Shown here: piece by piece, positions 1-64,000 of the stretch | Numbering within the stretch: the first letter of the stretch is position 1 | Layout: each line of letters opens with the position of its first letter | NCBI GenBank assembly: GCA_963720755.1 | Contig: CAVRGP010000006.1 | Span: forward strand, 220,387-284,386 | DNA from: an uncultured Chloroflexia bacterium | GTDB taxonomy: Bacteria; Chloroflexota; Limnocylindria; Limnocylindrales; CSP1-4 | Length of the DNA: 64,000 bases | Direction: 5' to 3' | Position numbers and translations under genes: made by a program | Notes under the pieces: generated by a model | Database searches by the model: none | What the model was told of the DNA's origin: nothing | The model's input: only the letters and a program-made list of their open reading frames with translations

Positions 1-1441
1 TCGTCGTGTCGGCATCGATCGAGATCAGCTCGATCTGGGCGATCTCCGCGAAGTCCTGGATGACATCAAGGCCGATCGCCTTGCTGAAACCGGTGTGGTG
101 CGGACCCCCGGCCATCAGCCACGCCCCCGCAGCGACCTCGAGCGTCGGACGGGGCCGCCACACCGCACGCCCCACCGGCAGCTTCGGCAGGTCCTGCGGC
201 GGCGCGACGACGTCGATCTCGTTGGCGACCAGCCGGAAGCGCGGGCCAAGATCCAGGAGGCCGACCACGATGCCCGGCCCGGGGGAAGCCGTGAACACCA
301 GGCGAACCGGATCGTCCTTGCCGCCGATCCCGAGCGGATGGATCTCGCAGCGCGGTCGGTCGCCCGCGATCGACGGACACACCTCGAGCATGTGGGCCCC
401 GAGGACCAGTGGGTTCCCCGGGTCGAGGTGATACGTGTAGTCCTCCATGAACGACGTGCCCCCGGGCAGTCCGGACGCCATGGTCTTCATGAGCCGGACG
501 ACGGCCGCGGTCTTCCAGTCGCCCTCGCCACCGAACCCGTAGCCATCGGCCATCAGCCGCTGAACGGCGATCCCGGGCAGCTGCCGGAGGTCGGCCAGGT
601 CCTCGAACGTGTCGGTGAACGCGCCGAACCCGCCGTCGACCAGGAAGCCGCGCAGGGCCAGTTCGATCGCCGCAGCGTCCCGAAGGGAGGCGTGTCGATC
701 CCCGCCGGTCCGCAGTTCCGGCGCGACGTCGTAGGTGTCCTGGTACTCGGCGACGAGGTCGCTCACGGCCGGCCCGTCGGCCTGGTCGACACGGCGCTCG
801 AGCTCGCTGACCCCATACCCGTTCACCGAGAATCCGAGCCGCCACTCGGCCTCGACCTTGTCACCCTCGGTCACCGCGACCTGTCGCATGTTGTCGCCGA
901 AGCGGGCGATCCGCAGGTGGTGCGCGTCGTGCCAGGCGCCGGCGGCCCGTGACCAGGAGCCGATCGCAGCGCGGACCGCCGGGTCCTGCCAGTGGCCCAC
1001 GACGGTCTTGCGCGCCTTCCCCAGTCGTGTCTCGAGGTAGCCGAACTCCCGATCGCCGTGGGCGGCCTGGTTGAGGTTCATGAAGTCCATGTCGATCTCG
1101 CCCCAGGGGAGATCGCGGTTGTGCTGCGTATGCAGGTGGAGCAGTGGCTTCTGGAGGGCGCCCAGCCCGGCGATCCACATCTTCGCGGGCGAGAACGTAT
1201 GCATCCAGGCGATGACACCCACGCACTGCGTCGTCGCGTTCGCCTCAGCCAGGAGCCCATGGATCGACTCCGCGGTCGTCTGTACGGGCTTCTGGACGAT
1301 GCGGACGGGGATCTCCGGCGCCGCGCCGAGGCCGCCGACGATGTCGGCCGAATGACGCTCGACCTGGTCCAGGACCTCAGGCCCGTACAGGTGCTGACTG
1401 CCGGTCACGAACCAGATCTCCAGGGCGGCTAGGTCGAACAT
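1..1441 (-). CDS. araA: L-arabinose isomerase (3' end runs off window)
   Basis: Own translation from ATG at 1441 with GGAG RBS: [20 protein letters not shown]...[11 protein letters not shown]...[14 protein letters not shown]...[11 protein letters not shown]. Not in the ORF track because it is open at the window edge. Confidence 0.95.
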
Positions 1442-1555
1442 GACGGCTCCATTGGTGGGTTCTTCCTGGGTCAGCGTGCGCTTGCCGATGACGATACCGC
1501 TCCGCGCCTCCCCGGTTCGGCGGTCGGCCGAATCGCGTCTGGGTTCAGTCGAGAT

Positions 1556-1930
1556 TCAGCGGCGGACAACGCCGAAGCTGCAGGCAGCCCAGGTTCCGTC
1601 GTTGTTGTAGCCGCCCAGGAGCTCGTAGCGCTGTCCGGTCTGTGCCACCACCTGGCCATCCCGGTCGAGAACTTCGACCGCGTTCCAGCTTCGTCGGCCG
1701 GTGTAGCCCGCAGGCCATCGGACAGCAACGGTCGTCCTCGCCATGTCTTCCGACACGATCGCGGTCCCTGCCCGCGGGTCCGCGATGAGCATCCCGGTCG
1801 TGTTGGCGGCGAAACAGCCGGAGTTGTCGCTCGCGGTCAGGAGCGTGACCGACTCACCAGGGCCGCAGGTCGCGAGGAGGCCCGTCAGTGCCAGAAGACC
1901 CAGCCCGCTGGCGACATAGCGCTTGTTCAT
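1556..1930 (-). CDS. Small secreted/lipoprotein, hypothetical
   Basis: 124-aa ORF with N-terminal signal-like segment ending LLATC. Confidence 0.55.
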   Translation of the reverse strand: MNKRYVASGLGLLALTGLLATCGPGESVTLLTASDNSGCFAANTTGMLIADPRAGTAIVSEDMARTTVAVRWPAGYTGRRSWNAVEVLDRDGQVVAQTGQRYELLGGYNNDGTWAACSFGVVRR

Positions 1931-2171
1931 GGATCGATCGTGAGATCAGTCCGTCGCCGAGCGCAACTGGACGAGAGTCATGCCCCCTCTCGTTCCTTCA
2001 TGCGTCCGACGCGCTCTCCAGTCGACGGCATTGTGCACAGGCGGGAGGTCTTCGTCCAAACCATCCCGGAGCACATCTCGTCGGATGGTATCGTCACGCG
2101 AACGTAGGACACGGACGGCCTCGATGAGATCTCCTACGTCATCCCGCCGATGGATCGTTGACGGACAGACG

Positions 2172-3659
2172 ATGACCTTTAGGCGTCTCAGAACCAGACT
2201 GGCCCACGGCCAGTCGCTGCCGACCGGCGCAACCTCCTCGGTCATTCGGCAGGAACCGCTGAGTATTCCCGTTGAGCTGCGGCCCAGAAACGATCCACAC
2301 CCCAGCCAGGGCGAGGATCCAGACGCCGCCCTGGGGACGGCCCGGCCGACAGGTGCAACGACGCCCGAGATCCACGCCGACCGTGGGGCTGTCCGACGCG
2401 GATCGCTGCGGTTCCTCGACAACCGCGTGGAACGGCGTTACCAGCGCCAGGCCGGCGCGGAGAGCCAGGCCGGGTTCCGCATCACCACTGGTACTGCGTC
2501 AGTCTTGTGGCTCCTGGCCGTCGTCGTCATTCCGATGAGCACGCCGGTTCCTCCGGATCTCGCGATCCCCGTGTGTTTCGCGATGGCGGTATTCAACTCG
2601 GTCGCCTTCCTGCTTTCAGTGAAGGCGGACACACTGGATCGACAACACTCGATCGTTTCCGTTCTGACCGCCGTGAACGGGTTGGTCATCCTGTGGCTAG
2701 CCTCCGCGGGTGGCGTCCTCCCGGGATACGGGATCAGCGCGATCATGCTGCTCCTGATCTTCGGGTTCGTCGCACGCACCGGCTTCATCTTTGCCGCGTT
2801 GCGCACGGCCGTCATCGTCGTCGGCTTCGTCGTAGCTGCCGTCCTCTATACGGGTCGGAGCAGCCTCGTCATCGACACGTTCATCTTCGGAGCCGCCGTG
2901 ATCGGTAGTCTCCTGGCCTTGCGACTCCTCGAGCAGTCCCGCCGCCGCGTCTTCTATCAGGACATCGTCATCACCCGACAGGCAGAGGCGCTACGGCTCG
3001 AGAAGGACAGAGCCGATGCGTTGTTGCTCAACGTCCTTCCGGGATCGATCTCCTCGCGCCTCCTCGCCGGCGAACGGACGATCGCCGATGAGTATCCGGC
3101 CGTCACTGTGCTCTTTGCTGACATCGTCGGGTTCACACCGTTGACCGCGCGTCTGCCGGCCGACGAAGTGGTAGCGGTGCTCAGCCGACTGTTCGCGCAC
3201 TTCGACGAACTCACGGCCGAGCGCGGCCTCGAGAAGATCAAGACCATCGGCGATGCGTACATGGCCGCGGGCGGACTGCCCGAGCCACTCGAGGACCACG
3301 CGGCTCGCGTCGTCGATCTCGGCCTCGCGATGATCGACGTCGCCGCCCGAGTGAGCGACCGAGTCGCCGACCTTCATCTCCGAGTCGGCGTGCATTCAGG
3401 GCCGGTCGTCGGCGGCGTGATCGGCCACCGCAAGTTTGCGTTCGACATCTGGGGCGAGACGGTGAACATCGCCAGCAGACTGGAGTCGCAGGGTATCCCT
3501 GACCGCGTCCAAGTCAGCGCCGAAACCTGGCGAATCGTCAAGGAGGTGTTTGATGCGGAGCCCCAGGGTCCGATCCACCTTCGCGGATACGGTCCTATGG
3601 ACACCTATGCGATCGTCGGGCGCCGCCAACGTCAGGAGGTCAGGTCGCAAGAGGCCTGA
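2172..3659 (+). CDS. Membrane-bound class III adenylate/guanylate cyclase
   Basis: About 6 TM segments, then LFADIVGFT, KIKTIGDAYM and FDIWGETVNIASRLES. Start codon uncertain. Confidence 0.9.
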   Translation: MTFRRLRTRLAHGQSLPTGATSSVIRQEPLSIPVELRPRNDPHPSQGEDPDAALGTARPTGATTPEIHADRGAVRRGSLRFLDNRVERRYQRQAGAESQAGFRITTGTASVLWLLAVVVIPMSTPVPPDLAIPVCFAMAVFNSVAFLLSVKADTLDRQHSIVSVLTAVNGLVILWLASAGGVLPGYGISAIMLLLIFGFVARTGFIFAALRTAVIVVGFVVAAVLYTGRSSLVIDTFIFGAAVIGSLLALRLLEQSRRRVFYQDIVITRQAEALRLEKDRADALLLNVLPGSISSRLLAGERTIADEYPAVTVLFADIVGFTPLTARLPADEVVAVLSRLFAHFDELTAERGLEKIKTIGDAYMAAGGLPEPLEDHAARVVDLGLAMIDVAARVSDRVADLHLRVGVHSGPVVGGVIGHRKFAFDIWGETVNIASRLESQGIPDRVQVSAETWRIVKEVFDAEPQGPIHLRGYGPMDTYAIVGRRQRQEVRSQEA

Positions 3660-3731
3660 TCGTCGGTTGCGGATCAGGCGCGGGCCTGGACCACAGCGTG
3701 ACGACGCCGAGCAAAGCTGAGGGGCGCCTTG

Positions 3732-4469
3732 CTACCCCTCTGATCCGTCACGGCTGCGCTCGAGCATTCGCTCCAGGCCGAACGTGATCAGGTCGACCGT
3801 GTTGCGCCACCAGCGGTTCGGATCGGTCAGCCAGACCTCCGCCGTGTCCTCCGCGCTTTCGACCAGGTTCGGGAATTCGTCGCGAGGCAGGCTCAGCTGG
3901 GCAAGCGCGAGTCGCCGTCGCCCCAGGTCCAGCTGGTGGGCGTCGAGCGCCACCGCGTCCGCGGGCGTGCCCTGCTGGAGCAGCAGGAGGTAGCCTGCGA
4001 GGAGGTTCGAGATCATCCGGATGAGGATGATCGACTCACGCCGCGCAAACCCCGCATCCAGCAGGATGGCCAGGAGGCGTTCCAGCACCCTCCAGAAGGA
4101 CGGGGGCCCCTCGGCGTTGTAGGCGATGCTGAGGGGCAGGGCGAGCGGACGGGCGTCGATCTGCTCCTTGTAGTTGTCGATCTCCAGGCGCAACCGCTCG
4201 GTCCAGGTCATCTCCGGTCGGACGATCGGGGCTGTGTCCATTCCCTCGAGCACAACCTCCGTCATGGCGTTGATGAGGTCCTGCTTGTCGCGAACGTGGC
4301 GGTAGAGCGCCATCGGCGTGACGTGGAGTTCCTGGGCCAGGCGTCGCAGGCTGACCGCCTCGAGCCCTTCAGCGGTGCCGATCTCGAGCGCACGGGCCAC
4401 GATGGCCGAGCGGGTGAGGGCCGGACGTCCGGGCGTGTCGACGGGCGCGGCCGCGCTGTGTTGCTTCAT
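3732..4469 (-). CDS. TetR family transcriptional regulator
   Basis: N-terminal HTH SLRRLAQELHVTPMALYRHV and TetR_C-like C-terminus; divergent from an ABC exporter. Confidence 0.9.
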   Translation of the reverse strand: MKQHSAAAPVDTPGRPALTRSAIVARALEIGTAEGLEAVSLRRLAQELHVTPMALYRHVRDKQDLINAMTEVVLEGMDTAPIVRPEMTWTERLRLEIDNYKEQIDARPLALPLSIAYNAEGPPSFWRVLERLLAILLDAGFARRESIILIRMISNLLAGYLLLLQQGTPADAVALDAHQLDLGRRRLALAQLSLPRDEFPNLVESAEDTAEVWLTDPNRWWRNTVDLITFGLERMLERSRDGSEG

Positions 4470-4472
4470 CGC

Positions 4473-4535
4473 TTGACAAGTATACGCCGCATACCTAGAC
4501 TTCGAGCCTCATGTATACGCCGTATGCATACGGCG
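4473..4535 (+). promoter_or_regulatory. Sigma70-type promoter with putative TetR operators
   Basis: TTGACA (4473-4478), 17 nt, TAGACT (4496-4501); TATACGCCG at 4481 and 4514; perfect palindrome CGCCGTATGCATACGGCG (4518-4535). Confidence 0.8.
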
Positions 4536-4555
4536 CTAACACAAGGAGGATCGCC

Positions 4556-5380
4556 ATGACCGCCACGCCGGTCGATAGGCCCGCGGTCCACGTCCAGGGC
4601 CTCGAGAAGGCATACAAGGAATTGCAGGTTCTCCGCGGCGTCGACTTCGACGTGGCGCGCGGCAGCATCTTCGCCCTGCTCGGCTCGAACGGGGCCGGCA
4701 AGACGACGATCGTCAGGATCCTGTCCACCTTGCTCCGACCCGACGCGGGCACCGCCGTCGTCAACGGGTTCGATGTCGTCACGCAGGCTGCGGACGTCCG
4801 TGCGTCGTTCAGCCTCACCGGCCAGTTCGCGGCCGTCGACGAGATCCTGAGCGGCCGGGAGAACCTCGTGCTGGTCGCCCGCCTGCGACACCTCAAGGAC
4901 ACCGACGCGATCGCGGATGACCTGCTCGAGCGCTTCGGGTTGACCGACGCGGCGGAGCGGCGAGTGTCGACCTATTCGGGCGGGATGCGTCGCCGCCTCG
5001 ACATCGCGATGAGCCTCATCGGGGACCCACCGGTGATCTTCCTCGACGAGCCGACGAACGGGCTCGACCCGCAGGGGCGGATCGAGGTGTGGCACGTCGT
5101 CAAGCAGCTCTCCGAGCAGGGGACGACGGTCCTGCTGACGACGCAGTACCTCGACGAGGCCGAACAGCTCGCCGACCGGATCGCGATCCTTCACGAGGGT
5201 CGGATCAGGGTGAACGGCACCCTCGCCGAGCTCAAGCGGTTGCTCCCGCCGGCCAGGGTCGAATACGTGGAGAAGCAGCCGACCCTCGAGGACGTGTTCC
5301 TCGCCATCGTCGGCGACCGGGACCAGGGCGGCCGACCAGGCTCGGACAGCAGCACGGCCAACGGAGATCGGGAACGATGA
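4556..5380 (+). CDS. ABC exporter ATP-binding subunit (DrrA-like)
   Basis: AAGGAGG RBS; GSNGAGKTT, YSGGMRRR, FLDEPT. Confidence 0.93.
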   Translation: MTATPVDRPAVHVQGLEKAYKELQVLRGVDFDVARGSIFALLGSNGAGKTTIVRILSTLLRPDAGTAVVNGFDVVTQAADVRASFSLTGQFAAVDEILSGRENLVLVARLRHLKDTDAIADDLLERFGLTDAAERRVSTYSGGMRRRLDIAMSLIGDPPVIFLDEPTNGLDPQGRIEVWHVVKQLSEQGTTVLLTTQYLDEAEQLADRIAILHEGRIRVNGTLAELKRLLPPARVEYVEKQPTLEDVFLAIVGDRDQGGRPGSDSSTANGDRER

Positions 5381-6141
5381 TGACCACGCACTTCTTCGGG
5401 GACACGGCCGTCCTGACCGGTCGATCGCTGCGGCACATCACCCGCAGCCTCGACACCATCATCACGACCACGCTCATGCCGATCGCCTTCATGCTGCTGT
5501 TCGTCTACGTGTTCGGCGGGGCGCTCCACTCCGGGCCGGATCCGTACGTCACCTACCTGCTGCCCGGCATCCTGCTCATCACGATCGCCTCGGGCATCTC
5601 CTACACCGCATTCCGACTCTTCCTGGACATGAAGAGCGGCATCTTCGAGCGATTCCAGTCCATGCCGATCGCACGGTCGTCCGTGCTGTGGGCGCACGTA
5701 TTGACCTCGCTGGTGGCCAATCTCGTCTCGATCGTGGTGGTCGTCGCCGTCGCCGTCGTCATGGGCTTCCGCTCACCGGCGGGCGTCGGGGCCTGGCTCC
5801 CGGTCGCCGGCATCCTGATCCTGTTCACCCTGGCCCTGACCTGGCTCGCGGTGATCCCCGGCCTGACCGCGACGTCTCCGGATGGCGCCGGCGCCTTCGC
5901 GTATCCGCTGATCATCCTGCCGTTCATCAGCTCGGCCTTCGTCCCCACCGAGACCATGCCTGGCCCAGTGCGCGCCTTCGCTGAAAACCAGCCGGTGACC
6001 TCGATCGTCAACTCGATCCGCGACCTGTTCACGCAACAGCCGGTCGGACCCGATCTCTGGATCGCCCTCGCCTGGTGTGTCGGCCTCCTCGTCATCGCGT
6101 ACTTCCTCGCGATGCGCATCTACCGCCGCAAGATCGCCTAG
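5377..6141 (+). CDS. ABC-2 type permease (DrrB-like)
   Basis: ATGA overlap with the ATPase; 6 TM segments; SSAFVP...ENQPVT motif. Confidence 0.9.
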   Translation: MMTTHFFGDTAVLTGRSLRHITRSLDTIITTTLMPIAFMLLFVYVFGGALHSGPDPYVTYLLPGILLITIASGISYTAFRLFLDMKSGIFERFQSMPIARSSVLWAHVLTSLVANLVSIVVVVAVAVVMGFRSPAGVGAWLPVAGILILFTLALTWLAVIPGLTATSPDGAGAFAYPLIILPFISSAFVPTETMPGPVRAFAENQPVTSIVNSIRDLFTQQPVGPDLWIALAWCVGLLVIAYFLAMRIYRRKIA

Positions 6142-6148
6142 GGCGGGC

Positions 6149-7522
6149 CTATCGCGAGCTGGCGGCGGTGAGCCTGTCGAGGAGCGAGTCCACCTGGCTC
6201 GGATCCCTGACAAGGTCGAGCATCGTCGCCCACCAGACCCGTTGCACTGACGCCGGCATCATGTCGCCGGCACTGAACCGGCTGATCCTGGCGTCGGTGA
6301 GTTCCGCGGCCGCCGCCCTCGCCACCGGATCCAGGTAGGTGTCCGCTGGGACACTGCGGTTCACGGAGATGAAGCCGCCGCGCTTGATCCACGTTTCCTG
6401 TGCCCGGGCGCTCGCAAGGTACGTCATGAACGATCGAGCGGCGGGAGTGTCGCTCACCATCACCGGGATATCGGCACCGACGGTGACGGCCCCCTCGTGA
6501 TCGGGGTTGATGGTCGGGAACGGGAAGACGTCGTAGTCGGCGCCCGGTGCGAGGCCCGGGTATCTCGCTGCGATGAATGCCTGAGCGAACGACGGGAGAT
6601 AGCACAGGTAGGCAGTCGGCGGGTCGGTGTACAGCGGGTCGGCTCCGACGTCGTCACCGGTCGCGACGATCCGTTGACTGCCACCGAGCACGTAGCCCTC
6701 GGTCGAGACGATCTTGACGAACCGATCGAAGGACTGCTTGATGCACGCCTGGTTCCAGGGGACCTCGGCTGCGATCCACGCGTCGTAAAGATCCGGGCCG
6801 CAGTCGTTGAGCACGATCTCGGAGATCCAGTCGGTGAGCGCCCAGCCACTCGCCGGACCGCTCGCGGCCACGACTGAGAAGGGCGTGTGCCCTTCGGCGA
6901 CCATCGTGTCGGCGAGCGTGAGCATCTCGTCCCAGGTCGCGGGAACGGTATAGCCGGCAGCGGCGAACGCCTTTGGGTCGTACCACACCGCCGCCTTGTT
7001 GGTCGCCTTGTAGAAGATTCCATACAGCTTGCCGTTACGGCTTCCAAGGTCGATCCATGACGGCGCGTAGTCCTTGGTGATCTCGTTCATGTCCAGGACG
7101 GAGTCGAGCGGGATCAACGCTCCGTCGGCGGCGAGCTGTTCCATCATCGCCAGGTTCGGCAGGATCGCGATGTCGGGTGGAGCTCCGGTTTGGATGCCGT
7201 CAGCCAGGGCCCCGGGCAGGTCCTGCGTGGCTGCCCAATCGACGGTCGCACCGGTCTCCTGCTCCCAGGCCGACGTGACCGCTTCGAAGCTGTCGTACTC
7301 GGGTCCGCTCCACAGGCCGAGGACCTTGACGTGTGCCCCTCTCAGGCCCTGTGAGGCGGTGCCTGTGGCACCCGGGGCCGCGCTCGTGGCACTGGTGGCA
7401 ACCGAAGCGGTCGAGGTCGACGGCGCGGAGGTATCCAGGCCCGAACAGCCGATCACGAAGGCAGCGCCGAGCACGACACAGCCGATCTGCCTGACCAGTG
7501 GACGAACGATCATCTTCGTCAT
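6149..7522 (-). CDS. Carbohydrate ABC transporter solute-binding lipoprotein (AglE-like)
   Basis: Lipobox-like FVIGC, Ser/Ala/Thr linker, PPDIAILP, SGWALTDW. Start uncertain. Confidence 0.8.
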   Translation of the reverse strand: MTKMIVRPLVRQIGCVVLGAAFVIGCSGLDTSAPSTSTASVATSATSAAPGATGTASQGLRGAHVKVLGLWSGPEYDSFEAVTSAWEQETGATVDWAATQDLPGALADGIQTGAPPDIAILPNLAMMEQLAADGALIPLDSVLDMNEITKDYAPSWIDLGSRNGKLYGIFYKATNKAAVWYDPKAFAAAGYTVPATWDEMLTLADTMVAEGHTPFSVVAASGPASGWALTDWISEIVLNDCGPDLYDAWIAAEVPWNQACIKQSFDRFVKIVSTEGYVLGGSQRIVATGDDVGADPLYTDPPTAYLCYLPSFAQAFIAARYPGLAPGADYDVFPFPTINPDHEGAVTVGADIPVMVSDTPAARSFMTYLASARAQETWIKRGGFISVNRSVPADTYLDPVARAAAAELTDARISRFSAGDMMPASVQRVWWATMLDLVRDPSQVDSLLDRLTAASSR

Positions 7523-7685
7523 CCTACTGTTGGATCGGCGATCCATCTCGGGCGTCCGGCGTTGGGGCGTGCGGATGACGACTCGCTGGCCGTGTGTTGA
7601 CACGCTGCTCATTCGTTCTCGCTCGGTGATCACGATCGTTGGTCAATTCTCGATCCCGTCGCCGAACAGGAGGCGTCGCCGTATC

Positions 7686-8105
7686 TCAGACGGGTGTTTG
7701 AGCGTCGCCGATCGCTTCGTTGACCAGTTGATCGAACTCCTCTTCGTGTCGGGCAAGCGTTATCTCGGTGGCCTTGTCCAATGCGATGAATTCGTTCCGC
7801 GCCGTTCCCAGTGACCGGATGATCTCATCAAGCTTCAGCTGGGTTGCCTTGGATGAACGGTTGGCGCTGTTCTGGATCACGAACACCATCCAGAAGGTCA
7901 CTACGGTTGTCGTCGTGTTGATGAACAGCTGCCAGGTATCGGAGAAGCTGAAGATGGGACCGGTCAGCGCCCAGACGATAACGAGAAGCACGGATCCTGC
8001 GAGGGCTCCAAATGAGCCCAGGGCGACGGTGAGTCGGTCCGCGATGCGATTGAACCTCTCGCCCAGCCCAGGCGACGACCGTTGGGATGGTGCGATGGGT
8101 TGCAT
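7686..8105 (-). CDS. Low-affinity iron permease (Fet4-like) family small membrane protein
   Basis: FSDTWQLFINTTTTVVTFWMVFVIQNS...QLKLDEII signature. Confidence 0.85.
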   Translation of the reverse strand: MQPIAPSQRSSPGLGERFNRIADRLTVALGSFGALAGSVLLVIVWALTGPIFSFSDTWQLFINTTTTVVTFWMVFVIQNSANRSSKATQLKLDEIIRSLGTARNEFIALDKATEITLARHEEEFDQLVNEAIGDAQTPV

Positions 8106-8263
8106 GGGGACAAGACTGCACAACGGGTGTAGTTGGCGAGGCGTTGCTTAGGCCACTGTGAGTATCAAACTTCTAACGAAGTCGACGGCTTCCGGTGGTG
8201 GGCACCGGTATCCCGAGCGCGCCAGGGAGCGTGTCTGCATGGAGGTCCGGGCGCCATCCCGGA

Positions 8264-9358
8264 TCAGATGGGCTGCGCCACACCTTGCTGGATCGTGTCG
8301 CTGGATACCGTCCCGGTTGGATGCGGACCGCGGTCTACGGCGGGGAACTCCGTGCCTGGCTCTGCGCCCAGGAGAAGGTCCCGTTCGATCTGGAGCCGAA
8401 TCCGATACAGGATCTCCCACTCGTCAGTCGACACAGGCAGGTCGAGGAGCATGCGGTCGATCGCATCGAAGTCGTCTCGCAGGCGCACCCTGTCGCCTGG
8501 AACGACATCCACGTGACGGGTGGCGAGCGCGTCGATCAGGTCTTCGACGGCCTGAGCCTCGGCGCTCGTCGTCAGGTGTGCGGCCGTCGTGGTCAGTCGG
8601 CTCAGGATCGCCGATCGGGACCGCGACCGCGTCGTCGCGGTCCCTGAGATGGCGACATCGGATGGATAGATCCCGATCCGCAATTCCTCGCCCACGAGTT
8701 CGACTAGTCGGTCCGCCCGAAGCTTCCGGATCCCGGGACCGGCGACACGCGTCAGGACCCACGCAGGAACGGAGAGAACTCGTGGGGCGGGCTCTGCGCG
8801 CACTGGGATCGACGCGGTCACCAGTGCCTGCTCGAGGTCGGAGACGATCGCGTCGTAGCCATCGGGCTTGACCACGATCGGGATGTGGACATCGCCCCAG
8901 CGATGTCGGGCGCTCCGTACCTTGCGTGAGATCCCCACGGCTGGGAGGAACAGCATGAGGCCACCGAGGATGGGCGTCAGCAGGTAGCCTCGCAGCGCTT
9001 CGCGCACCAGCGCCAACCCGGTGGGTCGATCGTCACCCGACGGGACGAGTGCGGCGCACAGGCCCACCGCCGCGGGCACGATGGCGATGCCGCCCAGGAC
9101 CACCGCATGGATCAGGGACTCGGTGACCGATGGCGGGTGTGGTAGCAGGCCGAGACCGATCGACACCAGCGGCCGGACGATGGCGACAACGATCAGCGCC
9201 ACCCAGAGGAGGGCCCCGGCAAGCATCGATACGACGAAGACTTGATGTGAACGCTGTACGCGCCCGAACAGGAGCGAACTAGCCCATCCGAGAGTCGTGG
9301 TCAGGATGGCGGCGGCGAACCGGATGACCATGCCCACGATGGTCAAGAGGATCGTCAT
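8264..9358 (-). CDS. Hypothetical membrane protein
   Basis: 364-aa ORF with 4 N-terminal TM segments and a soluble C-terminus. Confidence 0.7.
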   Translation of the reverse strand: MTILLTIVGMVIRFAAAILTTTLGWASSLLFGRVQRSHQVFVVSMLAGALLWVALIVVAIVRPLVSIGLGLLPHPPSVTESLIHAVVLGGIAIVPAAVGLCAALVPSGDDRPTGLALVREALRGYLLTPILGGLMLFLPAVGISRKVRSARHRWGDVHIPIVVKPDGYDAIVSDLEQALVTASIPVRAEPAPRVLSVPAWVLTRVAGPGIRKLRADRLVELVGEELRIGIYPSDVAISGTATTRSRSRSAILSRLTTTAAHLTTSAEAQAVEDLIDALATRHVDVVPGDRVRLRDDFDAIDRMLLDLPVSTDEWEILYRIRLQIERDLLLGAEPGTEFPAVDRGPHPTGTVSSDTIQQGVAQPI

Positions 9359-9443
9359 GACAGGATCGCTGGCATGAGATCAGTCGCCCCAACGACCAGG
9401 ACCTCCTGAGCCGACATCAGTGGGGGTGGCATGCCCAGACACC

Positions 9444-9761
9444 TCAGACCAGGTCAGGATGCGATGGATCAGCCAGCGAGGAATCGACCCCCGTCGTTTC
9501 TCGTCGCAGGTCCGCGGCGATCCCGCGGCTCTTCTCAGCCAGCCGTCCACCAGCGACGTCGGTCTTGTCCGCGGCGCGCTGAGCCAGCGGCCCGGCCGCC
9601 TGGCCGGCCTTGGCAGCGAGTTCGGCCGCCCGTGCGGCGATCTCGCGAACGACCGGCGTCGCGTAGGTTGCGAGATCGTCGATGATCCTCTCGATCTGTC
9701 GGATTGGGTGCGCGGACCCGTTGGTCGGGTCGGGTGGCGCGATCGGGGGATGCTGGTCCAT
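9444..9761 (-). CDS. Small Ala-rich helical protein (general-stress type), hypothetical
   Basis: GGAG RBS before MDQHPPI; amphipathic repeats AARAAELAAKAG. Confidence 0.55.
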   Translation of the reverse strand: MDQHPPIAPPDPTNGSAHPIRQIERIIDDLATYATPVVREIAARAAELAAKAGQAAGPLAQRAADKTDVAGGRLAEKSRGIAADLRRETTGVDSSLADPSHPDLV

Positions 9762-10029
9762 GTCGGTTTCTCCTGATTCAAGCTCAGTGCCGGCCACCCG
9801 CCGGGCATCGTTCGTTGAGCGAACGTAGCGGTCGATGAGGCTCAGGCAGTCCATCGGTCCGGGCGCGGTCACGTTGCAGATTCCTTGCTGCTCGAAGCCT
9901 GAAGAGCCGGCGGCGCAGATTGCCGCGTCCTTGCAATACCCGGAACGTTCAACGTCGAGCGTCTGGACGGTGGCTGCGGCTACGTTTCCCACCGCCTGCT
10001 TCCAATCTTGAGCACTCACCTTCCAGGGC

Positions 10030-10830
10030 ATGAGCGATCGCGCCGAGGAGCAACACATGGCAGCACATGACACCTCCCACCCGAGCGACGCCCGACGGAT
10101 GCCTCCGCCAGCCGCCCAGGCGCGGCGGCGCTCCGACCTACCGGCCGAAACCGATGTCGATCGATCGGTTTCGTTGGCTTGGCTCGCCGTTGCCTTCCTG
10201 GGGTTTGGGGGGTTCGCCCTCATGACGCTACTGGTCGCAGGCAGGGCGGTCTTCGCCTTCGACCAACCGCTCCTGGCCGCCGGTCAGAGGCTATCGCCCT
10301 ACATGGACGCCTGGCGAGGACTGTCTGCATCGGCCAATCTTCCGTTGATCGCCCTCGGCGCATCGATCGTCCTCGGTCTTCTGCTGCTTAGACGTTGGCG
10401 CGAGGCGATCGTCGTGGCCATCGTGCTCATCGCCGTCACGGCAGGCAGCGAGATCGTCAAGCAGGTCGTGGCACGACCACGTCCGCCCGGGTACGACGAG
10501 GCTACCGTCGGCGTCGTGTATAGCTTCCCCTCCGGACATGTGCTTGAAGCGGTGACCATGTATGGGATCATCGCCGTGCTGATGTGGCAAAGCAGCTTGC
10601 CAATCGCGCTGCGCGTGCTGATACCCCTGATGTTCACGCTCATCGTCATTGGGGTCGCCATCTCGCGCGTCGCAGTCGGCGCCCATTACCCCAGCGACGT
10701 CATCGCGTCGGCCTTCGGCGGCGTCGGCTGCGTGGCGCTCTTCGCGTGGTCGGCGACCACCCTGGAGCGCCGGAGGAAACGTGAGCGCCCGACCGATCAG
10801 CCGAGCGCGACCATCGAGCGGGACGCTTGA
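10030..10830 (+). CDS. PAP2 family phosphatase
   Basis: KxxxxRxRP, FPSGH and SRVAVGAHYPSD motifs. Confidence 0.92.
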   Translation: MSDRAEEQHMAAHDTSHPSDARRMPPPAAQARRRSDLPAETDVDRSVSLAWLAVAFLGFGGFALMTLLVAGRAVFAFDQPLLAAGQRLSPYMDAWRGLSASANLPLIALGASIVLGLLLLRRWREAIVVAIVLIAVTAGSEIVKQVVARPRPPGYDEATVGVVYSFPSGHVLEAVTMYGIIAVLMWQSSLPIALRVLIPLMFTLIVIGVAISRVAVGAHYPSDVIASAFGGVGCVALFAWSATTLERRRKRERPTDQPSATIERDA

Positions 10831-11763
10831 GTGGGCGGATCTGGGCACAAGCGCAAGCGCGGCGCCCCCGAACGCGTCCTGGTCATCGGACGGAGGCGCA
10901 CTGGCCGGCCGGTCGCCGCGGTCGTTGCTGAAGTCGGCCTCTTGATCGCTGCAGAGGGCGTGCGAGCGGACACCAAGGTCGTAAAGCGCAAGCGCAAGGT
11001 CCGCCGCGCGACTAGGAAGGCGGTCAGGGATGGTTGCGATCTGGTCGTGGCAGTCGGGGGCGACGGGCTCGTCCAACAGGTGGCCACGGCCCTTGAGGGC
11101 ACGAAGGTCGGGTTGGGGATCGTCCCGACCGGGACGGGTAACCTGCTCGCCGGCAACCTCGAGATCCCAGAGGATCAGGCGCAGGCTGTCGGTATCGCCC
11201 TCGGCGGCCGTCGTCGTCGGATCGACGTTGGCCGCCTGTGCATCGACGGAAAGCGTCGAGCGTTCACGGTCGCCTGCGGCGTCGGATTCGATGCGAACGT
11301 CATGGAGCGAACCGACAGTGAACAGAAGGGGCGCTGGGGCAAGCTCGCATACGTCGCCAACGCGGTGCTCGAAGCCGGCAACATCCACGATGTGCACCAC
11401 GACATCACGATCGACGGGGTTCGCCGGAAGACCGACGCGGCACAGGTGCTGATTGCGAATTGCGGGCGGATCGGTCCGGGCCTCACCGCCGAAGAGGTGC
11501 AGCCCGATGATGGCAGGCTGGACGTCTTCATCATCCAGGCCGACGGCCCGTTGCCGGCGCTGATGGCGGGATGGGCAGCTCTGCGAGGGATGGATCTGGG
11601 CTCGACCGACGGTAGTCGCGTGTATCACGCGAGAGCTCGCTCGGTCCGGATCGCCACGACCCCTCGCCGTCGCGTAGAGACCGATGGAGGGTCTCTCGGT
11701 CGCACCCCGATCACCGTATCCATCCGTCCGCGAGCCCTGACCGTGATGGTTCCCAGGACGTGA
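10831..11763 (+). CDS. Diacylglycerol kinase family (YegS/DAGK) lipid kinase
   Basis: VGGDG, PTGTGNLLA and PDDGRLDV motifs. Confidence 0.9.
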   Translation: MGGSGHKRKRGAPERVLVIGRRRTGRPVAAVVAEVGLLIAAEGVRADTKVVKRKRKVRRATRKAVRDGCDLVVAVGGDGLVQQVATALEGTKVGLGIVPTGTGNLLAGNLEIPEDQAQAVGIALGGRRRRIDVGRLCIDGKRRAFTVACGVGFDANVMERTDSEQKGRWGKLAYVANAVLEAGNIHDVHHDITIDGVRRKTDAAQVLIANCGRIGPGLTAEEVQPDDGRLDVFIIQADGPLPALMAGWAALRGMDLGSTDGSRVYHARARSVRIATTPRRRVETDGGSLGRTPITVSIRPRALTVMVPRT

Positions 11764-12512
11764 AGGACGAGAACGATCCGCCTATATCGGGCGAGGAGCC
11801 GGAGACGACCGCCCCGCTCCTGCCGCCCGCGACGCCGGGCCGGGTCGGTGTGGCTGGATTGGTGATCGGCTTTGCGATCGCCTTCGTGGCGTTGCTGATC
11901 TTCGCGTTCGTCGCCGACCGGATCTACCTGCAGGAAGCGTTCGCGCTTGATGCGGTCGCGAACCCATTCCTGCACGCGATCGCATCACCGGGCCTGGACG
12001 TGGCGATGACCGGCATCACCACCCTCGGGTCGATCCCGATCGTTGCTGGGCTCTTTGCCATCACGACGGTACTGCTCTTGTCCCACGGTTACCGTGCCCG
12101 GGCCATGTTCCTGGCGGCGGCGATCGGCGGGAGCATCGCGCTCAACGGTCTGCTGAAAGTGATCGTCCACCGTCCCCGACCGGCCCTGCCATGGGCGCAC
12201 GTCCTGCCTGACTACAGCTTTCCTAGCGGCCACACGATGAACACGGTCGTCTTCTACATGGCGATGGCAATGATCTTGTGGGTCACCTTCGGCCGGAGGA
12301 TCGGGTCGGCGTCGATCGTGCTTGCGCTCCTCATCTCCGTAGCCGTCGGGTTCAGTCGGATCTACCTCGGCTACCACTACCTCACCGATGTCATCGGCGG
12401 CATTGCCGCCGGCCTCGGGTGGTTACTCATCGTCGCTCTCGCGTTCGAGGTCGGGCCCCGGACGTGGGCTCGACGCCCGTGGTCGCGCCACACCGCAGGG
12501 CACCGAACGTGA
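11760..12512 (+). CDS. PAP2 family phosphatase (second copy)
   Basis: KVIVHRPRP, FPSGH, SRIYLGYHYLTD. Confidence 0.92.
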   Translation: MKDENDPPISGEEPETTAPLLPPATPGRVGVAGLVIGFAIAFVALLIFAFVADRIYLQEAFALDAVANPFLHAIASPGLDVAMTGITTLGSIPIVAGLFAITTVLLLSHGYRARAMFLAAAIGGSIALNGLLKVIVHRPRPALPWAHVLPDYSFPSGHTMNTVVFYMAMAMILWVTFGRRIGSASIVLALLISVAVGFSRIYLGYHYLTDVIGGIAAGLGWLLIVALAFEVGPRTWARRPWSRHTAGHRT

Positions 12513-14671
12513 AGGGGCTCGCGTTCTACCGGGATCAGGCCCGTCTCATCGGGGAATGGAGGGCCACCCGACTCGCCCTGATCCGGCGGTCCTTGTTGTC
12601 AGCAGTCGCGACCGGCGCAGCCCTCCTGACCATCTCCACGCTCTCACCGGATCTTGACATCGGCGGACTGTCATCGGTGGTGCTGGCCGCGACCCTGATA
12701 ACCCTTCTCAATGCGCTCCTACGCCCCGCCCTGTTGCTCACGCTCTCACCACTACCCGCCATCGCGGTCCCGACCGTCGGGTTCCTCCTCCAGGTCCCGA
12801 TCGTGTTGCTCACCGGTGCGATCGTCCCAGGGGTTCATGTCGGGACGCTGGACGCAGCCGTCCGGGACGCCGCCCTGCTCACGATCCTCAACGCGATCAT
12901 GGCCGAGATCCTGCGCGCATCGGACGACGACTCGTATCACGGCACCCAGGTGCGCAGGCTGGCTGGCCGCGAGTTCGGGCAGCCGCGGACCGTGGAGCCC
13001 GGGCTGCTGATGGTCCAACTTGACGGCCTGAGTCGGCCCGTCCTTGAGAACGAGATGCGCGCCGGGAGGATGCCGACCCTCGCCTATCTCGTCCAGAGCG
13101 GCAGGTATCGGCTCGACCCATGGTCCACGCTGCTGCCACCGGTCACGCCCGTGAGTCAGGCAGGCATCCTGCACGGCGACAACGACGAGATGCCCGGGTT
13201 CCGCTGGTTCGAGAAATCGTCGAAGACCCTGGTCGTCGCGAACACCCCCGAGGGCGCCTCCGAGATCGTCAAGCGCCGGTCGAATGGCCACGGCCTCCTC
13301 GCCGACGACGGCGCGAGCATCGGGAATCTGGTGACCGGAGACGCTGCTCGGAGCTACCTAACCATGGCCACCATCATGGAGGACACCCCGGCGCCGGACG
13401 ACCCACGCCGTCTCCGCGGCATCTTCGTGAGTCAGGTCAACTACATCCGTCTGTTTGTGCTGACCCTGGGCGAGGTCGCCAAGGAGTTGTACCAGCGGGA
13501 ACGGCAGCACGGGCGAGGGATCGAACCGCGGATTCGGCGCGACTTCCACTACGCCTTCGAACGTGCATTGACCAACGTCTCGCTGCGGAATCTCACGACC
13601 GCCCTGGTCATCGAGGAGATGTTCGGTCGTGCGCCGTCGATCTACGTCGACTACACCGGGTACGACGCCCTGGCCCACCACGTCGGGCCCGAACGCGCCG
13701 AGGCGGTCGATGCTCTCGACGGGCTGGACCGGACGATCCACAGCCTCATGAAGGCCGCCCGCGATGCGCCCCGGCCCTACACCTTCGTCTTCCTCTCCGA
13801 CCACGGCCAGTGCCTCGGCCAGCCCTTCACGCAGGCGTACGGCGAATCGCTCGAGGACGTTGCGCGACGACTCATGGACGACCCGTCGCCACCCTCCACT
13901 CGCGGAGGGGCATGGGAGTACCGCGGGATCGGCCGAGTGATCCTCGGCGAACTCGGCCGAGGTCGCGGAGCCAGGCAGACGGTGGCTCGGCGCGCCGCTC
14001 GAAGACGAACTCGTCGGTCGGCCGCAGACGACGATGGTGCCCTGGTGGCGTGTGCGTCGGGCAATCTGGCGCTGCTGTATCTGACGATGTCAGACGATCG
14101 GGTGGACCGCGAGGACATCGAAATGGCGTACCCAGCCCTCATCCCGGGCTTGATCGAGCACGCGGGCGTAGGTCTGGTCATGTGCCATTCACAGGCTGAC
14201 GGACCCGTCGTCATCTCCCGCTCCGGCGAGCACTGGCTGGCGTCCGGACGGATCGTGGGGACCGACCCGTTGGAGCCGTTCGGGCCGCTCGCACGAGAGA
14301 GCCTTCGACGGCTTGATGCGTTCTCCAATGCAGGCGACCTGACGGTGATCGGACCATACGATGCCGATACGGGCCAGGTCGTGTCGTACGAGGATCTTGT
14401 CGGCTCGCACGGCGGTCTCGGTGGATGGCAGGGAGAGCCGTTCCTTCTGCATCCGACGGAGTTGGCGATCGAGGGCCAGCTGGTTGGGCCCGTTGCCGTC
14501 CACCACACCCTTCGTCGATGGCTTCGATCGCTGCGGTTCGACCCGACGGACGTCGACCCAGGATCGCCGCCGGAGTCAATTGCGGTCAGCGGATCGACCA
14601 GCGAGGACAGCCAGGACGCTGGACAGAGGCGGATCGCGACGCGCGCCGCCAGCGAGGGCACCCCTGTCTGA
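12509..14671 (+). CDS. Phage-holin-like (4 TM) domain fused to an alkaline-phosphatase-superfamily domain
   Basis: GTG overlaps the upstream stop; 4 TM, then QLDGLS, TPVSQAGILHG, YDALAHH, LSDHGQ, GSHGGLGG. Confidence 0.8.
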   Translation: MKGLAFYRDQARLIGEWRATRLALIRRSLLSAVATGAALLTISTLSPDLDIGGLSSVVLAATLITLLNALLRPALLLTLSPLPAIAVPTVGFLLQVPIVLLTGAIVPGVHVGTLDAAVRDAALLTILNAIMAEILRASDDDSYHGTQVRRLAGREFGQPRTVEPGLLMVQLDGLSRPVLENEMRAGRMPTLAYLVQSGRYRLDPWSTLLPPVTPVSQAGILHGDNDEMPGFRWFEKSSKTLVVANTPEGASEIVKRRSNGHGLLADDGASIGNLVTGDAARSYLTMATIMEDTPAPDDPRRLRGIFVSQVNYIRLFVLTLGEVAKELYQRERQHGRGIEPRIRRDFHYAFERALTNVSLRNLTTALVIEEMFGRAPSIYVDYTGYDALAHHVGPERAEAVDALDGLDRTIHSLMKAARDAPRPYTFVFLSDHGQCLGQPFTQAYGESLEDVARRLMDDPSPPSTRGGAWEYRGIGRVILGELGRGRGARQTVARRAARRRTRRSAADDDGALVACASGNLALLYLTMSDDRVDREDIEMAYPALIPGLIEHAGVGLVMCHSQADGPVVISRSGEHWLASGRIVGTDPLEPFGPLARESLRRLDAFSNAGDLTVIGPYDADTGQVVSYEDLVGSHGGLGGWQGEPFLLHPTELAIEGQLVGPVAVHHTLRRWLRSLRFDPTDVDPGSPPESIAVSGSTSEDSQDAGQRRIATRAASEGTPV

Positions 14672-14683
14672 GCGCCGGAATGG

Positions 14684-15430
14684 TCAGACGTCGAGCACGG
14701 TGACCAACGGAAGGTGATCCGAAGCCCGCGTGAGCAAACTCGGATCCTCGTCCGCCGGGGCGCACTCGACCAGCTCCTCGATCAGAGCTGACCCAAGCAT
14801 CGTGTAGTCGAGTCGGACCGTCGGACGCGCAGTGGGCATCGTCAGGCCAGGCTCGGTCGGGTGGAGATGTCGGTAGGCGTCGACCAGACCCGCCCCGGCC
14901 AACGCCGCCATAACCTCGGATCGGATACCACCGTCGAACCGGAGCATGATCCTGATCCAGGCGGGCAGCATGGCGACCAACGGGACGTCGCCGACGGCGA
15001 TCGAATTCAGGTCACCCGCGATCACGGACCGCGCACGTCCCGGACCCGCCGCGACAGACTCGAGCAGACTTCCGACCTCGATCAGGCGAACGGCCTCGCC
15101 TCGTCGTGACAGGCCGGACGATAGGTGTACCGCGAAGACGCGCACGTCGTGATCGACGAGTCGCAGGGAGACGAAGGCGCGCCCGGGTCGGAGCTGCCCC
15201 CATGTGACGTCCTCCACCCTGGATCGGCTGAGCACAGCGACCGACGCCCCTTGGGCCGTCGCGACGACCTCAAGGTCAAGCGCGCTGCCGAGGGCGTCGA
15301 CGACTGTCGGGTCGGTCGCCTCCTGCAGGACGACGATGTCCGCGCGGATCCGCTCAAGGACGGCAGCGATGGCCATTTTGCGTCGACGACCACCGAAGCG
15401 GATGTTGTATCCGACGAGTCGCAGCGTCAA
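14684..15430 (-). CDS. Endonuclease/exonuclease/phosphatase (EEP) family protein
   Basis: YNI, LQEA, AGDLN, RLDY and ASDHLP motifs; TTG start overlaps the upstream stop. Confidence 0.88.
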   Translation of the reverse strand: MTLRLVGYNIRFGGRRRKMAIAAVLERIRADIVVLQEATDPTVVDALGSALDLEVVATAQGASVAVLSRSRVEDVTWGQLRPGRAFVSLRLVDHDVRVFAVHLSSGLSRRGEAVRLIEVGSLLESVAAGPGRARSVIAGDLNSIAVGDVPLVAMLPAWIRIMLRFDGGIRSEVMAALAGAGLVDAYRHLHPTEPGLTMPTARPTVRLDYTMLGSALIEELVECAPADEDPSLLTRASDHLPLVTVLDV

Positions 15431-16314
15431 TCCGCTGGGTCCAGCTCGACATATTGCTGACCCTGGACGACGGCCCGCAACTCCAAGAACCATCCGGCCA
15501 TCGATTGCAGGCTCACAGGACGTCCCGCGATCCGTTGGGCAGCGTCCCGCGTCGGGTCCAACGTGGGAGCGACCCAGCGCGCTTGATCGCTAAGGGGCAA
15601 GGTGTTCAATCCGCCGAGCAGACGAGCATCAGGGACCCATGCTCTTGCTGCCTTGTCGCCGACCACCACGAGGTCCAGATCGCTGCTGCCGAATCCACGC
15701 CCATCGAATGGAACGCCCGTCTCGTAGCTTCGTCCGTTCACCGCACTACCGCGGAGATAGATCCTCGTGCCATCCGGGAGTCCTTCGCGCAGGACAGCCA
15801 GGAAGCGGCCCACCTCATCGAGATGAGTTCCGAAAATCCGGGCGAGTGCCGCATCGAGGAGCCCGACCGCCGTCGGCTGTTCGGCGCGGAGCATCTGGAT
15901 GACTCGACTTGCAACCTCGGCGTGATCTGGTGACAGCCCAAGCACCTGAAAGTCCACACCTGGATGGGAATCGATGATCGGGGCGAGAGCAGCCCGGGCC
16001 GCCATCGTTTCCAACGGACGTGACGGGCCGTCCAGCACGATGGACGTCGGGAGGATCACGATCCGAGTCGCGCCCTGGTTGATGGCACGGTTCGCGAGAG
16101 CAGCCGCTCGGTCTCCGGTGGCCCGCCACGCCCAGACTCGCGGCGGCGCATCACCCGGAGATGCCGGGAGATCCGCGGCGTCGCTGGCGACCGCGCGGCG
16201 CACTGCCGCCCACATCGCCACGGGATCCTCGACGGATTGCCCGATGACTACGAAGTCCTCGACCCGTTCGGGAGGCGCCGGAGGTGGCTGCGCCAGGCGG
16301 ACGACGCTGCTCAT
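15427..16314 (-). CDS. Hypothetical protein with C-terminal nucleotidyltransferase-like motif
   Basis: RGSAVNG...SSDLDLVVV (GS...DxD). Confidence 0.6.
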   Translation of the reverse strand: MSSVVRLAQPPPAPPERVEDFVVIGQSVEDPVAMWAAVRRAVASDAADLPASPGDAPPRVWAWRATGDRAAALANRAINQGATRIVILPTSIVLDGPSRPLETMAARAALAPIIDSHPGVDFQVLGLSPDHAEVASRVIQMLRAEQPTAVGLLDAALARIFGTHLDEVGRFLAVLREGLPDGTRIYLRGSAVNGRSYETGVPFDGRGFGSSDLDLVVVGDKAARAWVPDARLLGGLNTLPLSDQARWVAPTLDPTRDAAQRIAGRPVSLQSMAGWFLELRAVVQGQQYVELDPAD

Positions 16315-17468
16315 GGCGCCGCCACCGCCTCGGCCGCGTCTTGCTTCGCTGGCCGACCATCTTCAGGTGCCGGTTCACTGGACTTGATGGCAGCGACATC
16401 CTCCGCCACAGGGATCTCCCGGGCCTGGAACCGGGTGAGAATGATCTCGACGGAAGCGGCGATCGGCACCGCCAGGAGTGCACCGAGGATCCCCGCGACC
16501 GCGCCGCCGACTAGCAGGCTAAGCAACACGAACAGTGGGGAAATGCCGACGGCGTTGCGCATGATCATCGGCACAAGGACACTGCCCTCGACGAGCTGCA
16601 ATACGACGTACACGAGGGCCACCTCGATCGCCAGCTGCGGGGACACGGTCGCCGCCACGAGGACCGCCGGGATCGCACCGAGCAATGGACCGACGATCGG
16701 GATAGCCTCCGCGAGAGCGGCGACGAGTGCCAGGAGCAGGGCCACGGGAAGGCCCAGGAACGTATAGGCAAGCCCTGTCGCCAGGCCCATCGCCGCCATC
16801 AAGAGGAGCTGGCCGCGGGCCCACATCCCCAGACGGCTCTCGATGTCGTTCCAGGCGTCACGGATACCGGCTCGTCGCTCCGGCGCGACGTAGGCGAGCA
16901 GGTATCGTTGCAGCCGAGCGTGCTCGACTAGCCAGAAGAAGACGATCGTCAGTAGGGTCGTGAAGGTGATGGCCGCCTCAGCGGCAAACGTGCCGACCTT
17001 GGTCACCTCCTCGGTGCCAGGTGGCGGGCTCGCGCCCACGACCTTGGCCGCCGACGCGGTGACGGCGGACACGGACGTCGACAGGATCTCCGGGCGCAAC
17101 GTCGAAGCCCATGCGTTGGCGGAGTCGAAGAACCTGGGTAGCCCGGCCGCCACTTGCTCTCCCTGGCTGATCGCGATCGGGACGACAACGAGCGCGAGCC
17201 CGACCACGGAGATGAAGAACGACAGGTAGACGAGCAGGATCGACGTGCCGCGTCCGACAGGGAGCCGACCCCTGACCGATCCGATGATCGGCTCGATGGC
17301 CGAGGCGAGGACGATCGCGATGAACAACAGCACCAAGACGCCCGAGGCCGCGACAGCCAGCGCCATGAGGCCGATCGCCAGACCGGCGCCGACCGCCAGA
17401 CCGCTGCCTCGCGTCACCCACGGCGAAAACTCAGATCCCAAATGATTCCCTCTATCCGAGAAGGGCAT
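16311..17468 (-). CDS. AI-2E (PerM) family transporter
   Basis: EAIPIVGP, QLVEGSVLVP, GILGALLAVP. Confidence 0.9.
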   Translation of the reverse strand: MPFSDRGNHLGSEFSPWVTRGSGLAVGAGLAIGLMALAVAASGVLVLLFIAIVLASAIEPIIGSVRGRLPVGRGTSILLVYLSFFISVVGLALVVVPIAISQGEQVAAGLPRFFDSANAWASTLRPEILSTSVSAVTASAAKVVGASPPPGTEEVTKVGTFAAEAAITFTTLLTIVFFWLVEHARLQRYLLAYVAPERRAGIRDAWNDIESRLGMWARGQLLLMAAMGLATGLAYTFLGLPVALLLALVAALAEAIPIVGPLLGAIPAVLVAATVSPQLAIEVALVYVVLQLVEGSVLVPMIMRNAVGISPLFVLLSLLVGGAVAGILGALLAVPIAASVEIILTRFQAREIPVAEDVAAIKSSEPAPEDGRPAKQDAAEAVAAP

Positions 17469-17839
17469 GCTGGGCCACTGGACGTCACTCACGGTCGCGA
17501 CCAGGGCTTCCTCGGCGTTGCGGGTGTATGACAAACGGTAGGGTCGCGACTCTGGGTCGCGACGCCGGAGGGCAACGTCACGTGCCTGCGATGGGTTCAT
17601 GCCGTCCGTATGTCGCGACAGCCTCGGCTGTGATTCGACCATGTCAGGAGACCCGGGTGATCCGGGCGACGTGCTCGCGCGCCTCCGCGGAACGCGCTAG
17701 CGACGATGCTCGCGGGGACCAGATTCGGGACAAGATCCGTGAAGCGACCAGGAGCCGAGACCCTATGGTGGACCGACCCCGCACTCATGGACAGGACGTC
17801 GGCGTCGTGCGTGACATGCGTGCCCAGACCGACCGATCG

Positions 17840-17911
17840 ATGGACGCACTGCAGTACGCACTCGCCTTTCTGGCGATCATCGCCGCATTCCTGCTCGCGT
17901 TGCTTCGCTGA
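17840..17911 (+). CDS. Putative 23-aa single-TM small protein
   Basis: MDALQYALAFLAIIAAFLLALLR, followed by a GC-rich hairpin; no clear RBS. Confidence 0.35.
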   Translation: MDALQYALAFLAIIAAFLLALLR

Positions 17912-18150
17912 CCGCCGCGACCGGGACGCGACCCCACCGTGGTGGCGCGCTCAGGGGCGCCCATATGACGCGGGCATGCGGGACCGCGATGTCGCTCTGT
18001 CGGCCGCGCTCCTCTTGGGCGGTCCGGCGCCGAAGCGTAGGTGAGGCCCCCGCAGCCAGGCATCCCCGACTGGATCGAGCCGACGGTGTGGTTCGCGTAT
18101 TGCCCTTGGCCGGCGGCGAAGGTCCGGTCGGCCTCCCACCGGAAGGGGAG

Positions 18151-18197
18151 TGGAGCGGAGACTCGGATCTGGACCGAGGACCTGCTGATTACCAATC
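18151..18197 (-). pseudogene. 3' half of a tRNA-Thr(GGT), att-site-like remnant
   Basis: Reverse complement GATTGGTAATCAGCAGGTCCTCGGTCCAGATCCGAGTCTCCGCTCCA: anticodon loop, T-arm and CCA, with no D-arm or 5' acceptor strand. Confidence 0.75.
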
Positions 18198-18294
18198 GGT
18201 GCAAACGGCAGGTATCGGCGAGCTCACAGGAGGCTGCAGACACGAATCCCGCAAGCGGCCGGTAGAACCGCTCCTCCTCCGGGGCGCCGTTCAG

Positions 18295-18678
18295 CTACAC
18301 CCGGCGCTTCGCCACGCCGGCCCGAACGATGGCCTCGACGGCCGCCGGGTCGAACGCGTCGCCCTCATACCAGTCGATGCCGCGCCGCCGACTGCTGTCG
18401 GGGTACGCGTTGAAGAGGTGCTGCGGGTCGGGTAGTGCCGCGCCGTCACTCATCGTGAGGCGGACCCGCTCCTTGAGGACATTGATGTGGCACACGATGC
18501 CGTCGTGTTCGAAGCAGGGAGTGCCCGGGAGCTTTGCCGAGACCCACTTCCAGGTCTCGACGATGTCCGGATCGGCCGCATGGATCGCGGCACGGAGCCG
18601 AGCCACCATCTCGCCCTTCCAGCCAGGGTTCGAGGCGATGAGCTCGTCCAGCCGCGGGTTTCGATTCGTCTCCATCAC
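18295..18678 (-). CDS. DUF1801/YdhG-like protein
   Basis: LRAAIHAADPDIVETWKW...GAALPDPQHLFN. Confidence 0.85.
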   Translation of the reverse strand: MMETNRNPRLDELIASNPGWKGEMVARLRAAIHAADPDIVETWKWVSAKLPGTPCFEHDGIVCHINVLKERVRLTMSDGAALPDPQHLFNAYPDSSRRRGIDWYEGDAFDPAAVEAIVRAGVAKRRV

Positions 18679-18729
18679 TCGAGACTATGCCAGAGCAGCG
18701 ACGAGGGCATCAATTCGTCCGACGCGTTC

Positions 18730-18930
18730 GGGCCGCTGCATCCGGCAACCGCGGGACGAGGATCCACACGAGCTGCGCCGTCGTCTCGGCCCCGACCTTG
18801 GACCGCGCATTCGCCAGGTGGTGCTTCACGGTCGAGTGCGCGGGCCGAGGAAGTGCGCGGGCCGAGGAGGTGGGCGGCTGCCTTCTCGGAGCCGGTCGCG
18901 ACGACCGCGGTATCTACTTGGCCGTTTGGG
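18730..18930 (-). pseudogene. Frameshifted small LuxR-type HTH gene
   Basis: VVATGSEKAAAHLLG in one frame and HSTVKHHLANARSKVGAETTAQLVWI in another; perfect 17-bp tandem duplication at 18835-18868. Confidence 0.7.
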
Positions 18931-18958
18931 CGATGGGTTCCGCCGCGTGCGGTCGAGC

Positions 18959-19528
18959 TCAAATCGGCGACTCGCCTCTCGCGAGCATGTCGACGTAGGT
19001 TTCGATCTTGCGGGCTCGCGTCTCGGCGCGCTTGAGCGCGAGTAACCGGAACACGATGCTGAAGCGCCCTTGCGCGCTCAACGCGGCGAAGGTCGCCGCG
19101 GCCGCGGGGGATGCGTCGAGCGCCGCCTGCAGGTCTTCGGGAATCTGCGCGCCCTTCTGCCGATACGCCGCCTCCCAGCGACCGTCGGCCTGCGCCCGCT
19201 GCACCTGCTCGATACCGGAGGCGCGCATGCGACCCTCGTCAGTCAGGCGGGCGATGATCTCGACATTGCGCTGCGACCACACCGACCGTGCGCGGCGCGG
19301 CGTGAACACCTGCAGAAAATAGTCGGTGTCGAGGCCCTTAACCTGACCATCGATCCAGCCGTAGCACAGAGCCAAATCGAGAGCATCGTCGTAGGTGATG
19401 CCGGGCGCGTTCGACGCCTTCCTGCGAATCTGCAGTCGCACCCCGACGTGGTCGAGGTTCTCGTTCAGCCACGACTCCCATCGCTCGACCGTCTCGAAAA
19501 GCATGATCGGCTTCTCGTCGTTGGACAC
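18959..19528 (-). CDS. YdeI/OmpD-associated family protein
   Basis: ALCYGWIDG, FTPRRARSVWS, ADGRWEAAY, IPEDLQAAL. Confidence 0.9.
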   Translation of the reverse strand: MSNDEKPIMLFETVERWESWLNENLDHVGVRLQIRRKASNAPGITYDDALDLALCYGWIDGQVKGLDTDYFLQVFTPRRARSVWSQRNVEIIARLTDEGRMRASGIEQVQRAQADGRWEAAYRQKGAQIPEDLQAALDASPAAAATFAALSAQGRFSIVFRLLALKRAETRARKIETYVDMLARGESPI

Positions 19529-19602
19529 CACACGTTCAGGGTAGATGACTCGGCATCGCGCCAGGCGAGCGCACGTTTCTGGCGCCTCACGCACGAAAGG
19601 AG

Positions 19603-19677
19603 TGGAGCCGACACTCGGACTTGAACCGAGGACCTGCTGTTTACGAAACAGCTGCTCTACCACTGAGCTATGTCGGC
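19603..19677 (-). tRNA. tRNA-Thr(CGT)
   Basis: GCCGACATAGCTCAGTGGTAGAGCAGCTGTTTCGTAAACAGCAGGTCCTCGGTTCAAGTCCGAGTGTCGGCTCCA folds as a cloverleaf with encoded CCA. Confidence 0.97.
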
Positions 19678-20045
19678 GCGATGGCGAGTATAGGCGATGC
19701 TCGTATGTAATCCTGTTGTTCACGTTCAGCGGAGCGGGGCGAACGTTCGTGCTCGCGGGGTTAGCACAGCGCTCGAATAGCTGATAACTGTTGGCACAGG
19801 GCCTTTGGTGATGCGTGCGCCTGGCTCCAGCAACAGAACGACGGTTCGACCTGGCTGGCAGGCATCGCATGGGATGCCCGCTCCAACGTCCGGTTCTTCC
19901 AATCACCTTCCAACCCTGAGATTGTGGGAAACCGATCAGGCCGTTTCTGTGCCAGTTGTGTCGTCGATTGCCTGGGCCTAGACATTCCGCCGCACAGGTG
20001 GAGTTACTCCCCGGGCGTGGCCGATGGGCGACCCGGTTGACCTCC

Positions 20046-20621
20046 TCACGGAGGCGTCTCCCGCCCGGTGGTGTCCTCCTGCATCTGCCTCGCTTGAGCC
20101 CGTCTGGCGGCTTCGAGTGCCGCGCGAAGGTCCTTCATCAACAGGACGACGTGAAGCGCGTCCGTGGGCGACTGCTCGAAGCCCGGGTCAATCCCGAGGT
20201 AGAAGTCTCGCGCGGCAGGCGTTTCGCAGTGGATTAGCAGTGCGCGAACACCGACTCGCTCCGCGGTTGCAGCCGTCTGCAGGAATGCATCCTGCACGAG
20301 CGCTGTGCCGAGACCTCGGCCCTGTGAGCTTCGGTCCGTTCCGAGCCGGGTCAGGAGTACGACGGGTACCGGGTGTTGCCCAAGGCCCTTGAGCATTCGC
20401 GGCGGGGCCTCTTCGTGGGTGACGGATCCCGCGGCCAAGGCGTAGTAGCCAACCACGGTGTGCGTTTCCGACAAGCAGACGACGTAGACCCTGGCGGACC
20501 CCGCCTGCTGCGCGTTGTGCGCATGCCGGCGGAGCCAATCCGACTGGGCTTCGGAACCGCAATCGAACGACCCAACGTCGTGATCACGTCCGAGCAGTTC
20601 GATCGGGCTGAAGCTCGTCAA
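20046..20621 (-). CDS. GNAT acetyltransferase toxin (TacT/AtaT-like)
   Basis: FDCGS, VVGYYAL, PVVLLTRLG, QGRGLG; downstream of and overlapping the DUF1778 gene. Confidence 0.9.
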   Translation of the reverse strand: MTSFSPIELLGRDHDVGSFDCGSEAQSDWLRRHAHNAQQAGSARVYVVCLSETHTVVGYYALAAGSVTHEEAPPRMLKGLGQHPVPVVLLTRLGTDRSSQGRGLGTALVQDAFLQTAATAERVGVRALLIHCETPAARDFYLGIDPGFEQSPTDALHVVLLMKDLRAALEAARRAQARQMQEDTTGRETPP

Positions 20622-20890
20622 GCCTCGTCAAGGACGCTAGGTCTTGCCAGGAACGCGGCAAGCCCCGTCATCGGGCGGGTTTCGCGATCGAGCAGATCGA
20701 CGAACGCATTCCATCGTTCCACCGGCAACTCGAACACAACGCGGTCTGCCAGTACTGTCCGAGCGGCCTCAGTGGCATGGGACAGGACGAAGCCACTGAC
20801 CGTCATACCGCTCACGGTCGCAGCCTCATCCAGCAAATGGCGCTGTTCGGCACTAACTCGGACCTCGAGCCGAGCGTTCTTCTGACTCAT
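20618..20890 (-). CDS. DUF1778 ribbon-helix-helix antitoxin (TacA-like)
   Basis: KNARLEVRVS...LDEAA...GMTVSGFVL...F..LLD. Confidence 0.9.
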   Translation of the reverse strand: MSQKNARLEVRVSAEQRHLLDEAATVSGMTVSGFVLSHATEAARTVLADRVVFELPVERWNAFVDLLDRETRPMTGLAAFLARPSVLDEA

Positions 20891-20930
20891 CGCCTGTCGT
20901 GGTCGATACGGGCTTCCATGTCATCGTCCT

Positions 20931-20951
20931 TGTACGTGCAACGTCCGTACA
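20931..20951. promoter_or_regulatory. Putative TA autorepression operator
   Basis: Inverted repeat TGTACG-N9-CGTACA upstream of the antitoxin. Confidence 0.6.
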
Positions 20952-21056
20952 TCCTATGCAATCCAAGTCGACTCGTCAACCCGCGTCCAATTGATCGAGA
21001 GTCCAAGTTGAGCCACGCAGGCGATGACCCCGGGCCGCTCCCCTGCTGCGCCCGGA

Positions 21057-22022
21057 CTATGTGCCCCCGACCACCTTGATGGCGCCGACGCCGCCCTGCG
21101 CATCGATATCGACGCGGTTCGCGGCGGTGGCGTAGTCGACGGATTGATAGACGTCGCCGACCCTTGGGAAACGCGCCTGATCGACCTGGCTGGTGCCAAG
21201 CGCCATCCGCGTCCGGATCCGGGCCGCGACACCCATGGGCACCTCGAGGGTCAGCGACGCGGCTCCCGCCTGGGCCATGACCGACGTGGCTCCGGCGGCC
21301 TTCGGTAGCCGGACCATGGTGTCGCTCGCTCCCGTGTGGAGTTCGAGCGTGGCGATGCGCAGGTCGCGAAGATCGACCGTCCCGCGATAGGCACCGACGT
21401 CGAGCCGCAGGTCGAGCGGAACCTCCGCGGTCAGACCGACATCCCAGCGCGATTCATGGTCGAACCAGGGCACGCCCGAGTCCGGGTCCTGGCGAAGCTC
21501 GACGCGGCCGGGGCTGTCCACCCGATGTCGCACGCCGCCCTGGAACGAACCATCGACCAGCGCCCCCGGCGCGGCCCGATGGGTGACCAGCTCCCCGCCG
21601 CCGAACTTGATCCTGACCTCGGCCTGCTTCGCGTCGCCGAGCGGAACCGTCAACGTTTCCACTCGATGGCCCCCAGTCACGAACGCCCCGATCAGGAACC
21701 AGATGCCCAGCACGATGAGCGCCCATGGCCACCACTCGGCGATGAGGTCGCCGGGGGCCGCCTGCAGCGAACCGGTCGTGCTCCCGAGCAGCAGTGCACC
21801 GACCACGATCCACACGATCGGCCAGGTCAGCGACCACGGCGTGCTGGCTCCGCGCAAACCTCGAACCAGGACGCCGACGAACGCGGCCACGCCGGCCAGG
21901 ATGACGAACATCGGCCACGCCTGACTCCAGGACCAGCCCGCGCCCCGTTGTACGAGAAAGATGGTCCCGAGCCCGATCAGCCAGGTCGCGCCGATCAGTG
22001 GCCCGCGACGCGTTGGACTCAC
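21057..22022 (-). CDS. LiaF/LiaI-like envelope-stress membrane protein with C-terminal beta-rich domain
   Basis: Repeated WP-containing TM hairpins followed by a beta-helix-like (DUF2154-type) region. Confidence 0.7.
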   Translation of the reverse strand: MSPTRRGPLIGATWLIGLGTIFLVQRGAGWSWSQAWPMFVILAGVAAFVGVLVRGLRGASTPWSLTWPIVWIVVGALLLGSTTGSLQAAPGDLIAEWWPWALIVLGIWFLIGAFVTGGHRVETLTVPLGDAKQAEVRIKFGGGELVTHRAAPGALVDGSFQGGVRHRVDSPGRVELRQDPDSGVPWFDHESRWDVGLTAEVPLDLRLDVGAYRGTVDLRDLRIATLELHTGASDTMVRLPKAAGATSVMAQAGAASLTLEVPMGVAARIRTRMALGTSQVDQARFPRVGDVYQSVDYATAANRVDIDAQGGVGAIKVVGGT

Positions 22023-22532
22023 GTGCCTTCCTCGGTCGCCTCGGACGGCCCGGTGGCTTCGGTCGTCTCACTCGAACGATCCCGCCGGTCCCACCCGACG
22101 GCGAGGACGACCACCCCGAGGACGATCAGGGCCGCCGGCCAGAGCCAGTCGAAGTCGAATCTGGGGCCACCATTCCCTGACCAGGAAGGTCGCGCCCACG
22201 ACGATGAGCAGGCCGCCAAGGACAAGTGCGCCGCCGATCGGGCGATCGCCGCGAGCGCGGCGTGCCCGTCGCTCGGCCCGTCGGGCAGCTCTCGCCTCGT
22301 GACGCGATGCCCGCGCGCTCGCTCGATCGGCCCCTGATGCTCGCGGATCCTGCTCCGGGACGACGATCGCCATGATGATGTACACGACCAGGGCAAGGCC
22401 CCCCGTGAAGATCGCAAGGAACACCCAGGCGATGCGGACGAGCGACGGGTCGACGTCCCAATGCTCGGCCAGCCCGCCCGCGACGCCGGCCAGCATCCGA
22501 TCATCCTGAGAACGGTACAGCCGATCCTCCAT
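22019..22532 (-). CDS. PspC domain membrane protein (apparent 1-bp frameshift near 22160)
   Basis: MEDRLYRSQDDRMLAGVAGGLAEHWDVDPSLVR; C-terminus FDFDWLWPAALIVLG is in another frame. Confidence 0.8.
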
Positions 22533-22770
22533 GACACCCCACCTCCGTCGAACGACGACCCGATGGTACGACCCGGGTGCACGCCCCGGGTAGGTGTCGC
22601 CCGGCTCATCGGCGCTCCTGCAGACGGCACCGCCGCCTGGATTGCCACGGTGATCCTCGGTCGGCCGGCCCGCTGCGGCTAGGGCCGTCCGGGCGGCTGC
22701 GGCGGGCCGTGTGGCTCTGTTGCCGCTGCCGTCAGCGGAACTCCGACCGCCCGACGACCGTCCGACGACC

Positions 22771-23181
22771 GTGACGAACCAGTCGATACGAACGATCGCG
22801 TTCGCGGCCCTGCTCCTCGTCTTCGTCGCGTGCGGCGGCGGCGGACCCGGCGCACGCTCGAGCGACGAGATCTTTGAGATCACGGGCAGCGCCTTGGCTG
22901 GCCCGGTCTGTCCCGTCGAGCGGATGCCGCCCGACCCCAGCTGCGCGCCGCGCCCGGTCGCCGGTGCGGTCGTGGTCGTTCATGACTCGTCCGATGCGGA
23001 GGTTGCCAGGACGACCACGGGCGAGGATGGCTCCTTCCGGGTCGGCGTCCCGGCGGGTCGGTACGTCGTTCAGGCGATGCCTGTGGTCGGGTTGCTCGGA
23101 ACGCCGTCCCCACAACCCGTCACCGTCGGTGCCTCGACTCCCGCGGTCGTGAGCTTTTCCTATGACACGGGGATCCGCTGA
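22771..23181 (+). CDS. Lipoprotein with carboxypeptidase-regulatory-like domain
   Basis: FVAC lipobox; GPVCPVE...C.PRP; DGSFRV.VPAGRY; YDTGIR. Confidence 0.75.
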   Translation: MTNQSIRTIAFAALLLVFVACGGGGPGARSSDEIFEITGSALAGPVCPVERMPPDPSCAPRPVAGAVVVVHDSSDAEVARTTTGEDGSFRVGVPAGRYVVQAMPVVGLLGTPSPQPVTVGASTPAVVSFSYDTGIR

Positions 23182-23211
23182 CCGGCCGTCGCTGATCTGC
23201 GGAGGAAACCA

Positions 23212-23245
23212 GAAGGCCCGGCTCCCTCAGTGGAGCCGGGCCTTC
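23212..23245 (-). terminator. Intrinsic terminator (copy 1)
   Basis: 14-bp stem GAAGGCCCGGCTCC/GGAGCCGGGCCTTC, followed by TGGTTT on the minus strand. Confidence 0.75.
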
Positions 23246-23287
23246 GTCAGGATCGGGGTCGTTCGCCGGCGAACCCGGCAGGTCGGG

Positions 23288-24016
23288 TTACCGCTGGCGG
23301 CGTGGCCGGGCGGGGGTCAGGACGACGGCACCGATGCCGATCGCACCGAAGACGAGGAACAGGATCGGCAGCATGTCGTTCGTGCCGCCGGTCGATCCAC
23401 CGGCCACGTCGGTCGGCGGGGCGGTCGGGGCGTCGGTCGCTGCCTCGACACCACCGGTGGGGGTCGATGTCGGGGTCGGCGTCGGCGTCACTTCAGTCGT
23501 GGGCGTCGGAGTCGGAGTTGGCGTAGGCGTGGGCGTAGGCGTGGGCGTAGGAGTAGGTGTCGGCGTCGGCGTGGGTGTAGGAGTCGGCGTGGGTGTCGGC
23601 GTCGGCGTTGGCGTCGGTGTGGGTGTCGGCGTCGGCGTCGGCGTCGGCGTTGGCGTCGGCGTGGGTGTCGGCGTCGGCTGGACACAGGCCCCGGCGGACA
23701 GGTTGAACGTGTAGTTGTACTGCGTCTTGCCGTCGTTCGAGTGGAACTTCACGATCGCGGTGTGCGACGCGGTCGGCGCGCCGGCCGCGTACGTGTCCGG
23801 TGCGCCGGTGTTGGCGTTCACCGGAGCTGAGTCGGCGGCGCCGTCGATCGCGTAGGTGTAGGTCGAGCCACCTGGGTAATTCGAGCCGGACACGGTCAGG
23901 ACCGTCCCGTTCGCACTGCAGTCGAGCGACGCGCTCGCGTTGTGGGCTGCGACACTGGCCGGCAGAGCCAGCAGCAGGAGCGCCCCAGCAACGGCGCTGA
24001 ACCTCCGGATCCTCAT
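23288..24016 (-). CDS. Secreted PT-repeat cell-surface protein with sortase-like tail (copy 1)
   Basis: Signal peptide, ~90-aa domain, long (PT)n stalk, APPTD, TM, RPRRQR. Confidence 0.85.
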
Positions 24017-24299
24017 GAGCATTCTCCCCGATTCTGATCTGTACGGATGGCTTGACGATCGACTTGCGGCGTCCCGTACCGTGCCCCGCGAGTCATGAAT
24101 ACGTGGACGATGATGTGCCCGGGTACTAGGCCTGTCCAGTACCGATGGCGACCGTCCGACCGCACCGGAACCTCCGAATCCGGACCTCTCCGCAACGGAC
24201 GTCACGACCGAAAACGTTGCCCGGCGACACCGGTCACCAGGACCCGGGCAGGACCGATGGCCACGGGCCGTCCTGACCTGCCGGTCATCGAGGAAACCA

Positions 24300-24333
24300 G
24301 AAGGCCCGGCTCCCTCAGTGGAGCCGGGCCTTC
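24300..24333 (-). terminator. Intrinsic terminator (copy 2)
   Basis: Hairpin identical to 23212-23245. Confidence 0.75.
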
Positions 24334-24375
24334 GTCAGGATCGGGGTCGTTCGCCGGCGAACCCGGCGTGTCGGG

Positions 24376-25050
24376 TTACCGCTGGCGGCGTGGCCGGGCG
24401 GGGGTCAGGACGACGGCACCGATGCCGATCGCACCGAAGACGAGGAACAGGATCGGCAGCATGTCACTCGGTCCGCCGGTCGATCCACTGACCGAGTCGG
24501 TCGGCGGGGCGGTCGGGACATCCGTCGCGCCCTGGACGCCGCCGCTCGGGGTCGATGTCGGGGTCGGGGTCGGCGTCTCTTCAGTCGTGGGCGTCGGAGT
24601 CGGCGTCGCCGTGGGGGTGGGTGTCGGCGTTGGCGTGGGGGTCGGCGTTGGCGTTGGCGTTGGCGTCGGCGTTGGCGTCGGCGTCGGCGTTGGAGTCGGC
24701 GTCGGCGTGGGGTCGACGCAGGCGGGGGCCGACAGCTCGAAGACGTAGTCGTACTGGGTCTTGCCGTCGTTCGAGTGGAACTTCACGATCGCAGTGTGCG
24801 ATTCGGTCGGCGCGCCCGCCGCGTACGTGTCCGGTGCGCCGGTGTTGGCGTTCACCGGAGCTGAGTCGGCGGCGCCGTCGATCGCGTAGGTGTAGGTCGA
24901 GCCACCTGGGTAATTCGAGCCGGACACGGTCAGGACCGTCCCGTTCGCACTGCAGTCGAGCGACGCGCTCGCGTCGTGAGCGGCAACGCTGGCCGGCAAT
25001 GCCAGTAGCAGGAGCGCCCCAGCAAGGGCGCTGAACCTCCGGATCCTCAT
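24376..25050 (-). CDS. Secreted PT-repeat cell-surface protein with sortase-like tail (copy 2)
   Basis: GGAG RBS; same architecture with a shorter PT tract. Confidence 0.85.
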   Translation of the reverse strand: MRIRRFSALAGALLLLALPASVAAHDASASLDCSANGTVLTVSGSNYPGGSTYTYAIDGAADSAPVNANTGAPDTYAAGAPTESHTAIVKFHSNDGKTQYDYVFELSAPACVDPTPTPTPTPTPTPTPTPTPTPTPTPTPTPTPTPTATPTPTPTTEETPTPTPTSTPSGGVQGATDVPTAPPTDSVSGSTGGPSDMLPILFLVFGAIGIGAVVLTPARPRRQR

Positions 25051-25294
25051 GGGCGATAAGTCTCCTCGGTACGGACATGGATGAATGGGCAAGTGGCGTC
25101 CCGTACCCGCGACCGCCATAGATAACTCGTGAATGATGCGTCCCGGGTACCACGACTGTCCAGTACGAAGGTCACCCATTCGGACCTCATCAGAACACCG
25201 CCAACCACTCCGGTCGGGATGACGACTTCCGATCATGATCCGTATCGATGAGGTTGCCCCGGGCTCGAGCGCGTCAACGGGTACCATGCCCTTC

Positions 25295-27013
25295 GTGTCC
25301 GATCTCTTGTCGAACGTGCCCGCGCCGATCCGCTCCGACGTTCGGGCGGCGGTCAGCCGTGCCTGGGCGGACGCGATCGAGTCAGGATCCCTGCCGCCGT
25401 TGCCTGCCGATGCCGTCCGGCCTGAGGTCGAGGTCGAGCGACCGGCCGATCCCGTACACGGCGACTTCGCCAGCAACCTGGCGATGCGTCTCGCCCGGCC
25501 ATACCGCATGTCGCCCAGCGCGATCGCGACGGTGCTCGCGGCCGAACTCACCAAGGCTGCGACCCGGACGACCGCAGGCGGGCAGGACGTCGAGTCGCCG
25601 ATCGCAACGGCCGAGGTCGCGCCGCCGGGGTTCCTCAACATGCGCCTCCGCGACGGAGCCATGGAGACGACGATCGCGTCGATCCTGGCCGACCCGGCAG
25701 GCTGGGGCCGTGTCGCGACCCGCGAAGACCGCGCCGTCAATGTCGAGTTCGTGTCGGCCAATCCGACGGGACCGCTCCACGTCGGCAACGCCCGGGGCGC
25801 ATTCATCGGCGATCTCCTCAGCCGGGTCCTCGAAGCCGGCGGGCAGCGGGTCACCCGCGAGTACTACTTCAACGACTCGGGCGGACAGATCCGGAACCTG
25901 GGTGCGACGGTCGCGGCCCTCCGGCGGGGGGAGCCCATCCCGGAGGACGGCTACAAGGGCGCCTACGTCGACGAACTCGTGGCGTCGCTTCCGGACGACG
26001 TCTGGGCGGCGGCCACGACGCAGGGTGCCGACACGGATGGTCTCGTCGGCAAGTGGGCGGCCGGGCGGGTACGTTCTGGCATCGAGGCGAGCCTGGCGAC
26101 CCTTGGCGTCCACTTCGACGTGTGGACGAGCGAGGCGCGCCTGCACGACGAAGGGTGGGTGACCCGAGCGGTCGACCGCCTTCGCGAACACGGCCATGTC
26201 TACGACCTGGACGGTGCCGTCTGGTTCCGGTCGACCACGTTCGGCGACGACAAGGACCGGGTCATCCTTCGATCCAACGGTGAACCGACCTACTTCGCCG
26301 CGGACCTCGGCTACGTCACGGAGAAGTTCAGCCGCGGCTTCGATCACCTCATCTACATCTGGGGCGTCGACCACCACGGAACGGTCGCCCGCCTGCGGAA
26401 CGCGGCCGGGGCCATGGGCTACGACCGCGACGCGGTCCAGATCTTGTTGTACGCCTGGGTCCATGTGGTGCGCGACGGTGGTCAGGTGTCGATGTCCAAA
26501 CGGCGCGGCGACTTCGTCACGCTCGACGACTTCCTCAGCGAGGTCGGACCGGATGCAGCTCGCTGGTTCTTCGCGTCGCGGGCGGTGACGACCGAGATCG
26601 ACTTCGACATCGAGGTATTCAAGAAGCAGACCAACGAGAACCCCGTCTACTACGTCCAGTACGCACATGCCCGGATCGCCTCGATCCTGCGCAAGGCGGC
26701 GTCGAACGGCCTGTCGCCGGCCCGCGATGTCGCCGGGTCGCTGGTCGACGGGCCGGAAGCCGCTCTGGCCCGGGCGATCGTCCGCTTTCCCGAAGTCGTC
26801 GAGGATGCCGTCGCGGCCGAGGAAACGCTCGGACTCACGGCCTATGCGACCGATCTCGCGACGACGTTCCATGGGTTCTATCGCGATGCGCGGGTGGTGG
26901 ACCCGGATGCGCCGGAACGTTCTGCGTCACGGCTTGCGCTGGCCGACGCGACCCGGATCACCCTGGCGAACGTGCTGGGCCTGCTCGGGATCTCCGCGCC
27001 CGAGTCGATGTAG
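25295..27013 (+). CDS. argS: Arginine--tRNA ligase
   Basis: HGDFASN, EFVSANPTGPLHVGNAR, MSKRRG, YYVQYAHAR, GISAPESM. Confidence 0.97.
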   Translation: MSDLLSNVPAPIRSDVRAAVSRAWADAIESGSLPPLPADAVRPEVEVERPADPVHGDFASNLAMRLARPYRMSPSAIATVLAAELTKAATRTTAGGQDVESPIATAEVAPPGFLNMRLRDGAMETTIASILADPAGWGRVATREDRAVNVEFVSANPTGPLHVGNARGAFIGDLLSRVLEAGGQRVTREYYFNDSGGQIRNLGATVAALRRGEPIPEDGYKGAYVDELVASLPDDVWAAATTQGADTDGLVGKWAAGRVRSGIEASLATLGVHFDVWTSEARLHDEGWVTRAVDRLREHGHVYDLDGAVWFRSTTFGDDKDRVILRSNGEPTYFAADLGYVTEKFSRGFDHLIYIWGVDHHGTVARLRNAAGAMGYDRDAVQILLYAWVHVVRDGGQVSMSKRRGDFVTLDDFLSEVGPDAARWFFASRAVTTEIDFDIEVFKKQTNENPVYYVQYAHARIASILRKAASNGLSPARDVAGSLVDGPEAALARAIVRFPEVVEDAVAAEETLGLTAYATDLATTFHGFYRDARVVDPDAPERSASRLALADATRITLANVLGLLGISAPESM

Positions 27014-27037
27014 GGACAGCCGGCGGGCTGCGGTCGG

Positions 27038-28360
27038 CTAGCCGGCGAGCCCCAGGACCCCGGCCACCGTGCCCGCCGTCGTGGCGTCACTCGCGATCAG
27101 GATCCACCTCGTCGTGCCGCCGGCCCCCGGCAGGACCTGGCCGACGCCGCCGGCCTGCCCCATCGCCGTCGTCGCGGCCGCCTCGAACGCGGCCGCGTCC
27201 GCCGCGGTGTCCCAGGCGGTGTCCATGACGACGGCCCAGGTCCCGTTCGGCCCCTCGACGACGGCCAGGCGGTCGCCTCCCCAGCCCGCTGCCGCATCCG
27301 TGGCGGTGGCCGTCGGGACGCCCGACTCGCGCAGCCAGGCGCCGAGCTGGAACTCGCCGAAGGTGTCCTCCATCGGGACGCTCCAGCCCGACCCGAGCCG
27401 CGTGGCGAGGTCGGCCGGCAACGTCACCGCGATCGGCGCCTCGTTGGCGGTGTACTTCTCCGGGTGCATGACCTGTTCGGTCGATGCCGGCATCCGGTCG
27501 AAGTAGGCATTGACTGCGGGCCAGCCGCCGCTGGACTGCACCCCGGAGACGTAACCCAGCCCGGTCGTGTATGGGAACTCAAGGGTGTCGACCATGAACG
27601 GCGGCGTCCGGTCGGTCACGGCCGTGGCGGCTGGGTCGCTCGCTGCGCTGAGCAACTCGAGCAGATCCGACTGGCTGAGATTGCCGGCCGCCCATTGGGT
27701 CATCACGAGGGTGGCGTCGCCCTCGTAGATCGCCTGACGCGCGAGGATCCGGTCGCCCTGATCCAGGATCCCGGCCTGGTCGGAGAAGATCGTCGAATTC
27801 TGGTCCTGGAGCGCGTGGTCGTACTCGTGCGAGAAGTAGAACCGCTCGGCCGCTCCCGGCGCACCGTCCGACGACACGACGTAGAGCTTGCCCTGGTCAT
27901 TCCGGTAGAAGCCGGCGACCCCTCCGCTCAACAGGTCGAGACTGAGCGCGCGCAGGTCGGAATCTGCCGGGATGAGACCGAGGGCCTTGTACAGCCGCTC
28001 CGTCCCGGCCAGGTACGCCGGCGGCGTCTCGGTGTCGAACTGGTCGGTCAGCATCGTGCGGAGTTGGTTCGAATCGATGAACTCGCGCTCCACGGGCCGC
28101 TTCGGTGACAGGCCGCGGATCGCGATCACCTGTTGTTCGATCGTGTCGTAGATCGCACCGGCACCGGCGTCCGGGCTGGATGCCGACGCAGTAGACGAAG
28201 CGGGCGCGCTCGATGGCGGCGCCGGGCTCGACGATGGAGCCGTCGATGGGGCCGCGGAGCCCTGGTTCGAACCGCAGGCCGCAACCATGAGGACGACGCC
28301 GAGCAGGAGCGCGAAACGACGAGGGCGCCTGGTGGTGACGAGCCGGGTGGTCGGTGACAT
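27038..28360 (-). CDS. Lipoprotein, putative zincin-type metallopeptidase
   Basis: VAAC lipobox, SHEYDHALQDQ (HExxH), EGDAT, FPY..G, GWGGDR. Confidence 0.75.
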   Translation of the reverse strand: MSPTTRLVTTRRPRRFALLLGVVLMVAACGSNQGSAAPSTAPSSSPAPPSSAPASSTASASSPDAGAGAIYDTIEQQVIAIRGLSPKRPVEREFIDSNQLRTMLTDQFDTETPPAYLAGTERLYKALGLIPADSDLRALSLDLLSGGVAGFYRNDQGKLYVVSSDGAPGAAERFYFSHEYDHALQDQNSTIFSDQAGILDQGDRILARQAIYEGDATLVMTQWAAGNLSQSDLLELLSAASDPAATAVTDRTPPFMVDTLEFPYTTGLGYVSGVQSSGGWPAVNAYFDRMPASTEQVMHPEKYTANEAPIAVTLPADLATRLGSGWSVPMEDTFGEFQLGAWLRESGVPTATATDAAAGWGGDRLAVVEGPNGTWAVVMDTAWDTAADAAAFEAAATTAMGQAGGVGQVLPGAGGTTRWILIASDATTAGTVAGVLGLAG

Positions 28361-28463
28361 CGGCGCGATTGTCGCACGGCCTTCGCGACACGCCGGAGAC
28401 CGGCCGTGGGGTGTCGCTTTCTTAACCGGTTGCCGACTCGACCCGCAACGAGCGCCATCTAAC

Positions 28464-28549
28464 GTAGCCCGTGGACGAACCCAAAAGGTTCTATCCCTCC
28501 CTCCCTCGACCGGAGGCGCCGATTGGGCAGGCGCCTCCGGTCTTTCCTT
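28464..28549 (+). ncRNA. Candidate small RNA with C-rich anti-Shine-Dalgarno tract
   Basis: Hairpin GAACC-CAAAA-GGTTC, tract TATCCCTCCCTCCCTC, then a 13-bp terminator stem and TTTCCTT. Confidence 0.45.
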
Positions 28550-28600
28550 GTCCGGCACCGGTGGAGCGGCCGTAGGGTCCGCTGTGTCAGAATCGGAGCG

Positions 28601-29275
28601 ATGGAACTCACGTGGTACGGGCGGACCTGCATCCGCCTCCGGGGCAAGGACGCCGTCGTCGTGGCAGATCCGTTCCAATCCGTCGTCGGACCGACGGGGC
28701 GGGGGATCACCGGCGATATCGTCACATTCAGTCATCCCGACGATCACCCGCTGCCGCGAGGCAAAGGCAAGCACTCACGGGATGGGCTGACCCTCCTGCC
28801 GTCCAGCCTGGATGATGCGTTCGTGCTGGACGGTCCAGGCGAATACGAGGTCAGGGAAGTCCTCCTGACCGGCGTCCGGACCTATCGTGACGATGCGAAG
28901 GGCGCGGAGCTGGGCAAGCAGGTCGCCTTTGCGGTCGAGGTCGATGGCGTCCATACCATCCACCTCGGCGATATCGGGCATCTCCTGTCCGAGGAGAAGC
29001 TCGGGGACATCGGGCCGGTCGACATCGTCTGCGTCCCGCTCGGGGGTTCCCTCTCGCCGGCGAAGGCCGCCGCACTCGTGGCCCAACTGGACCCGCAGAT
29101 CGTGGTCCCCATGCCGATCTGCGAGGACGAAGCCGATTGCGCCGACGCGCTCAAGCGCTTCTTCCACGAGATGGGCGCCGAAGCTGTCCTCCAGCCCAAG
29201 CTGTCGGTCACCGCGACCAGTCTCCCGAGCGAGACGATCACCGTCCTCCTCGAGTCTCGCGGCAAACAGGTCTGA
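28601..29275 (+). CDS. Metallo-beta-lactamase fold hydrolase
   Basis: MELTWYG..C, DPF, DIVTFSH.DDH, GPGEYEV, HLGD. Confidence 0.85.
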   Translation: MELTWYGRTCIRLRGKDAVVVADPFQSVVGPTGRGITGDIVTFSHPDDHPLPRGKGKHSRDGLTLLPSSLDDAFVLDGPGEYEVREVLLTGVRTYRDDAKGAELGKQVAFAVEVDGVHTIHLGDIGHLLSEEKLGDIGPVDIVCVPLGGSLSPAKAAALVAQLDPQIVVPMPICEDEADCADALKRFFHEMGAEAVLQPKLSVTATSLPSETITVLLESRGKQV

Positions 29276-29293
29276 CCGCGCCGACGGCGCGGA

Positions 29294-30667
29294 TCAACCT
29301 CGGTCGAGGACGACCCGGCCGCGCTTGACGACCGTCCTGACCAGGTCCGCGGCCGGCCAGTACGGGATCTGATCCGAGCTCGGCACCCGCCAGATGACAA
29401 GGTCGGCGCTCTTGCCGACTTCGAGCGAACCGATCTCCTCGTCGAGACCGATCGCCCGGGCGGCGTTGATGGTCACCGCCGCGAGCGCCTCGTCCGGGGT
29501 GAGTCCCAGCGACAGGCACGCCACCGTCATCGCGAGCGGCAGGCTGGCCGTGGGCGACGTGCCGGGATTGAAGTCGGTGCCGATGGCGACCGGGATCCCA
29601 TGCTCGATGAAGGTGCGAGCTGGTGCGCCGTGATCCTTCCCGAGGAACCAGGTCGTGGCCGGCAGCACGGTCGCGACCACGGGTCGTTCGTCGGCCGCGG
29701 CCGCCGCCAGGGCCTCGATCCCATCCTCGGATGGTGTCGCGAGGTGGTCCGCTGAAGCGGCTCCGAGTTCGGCTGCCAGCTCCGCGCCACCGGAGGGAGC
29801 GAGTTCGTCGGCATGGAGCCGGATGCCCATCCCGAACCCCGCCGCAGCCTGAAGGATCCGGCGAGACTGGTCGGCGCTGAACACGCCGGACTCACAGAAC
29901 ACATCGCAATATCGTGCTCGGCCGTGGGCGGCCACGCCGGGGAGTTGATCCTCGATGACCGACCGGACGTACGCCTCCGTCCCCTCGGGCCGGGCGCGGA
30001 ACTCAGCCGGCACGGCGTGGGCGCCGAGAAAGGTCGGCACGATCTCGATCGGCCCCTCGCCGCCAAGTTCGTGGGCGGCTTCGAGGAGCCGGATCTCGGT
30101 CTCGAGGTCCAGCCCGTACCCGGATTTCGCCTCGATCGTGGTGACGCCGTGGCCGAGCATCTCATCGAGCCAACGCCGGCCGTGGGTCAGGAGGTCGTCC
30201 GGCGTCGCGGCACGGGTTGCGGCGACGGTCGAAAGGATGCCCCCGCCCGCGGCCAGGATCTCGAGGTAACTCGCCCCGGCCTGGCGTGCCTGCCACTCCC
30301 GCTCCCGCGAGCCGCCGAACAGGAGGTGGGTATGGGGGTCGATCAGGCCGGGCGTCACGGAGCCGCCGGCCGCGTCCAGGCGGGCGAACCGGCCGAGGGG
30401 ATAGCCCGCGGCTTCGAGCGCGGTCTCGACCGCTGCCCGAGGCCCGACCCCGACGAAGCGACCTTCCCAGCAGGCGACGACGGGCGCATCGGGAGCATCG
30501 GGGCCACCGACATCCGCCGCCGAGAGCCGACCCACGTCCGCCTGGGATAGGCCCATGCGCAGCCCGCCGGCGACGGTCACGACCTCCCCGGCACCGACGA
30601 TGAGGAGTCCGGGCGTCGGGTCGTCGCTTCGACCGCCGTGGATCAGCCGGAACTGACTCCCGCTCAC
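29294..30667 (-). CDS. hutI: Imidazolonepropionase
   Basis: PGLIDPHTH, GVTTIEAKSGYGL, HADEL, GTDFNPG. Confidence 0.95.
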   Translation of the reverse strand: MSGSQFRLIHGGRSDDPTPGLLIVGAGEVVTVAGGLRMGLSQADVGRLSAADVGGPDAPDAPVVACWEGRFVGVGPRAAVETALEAAGYPLGRFARLDAAGGSVTPGLIDPHTHLLFGGSREREWQARQAGASYLEILAAGGGILSTVAATRAATPDDLLTHGRRWLDEMLGHGVTTIEAKSGYGLDLETEIRLLEAAHELGGEGPIEIVPTFLGAHAVPAEFRARPEGTEAYVRSVIEDQLPGVAAHGRARYCDVFCESGVFSADQSRRILQAAAGFGMGIRLHADELAPSGGAELAAELGAASADHLATPSEDGIEALAAAAADERPVVATVLPATTWFLGKDHGAPARTFIEHGIPVAIGTDFNPGTSPTASLPLAMTVACLSLGLTPDEALAAVTINAARAIGLDEEIGSLEVGKSADLVIWRVPSSDQIPYWPAADLVRTVVKRGRVVLDRG

Positions 30668-31638
30668 GTGGCGGACCGATCCGTGCCGGCCATGGCCGCG
30701 GCGAGGCGGAGCTCAAGCGCCTGCAGCGGGGAGAAGTCCCGCAGGCGCAGGAAGCCGGCGGCGGCGGCGAGTCGGTCCTCGACCGGAGTCTCGACCGGCG
30801 CGCCCGCCCGGTCGGCGACCCCGAGGAATGCGGCCAGCGGGGCGAGTCCGATGAGCTCCGACTCCGCGAGTTCGACGCCGTCCTCGGCGGCGACTTCGCG
30901 GACCGTTTCCCAGACGAGCCACAGAGGTGTCGTCTCGAAATCGAGGAGGTTCATCGACACCTGGGCGCGTCCCAGCTCCTCGATCCAGAAGCCGTTGCCC
31001 TGGACCTTCGGGAGGCCGCCACCCGACTCGCGCACCCGGCGAGCGATCCGCTTGGCGAGTTCCACGTCCGCCGAGTCGAGGTTGATGTTGTAGGCGATGA
31101 GGAATGGCCGCGCGCCCACCGCGACCGCCCCGGCCGAAGGGTGGACGTGCGATGGCCCGTAGTCGGGTTCGCGCCCACTGAGCCCGATCTCCGCCTTCAG
31201 ACCCTCGTACTGGCCGCGTCGGACGTCGGCCAGCTTGACCCGGTCGGATCGACGCGCCGCGTTGGCATAGAGGAAGACCGGCAATTCGTGACGCGCCGCC
31301 AGGCGTTCGCCAAGCGTCTGGGCAAGTTCGATGCAGTCGTCCATCGTGGTGTCCGCGAGCGGCACGATGGGGATGACGTCGACCGCTCCGATCCTCGGAT
31401 GCTCGCCGGCATGGAGGTCCATATCGATCTCGTGGATCGCGGTCGCGACCAACCGATCGAGCGCGTCGAGGACCGGGCCGTGCTCGCCGGCGATCGTGAA
31501 CACGGAGCGGTTGTGACTGGCATCGCTCGTTCGGTCCAGGAGAAAGACCCCATCGCCGGACGTGATCGCCCCGGCAAGGCGATCGACAACGTCCAGCCGC
31601 CGGCCCTCGGAAACGTTGGGGACGGACTCGATCAGCAT
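30664..31638 (-). CDS. ftcD: Glutamate formiminotransferase
   Basis: ESVPNVSEGR, D.SHNRSV, GEHPRIGAVD, RRGQYEGL, QVSMNL. Confidence 0.95.
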   Translation of the reverse strand: MLIESVPNVSEGRRLDVVDRLAGAITSGDGVFLLDRTSDASHNRSVFTIAGEHGPVLDALDRLVATAIHEIDMDLHAGEHPRIGAVDVIPIVPLADTTMDDCIELAQTLGERLAARHELPVFLYANAARRSDRVKLADVRRGQYEGLKAEIGLSGREPDYGPSHVHPSAGAVAVGARPFLIAYNINLDSADVELAKRIARRVRESGGGLPKVQGNGFWIEELGRAQVSMNLLDFETTPLWLVWETVREVAAEDGVELAESELIGLAPLAAFLGVADRAGAPVETPVEDRLAAAAGFLRLRDFSPLQALELRLAAAMAGTDRSAT

Positions 31639-31753
31639 CCGACGATGCTAGTCCGCGCCGTCGGGCTCCGTCGGCTGGTCGAGCAGCGACGCTCGGTCGG
31701 GGTCGGCTTCGTTGACCGTGGGTCGGGCCGCCCGCGATACTGCGGTCCCACCG

Positions 31754-34700
31754 ATGGAGAGCGTGATCGGCGTGACCTGTTCGAACTGCGGCACCCCGAA
31801 CGAGACCGGACGGAAGTTCTGCCTTGAATGCGGCAGCGCCGCTGACGGCCGCCTGTCCTTCCTGCGGCGCCGCCAACGCGCCAGGCGCCAAGTTCTGCGG
31901 GGAGTGCGGGAGCGCCGTGGGCAGGCCGGGAACCCACGACTGGTGCGGCTCCCGCCACGACGCTCCCGACCATCCGGAGCGAGCACCCGTCTCCGAACGC
32001 CGCGTCGTCAGCGTCCTCTTTGCGGACCTCGTCGGGTTCACCACGCTCGCCGAGGGGCGCGACGCCGAGGACGTCCGCGAGCTCCTCGGACGCTACTTCG
32101 AGATGAGCCGGGACATCGTCGCCCGGTACAACGGGACGGTCGAGAAGTTCATCGGTGACGCCGTGATGGCCGTGTGGGGAACACCGGTCGCCCAGGAGGA
32201 CGACGCCGAGCGCGCGGTCCGGGCGGCCCTCGACCTGGTCGTGGCCGTGCGACTCCTCGGCGAAGAGGCCGAGGTCCCGGGACTGGCGCTCCGTGCCGGC
32301 GTGCTCACCGGTGAGGCCGCGGTCACGCTCGGGGCGACGGACCAGGGCATGGTCGCCGGTGACCTCGTGAACACCGCATCCCGGCTCCAGTCGGTCGCCG
32401 CGCCCGGTTGGGTGCTCGTCGGCGAGGCGACCCAACGTGCGTCGAGCGATGCCATCGCCTACGAGCCGGCGGGAGACCACGAACTCAAGGGCAAGGAAAC
32501 ACCGGTGACCGCGTTCCGGGCGCTCCGGGTCATCGCGAAGCGGCGGGGCGAGGGACGCAGCGACCAACTCGAGGCACCGTTCGTCGGCCGCGAGGCCGAG
32601 CTCCGGATTGATCAAGGACTTCTACCATGCCACCTCACATGAGCGCGGGGTCCGGCTTGTCTCCGTGCTCGGGCAGGCGGGGATCGGCAAGTCGCGCCTC
32701 GCCTGGGAGTTCCTGAAGTACATCGACGGGCTGGGTGAAGACGTCTACTGGCACCAGGGTCGGTCGCCCAGCTATGGCGACGGGATCACGTTCTGGGCGC
32801 TCGGCGAGATGGTCAGGATGCGGCTCCATGTCGGGGAGGACGACGATGAGGCCACGACCCGGCTGCGCCTGACCGAGTGCCTCGACGAGTTCGTCGAGGC
32901 GGCCGACGAGCGAGCCATGGTCGAGGGAGCCCTCCTCCAGCTGCTCGGCATCGAGGAACGTCCAGGGCGCGACCGCGACGAATTGTTCGCGGCATGGCGG
33001 ATGTTCTTCGAGCGGATCGCAGAAAAGGGAACCGTCGTCCTCGTCTTCGAGGATCTCCAGTGGGCGGACGACGGCCTGGTCGACTTCGTCGAGGAGATGC
33101 TGGCGTGGTCGCGTGGGCGGTCCATCTACATCATCACCCTCGCCCGACCGGAGCTTCTCGACCGACGCCCGAACTGGGGGGCCGGCCAGCGCGCGTTCAC
33201 CTCGATCGGCCTGGGGCCGCTCCAGGATGCCGAGATGGAGGAGATGCTCGGAGGACTTGTGCCGGGTCTCCCGGATGCGGCCATGTCGACCATCCTCGAG
33301 CGCGCGGACGGGATCCCCCTCTACGCGGTCGAGACCGTCCGGATGCTGCTCAACGACGGGCGCCTCGAGCGCGAAGGCCACGTCTATCGACCGGTCGGCG
33401 ATCTGACAGACCTCGCCGTCCCCGAGTCGCTCCACGCCCTCATAGCAGCACGGATGGACGGTCTCCCCCCGAAGGAGCGGACCATCCTCCAGGACGCGGC
33501 CGTGCTCGGGCATTCCTTCACCCTCGAAGCCCTGGCAGGCGGTCGCCGGGGCCACGCCGGCGGACGTCGGGCTCGCCCTCCGCCATCTCGCCCATCGCGA
33601 GTTGATCGTCATGGACGTCGATCCGCGGTCGCCCGAACGCGGCCACTACCGGTTCGTCCAGGGCCTGATCCAGGAGGTCGCCTACGGGACGCTTGCCAGG
33701 CGAGATCGCCGGGCGCGTCACCTCGCGGCGGCGCGGTACTTCGAGTCCGTCGGCGACGACGAAGCTCGCTGGGGTCCTCGCCCAGCACTACCTCGATGCC
33801 TACCGGGCTCAACCCGAAGGTGCCGAGGGTGCCGCCATCGCGGCCCGAGCGCGAGTGGCGCTCCGGGCCGCCGCGCAACGAGCGGCTGGGCTCGGCGCAC
33901 ATCGCAGTGCCTACGGCTATTGGCTCCTGGCGCTGGAGGTCGTCGGGTCGGGCGAGGAGGAATACGAGCTCCGGATGGCCGCGGGCGACAGCGCACGGCA
34001 TGCCGGTCTGCTCGAGACGGCGCCGAGCCATTTCGAACGAGCCATCGACCTCGCGACCGAAACCGGGGACGACGTCGGCCGGCGACGTGCGATCGCCTTC
34101 CTCGGTGAGATCTTCCACGAGGGGTACCTTGAGCGGGGGGTGAAGCTCGTCTCGACGGCGATGGCCGAGCCGGGCCTCGACCCCAGACGACGAGGGCTAT
34201 CTCGAACTGGCCGCGATCTATGCCAAGCTCCTCATGCGTGTCGGCGAGAACCAGCCGAGCGTGGACATGGCGGACAAGGCGCTGGATAGCAGGAGCGTCG
34301 CGCCTGGATAACGCCGCGATCCTGGATCTGCTCATCACCCGGGGCACGGCGCTGGCGATCCATGGATCGCCTGCTCGAGGCGGTGACGACGCTGACCGGT
34401 AGCCGCATCCTGGCGGATCGACTTGGCTTGACGCGACGCATTCATCCGCGTCGTCGATCAACCTGGCCTATGCCCTACGAACCCGACGATCTTCGTCGCG
34501 GGGTTCGAGATCTCGCTTGACGGCCTCACCCGCGCCCGTCGTTACGGACGACGCGGTCGACATCCGATATCTGCTCGGCAACGCCTGCGATGGGGCGCTC
34601 CAGGTCGGTGCGATGGGACTGGGTGCTCCAGCAGGTAGGCGACGAGTTGCGGGACGATCTCGAGGCACCCGACCAGATCTTCTTCGGTAGCAACGGAGAT

Positions 34701-35344
34701 CCGAGATCCTGGCCGCGCGTGGCGAGGACTGTCTCCTGCGCGTCTCCTGGAATTGCAGGACCTGGCGGCGCCCTTCGACGACGAGCCAGTACCTCTCGCT
34801 GGTCGACGAGGCTCAGCGAGGCTGCGGGGCTGGCGTCTCGGACAGCTCGGATCCGTCATCGACTTGTGCCGGAGCGGCGCTTGCCCGAGGGGCCCACTGG
34901 CCAGTGGGATGCCGTCTTTGGGGCTCGAGCGGCAACCTGGCTCGGCGACGCGTCGTGCCGTCAGGGAGATGATCGAGGCGTGGGGCAATTCGAGGGGCGG
35001 GCGCTACACCTCGGCACTCGAGGTGACGATGCGAGGCTGGTCTGGCCGCGCTCGAGGGACGCCACGACGATGCTCGTGCCGGCCTACGCGGAAGCACAAC
35101 GGTCCCTACGGGAACTGGGGCATCGATCGTGCCACTGGCGATGTGTCAACTCGACCTGGTCATCGTCGGGGCGATGGAGCCGGCGGAACGCCAGCGCGCT
35201 GCCGACGAAGCGCGGGCGACCTTCGAGCAGCTCGGGATGCGGCCATACCTCGAGCGTCTCGACCAGGCGCTCGGGACGGCGCCGGTCAGGACCGCCGCCC
35301 CTTCCAGCATCGCCGCCGATGCGGAGGTCGGCCGACCAGCCTGA
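31754..35344 (+). pseudogene. Double-zinc-ribbon / adenylate cyclase / AAA ATPase / TPR protein broken by multiple frameshifts
   Basis: CSNC..KFCLECG, LFADLVGFT, KFIGDA, GQAGIGKS, FEDLQWAD and GIPLY are spread over several frames. Confidence 0.8.
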
Positions 35345-35412
35345 AGCAGCGGGCGCGAGCCGGGTGGCGGGCCGCCGGGCGCGGGCTCGGGCAGGCCGCG
35401 TCTCGATCGAAT

Positions 35413-37092
35413 TCAGGCTGGATCCTCGAGCATCGGCACGCGGACACCGCGCTCCCTGGCGACTTCGATCGCCCGGTCGTAGCCGGCATCGACGTGGCGG
35501 ATGACGCCCATCGCCGGGTCGGTCGTCAGGACGCGCTCAAGCTTCTGGGCGGCCAGGTCCGTGCCGTCGGCGACGACGACCATGCCGGCATGCTGCGAGT
35601 AGCCGATGCCCACCCCGCCGCCGTGATGGATCGACACCCATGAGGCCCCGGCAGCTGTATTGACCAGCGCGTTGAGCAGCGGCCAGTCTGCCACCGCGTC
35701 GGACCCGTCGGCCATCGCCTCCGTCTCGCGGTTCGGTGAGGCCACGGACCCGGCATCGAGATGGTCCCGGCCGATGACGATCGGCGCGCTGACCTCGCCC
35801 GTCCTGACCAGCTCGTTGAAGGCGAGCCCGGCCTTGGCTCGTTCGCCATAGCCGAGCCAGCAGATCCGGGCGGGCAGGCCCTGGAACGGGACCCGCGCCT
35901 GGGCCATCCGGATCCACCGATGCAGGCCAGCGTCAGCCGGGAACAGTTCCAGCACGGCCTGATCCGTCCGGAGGATGTCCGCAGGATCGCCCGACAGCGC
36001 CGCCCAGCGGAACGGCCCGCGACCCTCGCAGAACTGTGGCCGGATGAACGCCGGCACGAACCCCGGATAGTCGAAGGCGTCGCCGACGCCCGCGTCGAAG
36101 GCCTGGGCCCGCAGGTTGTTGCCGTAGTCGAAGACGACCGAGCCGGCCCGCTGGAAGGCGAGCATCGCCCGCACGTGGTCGGCCATCGCCCGTCGCGATC
36201 GTCGCTCGTACTCGTCGGGCATCGCGGCGCGGAGCTCGAGCGCGTCGGCGAGGGTCATCTCGGCCGGCACGTACCCGCCCAGGGCGTCGTGGGCCGACGT
36301 CTGGTCGGTGACCAGGTCGAAGCGTTCCCCGGCCGCCGCCCACGCCGGCTCGATCTCGGCCGCATTCCCGACGAGAGCGATGCTCAGCGGCTCACCCGCG
36401 GCGGCCGCGTCCCGGGCCCAGGTGAGCGCCTCGGCCGGGTCCTCGGTCAGACGGTCCACGTAACCGATCTCGAGACGGCGCCTGGCCCGCGCCTGGTCGA
36501 CTTCGATCACGATCGCGACACCGTCGTTCATCGTCACGGCCAGCGGTTGGGCGCCGCCCATCCCACCCAGACCGGCGGTCAGGGTCACGGTGCCGCGCAG
36601 GCTGCCGTCGAAGTGCTGCCGGCCCGCCTCGGCGAACGTTTCATAGGTGCCCTGGAGGATCCCCTGGGTCCCGATGTAGATCCAGGACCCTGCGGTCATC
36701 TGGCCGTACATCATCAGGCCGTCGCGCTCGAGCTTGCGGAAGACCTCCCAGGTCGCCCATTTGCCGACAAGGTTGGAGTTGGCGATGAGCACGCGCGGCG
36801 CCCACGGGTGGGTCCGGACGACGCCGACCGGCTTGCCCGACTGGACGAGCAGGGTCTCGTCGCCCTCGAGCCGGCGAAGCTCCCGGACGATCGCGTCGAA
36901 GGCAGCCCAGGAACGAGCCGCTCGGCCCGTCCCCCCATAGACGACGAGGTGGTCGGGATCCTCCGCAACCTCCGGATCGAGATTGTTCATGAGCATCCGG
37001 AGTGCCGCTTCCTGCTCCCAGCCACGGCAGGTCAGCTCGGTCCCGCGGGGAGCGCGGACGGGGCGGGCACCGACGGCAGACATGGCGGACAT
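35413..37092 (-). CDS. hutU: Urocanate hydratase
   Basis: [40 protein letters not shown]. Confidence 0.97.
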
Positions 37093-37163
37093 GGTGGTGA
37101 CAGGTTACCCGTGCAGCCCGGCCATGACGAGGTCGTCGGGCATCCGCGCCCCGGCCGAGCAGA

Positions 37164-37964
37164 TCAGGCGAACTCGAGACGCATGACCGGGAACCGGTCG
37201 TCCGCGATCGCCCGCGCGAACCCGACCAATTCCCAGAACGCCGGGGTCGCGCCACTGGTCGCGTCCGGCCGTGCGCCGATCTCCGGGTACGTCTCCACGG
37301 CGGTGAACCCCCGGGCTTCCAGGTCGTCGCAGACCGCCGCGACGAGGACGCGGGCCAGCCCTTCGCCCCTGGCATCGGCGGTCGTGGCGATGCAGGTGAT
37401 GACCGCCGGCAGGGGCTGATCGGGGAGGGACGGATACAGCTCGCGGGTGCGCTGGGCGCGCGGGTAGGCGGTCAGCGGCCCGAATTGCGCATAGACCGTC
37501 GGGCGATCGTCCCGGAGCAGGACCTTCGCGAAGCTGCCGCTGACCCCCAGACCGCGTCCCAGCAGCTGCAGCTTCCTTGGCGCGTCGGTCCCGACCGTGG
37601 GGCGGGCGACCGGCTTCGGGGCGAACGGGTTCTCGACCGGGCCGTCGTCGTCATCGCCCGGCGTCAGGAACGGGTTGGCGGGCCGGCCGCTCGCGGAGGC
37701 GAACGGATTGGCGAGCGGCGTTGCGGCCTCGCGATCGGCGAGGAACGGGTTCGCCGGTGGTGCCTTGGCTGCCGTTCCCTGGGCCCTCGTGGAGCGCGGC
37801 GCGACGGGTTCCAGCCAGCTCAGACGAGCCGCTTTCGAGCCGTGGTCCGCATCCTCCCAGTAATCGCACGAGCGGTGGTCGAACCCGGGGTCGGCGCACG
37901 GCGGCATCAGACCGAAGGCCGCGGCGTCGGTCACATCGACGATCCGGATGGACGGGTCGGCCAT
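37164..37964 (-). CDS. GNAT-fold protein with a low-complexity NPF-repeat insert
   Basis: C.YWE N-terminus; AVITC...RGEGLA...GFTAVETYP. Confidence 0.65.
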   Translation of the reverse strand: MADPSIRIVDVTDAAAFGLMPPCADPGFDHRSCDYWEDADHGSKAARLSWLEPVAPRSTRAQGTAAKAPPANPFLADREAATPLANPFASASGRPANPFLTPGDDDDGPVENPFAPKPVARPTVGTDAPRKLQLLGRGLGVSGSFAKVLLRDDRPTVYAQFGPLTAYPRAQRTRELYPSLPDQPLPAVITCIATTADARGEGLARVLVAAVCDDLEARGFTAVETYPEIGARPDATSGATPAFWELVGFARAIADDRFPVMRLEFA

Positions 37965-37970
37965 CGAGGT

Positions 37971-39578
37971 TCAGCCTGTGAGATCGACGAGCGCACCGTC
38001 GTGGATCAGCCCGTGGGCGACCGCCAGATCCGGTCCCGGCTCGCGGTCGCCGTCGAGATGGCGGACCTGCGCCCGGACCCGGCTGAGCGCGTCGGCGACC
38101 CCCGTCCCCGGCGCTCCGGCCGCCAGGGTACCGAGCCGCAGGTCCAGGGCCTGGCAGGCGACGAGCAACTCGATGGCCAGGATCCGCTCGACATGCTCCA
38201 GGATCGTGCGGGCGTGCCGGGCAGAGATCGAGCCCATCGAGACGTGGTCCTCCTGGTTCGCGCTGGTCGGGATCGAATCGACCGACGCCGGATGCGCGAG
38301 GACCTTGTTCTCGGAGGCGAGGGCTGCGGCCGTGTACTGGTAGATCATCATCCCGGAATCGATCCCCGACGACGCCGCGAGGAACGGGGGCAGCCCACCG
38401 TTGAGCCGCGGATCGACCAGCAGTGCGGTCCGGCGCTCGCTGATCGAGCCCAGCTCTGCCAGGGCGATCTTCGCGAAGTCGAGGGCCAGGGCGATCGGCT
38501 CCCCATGGAAGTTGCCGCCGCTGATCACTCGACCGCCGCCGGTCGCGATCGTCGTCTCGTCGGCGACGCCACCGCCCGGGAAGACGAGGGGGTTGTCGGT
38601 CGCCGAGTTGAGCTCGATGTCGAGGACGCGACGGAGGTGGTCGAGGGTATCGCGGACCGCGCCGTGGACCTGCGGCACGCAGCGCAGCGAGTACGGATCC
38701 TGGACCTTGTGGGTGTCGGCGTGGTGGCCGGTCTGCAGACTGCTGTCCCGGAGGAGATGGCGAAGCTCGGCGGCCACGGCGATCTGTCCGGGATGCGGTC
38801 GCGCGAGCTGGTACGCCGCGGCGAAGGCGACGTCCGTCCCAAGGAGCGCCTCGACGCTGATCGCCGCGACGACGCTGGCCGAGCGGGCAAGTCGGTCGGC
38901 GTCGGCCAGGACGAGCGCACCGATCGCGCCCATCATCTGGGTGCCATTGAGCAGGGCCAGCCCTTCCTTGGCCTCGAGCCGGAGTGGCTCCAGCCCGGCG
39001 TCGCGCAACGCCACGGCGGCCGGCATGACCGACCCGCCGACCTCGACTTCACCGCGACCGATCAGCGGCAGGGCCAGATGGGCGAGCGGAGCCAGATCCC
39101 CTGAGGCCCCGACGCTCCCCTGCTCCGGCACGACCGGGTGGATCTCGCGACGCAGCAACTCGAGCAGACGGTCGACGAGCAGGGGCCGGCAGCCACTGTG
39201 GCCAAGGGCCAGCGTGTTGGCCCGCAACAGCAGCATCGCCCGCACGATCTCGCGCGGGAAGGCCTGACCGACTCCCGCCGCGTGGCTCATCAGGAGGTTC
39301 TCCTGGAGCCGACCGGCCTGATCGGGTTCGATGGTCGTGGAGGCGAGGGCACCGAACCCCGTCGTCACGCCGTAGACGACCGCTCCCTCCGCGACGAGCG
39401 TCTCGATGAGGTCGCGGGCCTCCTGCATCCGCTCGCGAGCGTGGACGTCGAGGGTCGCGTCGGCACCGCCCCGGGCCACGGCCTCGACATCGTCGATGGT
39501 CAGATCCGCGCCGGTCAGCACGACCGGGCTGTCCGCCCGACGGTCCGGGTAGAAGTGCGGGACCTCCGGCTCAGTCAC
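37971..39578 (-). CDS. hutH: Histidine ammonia-lyase
   Basis: VYGVTTGFG, GSVGASGDL (MIO motif), QDPYSLRC, GGNFHG, NQEDHVSM. Confidence 0.97.
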   Translation of the reverse strand: MTEPEVPHFYPDRRADSPVVLTGADLTIDDVEAVARGGADATLDVHARERMQEARDLIETLVAEGAVVYGVTTGFGALASTTIEPDQAGRLQENLLMSHAAGVGQAFPREIVRAMLLLRANTLALGHSGCRPLLVDRLLELLRREIHPVVPEQGSVGASGDLAPLAHLALPLIGRGEVEVGGSVMPAAVALRDAGLEPLRLEAKEGLALLNGTQMMGAIGALVLADADRLARSASVVAAISVEALLGTDVAFAAAYQLARPHPGQIAVAAELRHLLRDSSLQTGHHADTHKVQDPYSLRCVPQVHGAVRDTLDHLRRVLDIELNSATDNPLVFPGGGVADETTIATGGGRVISGGNFHGEPIALALDFAKIALAELGSISERRTALLVDPRLNGGLPPFLAASSGIDSGMMIYQYTAAALASENKVLAHPASVDSIPTSANQEDHVSMGSISARHARTILEHVERILAIELLVACQALDLRLGTLAAGAPGTGVADALSRVRAQVRHLDGDREPGPDLAVAHGLIHDGALVDLTG

Positions 39579-39637
39579 CGCCCGAGGATAGTCGGCTATG
39601 CTCGGCCGCGCCCAGCAGAACCGCCCATGAGGTCAGT

Positions 39638-40315
39638 GTGCTCGCCTTCATCGATGAGATCGTCATCCCGTTCCTGAACAACCTGTACGGCGCGGTCGGC
39701 TACCTCGGGGTCATGATCGCCATGGCCATCGAGTCGGCGATGATCCCGCTGCCGTCCGAGTTGATCCTGCCGTACGCGGGGTTCCTGGTCTCCGATCCGA
39801 GCCAGCTGGAACCACTCACCGGGCAACCCTGGAACTTCTGGATCGTCGTCATCGTGGCGACCATCGGGAACACACTCGGCTCGCTCGTCGCCTACGCAAT
39901 CGGCGCCTACGGCGGACGGCCGTTCCTCGAGCGCTACGGCAAGTACCTGCTCATCCGGCCGCACGAGATCGACCTGGCCGACCAGTTCTTCGCCGACCAT
40001 GGTGGTGCCACGGTGTTCATCGGCCGCCTGCTCCCCATCGTGCGGACGTTCATCAGCTTCCCGGCCGGCGTCGCCCGGATGCGCCTGTCGACGTTCGTGA
40101 TCTACTCGACCGCCGGCGCGTTCCTGTGGTCGACCCTGCTCGTCTGGGCCGGCGTCCTGCTCGGCGAGAACTGGGAGCAGATCCGGAAGGCTCTCCAGCC
40201 GTTCGACCTCCTCATCGCCGTCGTCGTGGTCGTCGCGGTCATCGTCTTCATCTGGTGGCGCCTTGGGATGCCGGGGCGGCCCGGCCGCCGCGGCGGTGAT
40301 CAACCAGCTCCCTGA
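39638..40315 (+). CDS. DedA family membrane protein
   Basis: ES..IPLPSE, GRLLPIVRTFISFPAG. Confidence 0.92.
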   Translation: MLAFIDEIVIPFLNNLYGAVGYLGVMIAMAIESAMIPLPSELILPYAGFLVSDPSQLEPLTGQPWNFWIVVIVATIGNTLGSLVAYAIGAYGGRPFLERYGKYLLIRPHEIDLADQFFADHGGATVFIGRLLPIVRTFISFPAGVARMRLSTFVIYSTAGAFLWSTLLVWAGVLLGENWEQIRKALQPFDLLIAVVVVVAVIVFIWWRLGMPGRPGRRGGDQPAP

Positions 40316-40622
40316 GGTCGTCGGCGAGCGAGAAGGGTGGCGCCATCCTCCGTGGCCAGCGTCCGGGCCGGACCTGGCATGGCCCGACCGACGCGCCCCG
40401 ACCTGGCAGGATTCCCATGCACAGAACGCTATGGCAGGTGATCGGCCGATCTGGGCTGGCCTCGGGCATCGATCGCGCGATGACGAGCCCGACCCACGCT
40501 CAGACCGCGCCGACCATGCGTCGCGCGTGGGCGACGTGACTCGCCAGGCCCGGGCTTCTTCGCATAGCGGTCCACCCATGATCGTTCTGCCAAGTAGTGC
40601 CCAATCTGATCGCAGGCAGCCG

Positions 40623-40702
40623 GCCGCGCCGTGGCCCGAGCCGGCCGCAGCCGCTCAGCCGCGCCGTGGCCCGAGCCGGCCAGGCCCGCTCAGCCGCGCC
40701 GT
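40623..40702. repeat. Imperfect 35-bp tandem repeat (about 2.3 copies) at the MFS 3' end
   Basis: GCCGCGCCGTGGCCCGAGCCGGCC at 40623 and 40658; partial copy at 40693. Confidence 0.7.
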
Positions 40703-41958
40703 TCCTCGGGCGGTCGGACGTTGCGGAATTCGCGGTACATCAACAGGTCGTAGGCGATCTTGAACCCGCCGGCCAGATAGAACGGCAGGGCGGCATAGCC
40801 GGCACTGGCCACGAGCACCGACGAGAACGACGGCGAGATCGCGGCGCCGGTCGTCCGCGCCACGCCGGTCACGCCCGCCGCGGCCGAACGCTCGTCCGGA
40901 TCGACCACGGCCATGACGTACGACTGCCGCGTCGGGACATCCATCTGGCTCAGGCTGAAGCGCAGCAACAACACCGCGACCGCCAACGGCAGCGTCGGCA
41001 TGATCGGGACAAGGATGAGCAGAACGTTCGACGGGATGTGGGTGAAGACCATCGTGTTGATCAGGCCGAACCGGGCGGCGATCCGTGCAGCCGACAGCGA
41101 CGACACGGCAGCGAGCAGGTTCGCAGCGAAGAAGATCGCCCCGAGCAGGGCCGGATCCGCCCCGTACTGCAGGTGGAACCAGTAGGCCATCAGGCTCTGA
41201 GGGATGAACCCACCGCCGAACGCATCGATCGAGAACAGGACCGACAGCTTGAGCACGACCGCCTTCGAGCGGTGTAGCCCGAACCGGCGCCGGATCCCGT
41301 CGTTGGTCACCGCCGCCGGCGGCGCCTCGATCGCTGCATCGAGCCGCCAGAAGCCGATGGCCATGGATGCCCCGATGACCGCATAGCCGAGGACGATCGC
41401 CCGGTACGCGTCCAATGGGGCCACGCCGCCATTGAGCAGCGCCTGGCTGAGGAGCCCCGCCCCGAGGGCGCCGGTCGCCGTCGCGACGTAGCCGACGAGG
41501 TTGTACCAGGCGAACGTCGCCGTCCGGCGCCGGTCCGGGACCGTCTGGGTCAGGGCCGCCTGCTCGATCGCCAGGAACGGTCCGACCTCGTTGCCGGTCG
41601 GGGAGATGACGCCGATCGCCCCGGCCAGGATCAAGAGCGGGAGCCAGGTTGTCCAGGCGAAGACGATCCCAGCCACGATCATCAGGACCGCCCCAGCCAC
41701 CAGGACCCGACGCCGGCCGAGGCGGTCGGCATTCGTCGTGAGCCACAGTGAGATGAACGTGTCGCCGATGAGGGTCAGGGTGAGGACGATCCCGATCGCC
41801 AGTGGGTCGAGGCCGGCGGCGGCGAGGTAGAGGACCAGGACGACCGCGAGGAACCCGTAGCCGAACATGCGGAGCGTCCGCATCGCGAAGAGCAGCCGGC
41901 CATCGCGGTCGAGTCCGCGCAGGCTGGCGACGAGCCCGTGGTCAGGGGTCTGGGTCAC
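40690..41958 (-). CDS. MFS transporter
   Basis: About 12 TM; ADRLGRR; SQMDVPTRQSY. Confidence 0.9.
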   Translation of the reverse strand: MTQTPDHGLVASLRGLDRDGRLLFAMRTLRMFGYGFLAVVLVLYLAAAGLDPLAIGIVLTLTLIGDTFISLWLTTNADRLGRRRVLVAGAVLMIVAGIVFAWTTWLPLLILAGAIGVISPTGNEVGPFLAIEQAALTQTVPDRRRTATFAWYNLVGYVATATGALGAGLLSQALLNGGVAPLDAYRAIVLGYAVIGASMAIGFWRLDAAIEAPPAAVTNDGIRRRFGLHRSKAVVLKLSVLFSIDAFGGGFIPQSLMAYWFHLQYGADPALLGAIFFAANLLAAVSSLSAARIAARFGLINTMVFTHIPSNVLLILVPIMPTLPLAVAVLLLRFSLSQMDVPTRQSYVMAVVDPDERSAAAGVTGVARTTGAAISPSFSSVLVASAGYAALPFYLAGGFKIAYDLLMYREFRNVRPPEERRG

Positions 41959-42046
41959 GTCGGCGAGTGTAGGGGCGAGGACATGGGGACGTGGCGTCTC
42001 GATGCCCCGGTCTGCCAGAATGTCGCCGGAGGTGGTTAACCCGACG

Positions 42047-42271
42047 ATGAGCACGATGCCGCACGACACGGACGTTCCCGGTCACGTCGACGCCGAAACC
42101 CACCACGTCACGAGCGACCACGGCGACGACCACGGGCACGACGATCACGCCCACGCCGAGGAGCCACTCGGCCCGATCGATGTCGCGGCGTGGGGTGCAG
42201 GGCTGCTCGGCGTGATCGCCGGCCTGCTCGTGGCTGCCTGCTTCGTCCTGGCGACGTCGGGCCTCGGCTGA
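42047..42271 (+). CDS. Small His/Asp-rich membrane protein
   Basis: HHVTSDHGDDHGHDDHAH followed by a TM helix. Confidence 0.6.
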   Translation: MSTMPHDTDVPGHVDAETHHVTSDHGDDHGHDDHAHAEEPLGPIDVAAWGAGLLGVIAGLLVAACFVLATSGLG

Positions 42272-42326
42272 TCCCAGGCACGGGCGGCGTCACCGGACCG
42301 GACCCGCGCGCCTCGAGGGTGTCTCG

Positions 42327-44033
42327 CTAGAACAACCCCACGATGTTGCCGTCGGCGTCGATGTCGATCCGCTCGCCGCCGGGCCGTGAGGGCAGTCCCG
42401 GCATCGTCCGCATCTCGCCACAGAGTGGGAACACGAACCCGGCGCCGGCCGACAATCGGACCTCGCGGATCGGAACGATGAAACCTGTCGGGCGGTTCTT
42501 GAGCGAGGCGTCGTGGCTGAGCGAGTACTGCGACTTGGCCATGCAGATCGGGAGGTTCCCGTAGCCGAGTTCCTCGTATTGCTGGAGCGACTTGCGTGCG
42601 GCCGGCAGGAAGTCGACACCCGCGCCCCCGTATACCCGGGTCACGATCGTCTCGATCTTCTCGGCCAGGGGCATCTCGTCCGGGTAGAGCAACTTGAAGT
42701 CGGCCGACCCGTCCGATGCCGCCGCCCAGACGGCTTCGGCAAGGTCTGTGGCACCCGCACCACCGTCGGCGAAATGGGTCGCGACCACGGCCGCCCGTGC
42801 CCCCGAGGCAAGAGCGACCTCGCGGATCGCCTCGACTTCGGCCGGCGTGTCGGTCGGGAACGCGTTGATCGCCACGACCGCGGGCACCCCGAACATCGTC
42901 ACGTTCTCGATCTGCTTGGCCAGGTTCTGTGCCCCGAGCCGGGTCGCCTCGACGTTCTCCTCGGCGAGGATGGGGTCGAGCGGCTTGCCGGCAACGATCT
43001 TGCCGACCCCGCCGTGCATCTTGAGCGCCCGGACGGTGGCGACCACGACGGCCGCATCGGGCGCGAGTCCGGACGCCCGGCACTTGATATCGAAGAACTT
43101 CTCGGCGCCCATGTCGGCCCCGAACCCGGCCTCCGTGCACACGATCTCGTTGGTCACCAGGGCCAGCCGGTCGGCGATGATCGAGTTGTTGCCGTGGGCG
43201 ATGTTGCCGAATGGTCCGCAGTGGACGAATGCCGGGCCGCCCTCGAGCGTCTGGAGCAGGTTCGGCTTGATGGCGTCCCGCAGGAGGACCGTCATGGCGC
43301 CGGCGACGCCGAGATCCTCCGCCGTGACCGCGGTCCCGTCGACCCTCGTCGCGAGGACCATCCGCCCCAGCCTCGCTCGAAGGTCGAACAGGTCGGTGGC
43401 CAGGGCAAGGACCGCCATGACCTCGGACGCGACCGTGATGACGAACTCGGATTCGCGCGGGACACCGTCCTGGCGCCCGCCGAGCCCGATGACGACGTGG
43501 CGCAGGGCCCGATCGCTGATGTCAACGACCCGCGGCCACAGGATCCCGTGCGGGTCGATCCCGAGCGGGTTCTTGTGATGGAGGCTGTTGTCGAGGAAGG
43601 CGGCCGCGAGGTTGTGGGCCGCCCCGATCGCATGGACATCCCCGGTCAGGTGGAGGTTGAAGTCCTCCATCGGGATGACCTGGCTGTAGCCGCCGCCGGC
43701 GGCGCCGCCCTTGATCCCGAAGACCGGTCCGAGCGACGGCTGACGGATGTTGACCGAGGCCCGATGACCGATCTTGTTGAGACCCTGCGCCAGCCCGACC
43801 GTCGTGGTCGATTTGCCCTCACCGAGCGGCGTCGGCGTGATCGCCGTGACGACGACGTACTTGCCGCGCGGACGTTCCGCCTCGAGCCGGGTGATCGCCT
43901 CGAGCGTGACCTTGGCCTTCGTCGGACCGTACAGCTCGAGCTCGTCGGCAGCGATGCCGAGGTCCTGGGCGATGTCGGCGATCGGGCGCGGCGTGACGGC
44001 GCGGGCGATCTCGAGGTCGGAAGGGAAACTCAT
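42327..44033 (-). CDS. fhs: Formate--tetrahydrofolate ligase
   Basis: TPTPLGEGKST, KGGAAGGGY, HCGPFGNIAHG, TEAGFGADMG. Confidence 0.97.
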   Translation of the reverse strand: MSFPSDLEIARAVTPRPIADIAQDLGIAADELELYGPTKAKVTLEAITRLEAERPRGKYVVVTAITPTPLGEGKSTTTVGLAQGLNKIGHRASVNIRQPSLGPVFGIKGGAAGGGYSQVIPMEDFNLHLTGDVHAIGAAHNLAAAFLDNSLHHKNPLGIDPHGILWPRVVDISDRALRHVVIGLGGRQDGVPRESEFVITVASEVMAVLALATDLFDLRARLGRMVLATRVDGTAVTAEDLGVAGAMTVLLRDAIKPNLLQTLEGGPAFVHCGPFGNIAHGNNSIIADRLALVTNEIVCTEAGFGADMGAEKFFDIKCRASGLAPDAAVVVATVRALKMHGGVGKIVAGKPLDPILAEENVEATRLGAQNLAKQIENVTMFGVPAVVAINAFPTDTPAEVEAIREVALASGARAAVVATHFADGGAGATDLAEAVWAAASDGSADFKLLYPDEMPLAEKIETIVTRVYGGAGVDFLPAARKSLQQYEELGYGNLPICMAKSQYSLSHDASLKNRPTGFIVPIREVRLSAGAGFVFPLCGEMRTMPGLPSRPGGERIDIDADGNIVGLF

Positions 44034-44944
44034 CGTTCTCCTCGAACAGCTACGGTCGGTTCTGGTCTTGATTCGCTCCGGCGAGCGGCGGCCTGGCGCT
44101 CCGCGGCCCGGATCAGGTGGGTGAGCAGCAGGGCATTCGTCAGCGGCCCGACCCCACCCGGGACAGGAGTGATCGCCGAGGCGACCTTGACGGCGGACGG
44201 CAGATCCACATCGCCGACGATGTGACCGTCCACCACGTTGATCCCGACGTCGACGACGACCGCGCCGGGTTTGAGATCGGCGCCGGTGATCAGCCCGGGC
44301 CGGCCCGCCGCGACGATCACGATGTCGGCCCGCCGAACGTGGGCGGCGAGGTCCGTGGTCCTTGAGTGGCAGACCGTCACGGTCGCGTCCTCGCGGACGA
44401 GGAGGAACGCCGCCGGCATGCCGACGACCGCGGACCGACCGATGACCACGGCCTCGCGCCCGGCGATCTCGATCCCCGAACGGCGAAGGATCTCGATGGC
44501 GGCGTGGGCGGTGGCCGGAAGGAACCCGTCGTACCCGAGCCGGAGCAGCCCGGCGTTGAGCGGGTGGATCCCGTCGATGTCCTTGGCCGGGTCGATCGCG
44601 TCGACCACCTCGCGCAGGCGGATCGTCGGAGGGAGCGGCATCTGGACGATGACCCCATCGACCGTCGGATCCGCGTTGAGTCGGCGGATTGCGGCGACGA
44701 CGGTGCGCTCGTTCGCCTCCCCTTCCAGTTCGACGAACTCCGCCTTGATCCCGACCTTGGCGCAGCCGCGGAGGATCCGCTCCAGGTAGACCGTGGATGG
44801 AGCGTCACGACCGACGATGACGACCGCGAGGCCGGGGGGTCGGCCGTTGGCGGTGGTGAAGGAGCTGACGTCTTCGGCGACCGCGGTCCGGATCTCGTCG
44901 GCGATCGGCGCGCCTTCCAGGAGACGGGCGCTACGATCCGCCAT
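44030..44944 (-). CDS. folD: Methylenetetrahydrofolate dehydrogenase/cyclohydrolase
   Basis: KDIDG, IGRS.VVG.P, DVGIN, TPVPGGVGP. Confidence 0.95.
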   Translation of the reverse strand: MADRSARLLEGAPIADEIRTAVAEDVSSFTTANGRPPGLAVVIVGRDAPSTVYLERILRGCAKVGIKAEFVELEGEANERTVVAAIRRLNADPTVDGVIVQMPLPPTIRLREVVDAIDPAKDIDGIHPLNAGLLRLGYDGFLPATAHAAIEILRRSGIEIAGREAVVIGRSAVVGMPAAFLLVREDATVTVCHSRTTDLAAHVRRADIVIVAAGRPGLITGADLKPGAVVVDVGINVVDGHIVGDVDLPSAVKVASAITPVPGGVGPLTNALLLTHLIRAAERQAAARRSESRPEPTVAVRGER

Positions 44945-44947
44945 CGA

Positions 44948-45646
44948 TCAGGCGAGGTCGGCGGCGCTGTCCGACGCGACGTCCGGCGCCGGGATCGGTT
45001 CTCGGGCGATGCCACTCCCGACCGCCTCGTGCGTCTCCGATGCCAGCCGTTCGACATCGTGGAGCAGCCGCGTGACCCGCTCCATGGTCGTCTGCTCAAA
45101 GGCCAGGTCGCCGATCGAGGGGAGGTTGATCAGGACGTTCGCCGCCGCCCCGCGCGCCGCTGCCTCGCCGAGGAGCGCGGCCACGTCGAGGTCGCTCGAG
45201 GCGTGCGGGTTGCTTCGCCCCGCAAGGGCTTCCGAGATCTCGACCAGTTCCAGGCAGGCTTCGACACAGGCATACGGGACCTCGGTCGCGGATCGAGCCG
45301 CGGCCCGAAGTGCCTGCGCCCGCGACTCGCGCTGCTCGTCGGTCTCACGGGGGAGCTTCATCGCGGCAGCAAAGCCACCGTAGGCCGTGGAGTCATCGTC
45401 CGCCAGAACGAGGAACCGATCAGCGAGGCGCCGGCCCGACTCGGCAGCCCACCGCAGCAGGTCGTCGTGTTCGGCGTACTTCGCGCGACCAAGGGATAGC
45501 CCGGCGACCATCGCCACCAGGCTTGCCCCGAGGCTTCCGGCGATCGCCGATGCGCTCCCGCCACCCGGCACGGGATCGGACGACGCGAGCCGCTCGACGA
45601 ACTGGTCGACGGTCAGGTCGCGAAATCTTGTGTCGTGCGGTTCCAC
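44948..45646 (-). CDS. Formiminotetrahydrofolate cyclodeaminase/cyclohydrolase family protein
   Basis: F...[17 protein letters not shown]....SD, NVLINL. Confidence 0.9.
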
Positions 45647-45796
45647 CCGCCGATTGTACGGTTGCGAGCCGGTCGGGGTCCGGAGGGTCGCGCAGCGTGG
45701 GAAGTGTCGGAGGACGGGGCGGGCGCGGTACCGGCGCACCCACCCCGCACTCTCGACTGTCGGCGGCCCGGGAGGGAGGGTCCCGGCCGCCAGGGA

Positions 45797-46069
45797 TCAA
45801 GCAGCCTTGCGGTGCGCCTCATCCAGCCCCGTGACCGTCCAGCGCCGAGAACGGTGCTGGAACGTGAGCGAGAGCCGGGCATGCGGTGTCTCGACTTCGA
45901 AGAGCGTCCGAGGCCCACTGATGACCGGGTACGCAGCGGCTTCCTCGCGGACGGCCATGACCTGGGTGATCGGCCATCGCTGGTCGTCCCAGGTGACGTC
46001 CCGCGGGCGGCCACTGAACCAGTCCGTACGGACCTGGACCTGGACCGGATCGACTCGGATGAATGCCAT
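45797..46069 (-). CDS. Small LexA-regulated hypothetical protein
   Basis: AAGGAG RBS; 90 aa; own promoter with two SOS boxes. Confidence 0.75.
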   Translation of the reverse strand: MAFIRVDPVQVQVRTDWFSGRPRDVTWDDQRWPITQVMAVREEAAAYPVISGPRTLFEVETPHARLSLTFQHRSRRWTVTGLDEAHRKAA

Positions 46070-46128
46070 GCTGGATGGCTCCTTTCCGGGGGGCGGTTGG
46101 GTCATGTCGTCCGGGGCACTCGTTCGAC

Positions 46129-46183
46129 AGAACGTCTGTTCGGTTATGGCGCGAGACTAGACCGAACAAGTGTTCGATGTCAA
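46129..46183 (-). promoter_or_regulatory. Promoter with two LexA (Cheo-type) boxes
   Basis: AGAACGTCTGTTCG (46129-46142) and CGAACAAGTGTTCG (46163-46176); minus-strand TTGACA-18-TAGTCT. Confidence 0.85.
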
Positions 46184-47487
46184 GCCTCGTCGAACGGAAT
46201 CTCGTCCACGTCCGTGTCACCTTGGGTGTCACGCGTCGGTGACCCCGCCTCCTCCGATCCGCTCGCCACGCCCCGGGCCCGTCGGTCCAGCGGGTTCCGA
46301 GGATCTCGCTCGAACGGTGCCGGCAGATCAGCCCCGAGAAGTCGGGCCCGGGTGACGGTCCCCTCCCCGTACCGCCGCCGGAGGGAATCGGCCGCCTCGA
46401 CGGCTCGCCGGCGACGAGGGTCGGTGGCATCGAACAGCGCGAGTTGCTCGCGTTCCCCGAGGTTCGAGGCCGTCACACCGAGCAATCGGACCCGCATCCC
46501 ACGCAGTTCCGGCCGGGCCAGGTCGAGCGCGGTCGCGTAGATCGGGTCGGTCAGGTCGGTCGGCTCGGCCAGGGTCCGCTGGCGGGTGATCGTGCGAAAA
46601 CCGTCGTCGCGGATCTTGACCGTGACCGTGCCCGCCCTGACCCCGGCCGAGCGCAGTCGCCCGGCCACGCCCTCGGCCATCGCCAGGAGCGTTCGTTCGA
46701 TGACTTCCGGGTCGCTCGTGTCGACATCGAAGGTGTGTTCGTGGCCGACCGACTTGGCCGGATCGCCGTCGTGGACCGGATCCGGGTCGATGCCGCGGGC
46801 TCGCTCGACGAGCGACGCCCCGTGCTTGCCGAAACGGCGCACGACCAGGTCCGGCGGCAAGCCGGCCAGGTCGCCGATCGTGCGGACCGAGTACTCGGCC
46901 AGCGCCGCCGCCGTCTTCTCGCCGACTCCCCACAGCCGGCCGATCGGGAGCGGCGCCAGGAACGCCGCCTCCTCCCCGACCGGGACGACCACGAGTCCGT
47001 CCGGCTTCCGCAGGTCCGATGCGACCTTGGCCACGAGCTTGGTGCTCGCGACCCCGACCGACGCAGTCAACCCGACCTCCGTGCGCACCTCGTCCTTGAT
47101 CCGACGGGCGATCGCCGGCCCATCGCCGAACAGGGCGAATGACCCAGTGACATCGAGGAAGGCCTCATCGATCGAGATCGGCTCGACCAGTGGCGTGAAG
47201 CGTCGCAGGATCCCCATGACATCGCGACTGGCCGCCTGATAGCGGCGACCGTCGACCGGCAGGAAGACGGCATCGGGGCAGCGCCGGTACGCCTCACGCA
47301 GCGACATCGCCGAGTGGATCCCGAACTGGCGCGCCTCGTAGCTGGCGGCCGACACCACGCCACGGGCGTCCTCTCCACCGGCTCCCCCGACGACGACCGG
47401 GCGCCCGCGCAGCTCCGGCCGGTCGCGCTGTTCGACGGCAGCGAAGAACGCATCGAGATCGACATGCAGGATGGTCCGCTCGGTCAT
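46180..47487 (-). CDS. dinB: DNA polymerase IV
   Basis: HVDLDAFFAAVE, SYEAR.FG, SIDEAFLD, KPDG, LWGVG. Confidence 0.95.
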   Translation of the reverse strand: MTERTILHVDLDAFFAAVEQRDRPELRGRPVVVGGAGGEDARGVVSAASYEARQFGIHSAMSLREAYRRCPDAVFLPVDGRRYQAASRDVMGILRRFTPLVEPISIDEAFLDVTGSFALFGDGPAIARRIKDEVRTEVGLTASVGVASTKLVAKVASDLRKPDGLVVVPVGEEAAFLAPLPIGRLWGVGEKTAAALAEYSVRTIGDLAGLPPDLVVRRFGKHGASLVERARGIDPDPVHDGDPAKSVGHEHTFDVDTSDPEVIERTLLAMAEGVAGRLRSAGVRAGTVTVKIRDDGFRTITRQRTLAEPTDLTDPIYATALDLARPELRGMRVRLLGVTASNLGEREQLALFDATDPRRRRAVEAADSLRRRYGEGTVTRARLLGADLPAPFERDPRNPLDRRARGVASGSEEAGSPTRDTQGDTDVDEIPFDEA

Positions 47488-47507
47488 GGCCGCTATCATC
47501 GTCCGCT

Positions 47508-49496
47508 GTGACACCCCCCGCGGCGACGGCCACCCGGGGGTTCGCGCTCGCCGTCGTGGCGGCCGTCCTTGTGGCTGCCCTGATCGCCTGGGCGATCCCG
47601 ATCTCGGCGGTCGTCCTGATCTGGCCGATCCTGTTCTTCGTTCCCGGTTGGGTCGTGATCCGTCGAGTCGTGCCCGACCTGCCGACTCCGGGCGCCGTCG
47701 GCGGGGCGATCGTCACCAGCGCGTACGTGTCCGCCCATCTCGTCGACGTCGTGGCTCGGGTGACCGGGTTCGGGCGCGAGTCGGTCATCGTCAGCGCCGC
47801 CGGTCTGGCACTTGCATCGATCGCCATCGCGCGCATCGATCACCGTTGGCTGGAACCGATCCCCCGGCCGACCATACGATCGACGCTTTCGACCCTCCGC
47901 TCGGACGCGCCCGCGTGGCTCGTGGCGATCGCGGCGGGTCTGGCCGTCCTCGTCGTCCTGATGGTCAACGGTTGGGTCGCGACGCCGGACGGCTGGGTGG
48001 CGGGTGGCTGGAACTGGAGCGACCTGCTGGTCCACGTGTCGATCGGCTCGAGCATCGCCGCCGGCAACTTCCCGCCGGACGTGCCCTACTTCGCCGGTGA
48101 GCCCCTGACGTACCACTGGTTCGCCGACTTCCACGGCGCCATCACCTCGACGGTGGCGGGCGTGGATCTGATCGGGACCTACTTCGCGACGAGCGCACTG
48201 TTCGCCGGCGTCCTGGCCCTGGTCGTGTGGGCACTGGCCCTGCGGCTGACGGGACGCCAACGGGTCGCGACGATCGCCGCGATCCTGGTCTGCTTCGGCG
48301 GTGGTTTCGGCTGGATCCGCCTGGTCGGCGACGTGATGGCCGGGATGGGCGGAGTCGTCCACCTCATCAGTCGGACCTCGTACGACAACACCTGGGCGGA
48401 CGGCTGGCCGTACTTCAAGATCGCGTCGATCTTCGGCACCGGATTCCTGCCCCACCGGGCGACCACGCTCGGGTTGCCGGGACTGGTCACGGTCGTCCTG
48501 ATCGTGGTGTCGAGCGTCGGACGGCGTCCGCTTGGCGTGCTCCTGGCCGGTGTCCTGGCGGCGCTTCTCGCCCCGTTCCAGTTCTTCGCCTTTCCGGCCA
48601 CCTACCTGATCGTCGGGCTGTACGTCGTGACCTCGGGCGCCTGGCGGACGCGAACCGTCTGGCGCGACGCGGCCCTGTTCCTGGCGCCGGTCGTCCTGGC
48701 TGCGCCGTTCATCCTTGCGGCGATCGGGAAGCAGAGCGACATCGGGTCATTCCGGTTCGTCCTCGGCTGGAGCGAGGCCCGGATCGACGACGGTCCCTGG
48801 GCGGTGGCGTTCTTCTACCTGACCAACCTGGGGCTCCCGTTCATCCTCGCGGCGGTCGCTGCGTTCACCGCCCGTGGCCTGCCCCATCGCGGGTTCCTGG
48901 TGGCCTGGATGATCGCGCTGTTCGTCGTCCCCAACGTCGTCGTCGTGAGCGCGGTCGAGTTCGACATGAACAAGTACTTCCAGATCATGTGGATCGCCGT
49001 GGCCATCCTCGCGGCCTGGCTGATCCATCGATGGCGCGTGTGGGCGATCGTCCTGGTGATCGGCGTCTCGGCGCTGTCCCCGGCCCTCATCGCCGGATGG
49101 CACCTGCGCTCGCACGACATCGCGTTGACGCTGCCGCAGGCGACGGCGGCCCGCTGGATCGCGGCCAATACCCCGGAACGATCGGTATTCATCACCGACG
49201 CGTTCATCAACAGTCCGGTCGACCTGGCGGGACGCCTCCGGATCACGACCTTCGGACCGTACGTCTCCAACCTCGGCTACGACCCGGCAGCGCGCGAGGC
49301 AGATACGCACGCCATCTACTGCGACGGAGCGGACATCGCGGCGGAGCGGATGGCGGCCTATGGCGCGACGTATGTCCTGTCGAGCGGCGGCATCCCATGC
49401 GGTGGTGACGTGGGCACGGACTTCGGCACGAGCGACCGGTTCGAAACGGTCTACGACGTCGACGGCGTCACGATCTGGGCGTTGCGGGACCCGTGA
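47508..49496 (+). CDS. Multi-pass membrane protein, GT-C glycosyltransferase-like
   Basis: Many TM segments; NWSD..H, NFPP..PYFAGE.L.YHW; C-terminal WI..NTP motif. Confidence 0.65.
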   Translation: MTPPAATATRGFALAVVAAVLVAALIAWAIPISAVVLIWPILFFVPGWVVIRRVVPDLPTPGAVGGAIVTSAYVSAHLVDVVARVTGFGRESVIVSAAGLALASIAIARIDHRWLEPIPRPTIRSTLSTLRSDAPAWLVAIAAGLAVLVVLMVNGWVATPDGWVAGGWNWSDLLVHVSIGSSIAAGNFPPDVPYFAGEPLTYHWFADFHGAITSTVAGVDLIGTYFATSALFAGVLALVVWALALRLTGRQRVATIAAILVCFGGGFGWIRLVGDVMAGMGGVVHLISRTSYDNTWADGWPYFKIASIFGTGFLPHRATTLGLPGLVTVVLIVVSSVGRRPLGVLLAGVLAALLAPFQFFAFPATYLIVGLYVVTSGAWRTRTVWRDAALFLAPVVLAAPFILAAIGKQSDIGSFRFVLGWSEARIDDGPWAVAFFYLTNLGLPFILAAVAAFTARGLPHRGFLVAWMIALFVVPNVVVVSAVEFDMNKYFQIMWIAVAILAAWLIHRWRVWAIVLVIGVSALSPALIAGWHLRSHDIALTLPQATAARWIAANTPERSVFITDAFINSPVDLAGRLRITTFGPYVSNLGYDPAAREADTHAIYCDGADIAAERMAAYGATYVLSSGGIPCGGDVGTDFGTSDRFETVYDVDGVTIWALRDP

Positions 49497-49507
49497 GGTT
49501 CGGGCCG

Positions 49508-49954
49508 CTAGCCCTTCGGCTCGACGATGATCGTGACCTCGGGGGTCATGCCCGTGAACACCTTGATCGCGACCTTGTAGGTGCCGAGCGTCTTGAGCGG
49601 CTCCTCCAGGTCGATCTTGTGGCGATCGACCTCGATCCCGCGACGGGCCAGCGCGTCGGCGATGTCCTTGGACGTGATCGAGCCGTACAGCTTGCCGGCC
49701 TCGCCGACCTTGACGCCCATCGTCAGGGTCGTGCTGGCGATCCGGGTCGCGGCGATCTCGGCTTCCTCGCGCTCTCGTTGGCGCTTGTCCTCGCGGCTCG
49801 CGATGTCGTGCTGCCAGGCGCGGTATGCACCGCCGGCCGCCGGGACCGCCAGCTTCTGCGGGATGAGGAAGTTCGTCGCATAGCCGTCCGCGACCTGCTT
49901 CATCTCACCGCTCTTGCCGACCTTCGGCACGTCCTTCGTCAGGATGACCTTCAC
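49508..49954 (-). CDS. rplI: 50S ribosomal protein L9
   Basis: [29 protein letters not shown]. Confidence 0.97.
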
Positions 49955-50439
49955 GCGCTGCGATCCTCCTTGGTGATCCAGGCCCGCGTTCGCGGCACCA
50001 GACCGGTCTGTTTCATGGCGTCGGCGATCCCACCGACGAGCTCGGGGACCCGGCGGATGGTCCGCCGGACGGGACTTGGCGTCAAGCGCCGGACCTGGGC
50101 GACGTCGCGATCGAATTCGGCCCGGGCGATCCCGAGCTCGGCGAGCTTCTCATCAAGGAGGTCGTCGGGCACGCCGTCGAGGAAGAGTTCCGCGGCCAGG
50201 ACGATCACGATCAGGTCGTCCAGCCCGCCGATGATCGGGATGTCATCCGGGATGAGATCCCGGCCAAGGACGAGGTACCCGGCCGCCCCGACGAGGAGTG
50301 CCTTGCGCTGCCTCGGCATGCGTTCGTCCATCACCAACGAGGTGATCAGCCGGGTGTACATCGGCACGCGACTGGCGATCGGCAGGAACGCGAGCAGCGA
50401 GAGGGCACGACCGATGCCGGCCCCGCCCCTCGAACGCAT
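49951..50439 (-). CDS. DUF1232/YkvA family protein
   Basis: [15 protein letters not shown]. Confidence 0.85.
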
Positions 50440-50531
50440 GCTGCGCGTCTCGTCGCCTCTGCCCACGCTGTACCTCCACTCCCGGGTCGGGAGTCTACCA
50501 GCCTCATGACCGCGGGCCACCTGTCCTCACC

Positions 50532-50559
50532 TTGACATCGAACGTCCGTTCGTTATCAT
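50532..50559 (+). promoter_or_regulatory. lexA promoter with autoregulatory SOS box
   Basis: TTGACA (50532), CGAACGTCCGTTCG (50539-50552), TATCAT (50554). Confidence 0.88.
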
Positions 50560-50578
50560 GCTTGACAAGGAGGCGCGA

Positions 50579-51229
50579 GTGACCAAACACGACGCCGAAC
50601 GCAAGGTCAAGATCCTGGACTTCATCGCCGCGACGCTACGGGCGCGCGGCTATCCGCCGTCGGTTCGTGAGATCGCCCGGGCTGTCGGGCTGGCCTCCAC
50701 CTCGGCTGTCCATCACCACCTCCAGATCCTCGAGCGCGAGGGGTACCTGGAGCGCGGCGCCGCCCAATCGCGGGCCATCCGGTTGACGCCGACGGCGGCG
50801 ATCCGCCTGGGCCTGACGAGCGAGCTCGTGCCGCAGGCGACGGCCGGTGACGCCAGGGTGGTGCCGATCATCGGGGAGATCGCCGCGGGCGGACCGATCG
50901 AGGCCTACCAGGACGCGACGGAGACGATGGCGATCCCGGACGTCCTCGCGCCGGGTGGGGACGCCTACGTCCTCCGGGTGCGCGGCGATTCGATGATCGA
51001 GGCCCACATCGCGGACGGTGATTTCGTCCTGATCCGCCCCCAGACCACCGCGCGCAACGGGGACATCGTCGTCGCCCAGGTGGAAGAGAACGCGGTCACG
51101 CTGAAGCGCTTCTTCAAGGAGAAGGACCAGGTCCGGCTCCAGCCGGCGAACCCCGCCTATCCCGTCCAGTTCTATGACGACGTCCGGATCCAGGGAAAGC
51201 TGATCGGCGTCATCCGCCGACTCGACTAG
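50579..51229 (+). CDS. lexA: SOS repressor LexA
   Basis: GYPPSVREI, IAAG cleavage site, VRGDSM, TLKR; AAGGAGG RBS. Confidence 0.97.
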   Translation: MTKHDAERKVKILDFIAATLRARGYPPSVREIARAVGLASTSAVHHHLQILEREGYLERGAAQSRAIRLTPTAAIRLGLTSELVPQATAGDARVVPIIGEIAAGGPIEAYQDATETMAIPDVLAPGGDAYVLRVRGDSMIEAHIADGDFVLIRPQTTARNGDIVVAQVEENAVTLKRFFKEKDQVRLQPANPAYPVQFYDDVRIQGKLIGVIRRLD

Positions 51230-51249
51230 CGGGCACCCTGGATCGGCCG

Positions 51250-51318
51250 TTGGGGACGGTGGATATCAACAGGACTGTCCACATCCGGTCCACGCGGGTG
51301 GAAAGTTCGTGGACGATC
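51250..51318. promoter_or_regulatory. Cluster of DnaA-box-like 9-mers upstream of dnaB
   Basis: ATATCAACA (51263), CTGTCCACA (51275), CGGTCCACG, and reverse-strand ATATCCACC, CTTTCCACC, TCGTCCACG. Confidence 0.5.
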
Positions 51319-51407
51319 GGGTCGGCCGGATCCCAGTTCGTGGAGGCGCGGCCGGCCCCGTCTCTGACAATGAGAGACCCCCCTTCGCTGACGGAGCCCG
51401 CCTCGAC

Positions 51408-52757
51408 GTGATCGACCGCCTGCCGCCCCAGAGCCTCGAAGCCGAGCAGTCGGTCCTGGGCGCCCTGCTCATCGATCGTGACGCCGTGATCGAGGTCGCC
51501 GAGTTCCTCCGCCCGGCGGACTTCTATCGCCAGGCGAATGCCCGGATCTACGCGGTCGTGCTCGACCTGTACGAGCGGCGCGAGCCGATCGATATCGTCA
51601 CGGTGGCCGAATCCCTGGAACGCCGCGAGGAGCTCGAGGCGATCGGTGGGCGGGCCTACCTGTCGAGCCTGTCCAACGAGACGCCGACGGCCGTCCACGT
51701 CGCCCAGTACGCGCGGATCGTCGAACGGAAGGCGGTCCTCCGGAACCTGATCGGGGCCGCCGGGCGGATCGCCGGGATCGGCTACGAGGACCCCGCGGAG
51801 ATCCAGGAAGCGATCGACCGTGCCGAATCTGAGCTGTTCGCTGTCAGCCAGAAGCGCGTCGATGCCGGGTTCAGCCCGCTCAAGTCGCTCCTGCACGACG
51901 CCTACGACCGGCTCGATTACCTGCACGCCCACCGAGGCGAGATCAGCGGCGTCCGGACCGGTTTCACGGACCTGGACACGCTGACGACCGGGTTGCAGAA
52001 GAGCGACCTCGTCGTCCTCGCCGCCCGGCCCTCCGTCGGCAAGACGAGTTTCGCGCTCAACATCGCGGAGCATGCGGCCGTTCGCGAGCGCAAGCACGTC
52101 GGGGTCTTCAGTCTGGAGATGAGCAAGGAGCAGCTCGTCCTCCGGCTGCTCTCCAGCGTCGCCAATATCGACTCCCAGCGGCTCCGCTCGGGGTTCCTTG
52201 AGGAGCTCGACTTCGCCCGCATCGCACCGGCGATGAACGCCCTGTCGGAGGCGCCCGTCTATATCGATGACACGCCGAACATCTCGGCCATGGAGCTTCG
52301 GACGAAGGCGCGGCGGCTCCAGGCAGAGGCGGGTCTGGACCTGGTCATCGTCGACTATCTCCAACTCATGCAGGCCACGACCACCAACCGCGACGCGAAC
52401 CGGGTCCAGGAAGTCTCGGAGATCTCCCGCGGACTGAAGGCGCTGGCCCGCGAGCTGTCGATCCCGGTCATCGCCCTCTCGCAGCTGTCTCGCCAGCCGG
52501 AGATGCGCGAGTCGAAGGAGCCCCGCCTGTCCGATCTTCGAGAGTCCGGCGCGATCGAGCAGGACGCGGACCTGGTGATGTTCCTGTGGCGCGACAAGGA
52601 GCGCGGTCAGGACGACCAGGACCAGGAAGGCGAGGTCATCAACCTCAAGCTCGCCAAGCACCGTAACGGACCGACCGGCGAGATCCAGTTGTGGTTCAAG
52701 AAGCGCCAGACACGCTTCGTGAGTTATGCCGGCGAGCGCTACGCCGAGGCGGGCTGA
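51408..52757 (+). CDS. dnaB: Replicative DNA helicase
   Basis: PPQSLEAEQSVLG, AARPSVGKT, DYLQL, SDLRESGAIEQDAD. Confidence 0.97.
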   Translation: MIDRLPPQSLEAEQSVLGALLIDRDAVIEVAEFLRPADFYRQANARIYAVVLDLYERREPIDIVTVAESLERREELEAIGGRAYLSSLSNETPTAVHVAQYARIVERKAVLRNLIGAAGRIAGIGYEDPAEIQEAIDRAESELFAVSQKRVDAGFSPLKSLLHDAYDRLDYLHAHRGEISGVRTGFTDLDTLTTGLQKSDLVVLAARPSVGKTSFALNIAEHAAVRERKHVGVFSLEMSKEQLVLRLLSSVANIDSQRLRSGFLEELDFARIAPAMNALSEAPVYIDDTPNISAMELRTKARRLQAEAGLDLVIVDYLQLMQATTTNRDANRVQEVSEISRGLKALARELSIPVIALSQLSRQPEMRESKEPRLSDLRESGAIEQDADLVMFLWRDKERGQDDQDQEGEVINLKLAKHRNGPTGEIQLWFKKRQTRFVSYAGERYAEAG

Positions 52758-52966
52758 CCGCTCACTCGTCGGCCGGCCCGCATCGCGGTACGGGCCGCCC
52801 GGCCGACTTGACGGTGAGCGTATCTTCACGGCTAAGAGTTCCGGAGCCGGGCCCCGAGCCGGTCGAGCGCGCACCCCTCGTTTACGCGCGCTCATCGCCG
52901 ACCCGTTCAGCCGCGGCGTCGAGGTCTCGACCGTCGTAGGTCCCGAGCCGAGGAGGGTCTGGAAGG

Positions 52967-53272
52967 GTGTACCAGGACCGTAGTCTGACCTGTCGCGATT
53001 GCTCAGAGGAGTTCGTCTTCTCGGCCGGCGAGCAGGCGTTCTTCGCCAGCAAGATGCTGACCAATGATCCGCAGCGTTGCCCGTCCTGCAGGGCAGCTGC
53101 CAAGCGGGCGCGATCGAGTGACGGACCGCGCGAATTCCACGCCGCGATCTGCGGGGCCTGCGGGGGTCAGGCCGTCGTCCCGTTCGCGCCGAGGAACGAC
53201 CGCCCGGTGTACTGCAGCTCGTGCTTCGATCAGGTCCGCGCGGGAACGTCGAACGCGACGGTCACCGCCTGA
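52967..53272 (+). CDS. Zinc-ribbon / CxxC-x17-CxxC domain protein
   Basis: D..LTCRDC..EFVF...EQ.F; P.RCP.C; C..CG....VPF.P..DRPVYCS.CF. Confidence 0.88.
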   Translation: MYQDRSLTCRDCSEEFVFSAGEQAFFASKMLTNDPQRCPSCRAAAKRARSSDGPREFHAAICGACGGQAVVPFAPRNDRPVYCSSCFDQVRAGTSNATVTA

Positions 53273-53475
53273 TGGGCGTCATCATCATCCGGGAGATGGT
53301 CGGGACAAGCCCTGACTCCTGGAGCGATGCGGCCCGCCAGGCGGTCGCGACAGCATCTCGCACCGTCCGGAACATCCAGACCGTGGAGGTCGTGAAGTCA
53401 TCCGCGGTCGTGCGCGATGGCGAGATCGTGGAGTACCGGGTCGAGGTCAAGATCGGGTTCGAATACGAAGGTTGA
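53272..53475 (+). CDS. Dodecin family protein
   Basis: E.VGTS..SW.DA...A...ASRTVRN...EYRV.VKIGF. Confidence 0.88.
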   Translation: MGVIIIREMVGTSPDSWSDAARQAVATASRTVRNIQTVEVVKSSAVVRDGEIVEYRVEVKIGFEYEG

Positions 53476-53662
53476 GCCGGCCGGGTCAGGCAAGGGGTCG
53501 CAGCTAACCGGGAGGTGAGTGGCCAGCGCCAGGATGGCGCGCATGCCACCTCCCGACTCGACCCTCGATCTGGCTTTCGCGCGGCCCATCCGGACGCCTG
53601 TCGCGGTCGGGCCGGGTCGTCCAGTCGTCGGAACGTTCAGGCAGGGGGCGCCAGGCGACGGG

Positions 53663-56600
53663 ATGAGCGGCTATCCGATCCAACCCACGAAGGTCCAGTC
53701 TCCGCCGCTGCGGGACCAGACCCTCGCCCGCGATCGTCTGCTTGACTGGCTGGCCGCGCGGATCCACGACCGGGTGATCCTCCTGTTGGCGGATGCGGGC
53801 TACGGCAAGACGACTCTGCTCGCCGATTTCTCGCGACGGACCCGCGTCAGAACGCTGTGGTATCGGCTCGATGAGGACGACCGGGACTGGGTCCCGTTCC
53901 TGAGCCACATCGTGGCAGCCGGTCGCGAGCACGACCCCGGGTTCGCCCCGCGGACGACAGCCCTGCTGGGCGACATGGCGCTCGGCGGCCCGACCCGCGA
54001 GGCGGCCACGGACGTGCTCATCCGAGAACTGCCGACCATCTCGGAGCAGGGCGCTGCACTCATCCTCGACGACTTCCACCTTGTCGATGGGTCGGCGGAT
54101 GTCCGGTTCATCGTCAAGGAGCTCATCGCGAGGGCGCCGGAGCGGCTATCGATCATCTTCGCGAGCCGGCGCGCACCGACGATCCCGCTCGCGCAGATGC
54201 GCTCAGCTGGGGAACTTTCGGAACTCCGAACGGACGACCTCCGCTTCGATGTCGCCGAAACCAAGCGCCTGTTCACGGAGACATACGGGCGCGATCTGGA
54301 TGCCGACGTCATCGCTGACGTGGCCGCTCGGACCGAGGGCTGGGCCGCGTCACTCCAACTTGTCCAGGCGGCATTGCGAGATCGGTCACCGGCAGAGACC
54401 CGGCGGTTCGTCCGGAGTCTGTCCGGGGCGGACCAGGAGCTCTACGACTACCTCGCCGAGGAGGTGGTCGGCGATCTTGAGACGGACCTGCAGGACTTCC
54501 TCATGCGGACGTCCATCCTCCAGTTCGTCACCGCAGACCTGGCCGCCGTGGCCGCAGACATCGCACCACCGGAGGTCACCCGGCTCACCGTGGCGGCGGA
54601 GCGGTTGACGCTTCTGAGCCGGCCTCCCCGTTCATCACGCGGTCCGCAGCGATACCACCCACTCGTGCGCCAGTTCCTGGAGGCCCGTCTGCGAACGACC
54701 ATCGGAGATACGGCCATCGCCAACCTGCACCGGCGCGTCGCGGACGCCGCCTCCGAGCATGACTGGCGGACCGCAGCCCACCACTATCGGGAGGCCGGTG
54801 AGTACCACTCGTTGTCGAACACGATCGCCGGCGCGATCCCCGAGATCATGGGAAGTGGCCAGCACGCGATCGCCGCCGATGCCATCGACCGCGTGCCACA
54901 CGAGTCACGCCTGCCGATCCTGGGACTCGTCACTTCGCGGGTCCAGATGCAACGCCGCGACTACGACCCGGCGATCAAGGAGGCGCACGCAATTCTTGAG
55001 ATGGTCCAGCCTGGGTCTCAGGAGAGCGACTACGCACTCCTCAATCTCGTGACCTTCTACCTTCAGGCTGGCCTCGGTCGGCACTCCCTCCCGCTTGCAG
55101 AGCGGCTGCGCCAGACCACGTCGAGTGAGCACTTGAGACTGATAGCAGAGGGCACCGGCTTGATGATCGATGCAACCTTCGAGGGGAGCATTGACGCCAT
55201 GTCGACCCACCTCAAAACGATGGCGCGTCACCAGCAAGACGTCCACCCTCATTACTACGGCGTCACCATGCTCAACCTCGCGCTCACTTCCATGATCCAG
55301 GACGACCCTCAATCGGCCGTCGACGCCGCCGATGCGGCAATCGACGCCCTAGAAAACACCTCGTCGAGCATGGAGTTGTCGGCGGCATTCATGGCGCGCG
55401 GCTATGCGCTGACGCTTCTCGGGCAGCACGACCAAAGTCGACATGCAATCGCACGAGCCGCCGAGTTCGACGAGGTTGAAGCTGCATATGAGAGAGCTGA
55501 CCTTGCGGACAGCTTCATCGAGCCTGAGGCCGCTGCGCCGATGCTGCAAGCACTCGACGCAAGTTCCGATGCGTATGCTCGCCCCTACCACGTGATCCAA
55601 TCGGCCTGGTTCCTGGCTCGCCGCAATAGGTTCAAGGAAGCGCAGTTGGTGCTGGAGCAATCACAGCAAGGGGATGGCGTGCTCATGGGACACGCAACCG
55701 TCCGGCGAGTCACGGCGGCGTACGTGGCGGTGGCTTCAGAATCCAGCGCCGCGCCACGCCTCATCGAGGAAGCTTGGAAGGTTTCAAGAGACCAGGGCGC
55801 GACGCGATGGAGACGCGCCGCAGAACTTCTCAGAGCGGTCTCGGGGTCCACGAGCGACCTCAACTCGACGATCCGGAATGTGGGGTCCGTCTCTCCCTGG
55901 ACTCTGACCCTGCTCGCAGACCTTGTGTCTCGCCGGCTGGACGACATCGACATGCTTGCGATCTCGGCCGTGCAGAGTGCCGCCGCGTTGCATCCTGGCC
56001 GCTGGAGATTTGTCCTCCGACGTCGCGTTTCCGAAACCTCTGCAGAGGGAAGTCTTGCGGCCGCTCGCCTGCTCGAGACGATTGGTCAGAAGCAAGATGT
56101 GCAGCTCCTCCGATCGTTCGCCAGACTTCATCGTAGGCAACCGGGCGTCTCCAATCTGGGTCGGACGCTTGCGCGCCGGCTTGCGGACCCAGTCGTTGTG
56201 GAAGATCAGGGTCGCGTCGCGATGGTTGTGGGTGAGCGGAATATCTCGGGCTCGACCATCCGACGGAAAGTGCTGGCTTTGCTTTGCTTTCTGCTAACGA
56301 GACCCGGACTCTCAAGTACACGAGACCAGGTGCTCGACGCTCTGTGGCCAGACCTTGACCCACCAGACGCCGTCAACTCGCTAAATCAGACTGTGTACTT
56401 CTTGCGACGAGTGATCGAGGAGCGGTATGTCGATGACCTCTCGCCCGGCTACTTGCACCACGACTCGGACCTGATATGGCTTGACCCAGAACTCATCTCG
56501 AGTCGCAGTAACGAATGCAGGATGTTGATACAGGCGTTGCCTGTGGAACCTACGCCTGACCAGGTTGCGACCCTGGTCGAGACGTATCACGGTCGCTTCG

Positions 56601-56908
56601 CCCTCGACTTCGAGTACGAAGAGTGGGCCGCCCCGTACAGAGACTGGCTGCACGCGTCGTATCTCGAGATTGTCGAACGGGCGGTAACACGCGATCTCGA
56701 AACCGGCCACTTTGACCGCGGCATCAAGCTTGCCAGACGCGCGATGGACATCGATCCCGACGCCGACAACATCGAGGTGTCGTTGATCCGCTTGTACCAC
56801 GCCAGCAGCGCACACAACGCGGCAGCCGAGCAGTACGCGCACTACGCCAACTCGGTCCGCGACCAGCTCGGAATCGAACCACCTACCCTCAATTCGTTGT
56901 GGGGATAG
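53663..56908 (+). CDS. Large STAND (MalT-like) ATPase/TPR regulator with C-terminal wHTH and BTAD domains
   Basis: ADAGYGKTT, LILDDFH, TEGWAA, RYHPL; C-terminal ALLCFLL...RDQVLDALWP...NSLNQTVYFLRR and BTAD-like helices ending LGIEP. Confidence 0.85.
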   Translation: MSGYPIQPTKVQSPPLRDQTLARDRLLDWLAARIHDRVILLLADAGYGKTTLLADFSRRTRVRTLWYRLDEDDRDWVPFLSHIVAAGREHDPGFAPRTTALLGDMALGGPTREAATDVLIRELPTISEQGAALILDDFHLVDGSADVRFIVKELIARAPERLSIIFASRRAPTIPLAQMRSAGELSELRTDDLRFDVAETKRLFTETYGRDLDADVIADVAARTEGWAASLQLVQAALRDRSPAETRRFVRSLSGADQELYDYLAEEVVGDLETDLQDFLMRTSILQFVTADLAAVAADIAPPEVTRLTVAAERLTLLSRPPRSSRGPQRYHPLVRQFLEARLRTTIGDTAIANLHRRVADAASEHDWRTAAHHYREAGEYHSLSNTIAGAIPEIMGSGQHAIAADAIDRVPHESRLPILGLVTSRVQMQRRDYDPAIKEAHAILEMVQPGSQESDYALLNLVTFYLQAGLGRHSLPLAERLRQTTSSEHLRLIAEGTGLMIDATFEGSIDAMSTHLKTMARHQQDVHPHYYGVTMLNLALTSMIQDDPQSAVDAADAAIDALENTSSSMELSAAFMARGYALTLLGQHDQSRHAIARAAEFDEVEAAYERADLADSFIEPEAAAPMLQALDASSDAYARPYHVIQSAWFLARRNRFKEAQLVLEQSQQGDGVLMGHATVRRVTAAYVAVASESSAAPRLIEEAWKVSRDQGATRWRRAAELLRAVSGSTSDLNSTIRNVGSVSPWTLTLLADLVSRRLDDIDMLAISAVQSAAALHPGRWRFVLRRRVSETSAEGSLAAARLLETIGQKQDVQLLRSFARLHRRQPGVSNLGRTLARRLADPVVVEDQGRVAMVVGERNISGSTIRRKVLALLCFLLTRPGLSSTRDQVLDALWPDLDPPDAVNSLNQTVYFLRRVIEERYVDDLSPGYLHHDSDLIWLDPELISSRSNECRMLIQALPVEPTPDQVATLVETYHGRFALDFEYEEWAAPYRDWLHASYLEIVERAVTRDLETGHFDRGIKLARRAMDIDPDADNIEVSLIRLYHASSAHNAAAEQYAHYANSVRDQLGIEPPTLNSLWG

Positions 56909-56921
56909 GTAAGGTTGCGTA

Positions 56922-56951
56922 TTGACCGGTTCACTCGCCGGTCCATATAGT
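56922..56951 (+). promoter_or_regulatory. Putative promoter of the riboswitch/peptide/HD-GYP operon
   Basis: TTGACC (56922-56927), 18 nt, TATAGT (56946-56951). Confidence 0.65.
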
Positions 56952-56996
56952 CCCGGGACTTCGTAGTACTCCAGTACTAGGAAGCCAAGTCAATAC

Positions 56997-57068
56997 GCTC
57001 GGACGCGCTGAAGCACCACCTGAAATGGGCACTTGGGGTGGAGCAGAGCGAGTAGTGCAACCGACCGA
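56997..57068 (+). ncRNA. c-di-GMP-II riboswitch
   Basis: TCGGA...TGAAG...GGGCACTTG...GAGC.AGTAGTGCAACCGAC; GCAC/GTGC pseudoknot pair; P1 TCGG/CCGA. Confidence 0.82.
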
Positions 57069-57090
57069 CCACAAGTCAGGTCGGTTTTTG
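57059..57090 (+). terminator. Riboswitch expression-platform terminator
   Basis: AACCGACC-GAC-CACAA-GTC-A-GGTCGGTT-TTT; overlaps the aptamer 3' strand. Confidence 0.78.
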
Positions 57091-57129
57091 TGTTCCTTGG
57101 AACACGAAGGCCGCGAAGGAGGATCGAGC

Positions 57130-57162
57130 GTGAATCCGGAAACGATCAGCAAGGGCTGGTAG
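57130..57162 (+). CDS. Possible 10-aa micro-ORF (MNPETISKGW)
   Basis: AAGGAGG at 57116-57122, 7 nt before GTG. Confidence 0.35.
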   Translation: MNPETISKGW

Positions 57163-57173
57163 AGGGCCTTCCA

Positions 57174-57263
57174 ATGAAGGCCAAGATTTCGCGAATCATG
57201 GTGGCGCTAATAAGTGTCGCTTTGGTCGCGGTGGCTGGCGGAGCGTCATTACGAGGCTTCTAG
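57174..57263 (+). CDS. 29-aa putative signalling-peptide precursor
   Basis: MKAKISRIMVALISVALVAVAGGASLRGF: basic N-region, hydrophobic core, GGA, short polar/aromatic tail; GAGGG upstream. Confidence 0.75.
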   Translation: MKAKISRIMVALISVALVAVAGGASLRGF

Positions 57264-57337
57264 TACGTTTGGATTGATTACCAAGCAGAGCTGTAGGTAA
57301 TACAGTCGTTGCTGATCGTCCACGTACGGGGCAGTAG

Positions 57338-58738
57338 ATGCCGCAATCGCTAAAAGCCTACGTCACGGGAGTCGTGACCCTGAGTGCTCTCGCACTCGTG
57401 GTTGCGACTCTTGTGTTTCCCGCTGGTCCGGGGATCGCGCTTGGCGCCAGCGGACCCGTACCAACCATTTCCGAAATCTGGCTAGGCGTCGCGTTCTGGA
57501 TCGTTCTCACGCTCATTGCATCCGCGTTGCCGGTCAAACTGCCGATGGGCACGCACCAGGCTGTTGCCATGGCACCCCTCATCGCCGCGATGTCGTTGGG
57601 CGGACCGGCCGTCGCTGGATGGGTTGCAGCGCTAGGTTCCACCGAAGCTCGCGAGCTTCGAGGTCGCATCCCTTGGTATGGGTCGCTGGTCAATCATGCC
57701 GGGGCGACACTGCCAGCAATTCTCGGCGGTGTGGTAAGTAGCGTGATCCTGCGGGTCGCCGGACAATCTGGGCGGCAGGACCTTGGGATCGACCTGATCG
57801 CCACACTTGCGGGGTCGGCAGTCCTGCTCGGCTTGAACACTGCTATCGCCGCGGGCGTGCTCGCGTTGAGAACCGAGCAGCCCTTCGCAACCGTGCTCGG
57901 AGGCGACTACCGAGCCACAGCGTTCAACAATCTCGCGCTAGTCCCACTGGGTTGGCTCATGGCGCTCGTGTACTCGACCCTCTGGTGGGCAACACTCCTC
58001 TTCGCCGTACCGCTGTATACGACTCGGATGGCGTCGGTGCGGTTCGTGGAGATGCGCGACATGTTCACGCAGACGATCGGGGCCCTGGCGGCTGCTGTGG
58101 ACAAGCGAGATCCATTCACGGCGGAGCACAGCCGGAACGTGAAGACGATCTCGGTCGATATCGGGCGGGTCATGCGGCTCAGTGACGCGGAGCTGGAAGC
58201 CCTCGAGTGGGGGGGCCTGCTCCACGATATCGGGAAGATCGGCATTCCGGACAACGTCCTCAAGAAGCCTGAGCGCCTGACCCGAGAGGAACGGATGATG
58301 ATGAATGCGCACCCGGTCAAGGGTGCCGAGATCATCGAGCCGGTCGCCAAGTTGGCCGCGGAACTGCCGATCATCCGACACCACCATGAGTGGTACAACG
58401 GCTCGGGCTACCCGGACCGTTTGATCGGCGACGAGATCCCGAAACTGGCCCGCATCCTGCACGTGGCCGACGCCTTCGAGGCGATGACCGCAGCTCGACC
58501 CTATCGCATGACCCCGTTGACCCCGGAGATCGCACTCGCGGAATTGCGCAAGTTCGCCGGCGTGCAGTTCGACCCGGTCGTGGTCGATGCATTCGTCCGG
58601 ACGCGTCACGCCGATGGGGTGGCGGACGCCGGACGCACGCCCGAGCCTCGACAGATCCCGCTGATCGCCCAGGCTGCGGAGCGCATGGCGATGCCCAGCT
58701 CCGGGCCTGCCCCAGGCTCGCCGACCGATCTCGGCTGA
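57338..58738 (+). CDS. Membrane-sensor HD-GYP cyclic-dinucleotide phosphodiesterase
   Basis: About 7 N-terminal TM segments; DPFT..HS, LLHDIGK, HHEWYNGSGYP, VADAFEAMT..RPY, QFDP. Confidence 0.92.
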   Translation: MPQSLKAYVTGVVTLSALALVVATLVFPAGPGIALGASGPVPTISEIWLGVAFWIVLTLIASALPVKLPMGTHQAVAMAPLIAAMSLGGPAVAGWVAALGSTEARELRGRIPWYGSLVNHAGATLPAILGGVVSSVILRVAGQSGRQDLGIDLIATLAGSAVLLGLNTAIAAGVLALRTEQPFATVLGGDYRATAFNNLALVPLGWLMALVYSTLWWATLLFAVPLYTTRMASVRFVEMRDMFTQTIGALAAAVDKRDPFTAEHSRNVKTISVDIGRVMRLSDAELEALEWGGLLHDIGKIGIPDNVLKKPERLTREERMMMNAHPVKGAEIIEPVAKLAAELPIIRHHHEWYNGSGYPDRLIGDEIPKLARILHVADAFEAMTAARPYRMTPLTPEIALAELRKFAGVQFDPVVVDAFVRTRHADGVADAGRTPEPRQIPLIAQAAERMAMPSSGPAPGSPTDLG

Positions 58739-58819
58739 GGCGACCGACCGCTCCACCGCCCACCCGAACCCTCGCTGGCTGCCTCATGATGCAGCCGTGA
58801 ACGCCGTACAACGCTGCCC

Positions 58820-60847
58820 ATGCTGATCGGCGGCATCGCGCTCGGGCTGATCCTCGGCCTGCTCGTCGGCGGCAGCATCACGAACCTCGCCTACATCCAC
58901 CTGCGCCGTCTCCGGTTGCTGCTGGTCGCGGTGGCACTCCGGTTGGCGACCGACTACCTGCTCAACGCAGGCTTCCCGATCGTCGAGCAGCTCCGAGTGC
59001 CGCTACTCGCAGCGGCGTACGCCCTGCTCCTGGTCGCGCTATGGGCGAACCGCGGGTACCCGGGCATGAGCCTCGCCTTCATCGGCGTCCTGTCGAATGC
59101 CGTGGTCATCGTGATCAACGGCGGCTACATGCCGATCTACCTGCCCAGCCTGGAACTGGCCGGACTGACCCAGGCTGACATCACGTCGGCCCTCCATTCG
59201 TTCCTTCCCGCAGCCCTCGATGCGAACTTCCTGCTCCACCTTGGCCCGTTCTCGGACGTCATCCCGATCCCCTTCCCGATCGTCCAGAACGTGGCTTCGG
59301 TCGGGGACGCGTTCCTGACCCTCGGCCTGGCGTTCTTCCTGTTCGCGGGTGTCGTTCGGATCCCGCATGAACTCGACGAGGAGCAACTCGCCGCGATCAA
59401 ACGGCGGCTCGCCAACGCGTCTCACTCGCGTCGACCGCGGCGCGCCGGCGATCCGGGCGCCGAAACGGGCCTGTCGCCGGCCTTCGCGGGTGCCGTTGCC
59501 CTGGAACGCCCGCTCATGCTCGGCAGTGCGGGGGCCGGCCTTGCGTCGCCGTCCATGACGTCGTTCGAGAGCGACGCCGCCGCCGTCTTCCCGGAGCCGT
59601 CGGACACGCTCGTCCGGGTCCGCCAGCACCCATACGTTCGGCTCGCCCTCAACGGATCGTTCTCGGCGCTGTGGGCCGGTCAGCTCATCTCGCTGTTCGG
59701 CGATCGACTGAACCAGCTCGCGCTCGTCGCGGTCGTCCTCATCTCGACCGGGTCGACCCTTGCCAGCGGGTTGGTGTTCTTTGCGGCCACGCTCCCGAAC
59801 CTGCTCCTGAGCCCGATCGCCGGGACATTCGTGGACCGATGGGATCGCAAGGAGGTGATGATCGTCAGCGACGTCCTGCGGGCGGCGCTCGTGCTCATCC
59901 TGCCGATCGTCGCCGTATGGAACCTGCTGCTGGTCTACCCGCTCGTCTTCCTGGTCACCAGCATCTCCGTGTTCTTTCGGCCCGCTCGGGTGGCCATCCT
60001 GCCGCGGGTCGTGCCCGAGGAGGACCTGCTCAGCGCGAACTCCGCGCTGTGGGTCGGCGAGACCATCGCCGATATCGTGGGGTACCCCCTGGCCGCAGCG
60101 TTCGTGGCCGTCCTCGGTTCCTCCGTGCCGCTTGCGTTCTGGGTCGATGCAGCGACGTATCTGGCCTCAGCAGCCCTGATCAGCACGATCGTCCTGCACG
60201 CAGCGCCCGCGAGCGACGTCGAGACCGGTACGGGTGCGGGGTTCCTCGCGGAGATGGCTGCCGGCTGGCAGTTCCTGCGGCACGAAACCGTGCTGCTCGC
60301 GAACACACTCCAAGGTGTGGCCGGCCAGTTCAGCCTCGGGATCACGATCGCCCTGACGCCGGCCTTCGTCGAGGTCGCCTTCGCCGACTCCGGATATCGA
60401 TGGCAGGCGGTCTACGGATTCCTCGAGGCGGGGATCGGGCTCGGAAACCTCGTCGGTGGATTCATCATCGGACTCCTCGGCACGCGCTTCGCGAAGGGTC
60501 GGATGGTGATCATCGGGTACACCGCCTGGGGCCTCTCCATCTTCCTGTTCGCCTTGTCGGGCAATGTGGCGGTCGCCCTCGGACTCGCGTTCGGCCAGGG
60601 TGTCGCGAACATGATCTTCATCATCCCGAGCCAGACCCTGTTCCAGGAGCGCACGCCGGCCGCGCTGATGGGTCGCGTCGTCGGGTTCCGGTTCGCGCTC
60701 GTGTTCGGTTCGATGACCTTCGCGATGGCGATCGGCGCCATCTTCGGGCAGATCGTCGGAGCGGCGCCGGTCATGGCGGTCTTCGGGCTGGTGACCGTCG
60801 CGGCTGGGCTCGCCGGGATGCTCGTCCCGGCGGTTCGTGATGCCTGA
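58820..60847 (+). CDS. DUF5317-like membrane domain fused to an MFS transporter
   Basis: N-terminal SNAVVIVINGGYMP...DVIP...SVGD; linker; then F.ALW.GQLIS.FGD, AGTFVDRWDRK and MGRV of a 12-TM MFS. Confidence 0.82.
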   Translation: MLIGGIALGLILGLLVGGSITNLAYIHLRRLRLLLVAVALRLATDYLLNAGFPIVEQLRVPLLAAAYALLLVALWANRGYPGMSLAFIGVLSNAVVIVINGGYMPIYLPSLELAGLTQADITSALHSFLPAALDANFLLHLGPFSDVIPIPFPIVQNVASVGDAFLTLGLAFFLFAGVVRIPHELDEEQLAAIKRRLANASHSRRPRRAGDPGAETGLSPAFAGAVALERPLMLGSAGAGLASPSMTSFESDAAAVFPEPSDTLVRVRQHPYVRLALNGSFSALWAGQLISLFGDRLNQLALVAVVLISTGSTLASGLVFFAATLPNLLLSPIAGTFVDRWDRKEVMIVSDVLRAALVLILPIVAVWNLLLVYPLVFLVTSISVFFRPARVAILPRVVPEEDLLSANSALWVGETIADIVGYPLAAAFVAVLGSSVPLAFWVDAATYLASAALISTIVLHAAPASDVETGTGAGFLAEMAAGWQFLRHETVLLANTLQGVAGQFSLGITIALTPAFVEVAFADSGYRWQAVYGFLEAGIGLGNLVGGFIIGLLGTRFAKGRMVIIGYTAWGLSIFLFALSGNVAVALGLAFGQGVANMIFIIPSQTLFQERTPAALMGRVVGFRFALVFGSMTFAMAIGAIFGQIVGAAPVMAVFGLVTVAAGLAGMLVPAVRDA

Positions 60848-60943
60848 TCGGATCGCGTTCGAACGGGGGTACGGCGCCTTCGGTACACTGGCGCCCGCAC
60901 GAGGACCGACGATCGGGGCCGCTGCCAGGAGAGACACGACCGA

Positions 60944-61596
60944 ATGAGCGAACGACCCGAAGGCACGCCGGAGGAGGCGCCCGCCGACCCCGCCGAGCCC
61001 ACGGAGGCACCGCCGGTCGAGCCCGAACCCGAGGTGACCGCGGCGCCGGAGGCCTGAGCCGGAACCCGAGCCTGAGCCGGAGCCCGAGCCTGAGGTGGAG
61101 CCCGAGCCGGAACCGGAGCCTGAGCCGGAACCAGAATCCGAGCCGGACATCGAGCCGATGGTCGAACCCGAGTCGGCGGCGGTTGCGGCGGCGGCCACGA
61201 CGAAGGGGAAGCGGGGATCGGCTGGCCCGACGGCCCGACCACTGACACCGGGCGAACGGGCCGCCAAGATGACCGAGAACCCGTCGCGGATCTTCGTCAT
61301 CGCCAGCGTCGCGATCTTCGTGGTCATCATGCTGTACGGGCTGCTCGGCGGCCACCACGGTCTGCTCACGACCAAGCCGACACCCGCACCCACGCCCATC
61401 GCGAGCGAGCCGGCCGTCAGCGCATCGCCGTCGGCCTCGGCGGGTGCCAGCGAGTCACCGGCGGCTTCCTCGTCCGCGACCCCGTCCGCGGCCGTCCGCA
61501 TCGGCGGCTCCGTCCGAGTCCGCGGCGCCTTCAGCGTCGCCGGAAGCCAGTCCGTCTGCCGCCCCGTCGGCTGAGGCCTCGCCCAGCCCGTCCTGA
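60944..61596 (+). CDS. Low-complexity single-TM protein (EP repeats, Ser/Ala/Pro tail) with two apparent frameshifts
   Basis: GGAG RBS; MSERPEG... shifts frame near 61050 and 61495. Confidence 0.55.
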
Positions 61597-61613
61597 TCCC
61601 GTTGGAGGGACTC

Positions 61614-62258
61614 GTGGACCTTGATCGTGCCCGAGCTGCGATGGTCGCGGACCAGCTGCGGGCTCGCGGCGTCAGGGACGAACGCGTCCTTGCGGCGATG
61701 GGCGCGATCCCACGCGAAATGTTCGTGCCCGAGGCCCTCCGCCATCGGGCCTATGCGGATGAGGCGCTCGGGATCGAGGCCGGCCAGACGATCAGCCAGC
61801 CGATCATGGTCGCCAGGATGACCGAGGACCTCCGGGTCGAGCCAGGCGACCGGATCCTGGAGATCGGCACCGGGTCCGGCTACCAGGCGGCGATCCTCGC
61901 CTGGCTCGGGGCAGCCGTCACCTCGCTCGAACGGCATGCCACGCTCATCCCGGCGGCGCGTGCCCGGATCGACGCCCTGGAGCTGGCGGGCACGGTCGAC
62001 ATCCGGCTGGCGGACGGCAGCCTCGGCGACCCGACCGGTGCACCGTGGGACGGGATCATCGTGACGGCCGCCGCACCCTCGATCCCGGAGGCACTCCGCA
62101 CCCAGCTCGCCGAGGGCGGCCGCCTGGTCATCCCCGTCGGCAGCCACGACAAGCAGTTGCTCACGATCGTCACCCGCCACGGCAACGACTGGCTGGAGAC
62201 GTCGGACGGTTGGTGCATCTTCGTCCCGCTCATCGGGGCAGCGGGCTTCGATCGGTGA
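61614..62258 (+). CDS. pcm: Protein-L-isoaspartate O-methyltransferase
   Basis: GQTISQP, LEIGTGSGYQAA, IIVTAA, FVPL. Confidence 0.95.
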   Translation: MDLDRARAAMVADQLRARGVRDERVLAAMGAIPREMFVPEALRHRAYADEALGIEAGQTISQPIMVARMTEDLRVEPGDRILEIGTGSGYQAAILAWLGAAVTSLERHATLIPAARARIDALELAGTVDIRLADGSLGDPTGAPWDGIIVTAAAPSIPEALRTQLAEGGRLVIPVGSHDKQLLTIVTRHGNDWLETSDGWCIFVPLIGAAGFDR

Positions 62259-62322
62259 CGCGGGTTCCGATCGGTGACGCGCCCTACGGACCCCGGGCCT
62301 CGCTCGGTATACTCGCCCGGCC

Positions 62323-63396
62323 ATGACCCACGTCTTTGTCGCGCCCCACCCGGACGACGTCGCCCTCTCGTGCGGCGGCCTGATCGCCAGCCTTCGCGAG
62401 CTGGGCCAGACGGTCACCATCATCACGGTCTTCTCGGGCGACGGCGGGTCGGGTGGCCTGTCGCCATACCAGCGCGAAGCGCTCGGGTTCGGCTCGAAGG
62501 CGATGTGGCCGGCGACCGAGGCCTTCAACCGAAGTGCGATCGCAGCCGACTGGCCGACCGCGGCCCTCGTCCCGGCCTGGGCGGCGACGGACGACCGGCT
62601 CGATGCCACGCAGGTCGACGCGGACCAGGCCGCCAAGCGCTTCTGGCAGCGCTCGTCGTGGTACCGGCGCGCGAGCATCCGGAACGAATCGCTGGCCGAC
62701 CAGCCGATCGCCGACGACTTTTCGACGCAGGGCCCGATCTACACGGACGAGGTGATGGTCGCAGCCGCGGCCGGCGACCTGATGGCGCGGCGCCGGATCG
62801 AGGACGAACGGTTCGCCTACTTCGCCGAGGCGTCGATCGTGTTCCTCGACCTCCCGGATGCGGTCTTCCGCGGGTACGAGGGCGACGACGAACTGCTCGG
62901 GATGCCACGCGCCGACGACGATGCGCCGTTCACCCTGCTTCGCCAGGAGATCGCCCGGCTGGAGCCACAGAAGGTCTACCTGCCGCTGGGCGTCGGTGGC
63001 CACGTGGATCACCAACTCTGTCGCGAGGTCGGGATCCGGATGCTCCAGGAAGGCCGGAAGTGGGTCATGCCCGGGCCGGACTACGCCGGGATCATCAACT
63101 TCTACGAGGACTTCCCGTACGCCTGGTGGAACGACTTCCGACGCATCGAGGACATGCCCGAGGCGCCGCTGGCCGCACTGCCGGCCGATATCAGCGTGAC
63201 CGCGGAATATGCCGATGTCACGGACCAGCTCGAGCGGAAGATCATGGGCATCGACATCTACGAGAGCCAGATGGAGCGCCTCTTCGACGGCACGATGCAG
63301 ATGGCCGATGCCGTCCGCGCGTACGGTCGGGCGATGGCGGAACTCGGCTCGGTGGACGGTTCGGCCGAGCGGTACTGGGCCTCGGGCCGCGTCTGA
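62323..63396 (+). CDS. PIG-L family deacetylase
   Basis: APHPDDVALSCGG, R..ED, GGHVDH, YEDFPY, YESQ. Confidence 0.88.
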   Translation: MTHVFVAPHPDDVALSCGGLIASLRELGQTVTIITVFSGDGGSGGLSPYQREALGFGSKAMWPATEAFNRSAIAADWPTAALVPAWAATDDRLDATQVDADQAAKRFWQRSSWYRRASIRNESLADQPIADDFSTQGPIYTDEVMVAAAAGDLMARRRIEDERFAYFAEASIVFLDLPDAVFRGYEGDDELLGMPRADDDAPFTLLRQEIARLEPQKVYLPLGVGGHVDHQLCREVGIRMLQEGRKWVMPGPDYAGIINFYEDFPYAWWNDFRRIEDMPEAPLAALPADISVTAEYADVTDQLERKIMGIDIYESQMERLFDGTMQMADAVRAYGRAMAELGSVDGSAERYWASGRV

Positions 63397-63400
63397 CCCC

Positions 63401-64000
63401 ATGACCGACAGCGCCGCACCGGCGCCACGTTGGTCGAACCAGGAACGGGTCGCGGTGGCGGGCGCCGTTGCCCTCGCGATCGTGATCCGGCTGGTACTCC
63501 TGCCGACCGCAGGGCCTGCGTGGGGATCTCGACCAGTTCGTGCTGTGGGTCCACGGCATCGCCGTCGGCGGGCTCGGGAACGCGTACGACCAGAACCTGT
63601 CGTTCCCGCCGGTCATGGCCTACATCTGGGGCATCCTCGCCATGATCCAGCCCGCGTTCCAGACCGCGACCGATGCGTCAGACCCGGCGATCCGGGCGTT
63701 GATGAAGGTCCCGGCATCGCTGGCCGATGTCGGCCTCGCGGCCCTGGTGCTGTATGCCCTCCGCGACCGGCCCCGGTGGGGGATCGTCGCCGCGATCGCG
63801 ATCCTGCTCCATCCGGCCGTGATCGACGTGAGTGCATGGTGGGGTCAGTACGAGAGCATCTATCTGCTATTCGCGCTCGCCGCGGTCGTCTTCGCGGTCA
63901 ATGACCGAAACGGGTTCGCGGCAGCCGCGCTGGCACTCGCACTCATGACCAAGCCGCAGGCGCTGCCGTTCCTCATCCCGTTCGCGGCCTGGTTCTGGGC
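63401..64000 (+). CDS. GT-C type membrane glycosyltransferase, partial (apparent frameshift near 63510)
   Basis: GD...F..W, FPP, MKVPA.LAD, SAWWGQYES, TKPQA. Confidence 0.7.

Follow-up and report, generated by a model that had tools for sequence, protein, structure and literature searches.

A c-di-GMP-II riboswitch operon of Candidatus Limnocylindria encoding two micro-ORFs, a predicted HD-GYP phosphodiesterase and a DUF5317-MFS fusion

Several described systems resemble in part the locus reported here. c-di-GMP-II riboswitches (Rfam RF01786) were first described in Clostridia. Among peptide-signalling systems, agr quorum sensing consists of AgrD, AgrB and AgrC, and in the RRNPP signalling of Gram-positive bacteria the Phr, PapR and SHP peptides work with Rap/PlcR/Rgg receptors. 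TnaC and SpeFL are ligand-sensing leader peptides acting at their stop codon. MgrB-PhoQ, AcrZ-AcrB and CbiN-CbiM exemplify regulation by small membrane proteins, and a light-induced microprotein reportedly triggers intramembrane proteolysis. CbiN-CbiM is also an example of how metal-type S components, of which the His2 motif is a feature, work with small extra membrane proteins.

We examined a window of 64,000 nucleotides (the whole stretch of DNA analysed) from a soil Chloroflexota bacterium. It holds an operon that is conserved in Candidatus Limnocylindria (Table 1). All six parts listed by the initial annotation are present where it had placed them, co-oriented on the + strand; a mini-ORF (uORF1) adjoining the 29-aa ORF (uORF2) on its 5' side had been missed. 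The module is real, conserved and novel. The data show the operon parts, their conservation, coding selection on the micro-protein, the association of its ORF with DUF5317, and the folds. Regulator, HD-GYP and DUF5317-MFS genes are syntenic in 20/20 loci of two families (f1 and f4), the regulator always upstream and co-oriented, and automatic detection found the pair of micro-ORFs in 85 of 115 sources; since the loci come from relatives and are not independent, such counts overstate the support. Because it is conserved across loci, the operon arrangement is far beyond chance. No description of a c-di-GMP-II riboswitch over a phosphodiesterase, two micro-ORFs and a DUF5317-MFS protein in uncultured Chloroflexota was found in the literature.

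Table 1. Features of the operon, in positions of the window
Feature	Position	Strand	Evidence and remarks
STAND (MalT-like NTPase)-helical repeats-winged-helix/BTAD regulator	53663..56908	+	profile matches
Promoter-like site TTGACC-18-TATAGT	56922..56951	+	10/12 matches
Palindrome TAGTAC-N4-GTACTA	56964..56979	+	nearly invariant in 15 aligned loci; just 5' of the aptamer
c-di-GMP-II riboswitch aptamer (RF01786)	56992..57075	+	65.6 bits, gathering score 53.5
Intrinsic terminator (predicted expression platform)	57063..57092	+	hairpin 57063-57086, then T run
uORF1 mini-ORF (GTG start, 10 codons, VNPETISKGW as printed)	57130..57162	+	recurrence in relatives
uORF2, gene of the 29-aa micro-protein, MKAKISRIMVALISVALVAVAGGASLRGF	57174..57263	+	conservation and coding selection
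Membrane HD-GYP phosphodiesterase (predicted)	57338..58738	+	HD_5 134 bits
DUF5317 (residues 26-174) fused to DHA3/EntS-like MFS transporter (residues 279-657)	58820..60847	+	profile matches

The region contains a single promoter-like site, where shuffled sequences yield 0.3 on average, and other loci show a promoter-like motif read from the sequences, GTATTGAC, at the corresponding position. The palindrome may form a 5' hairpin or serve as an operator; the sequence made up of its 3' half and GGAAGC has its complement at the end of the 29-aa ORF. The aptamer matches the full model (1-84, E 4.3e-13), and no second copy was found in the genome. Riboswitches are present in 14/19 loci of the same genus and in 13/20 loci of other genera. 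The terminator's 5' arm and the aptamer's 3' end share sequence, and the terminator helix is kept in 15 loci (alignment columns 108-136).

The open frame of the regulator begins with GTG at 53519, the ATG at 53663 being the likelier start. Its residues 56-463 match MalT (NF003420) with 188.8 bits, under the equivalog cut-off of 537, and its BTAD domain (PF03704) scores 40.2 bits (cut-off 22.1); Trans_reg_C reaches 24 bits, below the cut-off of 26.2, and the TPR_2 match is weak. Loci of the third family (f3) have neither uORF1 nor an adjacent regulator, which was detected upstream of the operon in 0/16 of them (about 1.1-1.2 kb scanned, less in two). Not lying beside the operon there, the regulator is therefore not a core part. 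Some lineages retain the peptides without the riboswitch. Absence of the riboswitch in some lineages and of uORF1 and regulator in the third family thus means that the parts are separable.

The HD-GYP protein consists of a sensor domain (residues 1-245) and an HD_5 domain (residues 251-415), with HD and GYP motifs readable in its sequence. The sensor domain has no sequence-family match in Pfam. The structure models of the DUF5317-MFS and HD-GYP proteins are confident (pLDDT 93.8 and 94.1, respectively), and in the predicted model the seven helices of the sensor adopt the fold of an ECF-transporter S component (Z 14.9 to 4m5b, 191 residues aligned, rmsd 3.4). Twenty-two ECF S-component entries match with Z 9.2-14.9, the next unrelated entry scoring 8.2. 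In the DUF5317-MFS protein, the DUF5317 domain scores 86.8 bits and the MFS part 63.4 and 62.6 bits. Residues G89, N93, N100, G102, P105, D146, S160, G162, D163 and G169 of DUF5317 are invariant in 103/103 sequences, a set that includes another class.

The initial annotation had proposed that the 29-aa ORF encodes a peptide, and this claim held. Its product opens with a basic N-terminus, which leads into a hydrophobic stretch of about 17 residues, A-x-A and finally GGASLRGF. Within Candidatus Limnocylindria, the ORF is found in three families. Third-family loci carry a 25-aa version with its own Shine-Dalgarno sequence and no riboswitch in 15/16 loci scanned, the sixteenth offering only about 250 bases upstream. 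Among 78 distinct pairs of uORF1 and uORF2, the tail is GGASLRGF in 37 and GGASLKGF in 14, A-x-A directly precedes the 8-residue tail in 70, and the stop codon is TAG in 68. Variation by codon position is 0.26/0.15/0.48. Codons 20-29 have pN 0.10-0.18 against pS 0.64-0.72, and codons 20-24 pN 0.096 against pS 0.72. This pattern of substitutions marks the 29-aa ORF as genuinely protein-coding and under selection at the amino-acid level.

Coding evidence for uORF1 is weak, judging from its variation by codon position (0.28/0.28/0.33). The ORF has 10 codons in 56/78 and 9 codons in 20/78 distinct pairs, and follows a strong Shine-Dalgarno sequence (GAAGGAGGA, 57115-57123). Its tail is K-small-aromatic, and it has the basic-small-aromatic ending in common with the 29-aa ORF. 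The last codon is only TGG (60/78), TTC (12/78) or TAC (6/78); the latter two are two-base changes from TGG which keep the aromatic residue. Synonymous sites of the tail are also conserved (pS 0.295), so that a role at the RNA level is possible. Its stop codons are TAG in 67 pairs, TAA in 11 and TGA in none.

The proposed link between micro-ORF and DUF5317 was borne out across genomes. A micro-ORF of 29-41 aa was found on the sense strand in 21/30 loci of stand-alone DUF5317 genes, with a basic-aromatic tail in 20 of the 21; the controls gave 0/30 on the antisense strand and 2/28 and 0/28 at LspA loci. Rather than occupying a leader, most of these micro-ORFs lie downstream of DUF5317, and their loci contain no MFS exporter. 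Neighbours of the stand-alone genes are GGDEF-EAL, GAF-GGDEF or HD-GYP genes. Together with the riboswitch and the HD-GYP protein, these enzymes tie the whole set to c-di-GMP turnover, as had been suggested. As judged from these sequences, the 29-aa micro-protein is one member of a broader family of tailed micro-proteins, so far undescribed, whose genes lie beside DUF5317 genes. The association and its enzyme neighbours therefore suggest that DUF5317 and the tailed micro-protein form a membrane module, not described before, that is attached to c-di-GMP enzymes.

For the locus as a whole we lean, if slightly, towards a riboswitch-gated operon in which a micro-protein/DUF5317 module would tune a c-di-GMP enzyme. 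With the terminator 5' arm inside the aptamer 3' end, c-di-GMP bound to the riboswitch would let transcription read on (ON logic). The transcript would then carry, in order, the 9-10-codon ORF, the micro-protein of 29-32 residues, the HD-GYP phosphodiesterase and the DUF5317-MFS exporter, both short ORFs ending in [KR]-G-[WFY]. High c-di-GMP would thus switch on an operon whose phosphodiesterase lowers c-di-GMP, giving negative feedback. The positive-inside rule and predicted helices suggest that the micro-protein is single-pass and inserts N-in, C-out. Its tail would meet the invariant Asn/Asp/Ser cluster of DUF5317, probably exposed at the outer face of the membrane, and might be a ligand, subunit or substrate of DUF5317. 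We infer this physical contact from gene neighbourhood only. The module may in turn affect the activity of the neighbouring c-di-GMP enzyme, and here of the transporter too.

It seems unlikely to us that the locus is a quorum-type system, in which the 29-aa precursor would be cut by DUF5317 or signal peptidase and a released tail such as SLRGF, exported by the MFS, would act as a diffusible signal on the HD-GYP sensor and/or the STAND repeats. The ORF is indeed signal-peptide-shaped, with A-x-A before a tail that is its most constrained part and that recurs in the soluble 9-10-mer. In DUF5317, which is fused to an MFS of exporter type, two Asp are invariant and a helix begins with an S-x-G-D motif, a regulator of MalT-like ligand-sensing architecture adjoins in the 20 loci mentioned above, and the sensor has a small-ligand-binding fold. 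Known pheromones diversify, however, and this tail is nearly invariant over many genera (two octapeptides in 51/78 pairs) while identity of the sensor domain falls to 38-70%, which argues against a diversifying pheromone. A Pfam profile search of DUF5317 gave no AgrB match, its profile comparison with LspA was not significant (hhalign probability 5%), and the fold search turned up no clear relative (best Z 6.5, to generic helix bundles). Moreover, the micro-ORFs of stand-alone DUF5317 loci occur without an exporter, and the third family without the adjacent regulator.

Quite unlikely, in our estimate, is a purely cis-acting role of the two ORFs, whereby their translation or ribosome pausing at their stop codons would set HD-GYP expression after the riboswitch and the peptides would have no role in trans. 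Both lie in the 5' leader, between terminator and first enzyme gene, uORF2 begins 4-33 nt past the stop of uORF1, the ORF with the strong Shine-Dalgarno sequence, and the skewed stop codons and the conserved synonymous sites of the uORF1 tail would fit. Within the genus, a 12-bp pairing of the leader 5' end with the uORF2 end is predicted. Over 74 loci, though, such long-range pairing is no better than in shuffles (median -18.45 against -17.3 kcal/mol), beats all 30 shuffles in only 5/74 and shows no compensatory changes. The independent Shine-Dalgarno sequence of the third-family micro-ORF, the downstream position of most stand-alone relatives and strong amino-acid-level selection along the transmembrane segment of the 29-aa ORF also speak against it.

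We rate two further roles of the micro-protein, with DUF5317 a bystander, as very unlikely: it would assist the S-component-like sensor as an accessory subunit, in the way CbiN does for CbiM, or be carried by the MFS as cargo, e.g. as a small exported membrane-active peptide. Metal-type S components do give the sensor's best fold matches (4m5b and 4m58, Z 14.9 and 14.7), and an exporter-type MFS would suit a cargo; but micro-ORFs accompany DUF5317 even beside enzymes that lack such a sensor domain (its profile, A3, matched 0/7 GGDEF-type neighbours) and where no MFS is present. That the 29-aa ORF is merely a frame left open by chance in GC-rich intergenic DNA, scarcely credible although the window (67% GC) holds many spurious ORFs, is refuted by its recurrence in three families, where the changes keep the frame and are mostly synonymous, and by nearly empty antisense and unrelated-locus controls.

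The preferred reading, a riboswitch-gated operon with a micro-protein/DUF5317 module, can finally be set against the known systems. Like other c-di-GMP-II riboswitch operons, this one has a full-length aptamer above the gathering score and an intrinsic terminator overlapping the aptamer 3' end; it differs in controlling a c-di-GMP phosphodiesterase, two micro-ORFs and a DUF5317-MFS fusion. As in agr, the genes of a small precursor, of a polytopic membrane protein and of a membrane receptor lie together. There is, however, no AgrB family match, the tail has no Cys for a thiolactone, and the receptor output is HD-GYP instead of a histidine kinase; of the initial interpretation, the coding gene, the DUF5317 link and the c-di-GMP tie stand, and the agr analogy finds no support. 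As in RRNPP systems, a short precursor with basic N-terminus, hydrophobic core and conserved C-terminal tail is encoded next to a cytoplasmic regulator with helical repeats, but this regulator is a MalT-like STAND protein with BTAD and not an RRNPP protein, the tail is nearly invariant across genera, the locus has no Opp importer and the peptide gene goes with DUF5317 rather than with the regulator.

TnaC and SpeFL are likewise short leader ORFs with conserved C-terminal end and biased stop codon; here two ORFs have a common tail, one is transmembrane and homologous micro-ORFs occur outside leaders too. The sensor shares its fold with ECF S components (CbiM/NikM, RibU, BioY, FolT, ThiT; 153-191 residues aligned), yet it is fused to HD-GYP, no EcfT/EcfA genes are found in the operon and, unlike metal-type S components, its N-terminus has no His2. 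Small membrane-protein regulators are, like the micro-protein, single-pass, under 50 residues and encoded beside a membrane protein, the presumed target. The present case differs in that an entire family has a conserved basic-aromatic tail at the C-terminus and is tied both to c-di-GMP enzymes and to a single uncharacterised family, DUF5317.

We examined the operon that the initial annotation had read as a peptide-signalling system. All of its listed parts are present in the window: a regulator, a promoter-like site, a riboswitch with terminator, a 29-aa ORF, an HD-GYP gene and a gene fusing DUF5317 to an MFS transporter. Two short ORFs precede the HD-GYP gene, here called uORF1 and uORF2, the latter being the 29-aa ORF. 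The ATG from which the annotation read the regulator corresponds to residue 49 of the frame; it is a likelier start than the beginning of the frame. Of the STAND-TPR-BTAD architecture ascribed to this protein, the MalT-type STAND part is recovered by residues 56-463 (188.8 bits against NF003420, MalT, which is under the model's equivalog cut-off), with weak AAA_16/AAA_22 matches after the MalT-like STAND NTPase region, and the BTAD by 40.2 bits against a cut-off of 22.1; the TPR part is reduced to a single weak TPR_2 stretch. The HD-GYP protein scores 134 bits with HD_5 (cut-off 27.2), and HDIGK and GSGYP, the HD and GYP motifs, are readable in it. In the fused protein, DUF5317 reaches 86.8 bits (cut-off 25) over profile positions 2-150 of 151, and the MFS part scores above cut-off with PF07690 and PF05977 (63.4 and 62.6 bits). 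This part is DHA3/EntS-like, with 197.9 bits against TIGR00900, under the cut-off of 319.6; the names given to the protein in public records are no more specific than MFS or macrolide-efflux-like transporter. A LexA repressor gene upstream of the locus (50558-51229; Peptidase_S24 and LexA DNA-binding domain) is unrelated to the operon.

Features of the operon (window coordinates; every long frame of interest lies on the + strand, 53519-60847)
Feature	Position	Strand	Basis or remark
Regulator (STAND-BTAD)	frame from 53519, likelier start ATG 53663	+	profile matches
Promoter-like site TTGACC-18-TATAGT	56922-56951	+	motif reading
c-di-GMP-II aptamer RF01786	56992-57075	+	covariance model
Terminator-like hairpin	57063-57086	+	5' arm within 3' end of aptamer
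Strong Shine-Dalgarno of uORF1	57115-57123	+	after terminator
uORF1	57130-57162	+	GTG start, 10 codons; absent from the initial annotation
uORF2	57174-57263	+	29 codons
HD-GYP protein	57338-58738	+	HD_5 (PF13487)
DUF5317-MFS fusion	58820-60847	+	PF17248 and MFS families

The operon is shared by relatives. Its HD-GYP gene was matched in 23 of 24 genomes of the same genus, and had no match in 16 genomes of the small-genome sister family. At 20 loci from other genera of f1 and f4, two families of Candidatus Limnocylindria, taken upstream of DUF5317-MFS fusions, the regulator, HD-GYP and DUF5317-MFS genes stand in identical order and orientation without exception (20/20). The riboswitch accompanies 14 of 19 same-genus loci (contig ends truncate several of the 19) and reaches the gathering score in 13 of the 20 f1/f4 loci. 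The HD-GYP and DUF5317-MFS genes are also adjacent in a third family, f3. There, no known riboswitch was found at gathering score in any of 16 loci, nothing relevant appeared at E up to 1 in eight loci, and the sequence upstream, which in most loci spans about 1.1-1.2 kb, gave no match to the regulator. Where the riboswitch is absent, f3 loci (L182-L200) share an element, GGTATC ... CCCTTAAG, which is conserved some 60-110 nt ahead of a 25-aa ORF and to which Rfam gave no match at E up to 1. Outside these families, only distant matches to the sensor domain of the HD-GYP protein were found in the rest of the phylum. In L005, L006, L010, L019 and other same-genus loci, the HD-GYP or micro-ORF frames are hit by single-base shifts or internal stops; these assemblies have few contigs, and the broken frames are probably assembly errors, not decay.

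The aptamer, the only copy found in its genome, scores 65.6 bits (gathering score 53.5) and covers model positions 1-84 of 84. Its 3' end contains the 5' arm of the terminator, and we therefore infer an ON switch: the c-di-GMP-bound aptamer would keep the shared strand and leave the terminator unable to form. High c-di-GMP would then allow read-through and the phosphodiesterase would lower c-di-GMP again, a negative feedback. Such a loop from riboswitch to phosphodiesterase is an ordinary design. Upstream of the aptamer, the palindrome TAGTAC-N4-GTACTA (56964-56979) is nearly invariant across the genus; this palindrome and the GTATTGAC region are candidate sites at which the STAND/BTAD regulator may bind. 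The 3' half of the palindrome plus GGAAGC, within 56964-56986, is complementary to GGCTTCTAGTAC (57255-57266), that is, to the final two codons of uORF2, its stop codon and the following three bases, and RNAalifold on the genus alignment pairs the palindrome region with the uORF2 end over 11 bp. As a general feature this long-range pairing was rejected, being not above shuffles over 74 loci and lacking compensatory changes; it recurs in roughly 20 loci, all of f1. A second hairpin follows the T run of the terminator directly (57086-57110), immediately before the uORF1 Shine-Dalgarno, and in the genus alignment of the leader (columns 137-164) some of its changes are compensatory.

The initial annotation had staked its proposal on a small ORF conserved at homologous loci, and such an ORF exists. 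By an automatic rule, 85 of 115 sources have two short ORFs of this kind, which amount to 78 distinct pairs. Among the other 30 sources are fragments at contig ends, a locus masked with N and long-read assemblies with frameshifts; three loci out of the 20 of f1/f4 were missed by the rule, and a frameshifted or divergent copy is visible in them by eye. Across the pairs uORF2 has 29 codons in 66 cases, 32 in nine and 31 in three, and starts with ATG in 73 of 78. It varies by 0.26, 0.15 and 0.48 at the three codon positions, and pN lies far below pS, both in codons 20-24 (0.096 against 0.72) and in codons 25-29 (0.18 against 0.64; n=66), in agreement with an earlier count within the genus. Judged by this pattern of substitution, uORF2 is a conserved protein-coding gene. 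Its product runs from a basic N-terminus through about 17-20 hydrophobic residues and A-x-A (70/78) to an octapeptide that reads GGASLRGF in 37 of the 78 pairs and GGASLKGF in another 14. In f3 the homologue is 25 codons long, is preceded by a Shine-Dalgarno of its own and ends in a tail rich in Gly, whose last residues are Gly plus a hydrophobic or aromatic one.

uORF1 has 10 codons in 56 pairs and 9 in 20, with GTG as start in 65 of 78. All 78 copies end in a basic-small-aromatic motif (K-G-W in 40, K-G-F in 12, K-A-W in nine), and this tail is common to both ORFs. At codon level the signal is weak (variation 0.28, 0.28 and 0.33; tail pS 0.295 against pN 0.194). The final codon, however, is only ever TGG, TTC or TAC, and since the latter two lie two bases away from TGG with the aromatic residue kept, these changes speak for selection on the peptide. 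In L005, L014 and L084 the last five to seven codons are tandemly duplicated, yielding a 17-18-codon ORF with the motif twice. Tails of cognate uORF1 and uORF2 agree at 2.27 of 5 positions against 1.91 when shuffled, a value reached by none of 5000 shuffles and inflated by relatedness. Some matches are striking (both K-P-Y, or both K-S-W with different Ser codons), and the majority of pairs (46/78) mismatch as W against F. Setting tail residues against alignment columns of the regulator, HD-GYP protein and DUF5317-MFS fusion was uninformative, since the groups were too small and relatedness confounded them. No Pfam or NCBIfam family matched any of the micro-proteins, sub-threshold signal-peptide-like models apart. 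Four soil metagenomes of one study are the DNA datasets with the sequence; no RNA dataset was listed with it.

Does the association extend beyond this operon? Of 301 genomes sampled from the class, 237 contain DUF5317, frequently as two or three copies each; the genome of the window has a single match. (Eleven unpublished genomes are in this tally and two in that of f3; none of their loci were used.) We studied 30 loci, 29 with stand-alone DUF5317 genes and one with an orthologous DUF5317-MFS fusion (L040). In 21 of them an ORF of 29-41 codons lies on the same strand as DUF5317 and no more than a few hundred bases from it. The N-terminus of the product is again basic, a single hydrophobic helix follows, and the C-terminus is of the type A-G-x-R-W; a basic-aromatic tail is present in 20 of the 21. 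Under the same rule the antisense strand gave 0/30 and unrelated LspA loci 2/28 and 0/28, with no tail in any. The initial annotation had suggested looking for small ORFs upstream; at these loci they lie mostly downstream of DUF5317, and upstream in two. The neighbouring genes encode membrane GAF-GGDEF-EAL proteins, about 880-900 residues where full length (five loci examined), GAF-GAF-GGDEF proteins of 631-658 residues (three loci examined) and HD-GYP proteins (two loci). DUF5317 genes thus generally go with tailed micro-proteins and c-di-GMP enzymes.

Two stand-alone DUF5317 genes, in L037 and L048 (about 2100-2450, oriented), are followed by two tailed micro-ORFs in tandem; in L048 the gene before encodes an HD-GYP protein with the same sensor domain, so that the locus resembles the window's operon in split form and lacking the MFS. 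Within another class of Chloroflexota a small single-helix ORF adjoins DUF5317 in 8 of 12 loci, and two of the 12 have this sensor domain in a protein encoded upstream. Loci L231-L236 of that class have a conserved single-helix ORF of 40-43 codons with a Gly/Pro-rich tail, about 150-250 nt upstream of DUF5317, which may be a divergent DUF5317-associated micro-protein. The family also matches in two control genomes, Thermus thermophilus and Thermotoga maritima. It therefore reaches cultured organisms, where its association with micro-ORFs is testable.

The DUF5317 domain was modelled with a pLDDT of 93.8 as five helices of membrane-segment length with a short beta-rich insert (residues 100-160). 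All 103 sequences compared have G89, N93, N100, G102, P105, D146, S160, G162, D163 and G169, and by the positive-inside rule this invariant cluster is predicted to lie at the outer face. Foldseek gave nothing at E up to 0.001, the ESM Atlas no usable match and a profile search of PDB sequences nothing meaningful, while a wide VIA structure search returned generic helix bundles with a best Z of 6.5. Among these bundles were 5dir_A (Z 5.3, rmsd 3.0, 92 aligned) and 6ryp_A (Z 5.0, rmsd 3.4, 94 aligned), which we take to be LspA, signal peptidase II. Alignment of 61 DUF5317 with 16 LspA sequences of the class by hhalign gave a probability of 5.1% over 18 columns, and membership in the LspA family (Peptidase A8) was dropped at this profile probability of 5%. 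Since the LspA comparison is non-significant and no solved structure is clearly similar, a peptidase role for DUF5317 is a lead only. A literature search found no paper with DUF5317 or PF17248.

The sensor domain of the HD-GYP protein, modelled with a pLDDT of 94.1, has the fold of an ECF-transporter S component. Its best match is 4m5b (Z 14.9, 191 aligned, rmsd 3.4); 22 S-component entries score at Z 9.2-14.9, the next unrelated entry at 8.2, and the best of them, 4m5b and 4m58, are of metal type. Foldseek against S components gave a probability of 1.00 at E about 1e-2. A profile search of the PDB returned no S component, only weak matches to SemiSWEET (E 0.049) and a PTS IIC component (E 0.27). 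No paper linking S components with HD-GYP was found in a literature search. A paralogue of the sensor domain (38% identity) lies in a 485-residue frame elsewhere in the same genome (contig C11:610177-610818).

How might these parts work together? In the scheme that we hold to be the likeliest, the micro-protein would be inserted N-in, C-out; its basic-aromatic tail would meet the invariant acidic/polar cluster of DUF5317, and the two together would modulate the adjoining enzyme and transporter. Co-folding of sensor domain, DUF5317 domain and 29-aa peptide gave a score that was not specific after chain 1 was replaced, and it speaks neither for nor against binding. A further-reaching scheme, which we ourselves hold to be rather doubtful, would make DUF5317 a new membrane enzyme or receptor for a dedicated family of signal-peptide-like micro-proteins. 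A short basic-aromatic tail, released or presented by the module at the cell surface, would set the activity of neighbouring cyclases and phosphodiesterases, a peptide-to-c-di-GMP axis. In this operon the c-di-GMP riboswitch would turn the axis into a loop, to which an exporter and a second, soluble version of the tail would be added.

Alternatively, the tail may be cut off and released as a signal, as is suggested by the signal-peptide shape with A-x-A, the exporter fused to DUF5317, the soluble twin peptide uORF1 and the ligand-sensing regulator next door. A diversifying pheromone, however, is hard to reconcile with a near-invariant tail in genera between which the sensor domains retain 38-70% identity, with exporter-less DUF5317 loci that still have micro-ORFs and with f3, which is without the regulator. 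The view that the short ORFs are leader peptides fits in part, agreeing with their position, the strong Shine-Dalgarno of uORF1 and a bias towards TAG stops, but elsewhere the micro-ORFs sit downstream of DUF5317.

What had been claimed of a link between peptide, DUF5317 and c-di-GMP holds, then, whereas agr-like processing and signalling are unsupported. The tailed micro-protein with its DUF5317 module, the twin tails and the sensor with its S-component fold are undescribed as far as our literature searches reach. Sensor domains of c-di-GMP enzymes mostly have unknown signals, and here a concrete, repeatable gene module is supplied: an uncharacterised polytopic protein whose polar cluster is invariant, and a micro-protein, missed by gene calls, whose tail is conserved. 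The module accompanies three classes of c-di-GMP enzymes, and one version of it is wired to a c-di-GMP riboswitch. It gives DUF5317 its first testable context, adds a family to the bacterial micro-proteins and presents the ECF S-component fold employed as a signalling sensor. Were the tail indeed a processed signal, it would couple communication by peptides with the turnover of a second messenger, in a soil lineage that is abundant and uncultured.

The analogy to agr fails on three counts: in place of the AgrB membrane peptidase, a Pfam scan of the DUF5317-MFS protein (E up to 0.01) gave DUF5317 and MFS families only; the thiolactone-forming Cys has no equivalent, since the window's 29-aa product is free of Cys, as is every tail among the 78 pairs; and, unlike the histidine-kinase receptor, the candidate membrane receptor carries HD_5 without a kinase domain. 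GxGD intramembrane aspartyl peptidases (prepilin peptidase, presenilin) have two catalytic Asp residues, the second in G-x-G-D. DUF5317 has two invariant Asp residues, D146 and D163, the second within S-x-G-D; the peptidase fold is not among the structure matches listed for it. With ECF S components the sensor has the fold in common, but neither a sequence family (the Pfam scan gave no S-component match) nor the EcfT/EcfA partners, whose genes are absent from the operon. RRNPP systems employ regulators of Rap, NprR, PlcR, PrgX or Rgg type; the regulator here combines MalT-type STAND, AAA_16/AAA_22 and BTAD, and it has the pairing of OmpR-type winged helix and BTAD that defines the SARP/BTAD class, its C-terminal winged helix (Trans_reg_C) scoring 24 bits, just below the cut-off of 26.2.

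Follow-up and report, generated by a model that had tools for sequence, protein, structure and literature searches.

A putative class II c-di-GMP ON riboswitch leading a micropeptide and HD-GYP phosphodiesterase operon in uncultured Chloroflexota

A class II c-di-GMP riboswitch aptamer was located in the leader of an operon-like gene group of an uncultured Chloroflexota bacterium, in a 64-kb stretch of DNA (64,000 nucleotides; the window in the following). The best explanation of the locus, to which a probability of about 0.8 is given, is that the riboswitch works as an ON switch by antitermination and leads an operon of two micropeptides, an HD-GYP phosphodiesterase and a DUF5317-MFS protein; high c-di-GMP would then induce its own degradation. 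The riboswitch class is a known one, newly placed in this uncultured lineage; a literature search found no report of a class II switch in Limnocylindria-like Chloroflexota. The element is thereby placed in Chloroflexota of soil and fresh water, in Limnocylindria-like genomes, where it is a constant component of a conserved operon. Should the switch indeed be of the ON type, the locus would represent a clean loop of a messenger inducing its own degradation, in a lineage without a cultured model, and would supply a compact high-GC aptamer–terminator pair for biochemistry. Coordinates are collected in Table 1.

Table 1: Features of the riboswitch locus, in window positions.
Feature	Position	Strand	Remarks
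Upstream regulator gene, 1129 aa	53519–56908	+	13 nt between its end and the −35 box
Sigma-70-type promoter, TTGACC, 18-nt spacer, TATAGT	56922–56951	+	promoter scan, 10/12 matches
5'-Terminal leader hairpin, 11 bp, CUUCGUAGUAC / GUACUAGGAAG	56959–56984	+	
c-di-GMP-II aptamer	56992–57075	+	RF01786 match, 65.6 bits vs gathering score 53.5
Aptamer P1	56997–57002 / 57065–57070	+	Rfam assignment
GGA; UGAAG	57001–57003; 57009–57013	+	aptamer hallmarks
Aptamer P2	57004–57006 / 57048–57050	+	
Aptamer P3	57013–57020 / 57037–57044	+	
GGGCACUUG; GUAGUGCAACCGAC	57027–57035; 57052–57065	+	aptamer hallmarks
Pseudoknot GCAC / GUGC	57029–57032 / 57055–57058	+	
AACCG pocket bases	57059–57063	+	
Intrinsic-terminator-like hairpin	57059–57069 with 57075–57086, A57078 bulged	+	minimum-energy register
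U run UUUUU	57085–57089	+	follows the terminator-like hairpin
Second conserved hairpin	57089–57106	+	directly behind the U run; read-through transcripts only
Shine-Dalgarno AAGGAGG (57116–57122) and ORF1 (GTG 57130 to TAG 57162)	57116–57162	+	
ORF2, 29 aa, MKAKISRIMVALISVALVAVAGGASLRGF	57174–57263	+	
Structured spacer, long hairpin GUACG to CGUAC	57264–57337	+	UAnAGU box conserved; window sequence TACAGT
HD-GYP protein gene, 466 aa	57338–58738	+	Pfam HD_5, 5.7e-39
DUF5317-MFS fusion protein gene, 675 aa	58820–60847	+	81 nt past the HD-GYP stop

The RF01786 covariance model was aligned over its full length (positions 1–84 of 84) with an E value of 1.9e-12 in a search of the 64-kb window on both strands (1.6e-14 when 521 bases around the aptamer were scanned). 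This search with the Rfam c-di-GMP-II model had been proposed as a check by the sequence-only reading, and the score exceeds the curated threshold; the class II hallmark sequences listed there were all found at the positions that it had given. The whole window gave two Rfam matches only, RF01786 and a tRNA; between 56900 and 57420, at E ≤ 1, RF01786 was obtained alone, with no second family. At the aptamer it was the top scorer of its Rfam clan, and lower-scoring clan matches were discarded.

Pairing was evaluated on 73 aligned leaders. In total, 91.6% of the cells were paired, against 28–43% with the partners slid (the structure was taken from the window sequence as aligned by Rfam, and the slid-partner control somewhat favours it); both sides were changed in 17 pairs, against 8.8 in shuffles, and none of 500 shuffles reached 17. 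By helix: P3 – 94.0% paired, both sides changed in 5 of 8 pairs; P2 – 98.2% paired, with changes on one side only; P1 – 82.4% paired, both sides changed in one pair, with one conserved C·C mismatch inside the helix (0/67 cells paired). All four pseudoknot pairs were present in 73/73 sequences; being invariant, they give no covariation support. The membership in c-di-GMP-II that had been read from the letters is thus upheld by the score, by covariation in the helices and by the intact pseudoknot. Folding of the 111-nt leader as a whole was not unusual (z = −1.63; 15/200 shuffles as good). The AACCG stretch was invariant in the 73 leaders, the exceptions being L014 and L028 (second A to C). In structure 3Q3Z, A69, A70 and G73 contact c-di-GMP (PMC13715770); judged from the motif spacing, the AACCG bases probably correspond to them. 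Taken by its sequence, the RNA is a genuine class II aptamer, with c-di-GMP as the predicted ligand.

Related loci were the best 80 among the matches listed, from reference genomes whose titles name Chloroflexota or Candidatus Limnocylindria; an HD-GYP relative was encoded in at least 571 of 598 candidate stretches of the reference-genome collection. The RF01786 threshold was passed at the same place in 67/80 loci (53.6–72.1 bits), with the HD-GYP gene lying about 345 nt downstream; six further loci hold a whole aptamer copy below the threshold, and seven are cut or without upstream sequence. Within these best 80 loci the switch was found wherever upstream sequence exists. By nhmmer the leader was detected in 76/80, the four misses having less than 310 nt upstream. 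Gene order is likewise kept: HD-GYP – 80/80, DUF5317 – 76/80, MFS – 74/80; upstream regulator (tblastn) – 68/80. A chance resemblance, or a functionless decayed relic, is practically negligible as an explanation: the E value is very small, P3 shows compensatory changes, and the element has stayed in place although the HD-GYP proteins of the relatives are only 59–74% identical to that of the window. Conservation and covariation together refute a chance match.

The promoter is conserved as well: each base of TTGACC at 18-nt spacing was kept in 71–73 of 75 aligned rows (a few rows were mis-anchored at contig ends), together with a −10 box of TAnAGT type. The 5' leader hairpin begins about where transcription from this promoter should start; it appears in minimum-energy folds, 88.1% of its cells were paired in the 73 leaders, and both sides were changed in 5 of 11 pairs. 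Its reading as a DNA operator only was rejected, as the outer stem covaries and G-U pairs occur solely on the + strand. For the post-terminator hairpin 94.3% of the cells were paired, with both sides changed in 6 of 7 pairs. Rfam returned no family for either of these hairpins or for the spacer that separates ORF2 from the HD-GYP gene (56900–57420).

The sequence-only reading had further claimed that the aptamer 3' strand is also the 5' arm of an intrinsic terminator. This was borne out: the arm is made of the AACCG pocket bases and the 3' strand of P1 (57059–57070), the Rfam P1 3' strand falling within the hairpin arm of the minimum-energy register. The hairpin has −15.3 kcal/mol (z = −2.39; equalled by 4/200 shuffles). 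The terminator scan gave a stem at 57063–57086 followed by a T-rich tail, a result weak by itself (2 terminator-like sites per 1.5 kb vs 0.9 expected). In the 73 leaders the 11 terminator pairs were formed in 99.3% of 803 cells, against 8–46% with slid partners; the hairpins have a median of −14.8 kcal/mol, and the leading T run is 4–5 in 68/72. No terminator pair was changed on both sides in the 73 leaders, and since the aptamer fixes the 5' arm, the conservation could partly reflect aptamer constraint.

Because bases 57059–57069 serve both structures, aptamer and terminator are mutually exclusive: one aptamer strand is common to a downstream intrinsic terminator, and either the one or the other can be folded. 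Evaluated energies were −11.1 kcal/mol for P2 and P3, −12.5 kcal/mol with P1 added and −26.4 kcal/mol for the terminator state. In stepwise folds a P1-like helix lasted to base 57078, and at 57086 the terminator had replaced it. Ligand-stabilised folding should therefore, by the sharing of these bases, prevent termination. The arrangement is probably that of an ON switch, and an ON response, whose direction and size we infer, is predicted.

According to the preferred mechanism, transcription would start from the TTGACC-18-TATAGT promoter and the RNA would open with the 5' hairpin, followed by the aptamer. With no ligand, the weak P1 (4 pairs, the conserved C·C mismatch, 1 pair; ca. −1.4 kcal/mol) would yield, 57059–57069 would pair with 57075–57086, and the hairpin of −15 kcal/mol with UUUUU would stop transcription near 57089. 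With c-di-GMP bound, pocket, pseudoknot and P1 would retain the shared bases, no terminator would form and the polymerase would continue; kinetic control is probable, because the U run ends only about 19 nt past the aptamer's end. The read-through RNA would carry, in this order, the second hairpin, a strong Shine-Dalgarno sequence, ORF1 (..KGW), ORF2 (..GGASLRGF), the spacer, the membrane HD-GYP protein and the DUF5317-MFS protein, likewise of the membrane.

The U run is short (4–5 U; 5–6 U within 8 nt). Hence a different reading, in which hairpin and U run form an inefficient terminator in this organism and the aptamer acts otherwise (RNA stability, Rho) or in a direction that is not ON; its points are the U run of only 4–5, the terminator arm without independent covariation and the two extra conserved hairpins (56959–56984 and 57089–57106) without assigned role. 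It is considered quite improbable, as the 3' arm GUC-n-GGUCGGUU plays no part in the aptamer and is nevertheless paired in nearly all cells. Translational control was rejected: the Shine-Dalgarno sequence of ORF1 sits 27 nt past the U run and takes part in no aptamer-linked pairing.

Under the antitermination mechanism, high c-di-GMP would induce its degrading enzyme (negative feedback) together with the two micropeptides, and such feedback via the HD-GYP protein is plausible. The sequence-only reading had placed a peptide gene and an HD-GYP gene downstream on the same strand; both kinds were found there, but the conserved peptide ORFs number two and not one. In the HD-GYP protein all metal-binding H/D residues are conserved, as is the GYP motif: 26 homologs share H264, H296-D297, H325, H348-H350, E351, G357-Y358-P359 and D378 without exception. 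Its N-terminal domain is a multi-pass membrane domain, weakly MASE9-like (E 0.01; in homolog P0016, 25.9 bits vs cut-off 24.3). PDB matches of the HD-GYP domain: 5z7c – 1.7e-30, 4mcw – 2.3e-24, 4r8z – 8.1e-20. The protein is a predicted c-di-GMP phosphodiesterase. The best solved-structure match, 5z7c, is a phosphodiesterase specific for 3'3'-cGAMP; 4mcw and 4r8z are c-di-GMP-active. That the aptamer senses another cyclic dinucleotide, e.g., 3'3'-cGAMP, and that the HD-GYP protein degrades it, would accord with this top match and with the binding of cGAMP isomers by a class II aptamer engineered through a single deletion (PMC13715770). The reading is nonetheless very improbable: the canonical RF01786 outscores the other families of its clan, the AACCG stretch and the pseudoknot have the canonical, invariant form, and the matches to the two c-di-GMP-active proteins are likewise strong. 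In a scan of 51 ORFs of the window, no GGDEF or EAL gene was recognised.

The DUF5317-MFS protein gave Pfam matches to DUF5317 (1.9e-24), MFS_1 (2.4e-17) and MFS_3 (3.3e-17), and the fusion is one continuous ORF in 70/74 loci. For the DUF5317 part, ESM Atlas returned DUF5317 clusters alone, and a literature search for DUF5317 found no paper. The upstream regulator has an N-terminal MalT-like STAND ATPase and a C-terminal OmpR-type winged helix with BTAD; Pfam: BTAD 5.7e-10, Trans_reg_C 4.2e-05 (under its cut-off) and AAA_22; NCBIfam: a partial MalT match (1.4e-55), far under the model cut-off. Terminator-like sites were absent outside coding sequence from ORF1 to the end of the DUF5317-MFS gene; in a scan of 58600–61700 none lay in the gap between the HD-GYP and DUF5317-MFS genes, sites being present within the ORF only.

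The spacer ahead of the HD-GYP gene starts with TAGTAC in 51/76 loci. Folded singly, 40 of 40 spacers gave the long hairpin, with energies between −23.5 and −43.7 kcal/mol. When 44 spacers were aligned with MAFFT and passed to RNAalifold, no consensus pairs resulted, so the structure rests on single-sequence folds. In this alignment the TAnAGT columns are near-invariant and the flanks vary. The 74-nt spacer might hold an internal promoter whose −10 box is TACAGT, or TAGAGT in most relatives, and from which the HD-GYP and DUF5317-MFS genes would mainly be expressed; the switch would then chiefly gate the micropeptides, and c-di-GMP feedback on the phosphodiesterase would be weak or absent. The invariance of these columns amid variable flanks fits such a promoter, as do the unusual T-A-n-A-G-T(-C) form, shared with the main −10 box (TATAGTCC), and a −35-like box, A[TC]nA[CT]N, found 17–19 nt upstream of TAnAGT in 33/76 loci. 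This −35-like box is absent from the other 43, the consensus promoter scan reported no promoter in the spacer, and the TAnAGT box falls within the long hairpin in all 40 spacers tested, so that TAnAGT may rather belong to an RNA structure. Moreover, with no terminator-like site after ORF2, riboswitch read-through should reach the HD-GYP gene anyway, and co-transcription that far would be expected. The internal-promoter idea is half supported by the sequences, and as the main source of HD-GYP expression such a promoter is unlikely; since the box resembles the main −10, part of this expression may bypass the switch, which would soften the feedback.

Founding examples of RF01786 came from Clostridia, the solved structure being 3Q3Z, and Clostridioides difficile has a class II ON switch ahead of pilA1, its type IV pilin gene. 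With the family the window aptamer shares the full-length match, the same helices, the GCAC/GUGC pseudoknot, the AACCG pocket and the sense-strand position in a 5' leader; it differs from the model in lacking the outer 5 of 11 P1 pairs, in the conserved C·C mismatch within P1 and in a P3 loop UGAAAU in place of the consensus UgUAUuU. As in the C. difficile class II ON switches, the ligand is thought to block a terminator, so that c-di-GMP turns genes on; the cargo here, however, is a phosphodiesterase operon with two micropeptides, not adhesins or pili. Class I (GEMM-I) riboswitches adjoining GGDEF, EAL or HD-GYP genes were reportedly described by Sudarsan et al. in 2008, and with these the present locus would share the setting of a second-messenger switch over an enzyme of the messenger's own turnover (homeostatic loop), although the aptamer fold is unrelated. 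Passages of PMC9495176 describe class II members as ON switches and class I members as mostly OFF switches. The class II hosts named there are Clostridia and Deinococcus, which agrees with the earlier statement that Clostridia are the best-known hosts of class II; the present host, a high-GC uncultured member of Chloroflexota, is neither.

ORF1 comprises 10 codons (MNPETISKGW) and ends in K-G-W; AGGAGG and the GTG/ATG start are conserved in relatives, and an ORF of this type, of 9–10 aa and ending in K-(G/A/P)-(W/F/Y), is present in 69/76 loci. In ORF2, GGAS is invariant and the C-terminus reads L-(R/K)-G-F; its codon-position entropies were 0.875 / 0.537 / 1.542 (76 loci), G22 and G23 are invariant, and F29 is found in 71/76 loci. 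The ORF2 product has the look of a signal peptide or of a membrane peptide with a single pass. Neither ORF2 nor the repeat-bearing versions of ORF1 gave a Pfam or NCBIfam family, the sole matches being far under cut-off. Both ORFs share the C-terminal motif S/G-(L/I/V)-(K/R)-G-(F/W/Y).

The micropeptides are the unexplained part of the locus. Conserved and unannotated behind the switch, their genes point, by the common C-terminal motif and the recurrent tandem amplification, to a peptide function tied to c-di-GMP. The micropeptides, and not the enzyme, might be the first and best-translated cargo of the riboswitch; c-di-GMP would then gate the production of a peptide that serves as signal or ligand, with Sec or the DUF5317-MFS protein as its exporter and the MASE9-like domain or the STAND-BTAD regulator as its sensor. 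The idea is held to be unlikely; if true, it would couple an intracellular second messenger to peptide-based signalling in an uncultured class of Chloroflexota.

Phr/SHP-type precursors of Firmicutes are exported, and their C-terminal 5–8 residues form the signal. ORF2 appears to resemble them in general layout only, being short, basic at the N-terminus and hydrophobic in its core, with small residues (A-x-A / G-G-A) and a conserved pentapeptide at the C-terminus; it showed no Pfam or NCBIfam homology that would make it a Phr/SHP-like precursor, and no RRNPP-type receptor or oligopeptide permease (Opp) was recognised among the genes of the locus. ORF1 differs from such precursors in that it has a similar C-terminus but no signal peptide. 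In ORF2 this tail stands behind the signal-peptide-like segment; the leaderless ORF1 has been amplified repeatedly in tandem and in-frame (L052, L035 and L033; 2 units in L074).

The class II cyclic-di-GMP riboswitch model of Rfam (RF01786) matched the window at 56992-57075 (forward strand) with 65.6 bits over 84/84 model positions (curated gathering score 53.5; E 1.9e-12, computed for the 64-kb window, both strands). The sequence-only reading had proposed a c-di-GMP-II riboswitch, probably an ON switch, controlling a c-di-GMP phosphodiesterase operon; the covariance-model match confirms the identity, all class II motifs named in that reading were found in place, and its overall reading is supported, the finding being real. 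By every computable criterion the element belongs to the c-di-GMP-II family. Only one other Rfam match was obtained in the whole window, a tRNA at 19606-19677 (reverse strand); a permissive scan of 56900-57420 gave no family besides RF01786 at E ≤ 1. Of the eleven P1 pairs in the model, the outer five are absent from the Rfam alignment. As described for 3Q3Z, a solved class II structure, the c-di-GMP guanines are recognised by A69 and G73, with A70 intercalated between the two (PMC13715770); AACCG at 57059-57063 would map to A69/A70/G73, with fitting A-A-C-C-G spacing.

A consensus scan gave a promoter and a terminator-like stem; terminator-like sites numbered 2 vs 0.9 expected, a count not significant alone. 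Folding of 57055-57095 gave a hairpin of -15.3 kcal/mol (z -2.39; 4/200 shuffles as good). Because 57059-57069 pair with 57075-57086, the 5' arm contains both AACCG and the P1 3' strand; the earlier proposal that the aptamer 3' strand doubles as the terminator 5' arm thus holds. Evaluated energies (56992-57095) were -11.1 kcal/mol for P2 + P3, -12.5 kcal/mol with P1 added and -26.4 kcal/mol for P2 + P3 + terminator; in stepwise folds, a P1-like helix persisted until the transcript reached 57078, and the terminator stood in its place at 57086. Folding of the whole 111-nt leader was not unusually good (z -1.63). As modelled, the aptamer and terminator states exclude each other, the ligand-free default is termination and the geometry is that of an ON switch: in the absence of ligand the terminator would form and transcription would stop before the peptide and HD-GYP genes. 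By computable criteria the expression platform is predicted to work by antitermination, as an ON switch.

Features of the riboswitch locus (window coordinates)
Feature	Position	Strand	Remarks
Promoter, TTGACC-18-TATAGT	56922-56951	+	consensus scan
5' hairpin	56959-56984	+	expected transcript 5' end; 88.1% paired, 5/11 pairs compensatory
P1	56997-57002 / 57065-57070	+	Rfam alignment
P2	57004-57006 / 57048-57050	+	Rfam alignment
P3	57013-57020 / 57037-57044	+	Rfam alignment
Pseudoknot	GCAC 57029-57032 / GUGC 57055-57058	+	named in the sequence-only reading
Terminator-like stem, then T-rich tail	57063-57086	+	consensus scan
Terminator hairpin	57059-57069 / 57075-57086; UUUUU 57085-57089	+	A57078 bulged; fold of 57055-57095
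Second hairpin	57089-57106	+	directly 3' of U run; 94.3% paired, 6/7 pairs compensatory
Shine-Dalgarno AAGGAGG	57116-57122	+	strong; 7 nt 5' of GTG; conserved
ORF1, MNPETISKGW	57130-57162	+	10 codons
ORF2, MKAKISRIMVALISVALVAVAGGASLRGF	57174-57263	+	29 codons
Spacer ORF2/HD-GYP	57264-57337	+	74 nt; long hairpin in 40/40 loci folded
HD-GYP protein	57338-58738	+	466 aa; Pfam HD_5 5.7e-39
DUF5317-MFS protein	58820-60847	+	81 nt after HD-GYP gene

Among 8000 scored candidates, 6122 homologs of the 466-aa HD-GYP protein had E ≤ 0.001; the best 120 were 69-79% identical. An alignment of 26 homologs served as query for a scan of reference genomes (one per species), in which a relative was encoded by at least 571 of at least 598 candidate stretches; the 80 best of these at least 571 were retained as loci (labelled L). 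Nearly all carry record titles naming Chloroflexota, Chloroflexia or Candidatus Limnocylindria/Limnocylindrales (a few do not), and the genomes of these Chloroflexota-type records were assembled from metagenomes; G+C of the window is about 60-71%. RF01786 was above threshold in 67/80 loci (53.6-72.1 bits; 16/18, 16/19, 15/18, 18/20 and 2/5 in the first to fifth batches), and its distance upstream from the HD-GYP match was about 300-480 nt (mostly ~345 nt) in 66/67 and ~1190 nt in L001. The 13 misses comprised four loci with <310 nt of upstream sequence (L023, L060, L071, L076), three truncated by a contig end (L018, L022, L077) and six whole sub-threshold copies (L009, L035, L043, L049, L055, L078) with intact core motifs and nhmmer E-values of 1e-23 or better; with a profile from 17 leaders, the element was found in 76/80 loci. 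L001, the closest DNA-level relative among the 80, carries ~750 extra bases in its HD-GYP gene (3827-4574), whose N-terminal domain appears twice, the mark of a partial duplication or else of a chimeric assembly. The leaders of L014 and L028 (aligned to window 57059-57089) read C for the second A in AACCG, the pocket stretch; their U runs are also the weakest (TTCC.., CTCTT..), and both pass the Rfam threshold (65.3 and 67.1 bits).

For covariation, 73 leaders (-50 to +150) were aligned, after exclusion of four loci whose upstream sequence was too short. The combined structure was paired in 91.6% of cells vs 28-43% with partners slid 1-3 columns; pair changes on both sides numbered 17 vs 8.8 in column shuffles, 17 being reached by 0/500. 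Compensatory change was seen in 5/8 pairs of P3; in P2 (98.2% paired) all changes were one-sided, the four pseudoknot pairs showed no variation, and P1 was 82.4% paired, with an internal C.C mismatch paired in 0/67 cells. The 11 terminator pairs were formed in 99.3% of 803 cells vs 8-46% when slid, with no compensatory change among the 73 leaders, as expected because the aptamer holds one arm constant; the 3' arm has no aptamer role, yet is conserved, which therefore argues for the hairpin. A simple pattern recovered it in 72/73 leaders (median -14.8 kcal/mol); the leading T run was 4-5 long in 68/72, short for a terminator.

The 5' hairpin has an invariant UAGUAC/GUACUA core. Immediately 5' of the -35 box, GATAGGTAAGGTGCCGTA (56904-56927) is kept across loci and overlaps the stop codon of the upstream STAND-BTAD regulator gene; its GGTA and CGTA, 11 nt apart, would fit a winged-helix activator site.

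The unexpected part of the locus is the pair of conserved micropeptide genes, first under the switch's predicted control. ORF1 has 9-10 codons and a K-(G/A/P)-(W/F/Y) end in 69/76 loci; in some it is longer, the unit being repeated in frame, with units ending TKGW or TKGF in L052 (3728-3817, period 27 nt, 3.3 copies, 98% identity), L035 (1223-1292, 21 nt, 3.3 copies, 97%) and L033 (3759-3827, 27 nt, 2.6 copies, 80%); L074 has two units. In ORF2, entropies at codon positions 1/2/3 were 0.875, 0.537 and 1.542, and the GGAS codons vary freely at their third position but at neither of the first two, a wobble pattern that reads as the signature of a translated gene. Its basic N-terminus, hydrophobic core, small residues and conserved tail give the apparent layout of a signal peptide or single-pass membrane peptide. 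The GGAS-L-(R/K)-G-F tail is invariant, and its last five residues, S-L-(R/K)-G-F, resemble the ORF1 end. Neither ORF matched a family in Pfam or NCBIfam, and ORF2 would probably escape gene callers. The common C-terminal motif and recurrent in-frame amplification of ORF1 suggest, speculatively, a peptide product with its own function.

The spacer before the HD-GYP gene contains TAGTAC at the ORF2 stop. Its hairpins (-23.5 to -43.7 kcal/mol, 40 loci) have stems differing in sequence among loci; joint alignment gave no consensus fold, and 57264-57337 matched no Rfam family. A near-invariant TAnAGT box within it shares its unusual form with the -10 of the main promoter, TATAGTCC; a -35-like box stands at the proper distance in only 33/76 loci. 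The TAnAGT box may be an internal promoter giving partly riboswitch-independent enzyme expression, or a site of RNA processing or binding.

HD, HHHE, GYP and other metal ligands are invariant among 26 homologs of the HD-GYP protein. Its solved-structure matches were 5z7c (3'3'-cGAMP-specific enzyme; 1.7e-30), 4mcw (2.3e-24) and 4r8z (c-di-GMP phosphodiesterase; 8.1e-20). Its hydrophobic N-terminal part (230 residues) has a weak resemblance to MASE9 (E 0.01); one homolog passed the MASE9 Pfam cut-off. A c-di-GMP-induced phosphodiesterase loop is a plausible prediction; c-di-GMP riboswitches reportedly (Sudarsan et al. 2008) sometimes precede genes for synthesis or breakdown of the messenger itself. 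No GGDEF or EAL gene was found in the 64-kb window, a result confined to the window.

The terminator scan gave no site between the HD-GYP and DUF5317-MFS genes. The latter is one continuous ORF in 70/74 loci, its MFS part being an MFS_3-type transporter; the fusion is a context clue for this domain of unknown function, of which no mention was found in the literature searched. Gene order is conserved in relatives (tblastn, 80 best loci: regulator 68/80, HD-GYP 80/80, DUF5317 76/80, MFS 74/80, isoaspartyl methyltransferase 52/80), shortfalls falling mostly at contig ends.

Class II switches are typical of clostridia and deinococcus and act as ON switches (PMC9495176); the sequence-only reading called them best known from Clostridia. 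Literature searches returned no report of c-di-GMP-II in Chloroflexi, a survey-table listing being possible, nothing on Limnocylindria with c-di-GMP and, by title or abstract, nothing on Chloroflexota c-di-GMP riboswitches. The element is a new c-di-GMP-II member in a lineage for which no report was found.

Elsewhere in the window lie two class III adenylate/guanylate cyclase genes (1980-3659 and 31824-32642), a histidine-utilisation and folate cluster (29294-45739; urocanase, aromatic amino acid lyase, formiminotransferase, FTHFS) and, upstream of the regulator gene, clustered genes for a Y-family DNA polymerase (IMS family), LexA and DnaB helicase (46180-52757).

Follow-up and report, generated by a model that had tools for sequence, protein, structure and literature searches.

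Organization of the locus

The window analysed here, a stretch of 64,000 nucleotides from an uncultured Chloroflexia bacterium, contains a 29-codon ORF (sORF2) between a c-di-GMP-II riboswitch and a gene for an HD-GYP c-di-GMP phosphodiesterase (Table 1). The position, strand, and length of sORF2 are exactly those given in the original prediction. A distance of 99 nt separates it from the riboswitch end (57075), and 75 nt separate it from the HD-GYP gene. Its description as the first substantial ORF after the riboswitch has to be amended: the riboswitch upstream was confirmed, but a conserved 10-codon ORF (uORF1) precedes sORF2. The order of the module, namely a BTAD regulator, a promoter, the riboswitch with its terminator, uORF1, sORF2, a membrane HD-GYP protein, and a DUF5317-MFS protein, is kept. 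The gene context was sampled at 12 longer loci from other genera and from a second family.

Table 1. Positions in the window of sORF2 and of the features around it
Feature	Positions	Strand	Description
Large regulator gene	53519..56908	+	AAA/STAND-type ATPase, weak TPR, OmpR-type wHTH, C-terminal BTAD
P1, promoter-like site	56922..56951	+	TTGACC, 18 nt, TATAGT; 10/12 matches in consensus scan
Inverted repeat	56964..56979	+	TAGTAC-N4-GTACTA, between P1 and riboswitch
c-di-GMP-II riboswitch aptamer	56992..57075	+	RF01786, 65.6 bits, E 1.2e-13
Terminator-like hairpin and T run	57063..57091	+	8-pair stem, 5 G-C
uORF1	57130..57162	+	10-codon ORF, GTG start, VNPETISKGW then stop; Shine-Dalgarno GGAGG at 57118-57122
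sORF2	57174..57263	+	29-codon ORF, ATG 57174-57176 to TAG 57261-57263; product MKAKISRIMVALISVALVAVAGGASLRGF
P2, candidate internal promoter	57278..57306	+	TTACCA, 17 nt, TACAGT, before HD-GYP gene
HD-GYP c-di-GMP phosphodiesterase gene	57338..58738	+	HD_5, E 5.7e-39
DUF5317-MFS fusion gene	58820..60847	+	DUF5317, E 1.9e-24; MFS_3, E 3.3e-17 (MFS_3/MFS_1 transporter)

The regulator ORF comprises 1129 codons, with some uncertainty in its start codon, and its Pfam matches are BTAD (E 5.7e-10), Trans_reg_C (4.2e-5), AAA_22 (4.9e-4), and a weak TPR_2 (0.006). An ORF with a BTAD or Trans_reg_C match lies upstream on the same strand in 10 of the 12 context loci. An HD_5 domain is encoded downstream of sORF2 in 11 of the 12, and DUF5317 is fused to MFS in 11 of the 12. 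The N-terminal part of the HD-GYP protein is a hydrophobic domain of about 240 residues, which is MASE9-like in relatives, and the motif HHExxNGSGYP is invariant in 40 HD-GYP orthologues. The MASE9 profile (PF20972) matched the N-terminal part in four of 12 orthologues with 29–40 bits (cut-off 24.3; E 4e-10 to 9e-7). The HD-GYP protein of the window itself gave no MASE9 match at E ≤0.01, nor was one found in the profile search of the genome. According to a preprint by Galperin and Chou (bioRxiv 10.1101/2021.11.05.467447), MASE9 is a membrane sensor with an unknown ligand, which the authors propose is probably bound within the membrane. Both DUF5317 and MASE9 matched in the same two of 14 control genomes, those of Thermus thermophilus and Thermotoga maritima. 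The structural model of the DUF5317 domain (58820–59389; pLDDT 95.3) consists of five helices and a small beta sheet. Foldseek gave no match to this model at E ≤0.001, and VIA-align gave generic helical matches only (Z ≤8.5). The idea that DUF5317 is a two-Asp intramembrane protease was dropped, as only one Asp is conserved at 90% or more. We found no published work on DUF5317 or on c-di-GMP in Limnocylindria, and no titles or abstracts dealing with a small membrane protein with HD-GYP that matches this module.

In the leader, both hexamers of P1 are conserved in an alignment of 16 loci, and P1 presumably acts as a promoter. The GTACTAG of the inverted repeat is invariant in all 16 loci. The sORF2 stop codon lies within a third TAGTAC (57261–57266, forward strand), which is kept across the genus. 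The TAGTAC repeats may be operator half-sites, or they may pair in the RNA to form a 5' hairpin. The riboswitch aptamer matches RF01786 over its full length (model positions 1–84 of 84; gathering cut-off 53.5 bits) and is the sole c-di-GMP-II riboswitch in this genome. The 3' part of the aptamer contains the 5' arm of the terminator-like hairpin, which is kept in the 16-locus alignment. From this overlap we infer that the hairpin is the expression platform and that the riboswitch follows ON-switch logic. In genus g5, four loci (L198 and L209–L211) have an aptamer-like leader sequence below the Rfam threshold and keep both micro-ORFs; no RF01786 match at E ≤0.001 was found in the two genomes of this genus that were searched. 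Five more sub-threshold c-di-GMP-II-like matches, of 34–41 bits, occur in one related genome (G128, contigs C13, C67, and C99). One metatranscriptome contained 5% of the sampled words, and its contigs, mostly from relatives, cover the aptamer only (56995–57087).

The candidate promoter P2 was not called by the consensus promoter scan of the window. A TAnnnT word is present 39–42 or 56–60 nt after the sORF2 stop codon in 99 of 113 loci among the matches listed in the pattern scan described below (TAGAGT in 66, TACAGT in 16, and other forms in 17). This near-fixed distance suggests that the word belongs to an internal promoter of the HD-GYP gene. If P2 is real, uORF1 and sORF2 would be the genes that depend most strictly on the riboswitch. 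In the window, the sORF2 start could be hidden in a hairpin (GGCCUUC-CAAU-GAAGGCC). This arrangement is not general: start regions from 83 loci are less paired than shuffled sequences (unpaired 0.51 versus 0.43).

The sORF2 peptide of the window has three basic residues among the first seven, a hydrophobic run at residues 8–21, and then GGA and a five-residue tail, SLRGF. The arrangement of n-, h-, and c-regions that had been predicted is thereby confirmed, and it fits a signal peptide or a membrane anchor. Among the matches listed, the net charge of residues 1–8 averages +2.5 over 71 distinct 29-residue peptides, and Pro is seen in one of the 71. Cys is absent from the window peptide and from all 71 relatives among the matches listed; there is consequently no lipobox, and a bacterial lipoprotein is ruled out, in agreement with the original prediction. 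R7 and R/K27 bracket 19 residues that are mostly hydrophobic or small, as in a single membrane helix, and the mean hydropathy is above zero at 16 of the 19 positions from 8 to 26, the exceptions being positions 13, 22, and 23. The residues also agree with the rule for signal peptides (K2, R/K4, and R7; hydrophobic residues 8–21; G22 at –3 and A24 at –1), which indicates compatibility only. G22 and A24 are invariant in 40 aligned sORF2 sequences and are kept in divergent genera too. The GC3 of sORF2 is 0.62, compared to 0.77 in long ORFs, and codons rare in the genome, such as TTA, CTA, ATA, TCA, and AGT, are abundant.

Searches with the Pfam-A and NCBIfam profiles found no named family for the sORF2 product of the window. 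No credible Pfam or NCBIfam match was obtained for 40 members either, the best E value being 0.0013 (one member, halo_sig_pep), followed by 0.04. The original prediction held that the ORF had likely been missed by annotation. This is true of the exact peptide of the window, which is absent from a collection of 15 billion proteins, but not of all its relatives: three of ten variants looked up are present in the collection, as 'hypothetical protein' or unnamed. Residues 37–76 of a 76-residue in-frame ORF had no homologue among proteins of 30–40 residues, a range outside which the 29-residue family falls.

Conservation and distribution of sORF2

Loci were fetched around HD-GYP relatives in 40 related genomes, and 30 loci were searched with the sORF2 peptide. 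The same-genus set consists of 16 distinct places that include the sequence preceding the orthologous HD-GYP gene. Eleven other loci comprise four cut by contig ends, one with a run of N (L009), and six paralogous HD-domain loci (39–46% identity), in which no sORF2 was found. An apparent loss of sORF2 at L009, in the same-genus genome G023, was discarded, as the run of N begins just after the uORF1 start and there is no deletion. This small-ORF search, which had been proposed as a check on the original prediction, found an intact 29-codon sORF2 with an ATG start in 13 of the 16 same-genus loci. The intact copies end in AGGASLRGF directly before the stop codon, except for one that ends in AGGAAIKGW. 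In the other three loci (L005, L014, and L019) the frame is broken and the C-terminal part is present. In these assemblies the adjacent HD-GYP gene also has internal stops, and the frame breaks are therefore likely due to assembly errors. The original prediction was to fail if the ORF proved absent or interrupted in close relatives with the HD-GYP/DUF5317 pair. Among 23 loci located through the HD-GYP gene or through the leader, 18 are intact, none lacks the ORF, and five are broken or startless, so that for the most part this refutation does not hold. The five are four frame-broken loci, all in assemblies whose HD-GYP gene also has internal stops, and one locus (G217) in which no sORF2 start codon was seen and the HD-GYP gene has no internal stops.

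Substitution patterns were examined in 24 family-level sORF2 sequences from several genera, all of which are 29 codons long. The entropies at codon positions 1, 2, and 3 are 0.80, 0.46, and 1.42, respectively. The substitution-rate check that accompanied the original prediction came out in favour of a coding sequence: reading in the sORF2 frame gives a pN/pS of 0.41, and the two shifted frames give 1.12 and 1.70; the last 16 codons alone give 0.25. Each of the invariant residues A21, G22, G23, and A24 is encoded by all four synonymous codons within the set, and the basic residue 27 is written with six different codons, indicating that selection acts on the protein. Conservation climbs toward the C-terminus; in the main group, positions 12–20 have entropies of 0.25–1.5 bits and AGGA is invariant. 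No conserved helical face was found in the core (100-degree moment, permutation p 0.19 and 0.51). An apparent bias toward GGC and TTC in the last two codons was set aside, as it is the genome's own preference (GGC 48.5%, TTC 94.6%).

These patterns bear on the notion that sORF2 is a chance open frame within a conserved RNA leader and no gene at all. The region is low in G+C (0.54–0.57 versus 0.685 genome-wide), it is predicted to be structured (z –4.4), and GC3 is lower in sORF2 than in long ORFs, as such a frame might be, but the codon-position pattern and the frame-specific pN/pS speak for coding, synonymous codons are fully used at the invariant residues, and the length and stop position are kept, which makes a chance frame hardly credible. 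On the strength of these sequence comparisons, sORF2 is a genuine conserved protein-coding gene.

A profile built from 13 sORF2 peptides and searched in 401 genomes of the phylum gave clear matches only in the family of the window. Weaker matches came from a second family within the class; all 17 loci inspected carry the ending ALAGGAS(L/F)(K/R)x(W/F) before the stop, and a riboswitch at gathering score lies upstream in 14 of these 17. Profile matches outside the class (E 0.002–0.1, one of them in G309) lie within long open frames and were rejected as chance-like. Genera that the profile missed still carry the sORF2 module (G128, G226, G400, G276, G208, and G424), with divergent endings such as AGGASLKGL (G128), GGGAGVRPF (G226), and AGGAGVHLL (G400, where the frame is broken). 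In genus g5, represented by three genomes, sORF2 has 28–29 codons and ends in SYRPF or GYGLF. The tails of distant genera thus differ from one another (SLRGF, TLKGF, SYRPF, GVRPF, and SFKGW).

In addition, one genome per bacterial or archaeal species was scanned with a degenerate DNA pattern that encodes the final ten residues followed by a stop codon. The scan found at least 120 stretches, and in 113 among the matches listed the signature word of the riboswitch occurs no more than 400 nt upstream. A start codon with a basic N-terminus is present in 98 of these 113 loci among the matches listed, 77 of the 98 ORFs being exactly 29 residues long, and no recognisable sORF2 start is present in the other 15. 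As the last ten residues are fixed by the pattern, only positions 1–19 are free evidence in this set. The matches listed belong to Chloroflexota, many of them to Candidatus Limnocylindrales, and many soil and freshwater members of the phylum carry the two ORFs. The genome of the window has a single sORF2 copy, and no copy away from a riboswitch leader was found in the genomes searched or among the pattern-scan matches listed. We conclude that sORF2 is a real, unnamed, and class-wide gene.

uORF1 and the ending that it shares with sORF2

The GTG start of uORF1 lies seven bases 3' of GGAGGA. uORF1 is present in all 16 same-genus loci; in one of them (L006) its frame is shifted and runs into sORF2. 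Among the matches listed, it was found in 92 of the 113 scan loci by criteria that demanded a Shine-Dalgarno-like word, and the full GGAGG that precedes 88 of the 92 copies is therefore in part a product of selection. Ninety of the 92 copies have 9–10 codons, and all 92 end in K-(G/A/S)-(W/F/Y); the middle of the peptide is variable among the matches listed, and conservation is concentrated at the C-terminus. The distance from the aptamer to the uORF1 start is 66–82 nt, mostly 71–76 nt, and the gap between the uORF1 stop and sORF2 is 2–33 nt with no preferred frame (both among the matches listed). Read-through of the TAG codon that would fuse uORF1 to sORF2 is unlikely, given that the gap lengths show no frame preference among these matches. 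uORF1 has no hydrophobic segment or export signal. In-frame tandem duplications of an 8-codon uORF1 unit occur in two same-genus loci (L005 and L014) and in one locus of genus g5 (L209), and each duplicated unit ends in the K/R-x-W motif.

Both ORFs finish with a basic residue, Gly (or Pro), and an aromatic residue; in the window, uORF1 ends in KGW and sORF2 in RGF, each followed by TAG. Among the matches listed, TAG is the stop codon of 82 of 92 uORF1 copies and 89 of 113 sORF2 copies, compared to 22% of 1424 filtered ORFs of the genome; as the loci are related, this difference is purely descriptive. In some lineages the endings of uORF1 and sORF2 drift together (KGF/KGF, KGW/KGW, and RPW/RPF). 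TAG is not essential, since genus g5 mostly uses TGA (five of the six stops read).

Possible roles of the sORF2 product and comparison with known systems

Our leading interpretation, which we hold tentatively, is that sORF2 encodes a micro-protein that spans the membrane once, is induced by c-di-GMP, and acts upon the membrane proteins of the operon. At high c-di-GMP, the aptamer would hold the 5' arm of the terminator, so that transcription would read through. The strongly initiated 10-codon uORF1 would then be translated, and ribosomes would go 2–33 nt further into sORF2. The product may enter the membrane as a single helix with the basic N-terminus inside and the C-terminal tail of about five residues outside, where it could, in the manner of KdpF, AcrZ, or MgtR, bind to or modulate either the HD-GYP protein, through its MASE9-like sensor domain, or the DUF5317-MFS protein. 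We infer the translation, the membrane insertion, the topology, the coupling to uORF1, and the binding partner from the features described above.

Several findings weigh against a membrane partner. The gradient of conservation toward the C-terminus would be just as expected of a cleaved precursor or of a nascent-chain element, and a signal-peptidase site could account for the invariant small residues G22 and A24. uORF1, which is without a hydrophobic segment, shares the ending and the preference for TAG, and a membrane partner leaves this unexplained. In addition, the N-terminal part of the HD-GYP protein in the window is below the MASE9 profile, the frame is broken in three of 16 same-genus loci, and 15 of 113 loci are startless among the matches listed. 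Because of the C-terminal gradient, the small residues at –3 and –1, and the shared ending, we keep two rivals, an exported pentapeptide and a pair of cis-acting leader peptides.

The first rival develops the pheromone precursor of the original prediction. Residues 1–24 would be a Sec-type signal peptide cut after AGGA, freeing the extracellular pentapeptide SLRGF as a signal that the HD-GYP protein would perceive through its membrane domain, or that would be re-imported to act on the BTAD/AAA regulator. This fits the n/h/c layout and the small residues at –3 and –1 that are kept in divergent genera (GGGA-GVRPF, AGGA-SYRPF, and TAGA-SYRPF). It also fits a tail that differs among distant genera and is fixed within each, a transporter of the MFS 'secretion effector' type in the operon, and, as the conserved upstream neighbour, a large regulator whose TPR match is weak. 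However, the core is strongly conserved from about residue 12, beyond what a signal peptide needs, and the tail together with at least ten preceding hydrophobic residues is near-constant over many genera, unlike diversifying pherotypes. Export does not explain why the cytoplasmic-type uORF1 decapeptide ends alike, and the TPR match of the regulator is weak (E 0.006). A pheromone precursor is thus possible but not favoured, and we consider the exported pentapeptide unlikely.

An alternative that we regard as equally unlikely is that uORF1 and sORF2 matter mainly by being translated. Ribosomes would pause or terminate slowly at the shared ending of a basic residue, Gly or Pro, an aromatic residue, and a stop codon, and the pausing would shield the leader from Rho, feed the next cistron, or both, so as to tune HD-GYP expression after the riboswitch. 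In favour of this, two otherwise unrelated ORFs have their last three residues and mostly one stop codon in common, and their endings drift together in some lineages. Both ORFs are most conserved at the C-terminus, the part near the peptidyl-transferase centre, and among the matches listed uORF1 has GGAGG in 88 of 92 copies, a near-fixed distance to the aptamer, and a short gap of 2–33 nt to sORF2. On the other hand, pausing leaves the basic N-terminus, the membrane-type core, and the fixed length of 29 residues of sORF2 unexplained, and the six codons used for residue 27 point to selection on the protein. The predominance of TGA in genus g5, the lack of a preferred frame in the gap between the two ORFs (among the matches listed), a sORF2 start no more structured than shuffled sequences at 83 loci, and the candidate promoter between sORF2 and the HD-GYP gene also speak against it.

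It is less probable still, in our estimate, that the riboswitch gates two peptides made at high c-di-GMP, a cytoplasmic decapeptide and a membrane-targeted or exported 29-mer, with a single reader recognizing their common ending. A peptide-binding site in the HD-GYP membrane sensor, in the DUF5317-MFS protein, or in the AAA/BTAD regulator could play this role, and an intracellular second messenger would then be linked to peptide signalling. The reader may instead be the ribosome with a release factor, in which case the two ORFs would form a previously undescribed termination-pausing pair. A type I toxin-like membrane peptide of the Hok/TisB kind, produced when c-di-GMP is high and coupled in translation to uORF1, is very improbable: its size and hydrophobicity resemble those of TisB (29 residues) and uORF1 could play the part of mok, but type I toxins are patchy and often multi-copy, whereas sORF2 is single-copy with a fixed place in an operon conserved across two families, and the opposite strand of the window showed neither an antisense RNA nor a promoter.

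The membrane micro-protein that we favour would be a concrete candidate partner for the MASE9-like sensor and for DUF5317, as it is conserved class-wide, would be made only when the riboswitch opens, and is encoded directly before both. DUF5317 has no assigned function or fold relative, and c-di-GMP enzymes carry membrane sensor domains, MASE9 among them, for which no ligands are known. The locus also shows that two conserved protein-coding genes skipped by standard annotation can lie concealed in the leader of a riboswitch, and the ending shared by uORF1 and sORF2 poses a tractable question on peptide recognition or translation termination.

Receptor-plus-propeptide cassettes are known from Rap-Phr and PlcR-PapR, and the large regulator beside sORF2 is reminiscent of them. 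Like the secreted Gram-positive signalling propeptides of the Phr, PapR, NprX, and SHP kinds, the sORF2 product is short, begins with basic residues, continues with a hydrophobic core, and has 5–7 conserved C-terminal residues, and like the Phr-type genes, sORF2 adjoins the gene of a large regulator that is read in the same direction. The Phr, PapR, and NprX precursors are longer than 29 residues. Unlike the Phr type, sORF2 has a tail and core conserved class-wide, and its neighbour is a BTAD/wHTH protein of AAA type and no RRNPP receptor.

TnaC and SpeFL are encoded by short leader ORFs that stall ribosomes at their stop codon. uORF1 and sORF2 share with these a place in the 5' leader, C-terminal conservation, a preferred stop codon, and a basic residue that precedes the stop by two or three positions. 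They differ in that the leader contains a riboswitch and an intrinsic terminator, that sORF2 is membrane-like, and that two ORFs carry one motif. The leader itself resembles those of other RF01786 operons, scoring above the gathering cut-off and having a terminator that overlaps the 3' side of the aptamer. In the literature on c-di-GMP-II riboswitches and small proteins, we found no description of conserved micro-ORFs between the riboswitch and the gene.

KdpF (29 residues), CydX, AcrZ, MgtR, MgtS, and PmrR are small proteins with a single helix whose genes lie next to that of a larger partner in the membrane, and such small membrane proteins are often missed by gene callers. sORF2 differs from the KdpF/AcrZ kind in its location within a riboswitch leader, where another micro-ORF that ends alike precedes it, and in bearing no sequence relation to named families (0 of 40 members), its partner being only a proposed one. 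It resembles this kind in its length of about 30 residues, its single hydrophobic helix, its positively charged N-terminus, and its place in an operon with multi-pass membrane proteins.
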